Notes: a model not told the origin generated them from the letters alone. 30,311 nt of DNA from a virus (IMGVR_UViG_2778261541_000010:1-30311); one strand, 5' to 3'. Shown: positions 1 to 30,311, numbered from the stretch's first letter. A program made the numbers and translations.

Positions 1-1251
1 GTGCTTACCGATACAAAATTAAAAAACCTCAAGCCGCAGGACAAACTATACAAAGTCTCCGATCGTGACGGGCTGTATGTAGCTGTGCTTACGTCAGGTA
101 CGGTCTCGTTTCGCTATGACTACCGTATCAACGGTCGCCGCGAAACACTGGTAATCGGGCAGTATGGGCGTGACGGTATCAGCCTGGCAGAAGCGCGAGA
201 AGAACTGATTGCTGCAAAGAAGCTGCTTAAAGCAGGCCAGTCACCGGCTGCTGCTAAACGTGACGGCATCAAAAAGATTCGTGGTGCCGAAACGTTTGCG
301 GTACATACCGACAGTTATATGAAACACGTCATCCTGGCTGAAAGTACCCGCGCAATGAAGCAGGCAGTGATCGACCGTGACATACTTCCGGTTCTTGGCA
401 ACAAAATGATGGCTGAAATTACCACATCGATGGTTCGTGATTTGTGTGACCGGATTGTCGAACGCGGTGGCCGGGCAACAGCAGTGCAGGCCAGGGAGAT
501 CATCAGCAGCGTATACCGTCACGCCAATGACCGTGGTCATGGTTTGTTTAATCCTGCGGCTGACATTAAGCCTTCGTCTATCGCCATATTTAAACCACGA
601 GAGCGAACACTGACACCAGAAGAAATTGGCCTGTTCTTCCGCACGTTGGATGCCATTGGTGCTATGGGCACTATGAAAATGGCTTTAAAACTGGTGCTTA
701 TCACTATGGTTCGTAAGGGCGAATTCACCAATGCAACGTGGGATGAAATAGATTTTAAAAAATGGACATGGACAATTCCTTCAGACCGCATGAAGGGAAG
801 CCGGGCGCATGTTATTTACCTGCCTAAACAGGCTCAGGATATATTGGTCGGGTTGCAGATGTGCGCTGGTGGAAGTGAATATCTGGTTCCTGGTCGTTAC
901 AATTTCCGGAAGCCATTATCTAATGCCGCGCTGAACTCTCTGATCGACAGAACGGTGAAAATAATAAATGAAGATGGTGAGCATATTCAGGATTTCACCG
1001 TACACGATATGCGCCGTACAGCCAGTACGTTGTTGCATGAGGCTGGTTATCCTTCAGACTGGATTGAAAAGGCTCTGGCACATGAGCAGAAAGGTGTGCG
1101 CGCCGTATATAACAAAGCGGAATACGCCAGACAGCGCGCCTACATGTTGCAGCAGTGGGCCGATATGATTGATTCCTGGATTAACGGGGAGCATACGGAT
1201 CTGATTCCGTTCTCCCCGTCGAAGTTTGAGAAGTGGATGGCGGGGGAATAA
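1..1251 (+). CDS. int: Tyrosine site-specific integrase, P4-type; GTG at position 1, so the true N-terminus may lie upstream of the window
   Basis: 416-aa ORF; N-terminal LTDTKLKNLKP...DGLYV...FRYDYRINGRRE matches the DUF4102/arm-binding region of P4-family integrases; C-terminal HDMRRTASTLLHEAG...Y catalytic region. Confidence 0.9.
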   Translation: MLTDTKLKNLKPQDKLYKVSDRDGLYVAVLTSGTVSFRYDYRINGRRETLVIGQYGRDGISLAEAREELIAAKKLLKAGQSPAAAKRDGIKKIRGAETFAVHTDSYMKHVILAESTRAMKQAVIDRDILPVLGNKMMAEITTSMVRDLCDRIVERGGRATAVQAREIISSVYRHANDRGHGLFNPAADIKPSSIAIFKPRERTLTPEEIGLFFRTLDAIGAMGTMKMALKLVLITMVRKGEFTNATWDEIDFKKWTWTIPSDRMKGSRAHVIYLPKQAQDILVGLQMCAGGSEYLVPGRYNFRKPLSNAALNSLIDRTVKIINEDGEHIQDFTVHDMRRTASTLLHEAGYPSDWIEKALAHEQKGVRAVYNKAEYARQRAYMLQQWADMIDSWINGEHTDLIPFSPSKFEKWMAGE

Positions 1252-1254
1252 CGT

Positions 1255-1449
1255 TTAATTATTCTGCTGATTTTCTTCCATCTCGGCTTCTGCTGCCAGT
1301 GATTCAATTTTATCTGTGAATATTGCTGACAGTGTTGCAAATTCAGCATCAGTGACAGCGGGAATTGGAACAAACCTGATCCCGCTGTGTGCAAGCATGT
1401 TTGCAGTTTCAAGGCATTTCCTTAAATCTGCTGGTGATGCCCTGTTCAT
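1255..1449 (-). CDS. Hypothetical small protein (64 aa), translationally coupled to the methyltransferase
   Basis: ATG at 1449 overlaps the upstream TGA stop (ATGA); last gene of the leftward operon; track ORF trimmed to the internal Met. Confidence 0.35.
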   Translation of the reverse strand: MNRASPADLRKCLETANMLAHSGIRFVPIPAVTDAEFATLSAIFTDKIESLAAEAEMEENQQNN

Positions 1450-2096
1450 GCTGCACGCTCCCGCCCCTGGTTGTCTGTTGGTGACAGCGGAGCATTGCTG
1501 AATGCATTTGTTAATCTGGCAATATCCAACGCGTATCCAGGGTGTAGTTGCACTGCCGGGTCTTCGCACTGATTACCCCAAACATCGAAACCATGAGACG
1601 ACTGGCGGGCGAACAGTTCAATGCGAGAAACATCGCCTAACAATTGCACAAGTTTTTCACGAACGATATCTGGTTTTCTTGAATGCTCAAGCCGCGGTGC
1701 GGTAAATGACTGAACGATCCCTGCATTAATGCGCGTAGGTAGTTTTCCCTTTACTGCAAACAGGCAATCTTCACTATTGGCGCGAGTCATGTGTCCCATA
1801 CCCATAACCAGTTTATCTGGTTGTCGACTACCACATTTTATCCACGTGAAGCCCTTCATGGTCATCAGACGGAATCCCCAGGCTTCAACAACTTTTAGTG
1901 CTTCGAGTGGTTGTGTTGGCACCCACCACATGGCCAACAGACAGTTTTCATCGGCCAAATCCCACACAGGAAGGCGGCAGATATCCAGCACACTCATAAC
2001 CGGATATTTAAAACCGGCACCGCGATTACCATCTGCGGCTTTGTCCCGGTATACCCAAGGTGGATCTGCATAGATTAGTGTGTATTTCTTAGTCAT
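1446..2096 (-). CDS. DNA N6-adenine methyltransferase, MT-A70 family (orphan phage MTase)
   Basis: IYADPPW motif near N-terminus, WGF, HSRKP and WGNQ motifs typical of MT-A70; ATG at 2096 has a GGGGTGG Shine-Dalgarno, preferred over the GTG at 2108 given by the track. Confidence 0.8.
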   Translation of the reverse strand: MTKKYTLIYADPPWVYRDKAADGNRGAGFKYPVMSVLDICRLPVWDLADENCLLAMWWVPTQPLEALKVVEAWGFRLMTMKGFTWIKCGSRQPDKLVMGMGHMTRANSEDCLFAVKGKLPTRINAGIVQSFTAPRLEHSRKPDIVREKLVQLLGDVSRIELFARQSSHGFDVWGNQCEDPAVQLHPGYALDIARLTNAFSNAPLSPTDNQGRERAA

Positions 2097-2355
2097 AAAC
2101 CACCCCACAACATCCTATGCCGCTATAGTCGCCACGGCGAAGGCCGTTACCTTTTGTGATACATTGGTCCCTGCGAACCGCGATCCTTGCACGCTCAACA
2201 TCACCAGAAGCAACATCCATACACTGAAGCCAAAGGTGGGCGGCAATGCGGAACTGCCCTTTTTTCTCTCTTTCAATCGCGCGTTTTTCGATCTCTATCG
2301 CCGCAGGAGTAACGGCAACAACCTTTGAATGGCTGCGCATTGAAACTTTGTTCAT
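2089..2355 (-). CDS. Hypothetical small protein (88 aa); start uncertain (ATG 2355 or GTG 2388)
   Basis: ORF in the leftward operon overlapping the MTase start by 8 nt; no family recognised with confidence. Confidence 0.4.
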   Translation of the reverse strand: MNKVSMRSHSKVVAVTPAAIEIEKRAIEREKKGQFRIAAHLWLQCMDVASGDVERARIAVRRDQCITKGNGLRRGDYSGIGCCGVVYD

Positions 2356-2497
2356 GTGATATTTTTCAAGTCGGCTTAACTTTCTCACTTAATCCAACCC
2401 TCTCTGAAAATTAATGCCAGCAGATAAAGCCATGCTGAAACAGAGGCCAGGAATAAGTACCATCCTGACCATTTGCTCAAGTGCCTTAGCAGCACAC

Positions 2498-2746
2498 TCA
2501 TGCAGCGTTGCTCACAGGACGATATACACGTTGCTGAACAGGAGGTTTTTTACCTTGGAACTCTGCCGGGCTTGCTGCCTGACGTTCATCAAGCCAACGC
2601 TCAACTTCGTCACGGTTCCATGCGCAGCGTTTGTCAGTGATATACCAGCGTTTAGGAAATTCACCTGCGCGCTCCATACGGTCGATAGTGCTCCATGACA
2701 GTGGCACCACCGCCAGGAGTTCCTTCTTACCTAATGCACCTTTCAT
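2498..2746 (-). CDS. AlpA-family (prophage CP4-57 regulatory protein-like) HTH regulator/excisionase-like protein
   Basis: LSWSTIDRMERAGEFPKRWYITDKRCAWNRDEVERWLDER resembles the AlpA/MerR-like phage regulator fold; GAGAGG RBS 5 nt upstream. Confidence 0.7.
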   Translation of the reverse strand: MKGALGKKELLAVVPLSWSTIDRMERAGEFPKRWYITDKRCAWNRDEVERWLDERQAASPAEFQGKKPPVQQRVYRPVSNAA

Positions 2747-2795
2747 AAATACCTCTCTTGGTTGCAGTGCGGCGCGCGTGGCGCCGCGGTGGTGG

Positions 2796-3677
2796 TTACA
2801 TAGATGTTTCGTTTAATTCTTCCCGGCGAACGCTGTAAACGTCGGTGGCTTTTGCCAGCAGTTCGTCATCATCTGAAAGTTTTTGTGCAATGTATTTGTA
2901 AGCCTTATCTAGTTCGGAGACAGTGCTGTAATTCATCGCTGCGCTGGTAAAGGCCATCAGCATTTCTTCTGGATCACGGCTATCCGCTTTACGCGTTTGC
3001 TCATCAGGCTTTTTCACTGTTTTAGCGTTGATCAGACTGTTCATTCCCGCAGCAGTGGTCGTTTGCGGAGTAATGTCTCGCTCAACGCGCGGTGCCGTTT
3101 CCTGTAATTCGTCTGGTGTGTAAACACCGAGAAGTACATCAGGAGCGTGCAGGCGAGCCCATCGTTTCGTGCAAAGATAGGCAAGCTGCTGGCGCGGATC
3201 CTGTTCCCACAATGGAGAGTTACGCACTCCGGCTTGCGCCATACTGATGGTAAGCTCACGTGGTTCTGCTTCTCCTTTAAGAACTGCTGACACAGTTACC
3301 GTCAGATTAGGTGATTTATCTGTTTTGCCGTTAACATTCGACCAGTCACCGCTCCAGCGATAATTCAGGCGTGTCGCCAGCAGGCTGGAAGAGGATACGA
3401 CCGCGTTTACCAACTGTGCTTCGTAGCCTAACGTTCCGTTTACCACATGCGTTTTCTGCGCCACGGCGAACGGGTTCATTCCCCACTGTGCCGCCTGCAT
3501 GGTCACCGCCAGGCAATCGGCAGGTTTGCCTTCAAGATGTTTCGGTACAGTCGCTTTGCTTTGTGACATCAACTCCGCGAAACGCACCAGTTGATTCATG
3601 CCCTCGGGGCTGAAGATTGCCGCAGCAGTGCCTACAGTTGCGCCTGGTTGTGATGTGATTGCGATATCATTGCTCAT
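2796..3677 (-). CDS. Single-strand annealing recombinase, Bet/RecT (Red-beta) family
   Basis: QWGMNPF and ERDITP motifs parallel lambda Bet (QYGLNPW, ERDITP); sits directly downstream of the exonuclease with an ATGA start/stop overlap. Confidence 0.7.
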   Translation of the reverse strand: MSNDIAITSQPGATVGTAAAIFSPEGMNQLVRFAELMSQSKATVPKHLEGKPADCLAVTMQAAQWGMNPFAVAQKTHVVNGTLGYEAQLVNAVVSSSSLLATRLNYRWSGDWSNVNGKTDKSPNLTVTVSAVLKGEAEPRELTISMAQAGVRNSPLWEQDPRQQLAYLCTKRWARLHAPDVLLGVYTPDELQETAPRVERDITPQTTTAAGMNSLINAKTVKKPDEQTRKADSRDPEEMLMAFTSAAMNYSTVSELDKAYKYIAQKLSDDDELLAKATDVYSVRREELNETSM

Positions 3678-4495
3678 ACGTACATATCCTGTTTACGTGC
3701 CCAGTCAGGGCGTTTAATAATTTCCACTCCGCCCCATTCATCGTTGATGCGGCATTCGTGATAGGTATTCAGATCCCGGCGGAACAGAGCGTGCCCGGCA
3801 TCGACATCCGGCGCATCCAGCTCGAACACGCGTACCGGATACCGACCACAATCAATGCTTTCGCTCACGGCAAGAAAGAAAAAACCATGTGGCTGACCAG
3901 TAACCCTCATTGCGCCTTCGCGGTACATTGCGTCCTGCACGTGGTAGCGGAACTCCTCGATGTGGCGTGCAAAACGGTCCATATCTGCAACCTTTTTCAC
4001 GTCGACGATCACGTTGTGCTCGTTCAGCCATTTGTCTGGACGAATTCGGCACAACTCACCCGTATCTTCATCGTTCCAGTACATTGATGCTTCGCAGTAA
4101 CCAGGTGCTTCCAACATCCAGCGTGCCGCCGGGTGAGCCATTGCGCTATCACGCATCAGCTCCAGTTTTCGCCACTGCTCTGCATCAAGTACCGAAATCC
4201 CCATATCCGCTACATCACGAATAAATGCCTCTTCGTCAGCTTTACCTTGTTTTGTCCGACGATCGAATTTCGGTGAAACGATGAAGCGTTTGTCAAACTC
4301 TCCAGGTTCCAGAAGCAGACAGTGCAGAGCAGTACCCATGTCCAGTGCAGACTTCTTCTCTTCGTCTTCCGGAGCAGCCTTCACCCATTTCAGAAGGGCA
4401 GGGTTCTTAGCCACCATATCTAGCTGCGACTTACTCACGCCGTCACCGGCGTGGTAGTCCTCGTTGCTGATATCGAAATAAATTCCCGGATTCAT
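3674..4495 (-). CDS. PD-(D/E)XK exonuclease (YqaJ/exonuclease VIII-like), partner of the annealase
   Basis: N-terminal YHA...S.S.L and IVDVKK (D/E-x-K) motif; exo-bet pair typical of phage recombination modules. Confidence 0.7.
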   Translation of the reverse strand: MNPGIYFDISNEDYHAGDGVSKSQLDMVAKNPALLKWVKAAPEDEEKKSALDMGTALHCLLLEPGEFDKRFIVSPKFDRRTKQGKADEEAFIRDVADMGISVLDAEQWRKLELMRDSAMAHPAARWMLEAPGYCEASMYWNDEDTGELCRIRPDKWLNEHNVIVDVKKVADMDRFARHIEEFRYHVQDAMYREGAMRVTGQPHGFFFLAVSESIDCGRYPVRVFELDAPDVDAGHALFRRDLNTYHECRINDEWGGVEIIKRPDWARKQDMYV

Positions 4496-4797
4496 GCCGC
4501 GTCCCTCTGCCCATCAATCTGATCAGCCAGATCCCAGCGGGCGATAATTGCCATTGCCTCGCGCCGGTAGGCATCCATTAGTTCTTCGAACTCAGGGCTG
4601 TCTTTAGCGGCCTCCAGTACTTCCTGGCGAACGCCTTTAACTGTTACAACGTCGAAAGTTGATGCCAGTTGATGAAGCCGGATACTCTCAATCAGTTCAA
4701 CTTGTCGGTCATATAGCTGTTCTGACAGGCGGTAGTCCTTGTCGAATGCCAGCATGATTTTTTGAAGATTTTTCTGCTGATTAACGTTCATACCCAC
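4492..4797 (-). CDS. Hypothetical protein (101 aa) in the recombination operon
   Basis: ORF tightly packed between the coiled-coil gene and the exonuclease (overlapping stop/start). Confidence 0.5.
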   Translation of the reverse strand: MGMNVNQQKNLQKIMLAFDKDYRLSEQLYDRQVELIESIRLHQLASTFDVVTVKGVRQEVLEAAKDSPEFEELMDAYRREAMAIIARWDLADQIDGQRDAA

Positions 4798-4798
4798 C

Positions 4799-5833
4799 TC
4801 AATATTTGATATACGCGTCCTGCACTTTGCCGCCAGCGATAGCCAACATTGCTTTCTGCGCGAATTCTTCGGGAATGCCTTGGGCTATCAGATCTGCGAT
4901 TACTCTGCGGTTAACGGTACGGCGATGCTCTTTATCCGCAGCTCGGCGCGCTTCTTCGTCGGCGATACGCTTCTGTTCTTCAATGCGGGCTTTTTCTGCC
5001 TCCTCTTGGCGTCGGCGTTCCTCGGCAACGGCTTCTTCTTTTTCGCGTCGTGCACGCTGCTCTGCTTCAATTCGCTGACGTTCTGCTACTTCAGCACGTG
5101 CTTTCTCTTCCGCCGCTAGGCGTGCCGCAGCATCAATTTCAGCTTTCGCTTTTTGTTCAGCTTCGAGCCTGGCCTGTTCAGCAGCTTCCCGGCGGATATT
5201 CTCTTCTCGCTCAATGCGCGCTTTTTCCTCCGCTTCTTTGCGAAGTCTCTCCAGCTCAGCGGCTTCATGCTCGCGTTTTTGAGCTACTGCGAGTGATTCT
5301 TCCAGTTTCTGGATGGTTGAATCCTTGGCTACTCCAGCTTCTGCTGCGTACTCCTGCCAACTCTCATCAAGTGCTACTGATTTAGCCTCTTGAATTCGTT
5401 CCTGAATATCAGTTGATGGCAAGTAGTTTCCGGAGAGATCGATCACGTCAGCCAGTGCTCGCAAATTTGTCAGGCGTTGTTGCAGTGCTTCAGTGCGTAA
5501 TTTCTCAGCATTTTCCCACTCGGTGAGTGGGCGGCGTACTTCATCACGAAGCCGATCGCATTCGGTTACGAAGCGTCGTAACTCTGCTTCAACTACTTTC
5601 GGCTGTTCTTTCAGGCGTTTCAGATAATCACGTCCTGGTTTTTCTACCGCTGTTTTACTTCTTGAAACCTTCGCAGCCAGAGATGCAATGCGCTTTCTGC
5701 CTTTGTCTGTGCTAATGTCAGGCACTTCATTAACACCTTCACGGATCTGCTCGAGAAACTTTTCCAGTCCTTTTTCAACGTAAATTCTTGGTGCCATATC
5801 TGGTGTGATTTCGATGATTGATAATTCACTCAT
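4799..5833 (-). CDS. Coiled-coil, E/A/R/K-rich phage protein (TolA-like low complexity)
   Basis: 344-aa ORF with a long repetitive charged helical region (EAEQKAKAEIDAAARLAAEEKARAE...); first large gene of the leftward operon. Confidence 0.6.
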   Translation of the reverse strand: MSELSIIEITPDMAPRIYVEKGLEKFLEQIREGVNEVPDISTDKGRKRIASLAAKVSRSKTAVEKPGRDYLKRLKEQPKVVEAELRRFVTECDRLRDEVRRPLTEWENAEKLRTEALQQRLTNLRALADVIDLSGNYLPSTDIQERIQEAKSVALDESWQEYAAEAGVAKDSTIQKLEESLAVAQKREHEAAELERLRKEAEEKARIEREENIRREAAEQARLEAEQKAKAEIDAAARLAAEEKARAEVAERQRIEAEQRARREKEEAVAEERRRQEEAEKARIEEQKRIADEEARRAADKEHRRTVNRRVIADLIAQGIPEEFAQKAMLAIAGGKVQDAYIKY

Positions 5834-5991
5834 TTGCTAACCTCCTCCCATATCTCGTTATCGTTGGCCACATCGCGAGCTTCTTTGCTGACGAAAGCCC
5901 ACTTAATGCCTTCCTGTAAGGTGCGGAACTTCCAGCTCATGAATCCGCATGCAGTAACGCAGTACCAACCGTTGATGATTTTCCACTGCAT
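5830..5991 (-). CDS. Small ORF (53 aa) missing from the ORF track; first gene downstream of the leftward early promoter
   Basis: My translation: MQWKIINGWYCVTACGFMSWKFRTLQEGIKWAFVSKEARDVANDNEIWEEVSK; GAGG 9 nt upstream of ATG; TGA overlaps the ATG of the next gene (ATGA). Confidence 0.35.
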   Translation of the reverse strand: MQWKIINGWYCVTACGFMSWKFRTLQEGIKWAFVSKEARDVANDNEIWEEVSK

Positions 5992-6010
5992 AACTTGTTA
6001 CCTCGGTCTG

Positions 6011-6025
6011 TTACCGTTGAGGTAA
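6011..6025. promoter_or_regulatory. Operator: perfect 15-bp palindrome TTACCGTTGAGGTAA overlapping the -10 of the leftward early promoter
   Basis: TTACC-N5-GGTAA; 62 bp centre-to-centre from the 6073 site. Confidence 0.7.
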
Positions 6026-6053
6026 TAATTATGCGTATCTGGTTTGATGTCAA
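6025..6053 (-). promoter_or_regulatory. Leftward early promoter (PL-like)
   Basis: Minus-strand TTGACA (6053-6048) followed 14-17 nt later by CATAAT/AATTAT; flanked by two operator palindromes. Confidence 0.5.
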
Positions 6054-6072
6054 TAGGTATGAGTTAAAAAAA

Positions 6073-6087
6073 TTACCCATCAGGTAA
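6073..6087. promoter_or_regulatory. Operator: TTACCCATCAGGTAA
   Basis: Perfect TTACC-N5-GGTAA palindrome between the repressor terminator and the leftward promoter. Confidence 0.7.
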
Positions 6088-6097
6088 TCGCACAGGC

Positions 6098-6123
6098 AAT
6101 AAAAAAGCCGCCATGAGGCGGCT
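6098..6123 (-). terminator. Intrinsic terminator of the repressor gene
   Basis: Minus-strand hairpin AGCCGCC-TCAT-GGCGGCT followed by TTTTTATT; 22 nt downstream of the repressor stop. Confidence 0.7.
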
Positions 6124-6144
6124 TACTTACTGAAAAATATGATT

Positions 6145-6729
6145 TTATTGTTTGTTTTTTTCGTTCTGGCTGATGACAAATTCAATGTAACTTTCGATCT
6201 TTGCCTTCTCTGTTTCAGGTAACAATGCGTAGCGCGAGCGGTCATAGTTGATGGTCGCAGGGTCGTGCGGGTGAATCAGTAATTCATAGCCGTGACGCCC
6301 GAATGCGGATGCAACATTCTCCAGGGTGGAAATGGAAACACTGACCTCATTGTTTAACAGGCGGCTGATTGTCACCTGGGCGACGCCGGATGCGCGGTGA
6401 AGTTTTCCCTGCGTTGAAAGGTCGCGGCTTTCGCTCATCCAGCGTTCTAGGTTGTGAGCCGCCAGCTGACCAATGTCGCTTGGGCCGACAGGCTGAAAAC
6501 CTTCCTGAGAAAGCGAGCGATCGATATCAAGCCAGTTACGGGGTTTATTGGCGGCAGCTTCAATTTTTCGCGCAACCTGGTCGCCGATAACCTTCTTGCC
6601 AAGAGCCCAGCGGTTTACCAGATTTGCCTGAGTTCCAAGTTTTTCTGCCATCCGCGTCTGAACACCATTGAATTCACGGTCGATCAAGTCGTTGAGATTT
6701 TGCCTGCGGACGTCCTGGATACTTTTCAT
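6145..6729 (-). CDS. Phage repressor with two XRE-type HTH domains in tandem (CI-like function)
   Basis: Two HTH segments (MAEKLGTQANLVNRWALGKK and ASGVAQVTISRLLNNEVSVS); divergent from a cro-like gene across an operator-rich intergenic region; own terminator downstream. Confidence 0.8.
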   Translation of the reverse strand: MKSIQDVRRQNLNDLIDREFNGVQTRMAEKLGTQANLVNRWALGKKVIGDQVARKIEAAANKPRNWLDIDRSLSQEGFQPVGPSDIGQLAAHNLERWMSESRDLSTQGKLHRASGVAQVTISRLLNNEVSVSISTLENVASAFGRHGYELLIHPHDPATINYDRSRYALLPETEKAKIESYIEFVISQNEKNKQ

Positions 6730-6784
6730 TTTCTGGAAAATCGCCTCATATATGAATCAGTAGATGATTCAATTTAAAGCAATA

Positions 6785-6799
6785 TTACCCAATAGGTAA
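6785..6799. promoter_or_regulatory. Operator O1 of the immunity region: TTACCCAATAGGTAA
   Basis: Perfect palindrome between divergent repressor and cro genes. Confidence 0.7.
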
Positions 6800-6801
6800 A
6801 T

Positions 6802-6816
6802 GCACCCCATAGGTAA
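6802..6816. promoter_or_regulatory. Degenerate operator O2: GCACCCCATAGGTAA
   Basis: Right half-site perfect, left half 3/5; 17 bp from O1. Confidence 0.45.
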
Positions 6817-6829
6817 CTATCCTTGATTT

Positions 6830-6858
6830 TTGTTACCTTATGGGTGAATATTTATTAT
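6830..6858 (+). promoter_or_regulatory. Rightward early promoter driving cro (PR-like)
   Basis: TTGTTA-17 bp-TATTAT, about 25 nt upstream of the cro ATG. Confidence 0.5.
6833..6847. promoter_or_regulatory. Operator O3: TTACCTTATGGGTGA (one mismatch), overlapping the cro promoter
   Basis: Overlaps -35 TTGTTA (6830-6835) of a promoter with -10 TATTAT (6853-6858), 17-bp spacer. Confidence 0.55.
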
Positions 6859-6883
6859 CTGAAATAAATATCAGGCAATAGCT

Positions 6884-7114
6884 ATGAGCGATAACGGACA
6901 TTTCGATTTCAAAAAGCACTGGCTTGCACTTACTCCGGATGAGCGTGAAGCCTTCGCACAGGAAGCCGGAACGACGAGTCACTATATCCAGACTCACTTA
7001 ACAGGTAAGCGCAAAATGCCAGGTAAGGTATTGATGAATGGGCTTTTTAAAGCCTGTAAAACAAGACAATGGCTGCGCTCAAAAGCAGAACTGGCATACT
7101 TCTTCTACTCATGA
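6884..7114 (+). CDS. Cro-like small HTH regulator
   Basis: 76-aa ORF divergent from the repressor; HTH-like LTPDEREAFAQEAGTTSHYIQTHLTGKR; promoter and operators immediately upstream; terminator downstream. Confidence 0.6.
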   Translation: MSDNGHFDFKKHWLALTPDEREAFAQEAGTTSHYIQTHLTGKRKMPGKVLMNGLFKACKTRQWLRSKAELAYFFYS

Positions 7115-7136
7115 TATCCAGCCACAACCCTCTGTA

Positions 7137-7158
7137 GACCGCCATCCGGCGGTCTTTT
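7137..7158 (+). terminator. Intrinsic terminator immediately after cro (tR1-like)
   Basis: GACCGCC-ATCC-GGCGGTC followed by TTTTCAT. Confidence 0.6.
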
Positions 7159-7169
7159 CATATCTATTC

Positions 7170-7184
7170 GCACCTCAAAGGTAA
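7170..7184. promoter_or_regulatory. Degenerate operator-like site GCACCTCAAAGGTAA
   Basis: Same GCACC-N5-GGTAA variant as the 6802 site; lies between the cro terminator and the zinc-ribbon gene. Confidence 0.35.
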
Positions 7185-7264
7185 TAAAAAACCAAATCTG
7201 GTTGATCTTTTTTTTGTGTCAGCACAAAATAACCGTAATCCCAATACTAATAACAGGGCTTACC

Positions 7265-7465
7265 ATGGAAATCATTACACGTATTGATGCCGCAAAGCGC
7301 GGACTTAAACGCTACTACACCGGAAAACCATGTAAGCACGGACATGACAGTGAACGCTGGGTTTACAACGGACACTGTGTTGAGTGCACCATGGAATCAA
7401 ACCGTCGCATCAGGGCAGAGATTAAGCAGATCATGATTAATTCCTCCCCACAACATTCAAGCTGA
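7265..7465 (+). CDS. Small zinc-ribbon protein (C-x-H...C-x2-C), occupying the cII-like position
   Basis: YYTGKPCKHGHDSERWVYNGHCVEC motif; start trimmed to the ATG at 7265 rather than the track start at 7202. Confidence 0.5.
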   Translation: MEIITRIDAAKRGLKRYYTGKPCKHGHDSERWVYNGHCVECTMESNRRIRAEIKQIMINSSPQHSS

Positions 7466-7480
7466 TAGCGGAGATTAATC

Positions 7481-8278
7481 ATGAGCAGACATGCAACAGA
7501 TTGGGCCTGGGAGACAGATCCAGGGAGCTCGTCATTAAAGCTCATACTGCTCTCGATGGCTGACAGAGCCGATGAATATAACCTCTGCTACCCCAGCATA
7601 GAACGCCTCGTTAAAGACACTTGCCTGAATAAAAAAACCGTGCAGGCCGGACTTATATCGCTCATGAAAATGGGGCTTATTTCAGATACCGGAGAGAGAA
7701 AGGGAGCGACGAAAAGAGTGCGGGTTTTCTCTCTTAATATAACCAAAAACGGGAACATTAAAGGCAACCGGGAAGGGAGGAATGTTCCCGAAAACGGTAA
7801 TGTTCCCGAAAACGGGATGTTGAATGATCCCAAAAACGGGATGTTGAATGATCCCAAAAACGGGATCCAGAACCAGTCATATAACCAGTCATTTAACCAA
7901 GAGAGGGAGAGCAGGACAAAAACCGGGGATTCTGTGCCTCATGACCCCGGCGCAAACAACGCCGTGATGAATAACTTTGTTCCTCCTGGTGGGCCAGGGC
8001 AATTAGGCAAATTTGTCATGCATGAACAATGGCAACCATCAGATGACTTTCTTCGGAAAAGCTCATTGCAGGGGATCTACCTGGACAGTCTGCCAACGGC
8101 ACAGGAACTTGCAGAGTTCAGAATTTACTGGATGGCTGAGGGTAAGGCATACCATCAGGCACAGTGGGAGCAGAAGCTGGCAAGGCGGCTGCAGATTAGC
8201 AGACAGAAGCAATCAACATTACCTGATAACAACGTTCCGCACTGGAACAGCCCTGAAGCATGGGAGGATTTCTTGTGA
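7481..8278 (+). CDS. Replication initiator (lambda O-like) with iterons inside the coding sequence
   Basis: N-terminal HTH-like region, internal peptide repeats NVPENG/MLNDPKNG encoded by DNA iterons, C-terminal region typical of initiator/primosome proteins; GGAG RBS; followed by a P-like gene with GTGA overlap. Confidence 0.7.
   Translation: MSRHATDWAWETDPGSSSLKLILLSMADRADEYNLCYPSIERLVKDTCLNKKTVQAGLISLMKMGLISDTGERKGATKRVRVFSLNITKNGNIKGNREGRNVPENGNVPENGMLNDPKNGMLNDPKNGIQNQSYNQSFNQERESRTKTGDSVPHDPGANNAVMNNFVPPGGPGQLGKFVMHEQWQPSDDFLRKSSLQGIYLDSLPTAQELAEFRIYWMAEGKAYHQAQWEQKLARRLQISRQKQSTLPDNNVPHWNSPEAWEDFL
7741..7900. repeat. Iteron cluster (putative origin of replication) inside the O-like gene
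   Basis: Tandem 18-bp repeat AATGTTCCCGAAAACGG(T/G) x2 (7781-7816), tandem 24-bp repeat ATGTTGAATGATCCCAAAAACGGG x2 (7817-7864), shared core AAAACGGG in 5 copies including an inverted partial copy at 7746-7758, then AACCAGTCAT x2 (7871-7892). Confidence 0.7.
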
Positions 8279-9060
8279 ACAACGTTTTTACCGCGATACA
8301 AAACCGTGACGGAGAAGCCCTTTCTCGCATGTCAGGTTATGAGCATCAGTACACCAACAATGACAACGTGGTGAACATGTCAGCAGAGAGGCTTGTTGAT
8401 GCCCTTTTCAAACAGCTGAAACAACTGTTTCCGGCGGCAGTGGTAACCAACCTGAAGACGCCAGAGCAGGAAGTTGCTGCAAAACAGCAGTGGATTGCTG
8501 CGTTTGCCGAAGGGGGGATCCGAACCCGTGAACAGGTTTCTGCTGGTATGCGCCACGCCCGCGCCAGTGAATCTCCGTTCTGGCCGTCGCCTGGGCAATT
8601 TATCAAGTGGTGTAAAGACAGCAAGATGGTTCTTGGCGTCACCATTGACGATGTGATGGCGGAGTTTCACCGGTACAGCAAGGAAAAAAGTTTATATCCT
8701 GGTGGTCCCGAAAGATTCCCGTGGCGACATCCGGTTATGTACTGGGTCGTATGTGATACCCGCCGTGCAATGTATCAGCGCCAGCTTAGCGAGATTGAGG
8801 TTGAGAAACACGCGCGCAGGCTGCTCGATGATTGGGCGAAAAAGGTGGCTTCCGGACAGCAGATACCCGATCCGGTGATCAGCATACAGGCAAAGCCAGA
8901 ACCCATGAGTACGCCTCCTGACACTGGGAGAGACGTTTACCATCCACCAGGGCGAAGTTTCGGGTGCATGCCTAACGCCGCCACCCTGGGGGGAATAACA
9001 CCGGCGCAGTGGCTGATAGAGGAATACAGGCGGGGAAAGGCGGCAGGATTTATCAAGTAA
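8275..9060 (+). CDS. Replication protein P-like helicase loader
   Basis: LFPAAVVTNLK...QQWIAAFAEGGIRTREQVSAGMRHARASESPFWPSPGQFIKWCK parallels lambda P (TFPASLANRD...RRQWVLAFRENGITTMEQVNAGMRVARRQNRPFLPSPGQFVAWCR); GTG 8275 preceded by GGGAGG, ATG 8260 is the alternative start. Confidence 0.8.
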   Translation: MNNVFTAIQNRDGEALSRMSGYEHQYTNNDNVVNMSAERLVDALFKQLKQLFPAAVVTNLKTPEQEVAAKQQWIAAFAEGGIRTREQVSAGMRHARASESPFWPSPGQFIKWCKDSKMVLGVTIDDVMAEFHRYSKEKSLYPGGPERFPWRHPVMYWVVCDTRRAMYQRQLSEIEVEKHARRLLDDWAKKVASGQQIPDPVISIQAKPEPMSTPPDTGRDVYHPPGRSFGCMPNAATLGGITPAQWLIEEYRRGKAAGFIK

Positions 9061-9065
9061 TACCA

Positions 9066-9085
9066 GCGCGATAGCGCATTTTTTT
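9066..9085 (+). terminator. Weak intrinsic terminator-like element after the P-like gene
   Basis: Short GCGC-GATA-GCGC stem followed by ATTTTTTT. Confidence 0.35.
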
Positions 9086-9097
9086 ACGCCTACATGA

Positions 9098-9112
9098 TTA
9101 CCTGTTGGGTAA
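9098..9112. promoter_or_regulatory. Operator: TTACCTGTTGGGTAA
   Basis: Perfect palindrome upstream of the -35 of the 9.1-kb promoter. Confidence 0.7.
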
Positions 9113-9131
9113 CAAAATGTTCTAATCTCTA

Positions 9132-9160
9132 TTGATTCCATGTCTTATGTGGTTTTTAAT
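9132..9160 (+). promoter_or_regulatory. Promoter for the accessory (nin-like) operon
   Basis: TTGATT (9132-9137)-17 bp-TTTAAT (9155-9160); flanked by operators at 9098 and 9160. Confidence 0.5.
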
Positions 9161-9174
9161 TACCTAAGGGGTAA
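9160..9174. promoter_or_regulatory. Operator: TTACCTAAGGGGTAA overlapping the -10/+1 region and the ribosome-binding site of the DUF1064 gene
   Basis: Perfect palindrome ending 4 nt before the ATG at 9178; 62 bp from the 9098 site. Confidence 0.7.
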
Positions 9175-9177
9175 ATC

Positions 9178-9522
9178 ATGAGAAAACAGATACAGGCTCT
9201 TGGTCGACTCAAAACAGGCCAAATGAACAAAACAGAATCTGCGTATTGCCAGCACCTTGAGCTGCGTAAACGTGCAGGAGAAATCGTCTGGTATCGATTT
9301 GAGGGTATCAAGCTGCGGTTAGCTGACAACACGTTCTATACGCCCGATTTTGCTGTGATGCTCGCCACCGGCGAGATGGAACTGCACGAAGTGAAAGGTT
9401 TCTGGACCGACGACGCCAGGGTGAAAACCAAAGTCGCCGCAGATCAGTATCCGTTCCGAATCATCGGGGTAACGGTTAAACCAAAGAAAGCAGGTGGTGG
9501 CTGGAACATCGAAGAGTTCTGA
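9178..9522 (+). CDS. DUF1064-like phage protein with a PD-(D/E)XK-like motif
   Basis: TPDFAV...ELHEVKG motif; first gene after an operator-flanked promoter. Confidence 0.5.
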   Translation: MRKQIQALGRLKTGQMNKTESAYCQHLELRKRAGEIVWYRFEGIKLRLADNTFYTPDFAVMLATGEMELHEVKGFWTDDARVKTKVAADQYPFRIIGVTVKPKKAGGGWNIEEF

Positions 9523-9583
9523 AGCGACGATCTTTTTAGTTATCAATGTAATCAATAAGTTATGTGGATAAGCGAGGGTAAAG

Positions 9584-10114
9584 ATGGAAAGTAATATCAA
9601 AGGGTTAGTTGCCGCCGGGCATGAGATGGCTTCGGAACTGAAAGCAGAATGTGGTGCCGTTGATATGCGCAGTGTGGCAAAGCTGATCAGCGATTTGGCA
9701 ACGCAACTGGAAGTGCAACTGGTGCGTGCTAATGTGCTGGCGGCGGAGAATGCGGGGCTTAAGGCGATATGTGATGACCGTCGCAGATTCATCATGAATG
9801 GGGTGCAGATGGGTTATATCAAGGTGCCAGCAGCGGAAACAGATCCAGACCTTGAGACAATTCGCATTGCTATATCACCACAAAAGCCCATTCCAGCCAC
9901 TGATGCTTTCCTGTCTGAAGTGCGGGCGCAGGGGGGGGATGCTGCTATAGAAGCTGCAAAAAATCTGGTGGTCCAAGAATATGAGTATAAGGATTTCAAA
10001 GCGGCGCAGAGTGATTGCTGTATGCACCCTGGTTCAGACCTGGTAGGGAAGGTTGAAATGACTGAGTGGTTAGTTGACTTTGCTGCCCAGCTTCGCAAAG
10101 GAGGCAACCAGTGA
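9584..10114 (+). CDS. Hypothetical phage protein (possibly Ea22-like)
   Basis: 176-aa ORF with GAGGG RBS; family assignment tentative. Confidence 0.45.
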   Translation: MESNIKGLVAAGHEMASELKAECGAVDMRSVAKLISDLATQLEVQLVRANVLAAENAGLKAICDDRRRFIMNGVQMGYIKVPAAETDPDLETIRIAISPQKPIPATDAFLSEVRAQGGDAAIEAAKNLVVQEYEYKDFKAAQSDCCMHPGSDLVGKVEMTEWLVDFAAQLRKGGNQ

Positions 10115-10728
10115 GCGAAATTAATTACCAGGCATTGCGTGAGGTGGCGGAACGTGCAATTCCAGCAATGGAACGCCTGTTAATGTTGCCAGTTGATGAT
10201 GATTTGTTAAGTGAACAGGAACTTAAAGATTACGGTGTGGATATTGATGCGCTCAACGCCTTCAAACTTCTGGCCGGACCAGAAACCGTGCTGGCACTAC
10301 TGGATGAACGGGAAAGAAACCAGCAATACATCAAACGCCGCGACCAGGAGAACGAGGAGATTGCGCTAACGGTAGGGAAACTGCGTGTTGAGCTTGAGGA
10401 AGCAAAATCAAAACTCAACGAGCAGCGTGAATATTACGAAGGTGTTATCTCGGATGGGAGTAAGCGCATTGCTGAACTGGAAAGCAACGAAGTCCATGAA
10501 GACGGAAATCAGTTTCTTGTTGTTCGCCACCCCGGGAAATCTCCGGTAATCAAGCACTGCACTGGTGACCTGGAAGAGTTTCTGCGGAAGTTAATCGAAC
10601 AAGACCCGTTAGTAACTATCGACATCATTACGCATCGCTATTACGGGATTGGCGGTCAATGGGTTCAGGATGCAGTTGAGTATCTGCATATGATGTCTGA
10701 CGCTGGCATTCGCATCAAAGGAGAGTGA
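10111..10728 (+). CDS. ead/Ea22-like family protein
   Basis: N-terminal INYQALREVAERA plus central coiled coil resembles Ea22-like proteins of lambdoid prophages; AAAGGAGG RBS, GTGA overlap with upstream stop. Confidence 0.5.
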   Translation: MSEINYQALREVAERAIPAMERLLMLPVDDDLLSEQELKDYGVDIDALNAFKLLAGPETVLALLDERERNQQYIKRRDQENEEIALTVGKLRVELEEAKSKLNEQREYYEGVISDGSKRIAELESNEVHEDGNQFLVVRHPGKSPVIKHCTGDLEEFLRKLIEQDPLVTIDIITHRYYGIGGQWVQDAVEYLHMMSDAGIRIKGE

Positions 10729-10729
10729 T

Positions 10730-11218
10730 ATGAGCGCTATAACCAAAGAACGTATCGAATTATTCATTAAAAATCCGCTCGATAACGGACTTACCCGTGG
10801 CGAACAAATGGAACTGGCACGAATTGCACTGGCATCGCTGGAAGCAGAGCCGGTGGTGTGGAAGGTAACATTCACGCAAATTGACCGTGAATATAACACG
10901 TTCACTGGTATGTATTCTGACAAAGCAGAAGTCGAACGGTGGCTGCGGCTGCATAAAGCATGTAATTTTCGGGCAGATATAACACCGCTTTATACCGCCA
11001 AGCCAGTGCCGGTAACTCCGGATGGTTGGATAAGCTGTAGTGAGCGAATGCCCGCTCAAGATGATTGGATTTTAATTTATTCAAAGCACGGTGAGTATAT
11101 GGCAGGACAGGTGCAAGGGGAATACGTGGAGTTGAGCGACGGCACTTTATCGTGGTTAGGGAACGCCTTGTTCTGGATGCCACTACCGGAACCACCGCAG
11201 GAGGTTAACCGTGGCTAA
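10730..11218 (+). CDS. DUF551 domain protein
   Basis: C-terminal WISCSERMP...WMPLPEPP matches the DUF551 signature common in lambdoid nin regions. Confidence 0.6.
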   Translation: MSAITKERIELFIKNPLDNGLTRGEQMELARIALASLEAEPVVWKVTFTQIDREYNTFTGMYSDKAEVERWLRLHKACNFRADITPLYTAKPVPVTPDGWISCSERMPAQDDWILIYSKHGEYMAGQVQGEYVELSDGTLSWLGNALFWMPLPEPPQEVNRG

Positions 11219-11492
11219 CCTGCAACTTGCCGTCAAAGGTGAATACTTCGATGCCATGATTCGCGGGGAGAAAACGGAAGAGTATCGCCTGTGTAATGAC
11301 TACTGGAATAAGCGAATTATGTTCCGGGAGTATGACCGCCTGATTATCACAAAGGGATATCCGAAGCGCGACGATTCCAGCCGCAGAATTGACGTCCCGT
11401 ATGACGGATATGAAATCAAGACAATCACACATCCGCACTTCGGCGATAAACCGGTAAATGTGTTCGCGATAAAGGTAAATATTGATGGCTAA
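11211..11492 (+). CDS. Hypothetical protein, possibly ASCH/PUA-like fold
   Basis: 93-aa ORF (GTG start) overlapping the upstream stop; weak resemblance to ASCH-domain phage proteins. Confidence 0.4.
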   Translation: MANLQLAVKGEYFDAMIRGEKTEEYRLCNDYWNKRIMFREYDRLIITKGYPKRDDSSRRIDVPYDGYEIKTITHPHFGDKPVNVFAIKVNIDG

Positions 11493-11823
11493 ATCAGCAG
11501 CAGAGCGCAAAGCCGCTCAGAGAGCCAGACAAGCTGCATCTGGTGTGCGTAAGCTGGAAATTGTGCTTGATGCTCAGGAAATTGAAATGCTGGAGCGTAA
11601 CTGTGCCACGCGTCGCCCCGGGCGTGCGCCTTACGAATTTGGTGAGTATATAGCGTTACTGATCCGCCAGGATGATGCACGCGTGCGCGGGCGTATAAAA
11701 TCGATCAGCAGAAAACGTTGCGGTAAGTGCGGCGAGAGAGTTCCAGTTAATTCATGCCCGTGTAATGGTGACTCGCAATGCTGGGTGACCAAAGGCTGGC
11801 ATGAAACGAAATTAATAGTGTGA
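11485..11823 (+). CDS. Putative ribbon-helix-helix DNA-binding protein with C-terminal Cys-rich zinc-ribbon motif; candidate late-gene regulator
   Basis: RKLEIVLDAQEIEMLERN (beta-strand then helix, RHH-like) and CGKCG...CPCNGDSQC; last regulator-like gene before the terminase block. Confidence 0.45.
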   Translation: MAKSAAERKAAQRARQAASGVRKLEIVLDAQEIEMLERNCATRRPGRAPYEFGEYIALLIRQDDARVRGRIKSISRKRCGKCGERVPVNSCPCNGDSQCWVTKGWHETKLIV

Positions 11824-11840
11824 CATGTCACGAAGGTGTT

Positions 11841-12053
11841 ATGCCAAAAATACGCTACGACCTTGAAGATATGAGAGATAACTCAGCAAATTTTCCGAAA
11901 GAGGTTAAATTTCTCATGCATAAGTATGGTTGCGCCAGGAGGGATATAGTTATCGACAGTCAGCACCCTTGCGGCGAGGATGTAATTTTCATTCGCGGTA
12001 AATGGGAAGGGTATCTTGACGAGAGTTTTTACGATGAATTTGATGGACTTTGA
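11841..12053 (+). CDS. Hypothetical small protein (70 aa)
   Basis: ATG at 11841 with GAAGGTG RBS; the track ORF begins earlier inside a palindrome; followed by an intrinsic terminator. Confidence 0.4.
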   Translation: MPKIRYDLEDMRDNSANFPKEVKFLMHKYGCARRDIVIDSQHPCGEDVIFIRGKWEGYLDESFYDEFDGL

Positions 12054-12058
12054 ATACT

Positions 12059-12084
12059 GCCGCCAACTATGGCGGCTTTATTTT
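12059..12084 (+). terminator. Intrinsic terminator between the early/accessory region and the terminase genes
   Basis: GCCGCC-AACTAT-GGCGGC followed by TTTATTTT. Confidence 0.7.
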
Positions 12085-12095
12085 GCATGGTACTA

Positions 12096-12110
12096 TTACC
12101 ACAACGGTAA
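12096..12110. promoter_or_regulatory. Operator: TTACCACAACGGTAA, immediately upstream of the small terminase start
   Basis: Perfect palindrome; a degenerate overlapping repeat follows at 12114-12128 (TTACCACGGTGGTTA). Confidence 0.6.
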
Positions 12111-12127
12111 CTATTACCACGGTGGTT

Positions 12128-12724
12128 ATGATGCCTGCTGAACCTAAAACCTATAAACGCAAATCAACGCAATTTAAGCCACTAACAGCAATGCAGGAGG
12201 CTTATTGCCAGTCATACATCAAAACGCCTGAAAACCAGACTCAGGCAGCGATTAACGCAGGATTCTCCCCAAATACAGCGGCAGTTAAAGCCAGTGTCAT
12301 GATGCGCGATGAACGCATTCAAAAACGGATTGCCGAGCTGATGGAGGAGCGCAACAAACGAATGCGCGTCAGTGCTGATTACGTTCTCATGCGTCTGGTG
12401 GAGATCGACCAGATGGACGTGATCGACATCCTCAACGACGATGGGAGCCTTAAGCCAATCCGCGAGTGGCCGAAAATTTGGCGCACTACGCTTAGTGGCT
12501 TTGATCTGTCATCGACCATCATGAACATGAACGAGGATTCGATAGAGACAATCCTCAAAAAAATTAAATGGCCTGATAAGGTGAAGAACCTCGAACTGAT
12601 TGGTAAGCACGTCGACGTCAACGCATTCAAAGAACGCCTGGATGTTAATGTGAATGTGACAATTGCTGATCGCATAGCGGCAGCCAGGAAGAGACTGAAA
12701 GAACGTCAGGATGGCAATCAGTGA
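12128..12724 (+). CDS. Terminase small subunit
   Basis: TAMQEAYCQSYIKTPENQTQAAINAGFSP matches the HTH of phage small terminases; start trimmed to ATG 12128 (track start 12050 runs through a terminator and repeats). Confidence 0.7.
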   Translation: MMPAEPKTYKRKSTQFKPLTAMQEAYCQSYIKTPENQTQAAINAGFSPNTAAVKASVMMRDERIQKRIAELMEERNKRMRVSADYVLMRLVEIDQMDVIDILNDDGSLKPIREWPKIWRTTLSGFDLSSTIMNMNEDSIETILKKIKWPDKVKNLELIGKHVDVNAFKERLDVNVNVTIADRIAAARKRLKERQDGNQ

Positions 12725-14196
12725 CAGATACAGCGTTATCTCCTGAAGAGCAGTTAATCGAGGATATTGCAGGGTTCACTCACGATCCGCTTGGCTATGC
12801 CCTCTATGCGTTCCCGTGGGGGGAAGAGGGGACTGAACTGGCACATGCTACCGGCCCACGTCAGTGGCAGGCCGATGCGTTCCGAGAGATACGTGATCAC
12901 CTGCAGAATCCCGAGACGCGCTATCAGCCGCTTATGCTGGCACGTGCTTCGGGTCACGGTATTGGTAAATCAGCACTCATCTCAATGTTGATCAACTGGG
13001 GCATGTCCACTTGCGAGGATTGTAAGGTCGTGGTGACCGCCAACACCGACAACCAGCTACGAACGAAGACCTGGCCGGAAATTATCAAGTGGTCAAACCT
13101 TGCTATCACGAAAGACTGGTTTACCTGTACCGCTACCGCGATGTACAGCAATGACCCTGGGCACGACAAGCGGTGGCGAGCTGACGCAATCCCATGGTCT
13201 GAGCACAACACTGAGGCATTCGCCGGACTACACAACGAGCGCAAACGCATCATCGTGGTATTCGATGAAGCGTCGAACATTGCCGATCTGGTGTGGGAGG
13301 TAACAGAGGGTGCGCTGACGGACGAAGACACCGAAATCATCTGGGTGGCGTTCGGAAACCCGACTCGTAATACCGGACGTTTCCGTGAATGTTTCCGCAA
13401 GTATAAACACCGCTGGAAAACTGCGCAGATTGACAGTCGGACGGTGGAAGGTACCAACAAACAGCAGTTGCAGAAATGGGTTGATGACTACGGGGAAGAC
13501 AGCGACTTCGTTAAAATCCGTGTGCGTGGCATATTCCCTGATGCATCTGAATTGCAGTTTATCCCTACCGGTCTTACTGACGAGGCAATGAAACGGGTGG
13601 TAACCGCTGCGCAGGTTGCACATGCTCCGGTGATAATCGGCGTTGACCCGGCATACTCCGGTGTTGATGACGCTGTGATATACCTGCGGCAGGGGCTACA
13701 CAGTAAGGTGCTGTGGACTGGCAACAAGACTACCGACGATCTGATTATGGCGAAGCGTATCGCTGACTTTGAAGACCAGTATCAGGCTGACGCGGTGTTC
13801 ATCGACTTCGGTTACGGAACCGGTTTGAAGTCAATCGGTGACGGCTGGGGTCGTACATGGCAACTTGTTCCGTTCGGTGGCGCGTCTACTGACCCGCAGA
13901 TGCTCAACAAGCGTGGGGAGATGTTCAACTCATGCAAGACATGGCTGAGGCTCGGCGGCATGCTGGATGACCAAGAAACAGCGGACGACCTGTCGACGGC
14001 AGAGTACAAAGTTCGCGTGGACGGTAAAATCGTTATCGAACCGAAGGAAGATATCAAGGAGCGACTTGGGCGTTCGCCGGGGAAAGGCGATGCGCTATTG
14101 CTGACGTTTGCTTTCCCGGTCTCGAAACGCATAAATATACCAGGACAGCAAAGCCAGCAGGGAAGGGCCATAACGGATTATGACCCTTATGCTTAA
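12721..14196 (+). CDS. Terminase large subunit (ATPase/nuclease)
   Basis: Walker A-like ASGHGIGKS, Walker B-like IIVVFDEAS, C-terminal nuclease-like region; overlaps small-subunit stop. Confidence 0.85.
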   Translation: MTDTALSPEEQLIEDIAGFTHDPLGYALYAFPWGEEGTELAHATGPRQWQADAFREIRDHLQNPETRYQPLMLARASGHGIGKSALISMLINWGMSTCEDCKVVVTANTDNQLRTKTWPEIIKWSNLAITKDWFTCTATAMYSNDPGHDKRWRADAIPWSEHNTEAFAGLHNERKRIIVVFDEASNIADLVWEVTEGALTDEDTEIIWVAFGNPTRNTGRFRECFRKYKHRWKTAQIDSRTVEGTNKQQLQKWVDDYGEDSDFVKIRVRGIFPDASELQFIPTGLTDEAMKRVVTAAQVAHAPVIIGVDPAYSGVDDAVIYLRQGLHSKVLWTGNKTTDDLIMAKRIADFEDQYQADAVFIDFGYGTGLKSIGDGWGRTWQLVPFGGASTDPQMLNKRGEMFNSCKTWLRLGGMLDDQETADDLSTAEYKVRVDGKIVIEPKEDIKERLGRSPGKGDALLLTFAFPVSKRINIPGQQSQQGRAITDYDPYA

Positions 14197-14237
14197 TCCG
14201 CTGGTGGGGATAATACTGCTGATATCCTCTGGTGAGG

Positions 14238-14266
14238 ATAAAACAAAGCCAGCTCATCGGCTGGCT
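14238..14266. terminator. Terminator between convergent terminase large subunit and the moron gene (strong on minus strand, weak on plus)
   Basis: AGCCAGC-TCATCG-GCTGGCT; minus-strand reading is followed by TTGTTTTAT, plus-strand by GTTTGT. Confidence 0.6.
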
Positions 14267-14286
14267 GTTTGTGACATGTCACGGTG

Positions 14287-14667
14287 TTATTGCTCGCTTA
14301 ACTTCTGCTTCAGCAAGTAACCTTCGAGCATCCAGATTTTGTTTACAGCATTCTGCCGGGCAATCTTCCGACCAATTTCTGCATCAAAATTTTCCGGGCT
14401 TGCACAGGCACTCTCTCCGGTGACGGTGAAGCCATTCTTCAGCACCAGTACGCAGAAAGTGAGCAACTTCAATGGTGATAAATCACGATCGCCTTCTTCT
14501 GGTTTTTCTCTGCCACAATATTCGTTGCTGGAAATGGCACCATTTCGTCCATCATAAGCAGTAAAGTAATGCTCGCTTTTAATCACATCTTCGATGTGCT
14601 GCGGGGTGATTCGCGGTGCCGTTTTGCCTTTCTCAACGATTTCTTTTTCGATTTGCTGGTCGTTCAT
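14287..14667 (-). CDS. Reverse-oriented moron gene, likely DUF1398 (YbcV/YdfO-like) family
   Basis: 126-aa ORF on the opposite strand to all flanking structural genes; AAGGTGAG RBS; intrinsic terminators on both sides; family assignment from memory of YbcV/YdfO-like prophage proteins. Confidence 0.5.
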   Translation of the reverse strand: MNDQQIEKEIVEKGKTAPRITPQHIEDVIKSEHYFTAYDGRNGAISSNEYCGREKPEEGDRDLSPLKLLTFCVLVLKNGFTVTGESACASPENFDAEIGRKIARQNAVNKIWMLEGYLLKQKLSEQ

Positions 14668-14678
14668 AATCTCACCTT

Positions 14679-14702
14679 AAAAAAATGCCCGGTTCGCCGG
14701 GC
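14679..14702 (-). terminator. Intrinsic terminator directly upstream of the moron gene RBS (minus strand)
   Basis: Minus-strand GCCCGG-CGAA-CCGGGC followed by ATTTTTTT, then AAGGTGAG and the ATG. Confidence 0.65.
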
Positions 14703-14780
14703 GAACTGGAAGCAATGAGTTATGCCTTCCGTGGCTGTACTGGTTTACAGCATGAAGTCATCGCAATGGCGTCCTGCTGT

Positions 14781-14822
14781 AAAAAGGGCGGTGATAGTCC
14801 TTCAAGGGAAACCATCACCGCC
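14781..14822 (-). terminator. Terminator downstream of tRNA-Arg (minus strand)
   Basis: 9-bp stem GGCGGTGAT/ATCACCGCC with structured loop, followed on the minus strand by CTTTTTAC. Confidence 0.55.
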
Positions 14823-14865
14823 AAGCACCTGGAACTTCTGGCATCACGGTCCTTAGGCGTGATTC

Positions 14866-14942
14866 TGGCGTGGCATGCAGGATTCGAACCTGCGACCAAC
14901 CGCTTAGAAGGCGGTTGCTCTGTCCGACTGAGCTAATGCCAC
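14866..14942 (-). tRNA. tRNA-Arg (anticodon UCU), phage-encoded, with encoded CCA
   Basis: Reverse complement folds as a 77-nt cloverleaf: acceptor GTGGCAT/ATGCCAC, D-arm GCTC-AGTCGGACA-GAGC, anticodon arm ACCGC-CTTCTAA-GCGGT (anticodon TCT), T-arm GCAGG-TTCGAAT-CCTGC, discriminator G, CCA. Confidence 0.9.
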
Positions 14943-15264
14943 AACGCTGAGAGCACTTAGCCTGTTAAGGCGCCACACTTTGTCGCGGCTCCATAAATGC
15001 TCTCATCGTTGTACCCTCGCCTCTTCCGAGGCGTCACACCGAATCGCCGGGATGGTGAATCCCCGTGCGCGGAATAAAACCGCTCGACTTGCACATTCCG
15101 GCTACCTGGTTCGTTTGCCCGAGCAAGGGAGGGTGCCCCTTAAACGTATCCAGACCGCTATCGGCGCATGTGCCATACGCCGTACTGCTCAAAATAAAAG
15201 CTCACTCCACCTGTTCAATTTAACGACAAGCCAGTCAGGTTAGTAACCGGAATGAACCCTTTAC

Positions 15265-15279
15265 TTACCTGAAAGGTAA
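15265..15279. promoter_or_regulatory. Operator: TTACCTGAAAGGTAA upstream of the virion-gene operon
   Basis: Perfect palindrome about 90 bp upstream of the first structural gene. Confidence 0.65.
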
Positions 15280-15369
15280 TAATTCGTGCGTTAAATGTCA
15301 ACTATCTACGATAAATAAATCATATATGGTTAAATTGGTGATAATTTAATTGCGTACGGAGTCATTGAT

Positions 15370-15576
15370 ATGTGCATGGGTAGCTCACCATCAGTGCCTG
15401 CAACACCAGAAGTTCAGGCAGCACCACAGGAGCAGGATGCCGCCGTTGTTGATGCCCGCGACGAAGAAACACGTCGCCGTCGCGCTGCTGCTGGTCGTAG
15501 TTCTACGCTGCTTACCGGTTCTCAGGGCGACACATCAACCGCTAATACCAGCGGTAAAACGCTGCTTGGTCAGTAA
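15370..15576 (+). CDS. Small virion-associated protein (T7 gp6.7-like, tentative)
   Basis: 68-aa ORF starting MC..., Ala/Gly/Ser/Thr-rich, ACGGAG RBS, directly upstream of the portal gene; the overlapping 79-aa frame is rejected. Confidence 0.45.
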   Translation: MCMGSSPSVPATPEVQAAPQEQDAAVVDARDEETRRRRAAAGRSSTLLTGSQGDTSTANTSGKTLLGQ

Positions 15577-15590
15577 CCGGAGTCATTGAA

Positions 15591-17270
15591 ATGGCGGAAA
15601 CAACTAAAGAGCGATTGAACAAACAGTTCGCACAACTTGAAAGCGAGCGTCAGTCGTTCGAGCCGCACTGGCGCGAGTTGAGTGATTACATCAACCCGCG
15701 TGGTTCCCGCTTTCTGACTTCTGAGGTCAACCGTAACGATCGACGCAATACACGCATTATTGATTCTACCGGGACTATGGCGGCGCGCACTCTCGCCAGC
15801 GGCATGATGTCAGGCATCACAAGCCCCGCGCGTCCGTGGTTTCGCCTGGCTACGCCAGATCCTGAAATGATGGATTATGGCCCTGTTAAGTTGTGGCTTG
15901 AGGCGGTGCAGAACCGCATGAACGATATGTTCAATAAGTCGAATCTCTATCAGTCACTGCCGCAGTTATACGGAAGCCTAGGCACATACAGCACTGGTGC
16001 AATGGCAGTGCTGGAGGATGATGAGGACATCATTCGCACAATGCCATTCCCGATAGGCAGTTACTACCTGGCTAACTCACCTCGTGGCAGTGTGGACACC
16101 TGTTTTCGCAAGTTCTCTATGACTGTTCGTCAGCTTGTTCAGGAGTTCGGACTAAATAACGTCAGCGAATCCGTAAAAAGCATGTGGGAAAGCGGCACCT
16201 ACGAGAAGTGGATTGAAGTGATGCATTCGGTTTACCCGAACATTGACCGCGATACATCGAAGCTGGATAGCAAGAACAAGCCATTCAAATCGGTTTATTA
16301 CGAGGTTGGTGGCGATAACGACAAGTTGTTGCGTGAGTCCGGATTTGATGAGTTTCCAATTATGGCTCCGCGCTGGGAAGTTAATGGCGAAGATGTTTAT
16401 GGATCATCATGCCCGGGTATGCTGGCGCTTGGACCTGTTAAGGCATTGCAACTTCTCCAGAAGCGCAAGTCGCAGTTGATTGATAAAGCCACCAATCCGC
16501 CGATGGTTGCTCCGACTTCCCTCAAGAATCAGCGCGCCTCCCTTCTTCCTGGCGACATCACGTATATCGATCAGATTACTGGTCAGGATGGCTTCAGGCC
16601 TGCTTATCTGGTTAACCCCAGTACAGCAGATCTGGTAGCAGACATTCAGGACACTCGTCAAATCATTAACAGCGCCTACTTTGTCGATCTGTTCATGATG
16701 TTGCAGAACATCAATACCCGCTCGATGCCTGTTGAAGCAGTGATCGAAATGAAAGAAGAAAAACTTCTGATGTTGGGGCCGGTTCTGGAGCGTCTGAACG
16801 ACGAATGTCTTAATCCTCTCATTGACCGCGCTTTCTCGATGATGGTGCGTAAAAACATGCTGCCGCCACCGCCTGACGCGATGGAAGGTATGCCCCTGAA
16901 GGTCGAATACATTTCCGTCATGGCTCAGGCGCAGAAGTCTATCGGCCTGTCCAGTCTGGCGTCTACGGTCAACTTCATTGGTCAACTTGCGCAAGCGAAA
17001 CCAGAAGCTCTCGACAAACTCAACGTTGATCAGGCGATCGATGCATTCGCTGATATGTCCGGAGTGTCTCCAACCGTCATTGTTCCGCAGGAACAGGTTG
17101 AGCAGGCTCGCCAGCAACGGGCACAGCAACAACAGCAGCAACAAATGATGGCGATGGGGATGGCGGCGGCACAGGGGGCCAAGACGCTAAGCGAAGCTAA
17201 AACTTCGGATCCGAGTGTGTTGTCAGCTATGGCGAATGCAGTTAGTGGTCAGGGTGGGCAATCACAATGA
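15591..17270 (+). CDS. Portal protein, T7 gp8-like
   Basis: 559 aa; Q-rich C-terminus (QQRAQQQQQQQMMAMGMAAAQGA) parallels the T7 gp8 C-terminus; position before scaffold and capsid. Confidence 0.75.
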   Translation: MAETTKERLNKQFAQLESERQSFEPHWRELSDYINPRGSRFLTSEVNRNDRRNTRIIDSTGTMAARTLASGMMSGITSPARPWFRLATPDPEMMDYGPVKLWLEAVQNRMNDMFNKSNLYQSLPQLYGSLGTYSTGAMAVLEDDEDIIRTMPFPIGSYYLANSPRGSVDTCFRKFSMTVRQLVQEFGLNNVSESVKSMWESGTYEKWIEVMHSVYPNIDRDTSKLDSKNKPFKSVYYEVGGDNDKLLRESGFDEFPIMAPRWEVNGEDVYGSSCPGMLALGPVKALQLLQKRKSQLIDKATNPPMVAPTSLKNQRASLLPGDITYIDQITGQDGFRPAYLVNPSTADLVADIQDTRQIINSAYFVDLFMMLQNINTRSMPVEAVIEMKEEKLLMLGPVLERLNDECLNPLIDRAFSMMVRKNMLPPPPDAMEGMPLKVEYISVMAQAQKSIGLSSLASTVNFIGQLAQAKPEALDKLNVDQAIDAFADMSGVSPTVIVPQEQVEQARQQRAQQQQQQQMMAMGMAAAQGAKTLSEAKTSDPSVLSAMANAVSGQGGQSQ

Positions 17271-17563
17271 CAGATTACGAAGACGATCAACTGAAAGAAG
17301 AAAACGCCCGTAAGCAACGTGACATGGCGCAGCGTGAAATTGATGACATTCGCTTTGTCATGAGCAGTGAACAGGGGCGTCGCGTTGTCTGGTCGGTGCT
17401 GGAGAAAGGCCGTGTGTTTTCCGCTATCTCACCGATGGACGCTATGGCAATGGCATTTAATGAGGGGCAACGCAATCTGGCGCTGGAACTGTTTCAGCGC
17501 GTTATGGCGCATTGCCCTGAACAGTATTTGAAGATGGCCAAAGAGGCCAGTGAACAGGAGTGA
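17267..17563 (+). CDS. Hypothetical head-module protein (98 aa)
   Basis: ATGA overlap with portal stop; between portal and scaffold. Confidence 0.45.
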   Translation: MTDYEDDQLKEENARKQRDMAQREIDDIRFVMSSEQGRRVVWSVLEKGRVFSAISPMDAMAMAFNEGQRNLALELFQRVMAHCPEQYLKMAKEASEQE

Positions 17564-17565
17564 TC

Positions 17566-18261
17566 ATGAATTTATTTGAGCGTTTGCTGTATCGCCGTCT
17601 TTGCAATGAGCAACCAGTCGATGGTGGAGCAGCTCCGGCTGCGTCAGAACCGTCAGCGCCTGCAGGTGATAACCCTGCTCCAGTTGGTGATCCATCACAA
17701 CAGGAAGGTGATAAGCCACAACCTGTTGCTGATGGCGATAAACCTGCTGATGACAAAAAGCCTGAAAACGATAAGCAGGATGAAAAAAAGGACGGCGATA
17801 AACCAGAGGGTGCGCCTGAGAAGTACGAGTTTCAGGCAGCCGAAGGCGTAGAGCTGGATACAGAAGCGTTGAAGGAATTCGAGCCGGTGGCGCGAGAACT
17901 TAACCTGACCAACGAGCAAGCGCAAAAGCTGGTTGATGCTTATCCGAAGATTCTGGCAGGTGTTCAGCAGCGCCAGGCAGAAGCCTGGCAGAAAACAACC
18001 GAGCAGTGGGCTGCGGATGTAAAAGCTGACAAAGAAATCGGTGGCGACAAGTTGATTTCTAACCTTAGCGCCGCACAGCGTGCGCTTGACCAGTTCGGGA
18101 CACCTGAACTCAAAGAATATCTGAACACCACCGGGCTGGGTAATCACCCTGATCTGGTCAAAACGTTCGTGAAAATCGGAAAGGCGATGTCTGAAGATGG
18201 CATGGTCACCGGTGGTAATGAAGGCCAGCGTAGTGCGGCCGAAGTGCTCTATGGCAAATAA
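17566..18261 (+). CDS. Scaffolding protein
   Basis: Acidic, Pro/Asp/Lys-rich low-complexity N-terminal half and helical C-terminal half; located between portal and capsid; ATG 17566 with AGGAG RBS. Confidence 0.6.
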   Translation: MNLFERLLYRRLCNEQPVDGGAAPAASEPSAPAGDNPAPVGDPSQQEGDKPQPVADGDKPADDKKPENDKQDEKKDGDKPEGAPEKYEFQAAEGVELDTEALKEFEPVARELNLTNEQAQKLVDAYPKILAGVQQRQAEAWQKTTEQWAADVKADKEIGGDKLISNLSAAQRALDQFGTPELKEYLNTTGLGNHPDLVKTFVKIGKAMSEDGMVTGGNEGQRSAAEVLYGK

Positions 18262-18275
18262 GAGAGGAAATGACA

Positions 18276-19262
18276 ATGGCTGTTAAAGGCTTAACTGCGC
18301 TAACGCTGGCTGACTGGGGTAAGCGCGTCGATCCAAACGGGAAAGTCGATAAGATTATCGAGCTTCTCGGTCAAACTAACCCGATCCTTCAGGATATGCC
18401 TTTTGTCGAAGGGAACCTTCCTACCGGACACCGAACCACCATTCGTTCTGGTTTACCTTCAGCTACCTGGCGTTTGCTGAACTATGGCGTACAGCCAAGC
18501 AAATCAACCACAGTGCAGGTAACCGATTCCGTTGGCATGCTGGAAACCTATGCTGAAGTCGATAAATCACTGGCTGATCTGAACGGCAATTCCGCTGAAT
18601 TCCGCCTGTCTGAAGACCGCGCATTTATTGAAGCGATGAATCAGCAGATGGCGCAGACGCTGTTTTATGGTGATTCCAGCGTTAACCCTCAGCAGTTTAT
18701 GGGACTGTCCTCCCGCTATTCCAGCCTGTCTGCGGGTAATGCTCAGAACATCATTGATGCTGGTGGCACGGGTACAGATAACACCTCAATCTGGTTAGTG
18801 GTGTGGGGCGAAAACACCGTGCATGGCATCTTCCCGAAAGGGCAGAAGGCTGGCATCCAGATGGAAGATAAAGGCCAGGTGACACTGGAAGATGCTAATG
18901 GCGGCAAGTACGAAGGCTATCGCACCCATTACAAATGGGACAACGGACTTGCTCTGCGTGACTGGCGTTATGTTGTTCGCATTGCAAACATCGATGTCAG
19001 CAATCTTTCAGAACCTTCCTCTGCCGCAAATATTGCGAAGTTGATGGTTAAAGCACTGCATCGCATTCCAAACCGTGGAATGGGTCGCCCGGTGTTCTAC
19101 ATGAACCGCACTGTAGGCCAGGCTCTTGATCTGCAATCTCTGGAGAAAACATCTCTGGCGATCAGCGTAAAAGAGACAGAAGGCGAGTGGTGGACTTCAT
19201 TCCGTGGTGTACCAATCCGTGAAACTGATGCGCTTCTGGAAACAGAAGCCCGTGTGGTGTAA
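18276..19262 (+). CDS. Major capsid protein
   Basis: About 330 aa, immediately after scaffold, size and position typical of HK97-fold coat proteins; ATG 18276 has GAGG at optimal spacing. Confidence 0.65.
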   Translation: MAVKGLTALTLADWGKRVDPNGKVDKIIELLGQTNPILQDMPFVEGNLPTGHRTTIRSGLPSATWRLLNYGVQPSKSTTVQVTDSVGMLETYAEVDKSLADLNGNSAEFRLSEDRAFIEAMNQQMAQTLFYGDSSVNPQQFMGLSSRYSSLSAGNAQNIIDAGGTGTDNTSIWLVVWGENTVHGIFPKGQKAGIQMEDKGQVTLEDANGGKYEGYRTHYKWDNGLALRDWRYVVRIANIDVSNLSEPSSAANIAKLMVKALHRIPNRGMGRPVFYMNRTVGQALDLQSLEKTSLAISVKETEGEWWTSFRGVPIRETDALLETEARVV

Positions 19263-19313
19263 CGCCTGTTATTAACCAGTGGGTCGTAACAGACCCACTA
19301 ATGGAGAAAGAAG

Positions 19314-19751
19314 ATGATCACCGACAAACTGTTGATGTTCTCCGAAGCACAGGCGGTAACTGATACCGCGGCTTCTACTGACGTAATCGATCTAGGTCCA
19401 ATTGATGGAAATCGTCGCGATATCGGCGTGGGTTACCCGCTTGAGTTTTGGGCGCTGGTTAACGAAGCCGCCACGGCAAGTGGTGAGGCAACTGTAAACA
19501 TCCAGTTGCAGACGAGTGAGAATAACAGCTCATGGTCCACTATTTATGATAGTGGCGCACTGGCAAAGGCTACCCTGACAGCAGGTAAACGAGTTGTTTC
19601 TGCAAAGGTGCCTGCCGGTGTTCAGCGATATCTGCGTGTTAACTACTCCGTCGCAACTGGCCCACTAACGGCCGGCAAATTCACTGCGGGTATTAGTCTG
19701 GATGTTGATGCCAATACACCGTACCCGATCCGCTCAAAATTAACTGGTTAA
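19314..19751 (+). CDS. Putative capsid decoration/cement protein
   Basis: 145-aa Ala/Thr/Gly-rich ORF directly after the capsid gene, GGAGAAAG RBS. Confidence 0.4.
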   Translation: MITDKLLMFSEAQAVTDTAASTDVIDLGPIDGNRRDIGVGYPLEFWALVNEAATASGEATVNIQLQTSENNSSWSTIYDSGALAKATLTAGKRVVSAKVPAGVQRYLRVNYSVATGPLTAGKFTAGISLDVDANTPYPIRSKLTG

Positions 19752-19761
19752 GGTGATTTCG

Positions 19762-20097
19762 ATGTCAGGTGAGAAACCAAGATACCGCGTTCTGCGCCTC
19801 TCTCATATCCATAACACACTGTGGCCGGAGGGGGCAGAAATCGAATACGAAGGTGAGCCTGGTAGCGCACTGGAACCTGTTAACGATGCAGCCAGACAGG
19901 CAAAAGCAAAGGTAGCAGGAAAGGTGACTATGGCAGCAACCAGCACCAAAATCATCAACGATGTGTCAGATGATGGTGAACTGGATAAGCTCCGTGAAGA
20001 GTACGAATTGCTCTTTAACGAGAAGCCACACCATAACGCCAAAGCCGAAACGCTCCGCGAGAAGATCGCAGATAAGCGTAAAGAACTGGGCGTGTAA
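19762..20097 (+). CDS. Hypothetical virion-module protein (111 aa)
   Basis: ATG 19762 preceded by AAGGTGA (track start 19753 is a GTG inside the RBS); followed by a terminator-like hairpin. Confidence 0.45.
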   Translation: MSGEKPRYRVLRLSHIHNTLWPEGAEIEYEGEPGSALEPVNDAARQAKAKVAGKVTMAATSTKIINDVSDDGELDKLREEYELLFNEKPHHNAKAETLREKIADKRKELGV

Positions 20098-20114
20098 GCC
20101 TCGCGAATCAGACA

Positions 20115-20135
20115 AGGGGCTTCGGCCCCTTTATT
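20115..20135 (+). terminator. Terminator-like hairpin inside the virion operon
   Basis: AGGGGC-TTCG-GCCCCT followed by TTATT, between the 111-aa and 107-aa genes. Confidence 0.5.
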
Positions 20136-20147
20136 GCAGGAGTGTAT

Positions 20148-20471
20148 ATGGAACTCGTAAACCTCAAAACCGGCACTGACAGCTACCAGGATGAGAGCGG
20201 AGAAACCAGAACTCGCGATGAATACCCGTGGGGGCTGTGCATCACGCTGAATAACGACACATTGAATAAGCTGAAGGCGCAACCTCAGGGCGTCGGAACA
20301 GAAGTGATGATAACTGCAAAGGCTGTTATTCGAGGCCTGTCTGCCAGAGAAACTGACGATGGTGTTAATCGCAGCGCCGATCTGCAGATCACTGATATGG
20401 CAATCGCTCCTGTTTCCGGTGATGTAGAAAAATCAGCGGCTGAAACCCTCTACGGTAACGGGGGTGAGTGA
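20148..20471 (+). CDS. Hypothetical virion-module protein (107 aa)
   Basis: ATG 20148 with CAGGAG RBS; stop overlaps next start. Confidence 0.45.
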   Translation: MELVNLKTGTDSYQDESGETRTRDEYPWGLCITLNNDTLNKLKAQPQGVGTEVMITAKAVIRGLSARETDDGVNRSADLQITDMAIAPVSGDVEKSAAETLYGNGGE

Positions 20472-21076
20472 TGGCCTCTGTAGTAGAGATCTGTAATCGT
20501 GCGCTGTCCAATATTGGCAACAGCCGCAGCATTAACAGCCTGACGGAAGCCAGCAAGGAAGCAGGGGAATGTTCGCTGCACTTTGAGGCCTGCCGTGATG
20601 CTGTGCTTTCTGATTTTGACTGGAACTTTGCTACCAAACGCGTGGCGCTTGCAGATACGAACAATCCACCGCCTGACTGGGAATATGCGTACCAGTACCC
20701 GTCCGATTGTCTGCGCATTACTGAAATTATGCTTCCTGGTGTACGCAATCCAACAGCAGCAATGCGCGTCCAGTACGAAGTGGGTGCAGACACCAATGGA
20801 ACAGGAAAGTTGATCTACACAGGCCAGCCGCAGGCATGGCTCAAGTATGTCTCTCGCGTTTCAGATGTAAACATGTTTGATGCCATTTTTATGGAGGCGC
20901 TGGCCTGGCGTCTTGCGGCAGCCATTAACATGGCGCTGACTGGGAATGCAGACCTCGGTACGTTTGCCCTCAATATGTACAATCGCGTGATTCTTAGTGC
21001 TGGCTCGCATAGCCAGAATGAATCACAGGAACCACAGCCACCGGTTGATGAGTTTACCATTGCGAGGTTGTCCTGA
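20471..21076 (+). CDS. Tail tubular protein A (T7 gp11-like)
   Basis: About 200 aa directly upstream of a gp12-like gene; N-terminal pattern N.AL..IG...L.E resembles gp11; GGGGTGAG RBS. Confidence 0.55.
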   Translation: MASVVEICNRALSNIGNSRSINSLTEASKEAGECSLHFEACRDAVLSDFDWNFATKRVALADTNNPPPDWEYAYQYPSDCLRITEIMLPGVRNPTAAMRVQYEVGADTNGTGKLIYTGQPQAWLKYVSRVSDVNMFDAIFMEALAWRLAAAINMALTGNADLGTFALNMYNRVILSAGSHSQNESQEPQPPVDEFTIARLS

Positions 21077-23541
21077 TGGCTATCAGTTGGATCCAGCCCA
21101 GCTTTGCCGGTGGTGAGATTGGACCGTCGTTGTACGGGCGTATTGACATGGCGAAGTACCAGGTAGCATTGCGCAAGTGCGATAACTTTATCGTGCGGCA
21201 GTATGGCGGCGTTGAGAATCGACCTGGTACGCGTTTTGTCGGTGTCGCCAAATACCCAAATCGGAAATGCCGCCTGATCCCGTTCCAGTTCTCGACGGTT
21301 CAGACTTATGCTCTGGAGTTCGGACACCAGTACATGCGCGTTATCAAAGATGGTGCGTTGGTGCTGAACAGCAGCAATGTTATTTATGAAATTGCCACGC
21401 CATATACTGAAGCCGATCTGTTCCGAATTAAATTCACGCAAAGCGCCGACGTGCTTACGCTGGTTCACCCGGCATACCCGCCGAAAGAGCTGCGCCGCTA
21501 TGCGCATGACAACTGGCAACTGGTTGATGTGGTAACGAAGAACGGGCCATTTGAAGATATCAATATTGATGAGTCAGTGACGGTTTATGCCAGCGCCAGC
21601 ACCGGGACAATTACGTTAACGGCAAGCGCCTCTATTTTTGGCGCGGAGCAGGTAGGCAAATTGTTCTATCTGGAACAGCCTGCAGTGGATTCTGTGCCGG
21701 TATGGGAAACCAGTAAGAGTACGTCGATTGGCGATATTCGCCGTGCAGACAGTAACTACTATCGCGCCGTTACAGCAGGCAAAACAGGCACTTTGCGCCC
21801 TTCGCATACAGAAGGCACATCATGGGATGGCTGGGGCGGATCCGGTGATGATGATACTGGCATTGAGTGGGAATATCTGCACAGTGGTTTTGGCATTGCC
21901 CGTATCACTGCTGCAAATGGAACTACTGCAACTGCCGAGGTGATTTCCTATATCCCTTCGCAGGTCGTTGGCGAGGATAATGCCAGCTATAAATGGGCTA
22001 AATATGCCTGGAACAGTGTTAATGGTTATCCTGGCACTGTTGTTTATTATCAACAACGTCTTTACTTCGCCGCATCGACTGCGTTCCCTCAGACTATCTG
22101 GGCCAGCCGTACCGGGGATTATAAGGATTTTGGCAAAAGCAATCCTACGCAGGATGACGACAGAATTATCTACACCTATGCCGGGCGTCAGGTTAATGAG
22201 ATCCGTCACCTGATTGATGTTGGTTCTCTGGTGGCGCTGACTTCCGGAGGTGAGTACGTCATCACCGGCGACCAGAACAAAGTGTTAACCCCATCATCAT
22301 TTGCATTCAGCTCTCAGGGATCAAATGGCTCAAGCAACGTCCCACCAATTGCTGTGGCGAATATTGCTCTGTTCGTCCAGGAGAAAGGCAGCGTTGTCCG
22401 TGATCTGGCCTACTCATTCGATGTTGACGGCTATCAGGGGAACGACCTGACCATCCTTGCCAATCATCTTTTTCAGAAGCACAGCATTGTTGACTGGTGC
22501 TTCTCTATTGTCCCTTACTCCAGCGCCTTCTGCATTCGTGATGACGGTAAATTACTGGTGATGACCTATTTGCGTGATCAGCAGGTTTTTGCATGGGCAC
22601 CACAATCCAGTACCGGAAAATATGAAAGCACATGCAGTATCAGCGAAGGAAATGAAGATGCGGTGTATTTCGTCGTTAACCGAACCGTTAACGGGCAAAC
22701 AGTGAGATACATCGAGCGACTGTCCAGCCGTTTATTTACCAGCGATGAAGACGCTTTCTTTGTTGATTCTGGCCTTAGCTATGATGGAAGAAATACGTCT
22801 GACAGAACGATGACAATCATTGGTGGTTCTGGCGAATGGGATTACCGCGCGGAATATACAATCAGTGTTTCTGGTGGTGCGTACTTCACCAGTAGTGATG
22901 TCGGCGCGCAACTACAGTTCCCTTATACCGGAACTGATACTGGCGATGAAGTGTCAAAAGAATTACGTTGCGACATTATTTCTGTAACCAGCAATACCGC
23001 TGTAGTGGTTCGTGCTAACAGGAACGTCCCGCCATCCCTCAGGAATGTGGCCACCACGAACTGGCAGATGGCGCGCCGGACATTTGGAGGCCTGTCTCAT
23101 CTTGAAGGCCAGACCGTAAACATTCTCTCTGATGCGAACGTGGAACCACAGAAAGTGGTTTCCGGAGGTGCCGTCACGCTGGAATCTCCGGGGGCTGTAG
23201 TGCACATCGGCCTGCCAATAACTGCTGAATTCGAAACACTGGATATCAACATTAACGGACAGGAAACGCTGCTGGACAAAAAACAGGTGATCCCCTCCGT
23301 TACTCTGGTTGTGAATGCCAGTCGCGGCATCTGGGCGACTACGCCTGGCGGTAAATGGTACGAATATCCACAGCGTGAATTCGAGTTCTACGATGATCCT
23401 GTTGATGATGCTACCGGAAAAGTAGAAGTGAAACTGGACAGTAACTGGGGCAAAAACGGACGTGTAAAAATCCGTCAGCTTGATCCGTTGCCGCTGTCTG
23501 TTCTTGCCGTTATTCCTCGCCTTACTGTTGGGGGATTCTGA
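21076..23541 (+). CDS. Tail tubular protein B (T7 gp12-like)
   Basis: 821 aa (T7 gp12 is about 794 aa), follows the gp11-like gene, start overlaps upstream stop. Confidence 0.6.
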   Translation: MAISWIQPSFAGGEIGPSLYGRIDMAKYQVALRKCDNFIVRQYGGVENRPGTRFVGVAKYPNRKCRLIPFQFSTVQTYALEFGHQYMRVIKDGALVLNSSNVIYEIATPYTEADLFRIKFTQSADVLTLVHPAYPPKELRRYAHDNWQLVDVVTKNGPFEDINIDESVTVYASASTGTITLTASASIFGAEQVGKLFYLEQPAVDSVPVWETSKSTSIGDIRRADSNYYRAVTAGKTGTLRPSHTEGTSWDGWGGSGDDDTGIEWEYLHSGFGIARITAANGTTATAEVISYIPSQVVGEDNASYKWAKYAWNSVNGYPGTVVYYQQRLYFAASTAFPQTIWASRTGDYKDFGKSNPTQDDDRIIYTYAGRQVNEIRHLIDVGSLVALTSGGEYVITGDQNKVLTPSSFAFSSQGSNGSSNVPPIAVANIALFVQEKGSVVRDLAYSFDVDGYQGNDLTILANHLFQKHSIVDWCFSIVPYSSAFCIRDDGKLLVMTYLRDQQVFAWAPQSSTGKYESTCSISEGNEDAVYFVVNRTVNGQTVRYIERLSSRLFTSDEDAFFVDSGLSYDGRNTSDRTMTIIGGSGEWDYRAEYTISVSGGAYFTSSDVGAQLQFPYTGTDTGDEVSKELRCDIISVTSNTAVVVRANRNVPPSLRNVATTNWQMARRTFGGLSHLEGQTVNILSDANVEPQKVVSGGAVTLESPGAVVHIGLPITAEFETLDININGQETLLDKKQVIPSVTLVVNASRGIWATTPGGKWYEYPQREFEFYDDPVDDATGKVEVKLDSNWGKNGRVKIRQLDPLPLSVLAVIPRLTVGGF

Positions 23542-24005
23542 TGATCGATGTTCAAATTATTCCCGCAACCGAAGAGCATCTTCAGATGATTTTGCCGGAT
23601 GTTCGTCAGGCTGATATTGACGAACTGTATGCGGTATCGCTGATGACTACCGAAGATGCGCTGCGTGTTGGTCTGCGCACTGCGACTATGGCCTGGTCAG
23701 GGTTCGCGAACGGAGAACTGGTAACCATGTTTGGTGTATCTCCGGCGTCAATGATCGGTGGCAATGGTACGCCCTGGCTGGTAGGAACCAGCCGTATTGA
23801 AAAATATCAGAAGACATTTCTTCGCCACTGCCGACCTGTATTGCAGCAGATGCTGGCAGTTTATCCGCGCCTGGAAAACTACGTCGACGAGCGAAACCAT
23901 GTTGCCAAAGCATGGCTGCACTGGCTTGGATTCAGGCTTGAAGAAGCCGCGCCTTATGGTGCTCTTGGTCTTAATTTCCACAGATTTCACATGGAGAGAA
24001 AATAA
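23541..24005 (+). CDS. Hypothetical protein at the gp13 position (internal virion protein A-like, tentative)
   Basis: 154-aa ORF between the tail tubular B and gp14-like genes; overlapping start/stop. Confidence 0.4.
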   Translation: MIDVQIIPATEEHLQMILPDVRQADIDELYAVSLMTTEDALRVGLRTATMAWSGFANGELVTMFGVSPASMIGGNGTPWLVGTSRIEKYQKTFLRHCRPVLQQMLAVYPRLENYVDERNHVAKAWLHWLGFRLEEAAPYGALGLNFHRFHMERK

Positions 24006-24580
24006 TGTGCGATCCGGTTATTGCTGGTGGCGCAATGCTCGCCATGAGTGGCATTCAGGCATACACCCAGTACCAACAGGGAAAGTATGCCTCGAAGGTT
24101 GCAGAAGCGAACGCAGATATAGCCACTGCTCAGGCAAATGATGCAATAAACAGAGGTAACGCTGAAGCTGAGCAACGGCGCAGAGAGACCCGACAGCGGC
24201 TTGGTACACAAGCGGCGACAATGGGGGCGACCGGCGCCGATTTATCTACCGGTAACGCGCTGGATATATTTGGCGACACTGCCCAGTTTGGCGCTCTTGA
24301 TGCGTTAACGACAGTGAATAACGCTCAGCGTGAGGCATATGGGTATCAGGTTCAGGGAATGAATGCTCGGGCACAGGGGGCTGCTGCTCAGTCGGCTGCT
24401 AAATCATCGATGACCAGCACTTTGTTAACGGCACCACTAAAAGCATACGGTGCGTACCAGATGTTTGGTGGGACGTGGAGTCCGTTCTCTAAAGGAAGTA
24501 CATCTAGTGGTGGGACGCCAATGTTATCTAACTCAGGTTTTATGAATTCTGACTCCCGATTCAAAATAGGAGGTTACTGA
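24005..24580 (+). CDS. Internal virion protein B (T7 gp14-like)
   Basis: 191 aa, begins MC..., Ala/Gln/Gly-rich, size and position like T7 gp14. Confidence 0.5.
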   Translation: MCDPVIAGGAMLAMSGIQAYTQYQQGKYASKVAEANADIATAQANDAINRGNAEAEQRRRETRQRLGTQAATMGATGADLSTGNALDIFGDTAQFGALDALTTVNNAQREAYGYQVQGMNARAQGAAAQSAAKSSMTSTLLTAPLKAYGAYQMFGGTWSPFSKGSTSSGGTPMLSNSGFMNSDSRFKIGGY

Positions 24581-27297
24581 TGCCTGTTGTTCCTACTACA
24601 TCCGGACGCCAGGTGCAAAGTCGTGGTGTGCAAACCGGTGGTTTTCAGACCTTCGATGTTCCTCAAGCAGGTCAGGTGCTGGCGAATGTCGCAGATCAGT
24701 ATGCGGTGACATATGGTGAAGCCAGGCAGAAAGCGAATGTTGCATTGTCTCAGGATGCCATCCTTCAGCTTAATCAGCGCAGCAATGAACGTCTTTATAA
24801 CCCTCAAACCGGTTTTTATGCACAACAAGGCAAAAATGCGATTGGTAAGGGGCAAGAGTACATATCTGGATTTGATCAGGATGTGGAAGAAATAGCTGCT
24901 TCATTGACTGATGAAGCTGCAAGAAATATGTTTTTGCAACAAGCCAGAACACAGAAAATTCAGTTCAGTACTGGAGTTCTCAGACATGAGATAGGGCAGA
25001 CAAATGCCTATGAAGATGAGCAATATCAGGCAACGAGAAAATTATGGATACAAAATGAAGCGGATGCCTGGAATGACCCGCAAACTGCCACTTTAGCCAG
25101 AAATTCCAGAATGGTAGCCATTGCCAGATATGGAGCTGCCAGGGGATGGTCACAAGAACGCATTCTGGAAGAAATAGAAAGTGATGATCGCAGTGCCACA
25201 GAAATGCGGGCGAAGAATTATGCCGCTGCCAATCCAGAAGGATGGCTAAATGGTCTGTTTCAGAAAAATGATTCTGGAGGCATGGACATGCGTGCCATAC
25301 GCCTTGTTGAATCAGGTGATCGACATTTTAATCCTGATGGTAGTCTTCTTGAGGGACCGATAACATCTTCTGGAGAGAGAGCCCAGGGGAAATACCAGTT
25401 AATGCCGGGCACAGGAAAAGAACTGGCGGCCAAGCGTGGCGTTGAATACAACCCTACGGACGAACAACAGCATGAAATGCTCGCCAGTGACTATGTAAAT
25501 CAACTGTATGGTAAGTACGGTTCCGAAATATTGACCGGAGCAGCATATAACTGGGGGATGGGTAACGTGGATAAACTGATCGCCAAAGTCGGTGATCCAC
25601 GTAAAGGTGAAATATCAGAAGAAGAATTTATCCGAAATCTTCCATCAGAAACACAAGGGTGGCTTTCCCGATATAGAAAAAATAAAACTGGAATGGATCC
25701 GCTGACTATTTATCAAATAGATAACCTTGCTAATAGTCAGATAGAAAAGCAAAGGAAGTTAATATTAGAACAGCTTGAGCCAGCTATTAATAACACCATG
25801 GCCCAGCTATATAACGGTGAGGTTCCAGATTATATACCGGCTCAGGAGACCATCATCAGGGGGTATGGAAAAAACGCAGATAAAATAATCAATCAACTGG
25901 ATATAGCGATTGATAACGCGAGAATATTCCAGGCAATTCAGTATTTGCCTCCTTCTCAGCAGCAAGAAGAAATGCAGAAAGTGAAGCCTGAGGTTAACGA
26001 TCCTCACTATGCGTTAAAACTCGATGCTTACGGAAAATTGTCTGCATTGCTTCAGAGATCAAATGAAGCAATTCAGGCGCAACGGGATTCACGCAGATTC
26101 AATGAGGCGCTGACAATAGGTGAAAAATTAGACCCAAGCAACAAGTCAATGCAGAAAGCTGCTGATTACACAGAAATGGCGCAGAACTTTCGTATTAATG
26201 ATGCCTCCACTCATGATGGGGTTGTTCGGCTTGTGGCTCAGACTGGCATAATGCCTTCGCAGGTCATCACGCAGCTTTCAGCAGTATCCCGATCCAGCAA
26301 TCAGGAAGTGGTTAAAAATGCGGCGGAACTGTTTAGTCGGTTATATGAAACAGACAATGCATCTATTGGAAATATGCCGAAGGATATGCAGGGTTTTTAT
26401 CTGACTGTTAAGCAACTAACTGATTCTGGCATGTCTGCTGATGCGGCTATCGAGCAGGCGCAGAACCTTACGTACAACCAGACCGATGCTCTTAAAGCTC
26501 AATTGGCATCAACGCAGAGTTCAAAAGAGTACAAAAATGATCGCAGCAAGGCGATGAATTCTGCTGTCAGCAATATGGCGCAGTGGTTCCGTTGGGATCC
26601 GTCTGCGGATGACCAGACGCCGGAAGCAGCTAGATTCCGTAATGACTATCAGACGCTGTATGACATTAACTACCGCGTTGCTGGTGGTAACGCTGACGTA
26701 GCGAAGCAAATGACCAACCAGCAGATAGCCCGCACCTGGAGTATCAGCGAGGTTAACGGAGAAGCGCAGTTTATGAAATATGCACCGGAGGCGCTTTATC
26801 AATATGGGCCGTCAGGCTGGCAGGCGGCGCAGTGGAAAGCTGAAAAAGAACGGCTGATGTACGGTGAGCGCAAAGAGATTATAACAACCAGCCCGACGTT
26901 GCTTGGGATCACGTCAGGTAATGCTCCTGTAGTTGAGACAAAAACCCCTGAGAGTCGTATTAATGGAGAATTATTCATAACCCCTGACGTGTTAACACCC
27001 CGTAATGGTGATTACGCCATTATGGTAAGAACTAAGGATGAAAATGGCATCGATCGGGTCCAGCCGTTTTATAACAAACATGGGCGTCCTATGCGTTGGG
27101 AACCATCACTAGAAGATTGGGAACCCTATAAGAAAATGCAGCAGGAACGGGAGCAGTACGAGCAGGAAGAAATTATGCGTGGACAGGCTATACGAAACTT
27201 CAAAGACAAGCATCGCGCTCTGGATGAGCAGTATCAGCGCCTGCATAACGAACGTATGGACAAATTTAAAGATTACTTTTCGTGGGGATCTAAATAA
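24580..27297 (+). CDS. Internal virion/ejection protein with lytic transglycosylase (SLT) domain
   Basis: LVESGDRHF...AQGKYQLMPGTGKE...AAYNWGMGNV matches the catalytic ES / QLM / AYN-G motifs of soluble lytic transglycosylases; 905 aa in the gp15/gp16 position. Confidence 0.75.
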   Translation: MPVVPTTSGRQVQSRGVQTGGFQTFDVPQAGQVLANVADQYAVTYGEARQKANVALSQDAILQLNQRSNERLYNPQTGFYAQQGKNAIGKGQEYISGFDQDVEEIAASLTDEAARNMFLQQARTQKIQFSTGVLRHEIGQTNAYEDEQYQATRKLWIQNEADAWNDPQTATLARNSRMVAIARYGAARGWSQERILEEIESDDRSATEMRAKNYAAANPEGWLNGLFQKNDSGGMDMRAIRLVESGDRHFNPDGSLLEGPITSSGERAQGKYQLMPGTGKELAAKRGVEYNPTDEQQHEMLASDYVNQLYGKYGSEILTGAAYNWGMGNVDKLIAKVGDPRKGEISEEEFIRNLPSETQGWLSRYRKNKTGMDPLTIYQIDNLANSQIEKQRKLILEQLEPAINNTMAQLYNGEVPDYIPAQETIIRGYGKNADKIINQLDIAIDNARIFQAIQYLPPSQQQEEMQKVKPEVNDPHYALKLDAYGKLSALLQRSNEAIQAQRDSRRFNEALTIGEKLDPSNKSMQKAADYTEMAQNFRINDASTHDGVVRLVAQTGIMPSQVITQLSAVSRSSNQEVVKNAAELFSRLYETDNASIGNMPKDMQGFYLTVKQLTDSGMSADAAIEQAQNLTYNQTDALKAQLASTQSSKEYKNDRSKAMNSAVSNMAQWFRWDPSADDQTPEAARFRNDYQTLYDINYRVAGGNADVAKQMTNQQIARTWSISEVNGEAQFMKYAPEALYQYGPSGWQAAQWKAEKERLMYGERKEIITTSPTLLGITSGNAPVVETKTPESRINGELFITPDVLTPRNGDYAIMVRTKDENGIDRVQPFYNKHGRPMRWEPSLEDWEPYKKMQQEREQYEQEEIMRGQAIRNFKDKHRALDEQYQRLHNERMDKFKDYFSWGSK

Positions 27298-30200
27298 TGC
27301 CAGTTTATGCACAAGCTGAAGATCTTAATAACGGACTGATCCCGTCAGGTAACGTTTTGCCGGAACAAACTGGGTTTGATGTTGCCCTTCCGGAAGGGGC
27401 TAATCCTGAGCCATTGCCACCTGAGCCTTCCGTATGGGGGGCTGCAATGCGACAGAACAATATTCTGTCTGGTTTTTTCCGCCCAGCCAGACAGTTTGAA
27501 CCGGTCGAGGGTTATAACCCATATGCTGATAAAAATGAGTTGCACGGTTATGAATACTGGGGGGCGAAATTTGCAGATTCCCGATCGCCAGAGGAAACGG
27601 CGTGGATTAAGCAGCAGATAGATGATGAAAATGAAGACAGACGTTTATTGTCTGATGCTGGCGTAGTTGGAACCCTTGCCAGTATTGCTGCGGGAATGGA
27701 TCCGGTTACTGTTGCGTCAATGTTTATTCCCGGTGCTCAAGGAGGGGCACTGGCGCGTATTGGCTCACAGATTGCGATTGGTGCTGCCGGTACAGCATTA
27801 AGCGAGGTTGTACTGAATAATCAGCAAATAACACGCTCATGGGGTGAAAGTGCCGCTCACGTTGCAGCGGGTGCGATGATGAGCGGCGTGTTTGCCAGTG
27901 CTGGTGTTGCGCTTTCGCCATCCGTCCGGGCTGCAGCCACACGTGAGGTTGCTGATGCTCTTGATAATATGAGCATTACATCAGCGACTGACAGGGCTGC
28001 CGCTTCGCTTTCCGATGGTGGTAGTGTTGGTGCTATGAAAATTGATACAGCGGCTCTGGATGATTTAACCCCTGTTTCCGGTGGGTGGGTTGGAAAGGCT
28101 GCATGGAAAGCAGGGAGCTATCTTACTCCTTTGACAAGGTTAATGGAGTCTCCGTCCAAGACGGTGCGAAAAACAGCGCTGGAGTTAGCCGAAAATAATT
28201 TCACCCTTAAAGGAAATGAAAGGGGGATTGAAACACCGGTAGCTGTAGAAACCCGTACACGTGGATGGCAGCGTGAAGAAGCTGCTGTTGTTGTCGGAAA
28301 TAAACAGGCATACGCAAAGTATAAAGCTGATGGTGGTGACATGAGTTTTGATTCATTTCGTCAGCAGGTTGGGAATGCTATGCGAAGCGGTGATGTGCAT
28401 GCTAATCCTGTTGTTCAGGAAACGGCGCAGGCGATGCGAACTGTATTAAATCGGGTGAAAGTTGAAATGCAAAAGCTTGGTTTATTGCCGCCAGATGAAG
28501 AACTGAAAGCATTAGGCCAGGCAAGCTATTTCCCACGCATATATAAAGTTGGAAAAATAATCAGTGAACGCGATAAATTTCGACGTATTTTGGTTGACTG
28601 GTGGTCGAGAGGAAATAAAACACTGGATCCTGAGGATGCTGAAATTGCAGCGGATATCGTAATTAATAAAATTACTGGTGCTAAGGTTCCACAGGATTTT
28701 GTCAGCGTATTTTCTGTAAAAGCCGCAGGTAGTACGAAAGAAAGAACATTAAATGTTCCTGATAGTCTTATCAGGGATTATCTTGAAAGTGATGTGAATT
28801 ACGTGCTGCAACGTCATATCCGTGAAGCGGCAGCAGAAATTGAGTTGACGAGAACATTTGGCAAACGAACTATGACTGAGCGTCTGCAATTAATTGAGGA
28901 CGAATATGACAGTCTGTTACGGGAAGTGCCTGAAAAAATAAAGGCGAAATATGACGAAAGTGTGGCAAATCTGAAAGCACGTTATGAGAGCAATGGTGAA
29001 GTTGTTCCTCAGGGTAAACTCGATTCATTAATGCGAAAGTACGAAAAGGAATTACGGAAAGAACAGTCCAGACTTTCAAAATCAAGAGCAAATGATCTCA
29101 GAGACATAACAGCATTACGCGATCGTCTTGTTGGTACATATGGTATGCCTGATGATCCGTCTTCGTTTTTTGTTCGTGCTGGCGCTTTTCTGCGGGATGT
29201 GAACTTCACGACCAAACTCGGTGGAATGACTGTATCAGCTATTCCAGATCTGGCCAGAGGGGTTATGGTTAATGGTTTCCGTAACACCATGAAAGGCTAT
29301 GCTTCTCAGATATCCCAATCACCGGCATTTAAGGCCAGCAAAGAAGAGATGTTGAAGATGGGGATTGGATTGGAAGCTGTACTACATTCACGTTCTCGTG
29401 CAATTGGTGATCTTGTTGACAGTTCTTCCAGGACAACAGCAGTCGAAGCAGGAATGGAGCGAATTACTGATGCCTTCGGCAAGCTGACACTCATGGATCG
29501 ATTTAATGACATAAACAAATCCATGAACGGAATGCTCACGTCAGACGGTATTTTGTCTGGTGCGTTTTCTGCACGTCGCATGGCAAAACTCGGTATCAAC
29601 GACAATATGGCTGCGCGTATTCGCAGTGAGTTCGAGAAACATGGTGAGGTAATTGATGGATGGCACATTGGTAACTTTGATAAATGGGACGATCAGTACG
29701 TTGCCGGAGTATTCCAGTCAGCGGTTCTGAAAGACGTTAATAACACTATCATCACCCCCGGTATTGGTGACACACCTTTATGGGCGAGTACTCCAATGGG
29801 GCGAACGATATTTCAGTTTAAATCATTCACAACGGCTTCATACAACCGTGCGCTACTTGGTGGGTTACAGGAAGGAACTGCGCAATTTTATTATGGCACT
29901 GTATTTCAGATTGCTCTTGGCTCACTGGTCTATGCGCTAAAAGAAGCATCGAAAGGGAAAAATGTTGACTGGTCACCAGAGAAGCTGGTGCTTGAGGGTA
30001 TAGATAGATCCGGTATTCTTGGGCCATTGATGGAATATAACAACATGGCTGAAAAGGCTACTGGTGGTGCTGTTGGGCTGGGGGCTTTATTTGGCACTGG
30101 CACACAGTCTAGGTATGCCAGTCGTGGATTCGTAGGATCTCTATTCGGACCGTCATTTGGTCTTGCGGATAGCATCATTGATGTGACCGCAGGAGTGTTG

Positions 30201-30311
30201 AATGGTGATGCCGGTGATCGTATTGTGCATAATGTCCGAACCCTGATACCAGGCAATAACCTGTTCTGGATTGCGCCACTAATAAACCAGGTGGATCCGG
30301 TGATGCGGTGA
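27297..30311 (+). CDS. Large internal virion/ejection protein (gp15/gp16-like); stop codon is the last triplet of the window
   Basis: 1004-aa ORF following the SLT protein; Ala/Gly-rich hydrophobic segment near residue 130-200; position matches T7 internal core proteins. Confidence 0.6.
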   Translation: MPVYAQAEDLNNGLIPSGNVLPEQTGFDVALPEGANPEPLPPEPSVWGAAMRQNNILSGFFRPARQFEPVEGYNPYADKNELHGYEYWGAKFADSRSPEETAWIKQQIDDENEDRRLLSDAGVVGTLASIAAGMDPVTVASMFIPGAQGGALARIGSQIAIGAAGTALSEVVLNNQQITRSWGESAAHVAAGAMMSGVFASAGVALSPSVRAAATREVADALDNMSITSATDRAAASLSDGGSVGAMKIDTAALDDLTPVSGGWVGKAAWKAGSYLTPLTRLMESPSKTVRKTALELAENNFTLKGNERGIETPVAVETRTRGWQREEAAVVVGNKQAYAKYKADGGDMSFDSFRQQVGNAMRSGDVHANPVVQETAQAMRTVLNRVKVEMQKLGLLPPDEELKALGQASYFPRIYKVGKIISERDKFRRILVDWWSRGNKTLDPEDAEIAADIVINKITGAKVPQDFVSVFSVKAAGSTKERTLNVPDSLIRDYLESDVNYVLQRHIREAAAEIELTRTFGKRTMTERLQLIEDEYDSLLREVPEKIKAKYDESVANLKARYESNGEVVPQGKLDSLMRKYEKELRKEQSRLSKSRANDLRDITALRDRLVGTYGMPDDPSSFFVRAGAFLRDVNFTTKLGGMTVSAIPDLARGVMVNGFRNTMKGYASQISQSPAFKASKEEMLKMGIGLEAVLHSRSRAIGDLVDSSSRTTAVEAGMERITDAFGKLTLMDRFNDINKSMNGMLTSDGILSGAFSARRMAKLGINDNMAARIRSEFEKHGEVIDGWHIGNFDKWDDQYVAGVFQSAVLKDVNNTIITPGIGDTPLWASTPMGRTIFQFKSFTTASYNRALLGGLQEGTAQFYYGTVFQIALGSLVYALKEASKGKNVDWSPEKLVLEGIDRSGILGPLMEYNNMAEKATGGAVGLGALFGTGTQSRYASRGFVGSLFGPSFGLADSIIDVTAGVLNGDAGDRIVHNVRTLIPGNNLFWIAPLINQVDPVMR

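Follow-up and report, generated by a model that had tools for sequence, protein, structure and literature searches.

The window analysed here, 30,311 nucleotides of viral DNA, has an integrase gene exactly at its beginning and a stop codon at its end, and positions 15370-30311 carry 14 virion genes on the plus strand. All 14 ORFs are intact, and the genes named in the original prediction lie where, and in the order in which, it had placed them. The first encodes a 68-aa protein (15370-15576) that falls in phrog_831 and is 88% identical to gp3 of Salmonella phage epsilon15. It is followed by the portal gene (15591-17270), whose product belongs to the T7 gp8 family (Pfam Head-tail_con PF12236, E=1.6e-187). 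T7 gp8 matches PF12236 as well, PHROGs 332 and 449 give reciprocal matches between the two portals, and the Q-rich C-terminal tail that had suggested the relationship, QARQQRAQQQQQQQMMAMGM, has its counterpart in T7 gp8, EEQKQQKMAQQSMQMGM. The nearest solved portal is that of Cobetia phage Carin-1 (8CK0, E=5.7e-179). A Bbp19-like protein of 98 aa is encoded next (17267-17563; Pfam PF25181, E=2.8e-17).

In the position that the capsid gene holds in T7 lies a gene (18276-19262) for an HK97-type major capsid protein that its sequence places in the epsilon15 gp7/BPP-1 family (Pfam PF20911, E=2.9e-149; NCBIfam MCP_gp7_epsi_15). Its matches in the PDB are 3J4U of Bordetella phage BPP-1 (the nearest, E=3.5e-129), 8CJZ of Carin-1 and 3J40 of epsilon15, and it matched neither the T7 Gp10A-like Pfam family nor the T7 capsid PHROG. 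The capsid proposed as T7-like is T7-like in position and not in sequence family. The three small genes said to lie between capsid and tail tubular protein A, with no counterpart there in T7, are present. They encode a Bbp16-like protein (19314-19751; Pfam PF21190, E=3.1e-48), whose namesake is called the "cementing protein" of BPP-1 in a note to the epsilon15 record, a small protein 39% identical to epsilon15 gp9 (19762-20097; phrog_590) and an epsilon15 gp10-like protein (20148-20471; Pfam Gp10-like PF21628, E=1.2e-51). The epsilon15 model in PDB 3J40 contains gp10 alongside the capsid protein gp7.

The ORF between the Bbp19-like and capsid genes (17566-18261) encodes a protein of 231 aa that databases call a protease or peptidase. 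It had no match in Pfam, NCBIfam or a PDB profile search; phrog_458, "protease", is its sole family label, and the protease label derives from a note of similarity to a "putative endoprotease". Neither a peptidase fold or family nor the catalytic residues that would mark a prohead protease were found. The N-terminal ~85 residues are of low complexity and rich in P, D and K, the remainder is helical, and the AlphaFold2 model, disordered and helical with a pLDDT of 45, was too poor for a fold search. The predicted scaffold keeps its T7-like position, and its supposed kinship to T7 gp9 does not hold, an hhalign comparison with the 231-aa family giving a probability of 0.1% and no similarity. This protein, a protease or peptidase in thousands of records, could be either scaffold or protease and is probably a scaffold; a likely mis-annotation of scaffold as protease would then have spread through databases. 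The genes for the small and large terminase subunits, which had been placed upstream of the portal, are indeed there (12131-14196, plus strand; Pfam Terminase_2). They are of a non-T7 type, with no match to the Pfam families of T7 gp19.

Kinship to T7 is clearer in the tail. The tail adaptor, or tubular tail protein A (20471-21076), gave an AlphaFold2 model (pLDDT 88) with the fold of T7 gp11, and Foldseek matched it to Carin-1 8CK1_E (8.5e-17), to proteins of LME-1 and PhiM1, to the tail tubular protein A of KP32 and to T7 gp11 itself (7BOX; E=1.9e-6, TM-score 0.55-0.59). The PDB entries 8CK0 and 8CK1 were recognised as Carin-1 from the description returned by the fold search. In sequence, the adaptor has no profile match to Pfam Tube PF17212, and a profile built from its close relatives did not reach T7 gp11 among PDB sequences, whereas the fold search did. 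The tail nozzle, or tubular tail protein B (21076-23541), belongs to the T7 gp12 superfamily: its nearest solved structure is the Carin-1 "Tail Nozzle" (8CK1_A, E=2.4e-218), its family profile reaches the "Tail tubular protein B" of cyanophage A4 (8e-10) and a "nozzle gp13" (1.7e-6), and hhalign aligned it to T7 gp12 over T7 residues 350-467 (E=1.3e-5). Both tubular tail proteins are thus related to those of T7 as proposed, the adaptor by fold and the nozzle by profile.

The four remaining genes encode internal proteins. The gp14-like small protein that had been predicted (24005-24580, 191 aa), a homologue of internal virion protein B, passes the threshold of Pfam T7_gp14 PF24072 (36.6 bits; cut-off 27). 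Two large internal proteins follow, one with a lytic transglycosylase domain, also as predicted. The one in the gp15 position (24580-27297, 905 aa) carries the Pfam SLT domain at residues 263-342. The other, a T7 gp16-like internal virion protein D without an SLT domain (27297-30311, 1004 aa), matches phrog_342, the PHROG of T7 gp16, over profile positions 203-1225 (E=3.7e-210) and has no sequence relative in the PDB. We also observed a gene that the original prediction had not listed (23541-24005): its 154-aa product, a T7 gp13-like homologue of internal virion protein A, has PHROG 308 as its best match, which it shares with T7 gp13, and is 63% identical to epsilon15 gp13.

In BLASTP the virion proteins matched the late proteins of T7 significantly at the SLT domain (E=2e-4), weakly at gp16 (E=0.004) and nowhere else, and because this search was nearly empty we tested kinship by profiles and folds. 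No protein of the window matched Pfam Tube, Phage_nozzle, Phage_T7_Gp13, Gp10A-like, Phage_T7_Capsid or Terminase-T7, the last three being the families by which we would recognise a T7 head module. By profile or fold, the portal, adaptor, central nozzle domain, gp13-, gp14- and gp16-like proteins and SLT domain are shared with T7, and the capsid protein, scaffold-position protein, decoration genes and terminase are not. The profile and structure searches proposed with the original prediction accordingly divide its T7-like virion module: gene order, portal, tail and internal proteins stand, and the label overstates the case for head proteins and terminase, which belong to other families. The order shared with T7 runs from portal through scaffold position, capsid, adaptor, nozzle, gp13, gp14 and gp15 position to gp16. 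The element differs from T7 in being temperate, in having genes on both strands, in the three inserted capsid accessory genes, in its terminase, which T7 has at the end and not upstream of the portal, and in its SLT domain, which T7 carries on gp16 and not on the gp15-position protein. These findings agree with Hardies et al. (2016), who reported that epsilon15 gp12, gp13, gp14 and gp17 are homologous to T7 tubular tail protein B and internal virion proteins, and with the description of the divergence of epsilon15-group proteins from T7 as ancient (PMC4819975).

No T7-type RNA or DNA polymerase is present in the window, as had been stated (tblastn, best E=0.4); T7 RNA polymerase likewise found no homologue in the window or in the full genomes of Escherichia phage TL-2011b and epsilon15 (best E 0.8), and no T7 promoter-like site had fewer than 5 mismatches in 18 positions. 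The element thus lacks the marks of the Autographiviridae, both a single-subunit RNA polymerase of its own and a family A DNA polymerase with all genes on one strand. It has those of the T7-related "transient tail" group, namely tail proteins A and B and internal proteins A, B and D in syntenic order.

The region that this module adjoins, with its integrase, recombination, immunity and replication genes, was rightly described as lambda-like. The integrase has the P4-type Arm-DNA-bind_3 domain that had been called, the repressor and a cro-like gene are in divergent arrangement, and of the O/P-like replication genes one encodes an initiator with a DnaT domain and the other a member of the lambda P family (E=1.5e-56). 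The presumed Bet/exonuclease pair is in fact a RecT annealing protein (PF03837) with a RecE-like PDDEXK nuclease. The early region further contains Ead/Ea22-like and DUF551 "nin-like" genes and a 344-aa ORF (4799-5833) that TL-2011b lacks; the longest ORF in positions 1-15370 has at most 491 aa. Family scans detected neither an N-type nor a Q-type antiterminator. On the minus strand are the early-left genes, the repressor and one ORF between terminase and portal. An integrase, a recombination pair, divergent repressor and cro and an initiator with a lambda P-family helicase loader are common to lambdoid phages such as lambda, Stx phages and P22; here, unlike in those phages, the pair is RecT with a RecE-like nuclease and not Bet with Exo, operators lie directly before late operons, and the late region is not lambda-like.

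The operator proposed at 15265 is real. The palindrome TTACCTGAAAGGTAA (15265-15279) is an instance of the motif TTACC-N5-GGTAA, which occurs nine times in the window against 0.61 expected and recurs in the epsilon15 record, where such sites, one of them upstream of gp3, are annotated as "repressor". Copies sit in the immunity region, directly upstream of terS (12096 and 12114) and upstream of the portal operon, and in epsilon15 the motif also lies ahead of the tailspike gene. In an alignment of six phages, the ~105-bp block from the operator at its left edge to the ATG at 15370 is near-invariant and the sequence to the left is not conserved. Since no phage RNA polymerase was found, transcription of the operon must fall to the RNA polymerase of the host. 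In a lysogen the phage repressor (6145-6729) probably silences the virion operon, directly or indirectly, through these operators. A sigma-70 scan around the operator passed no promoter, and the operator lies ~60 bp upstream of the sole operon-facing -10-like hexamer, (G/A)ATAAT at 15340-15345, and overlaps a promoter-like element that faces left, so that direct repression is only inferred.

This leftward element consists of TTGACA (15301-15296, minus strand) and, after a spacer of 17 nt, TACCTT, which lies within the operator; it is conserved in the six phages, and the rightward -10-like hexamer has a poor -35. It is therefore conceivable that the operator at 15265 mainly governs a leftward promoter, serving tRNA-Arg (the tRNA being the sole Rfam match) and an Sf6 gp66-like ORF, and that the virion operon is switched on not by derepression but by a phage activator, for which the "transcriptional regulator" gene immediately before terS could be a candidate. 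We consider this possible but rather unlikely: it is the side towards the gp3-like ATG, not the left side, that relatives conserve, and the operator is also found ahead of terS and, in epsilon15, of the tailspike gene, which fits direct control of late operons. For studies of direct late-gene repression in epsilon15-like phages, the conserved leader from operator to ATG could be of use.

The affiliation of the element is plain from its DNA. Positions 15370-30311 are 98.3% identical to TL-2011b over 99% of their length, and their first 9.1 kb are ~98% identical to phiV10, PAS61, ZX5 and phiv142-3 and ~76% identical to epsilon15. The early region is 97% identical to phiv142-3 over 87% of its length, and phiv142-3 is classified as Uetakevirus in its own record. 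At the protein level, 13 of the 14 virion proteins are 93-100% identical to those of TL-2011b, the gp14-like protein being the exception (84%). The ICTV guideline for a genus is ~70% nucleotide identity over the full genome length; the 30.3 kb available here reach 98.3% with TL-2011b in the virion module and 97% with phiv142-3 in the early region. The epsilon15-type capsid of Uetakevirus is present as well, as seen from the matches to PF20911, NF045672 (an equivalog), PF21628 and PDB 3J40. Another mark of the genus, a tailspike specific for O-antigen and with a conserved N-terminal anchor, would be encoded beyond the window. The literature (PMC11522302) counts both TL-2011b and phiV10 as Uetakevirus, while NCBI lists TL-2011b itself as unclassified Caudoviricetes. 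Judged by sequence, the window almost certainly comes from a temperate podophage or prophage of E. coli of the epsilon15-like type (Uetakevirus); it covers roughly three quarters of that genome, with 15370-30311 as the virion morphogenesis operon. The original prediction had named placement in an established genus as grounds for its refutation, and this is what we find: the element belongs to the well-described Uetakevirus, being ~98% identical to TL-2011b and phiV10.

With both phages the element shares gene order, integrase, RecT/RecE pair, repressor, DnaT/P replication genes and terminase; with phiV10 the 98% identity applies to the portal-to-gp14 part. It differs from them in its own gp14-like variant, whose residues 117-140 and 161-191 resemble neither phage, and in an early region closer to phiv142-3. 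Epsilon15 agrees with it in gene order and in the motif and positions of the operators, has similar proteins (portal 81%, adaptor 85%, nozzle 88% and TerL 94% identical), and differs in its capsid protein (43%) and capsid accessory proteins (37-43%). BPP-1, which has the nearest solved capsid protein and shares the Bbp16- and Bbp19-like genes, and Carin-1, which has the nearest solved portal, adaptor (~32% identical) and nozzle, differ in host and in the rest of their genomes. Cryo-EM structures thus exist for members or close relatives of the group.

A T7-related tail joined to lambda-like early genes could in principle have arisen recently, through capture of an Autographiviridae virion module by a lambdoid prophage in a chimera not seen before. 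T7 gene order from portal to gp16, the 1004-aa protein in the PHROG of T7 gp16 and an early region that is in parts 90-95% identical in DNA to Stx-converting lambdoid phages might all suggest as much. Yet the near-empty BLASTP comparison, the assignment of capsid, scaffold-position protein, terminase, adaptor and nozzle to other Pfam or PHROG families than those of T7, and the ancient divergence argue against it, and the same architecture is already found in epsilon15, phiV10, TL-2011b, Tyrion and PAT1 at 76-98% DNA identity. These families and known relatives effectively refute a recent chimera, which we hold to be exceedingly improbable. The probability of a P22-like (Lederbergvirus-type) module is closer still to nil. 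P22 follows the same logic, a short tail (adaptor gp4, nozzle gp10, ejection proteins gp7, gp20 and gp16) beside a temperate lambdoid early region, and the non-T7 terminase, for which the epsilon15 record cites an HHpred match to the Sf6 gene 2 protein, would suit it; we reject it since the portal shares its Pfam family with T7 gp8, the adaptor matches T7-type adaptors at 1e-6 to 1e-5 and P22 gp4 only at E=0.25 in Foldseek, and DNA and protein identity indicate the epsilon15 group.

That the window is a decayed, non-inducible prophage remnant with virion genes no longer functional is very unlikely too. Tailspike genes, lysis genes and attachment sites fall outside the window, and among complete E. 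coli genomes none matches the whole window at >=99%. On the other hand, none of the 14 virion ORFs is broken; they share 84-100% identity with their TL-2011b counterparts, 12 of them are 87-100% identical to proteins of the isolated phage phiV10, and TL-2011b carries the missing functions just past the equivalent end (tailspike gene at 35716-37809). At least 45 complete E. coli genomes contain at least 80% of a 25-kb query (window 5312-30311). The combination of T7-related tail and lambda-like early genes is the ancestral and already described architecture of the epsilon15-like group, not a recent hybrid; what looks like a "T7 virion on a lambda chassis" is how these common E. coli and Salmonella prophages are usually built, as already published. 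The main value of our analysis is in this respect negative, the window offering no new biology on the T7/lambda architecture.

By analogy with T7 and epsilon15, we envision that the portal, scaffold-position protein and capsid protein would build a procapsid, which the non-T7 terminase encoded upstream would fill with DNA. The adaptor and nozzle would then close the portal and carry tailspikes encoded beyond the window. During infection the internal proteins would leave the virion and form a channel through the cell envelope, with the SLT domain of the 905-aa protein cutting peptidoglycan.

As to the large internal proteins, phiV10 and epsilon15 have three (gp15, gp16 and gp17 in epsilon15) in place of the two found here. 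The N-terminal 250 aa of the 905-aa protein are ~44% identical to phiV10 p18, and the remainder has its relatives among proteins of Klebsiella and Vibrio podophages. The 1004-aa protein is 99.4% identical to TL-2011b gp38 and has no significant match to epsilon15 gp17. Both have their nearest relatives in genomes of Klebsiella prophages and marine Vibrio podophages. We see an even chance that this Uetakevirus operon, 98% identical elsewhere, had its cassette of ejection proteins (the "ejectosome") exchanged as a unit from ~24486 on, two large proteins replacing the three. If this is true and undescribed, it would show that podophage lineages of deep divergence can trade ejectosomes without a change of nozzle or gp13/gp14, and such a natural swap could guide engineering and structural work on podophage DNA delivery. 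Among E. coli, the putatively swapped module formed by the last two genes is a minority type.

This element belongs with the epsilon15-like temperate podophages, a common and named prophage type. When the virion module (15370-30311) was compared with phage records by megablast, it was 98.3% identical to Escherichia phage TL-2011b over 99% of the query; its first 9.1 kb was ~98% identical to phiV10, PAS61, ZX5, phiv142-3 and others, and the module shares 81% identity with Enterobacter phage Tyrion and ~76% with Salmonella phage epsilon15. The proteins of the window are each 93-100% identical to those of TL-2011b, apart from the gp14-like protein at 84%, and the early half is 97% identical to phiv142-3 over 87% of its length. 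Of 5,426 complete E. coli genomes, 45 or more have at least 80% of window positions 5312-30311, at ~98% identity. The records of epsilon15, phiV10, phiv142-3, Tyrion and PAT1 place all five in the genus Uetakevirus, and TL-2011b is termed a Uetakevirus in the literature (PMC11522302). The original prediction had described a T7-like virion module joined to a lambdoid backbone and had named membership of a known, well-described phage genus as the outcome that would count against it; the identities to Uetakevirus phages place the element in just such a genus. A distant T7 kinship of epsilon15-like phages is already documented, and the reading is descriptively right and not novel.

The virion genes and the early backbone were confirmed by domain and profile matches, and the inventory of genes proposed from the sequence holds. 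The virion block is an unbroken plus-strand run of 14 intact ORFs. It is preceded by the small and large terminase genes (12131-14196); between the two, on the minus strand, lie an ORF (14287-14667) and a tRNA-Arg(tct) gene (14866-14942). A further ORF at 14685-14936, labelled a hypothetical protein in TL-2011b (gp24) and phiV10 (p04), overlaps this tRNA antisense, and the coding call is probably spurious. The left half carries an integrase with a P4-type arm-binding domain (1-1251), an MT-A70 methyltransferase, Ead/Ea22-like and DUF551 genes, a minus-strand HTH repressor (6145-6729) facing a cro-like gene (6884-7114), a DnaT-domain initiator (7481-8278) and a lambda P-family protein (8260-9060, E=1.5e-56). 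It also encodes a RecE-like PDDEXK nuclease paired with an annealing protein, which is RecT and not Bet as had been proposed. A minus-strand ORF of 344 aa in the early-left operon (4799-5833; phrog_1376, function unknown) has a counterpart in phiv142-3 (Orf45) and none in TL-2011b.

To what extent is the virion module T7-like? Each T7 counterpart was tested singly using Pfam, PHROG, AlphaFold2 models with fold matching, profiles and BLASTP. The portal belongs to Pfam Head-tail_con (E=1.6e-187), the family into which T7 gp8 also falls; PHROG cross-hits between the two are reciprocal and both have a Q-rich C-terminal tail. The adaptor (tail A) has no sequence-profile link to Pfam Tube. Its confident AlphaFold2 model (pLDDT 88) matches the folds of Carin-1 8CK1_E, from a Cobetia phage (8.5e-17), LME-1, PhiM1 and KP32 tail tubular protein A, and in the same search it matched T7 gp11 at E=1.9e-6 (TM-score 0.55-0.59) and P22 gp4 at only E=0.25. 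The solved chain closest to the nozzle (tail B, 21076-23541) is the Carin-1 "Tail Nozzle", and a profile made from 40 nozzle relatives of 36-50% identity matches, at 8e-10, a cyanophage "Tail tubular protein B" and, at 1.7e-6, a "nozzle gp13". This profile aligns to residues 350-467 of T7 gp12 (E=1.3e-5), within the gp12 central domain (residues 354-556) that Hardies et al. 2016 (PMC4819975) reported. In public data the nozzle belongs to a very large family: 18,277 clusters (50% identity) match at E<=0.001, and the stricter threshold of E<=1e-30 leaves 9,151. Among the smaller and internal proteins, the best PHROG of the 154-aa protein (308) is shared with T7 gp13, and the 191-aa protein scores above the Pfam T7_gp14 cut-off. 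The 905-aa protein occupies the gp15 position and has an SLT domain at residues 263-342. The 1004-aa protein falls in PHROG 342, as does T7 gp16, covers profile positions 203-1225 and corresponds to gp16 minus its N-terminal SLT domain. Plain BLASTP of the window proteins against T7 found almost nothing, and the relationship is therefore ancient.

The T7-like description thus stands for the portal, adaptor fold, nozzle and gp13-, gp14- and gp16-like proteins, but not for the capsid, the scaffold-position protein, the accessory genes or the terminase. This division agrees with that of Hardies et al. [quoted passage not shown] By Pfam family the window's terminase is of a type other than T7's, and the protein in the scaffold position does not resemble T7 gp9. 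The capsid protein (18276-19262) belongs to the family of epsilon15 gp7 and Bordetella phage BPP-1. The three small genes reported to lack T7 counterparts do lack them and have a known explanation as epsilon15/BPP-1 capsid accessory proteins: they are Bbp16-like (PF21190), epsilon15 gp9-like and epsilon15 gp10-like (PF21628). In the epsilon15 record, gp8 is related to Bbp16, which is named as the BPP-1 "cementing protein" (PDB 3J4U), and gp10 is listed with gp7 in capsid model 3J40. The Bbp16-like gene comes directly after the capsid gene, the two together spanning 18276-19751. The capsid protein is nearer BPP-1 (3J4U, E=3.5e-129) than epsilon15 gp7 (3J40, E=1.4e-85; 43% identity), whereas epsilon15 shares 81-88% identity with the window in its portal, adaptor and nozzle; the head-shell genes thus form a separate mosaic unit.

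The 231-aa protein encoded between the portal and capsid genes (17566-18261) is labelled a protease or peptidase in databases, a label that goes back to a note recording similarity to a "putative endoprotease". The protein has no Pfam, NCBIfam or PDB-profile match; its first ~85 residues are P/D/K-rich and of low complexity, the remainder is predicted to be helical, and its AlphaFold2 model has a pLDDT of 45. With no match to a peptidase family or fold and no PDB relative, and given its disordered-then-helical character and scaffold position, it is probably mislabelled. Only position and composition favor the scaffold role that the original prediction gave it.

As had been noted, no T7-type RNA or DNA polymerase homologue was found by tblastn in the window, or in complete TL-2011b or epsilon15, and no T7 promoter-like sequence was found; we infer from these two results that host RNA polymerase must transcribe the virion module. 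The original prediction placed the module, apparently, under an operator at 15265. This palindrome (15265-15279) is real: TTACC-N5-GGTAA occurs nine times in the window against 0.61 expected, and sites with this motif are marked as repressor-binding in the epsilon15 record at equivalent places, one upstream of gp3. Pairs flank the repressor gene (6011/6073 and 6785/6833), follow the P gene (9098/9160) and lie directly upstream of terS (12096/12114), suggesting repressor control of several operons, packaging genes included; the copy before the virion operon is single. Among six phages otherwise 76-98% identical, the ~105-bp block from this operator to the gp3-like ATG (15265-15370) is nearly invariant, whereas sequence to its left cannot be aligned, a pattern supporting the view that the virion operon has a conserved regulatory leader. 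No sigma-70 consensus around the operator passed our scan. The sole rightward -10-like hexamer (15340-15345) lies ~60 bp downstream with a poor -35, and on the minus strand a conserved TTGACA-17-TACCTT, directed toward the tRNA and an Sf6 gp66-like ORF, overlaps the operator. For these reasons, direct repression of the virion operon through the 15265 operator is plausible but unproven.

DNA identity to phiV10 ends at ~24486, and sequence comparison indicates that 24486-30311 is a clean module exchange within an otherwise conserved operon. phiV10 and epsilon15 have three large internal proteins whereas the window and TL-2011b have two, the 905-aa SLT-domain protein and the 1004-aa gp16-like protein; the exchange can be seen in the TL-2011b genome as published. 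The 905-aa protein resembles phiV10 p18 over its first ~250 residues only (44%), and the closest relatives of its remainder and of the whole 1004-aa protein are in a Klebsiella prophage (29-40%) and Vibrio podophages (31-33%). Among the 5,426 complete E. coli genomes, 45 have the two-protein cassette and 317 the three-protein one. Right at the cassette junction, the gp14-like protein (24005-24580) is a small third variant, 191 aa compared with 181 aa in both TL-2011b and phiV10, and differs from both at residues 117-140 and in its C-terminal 30 residues.
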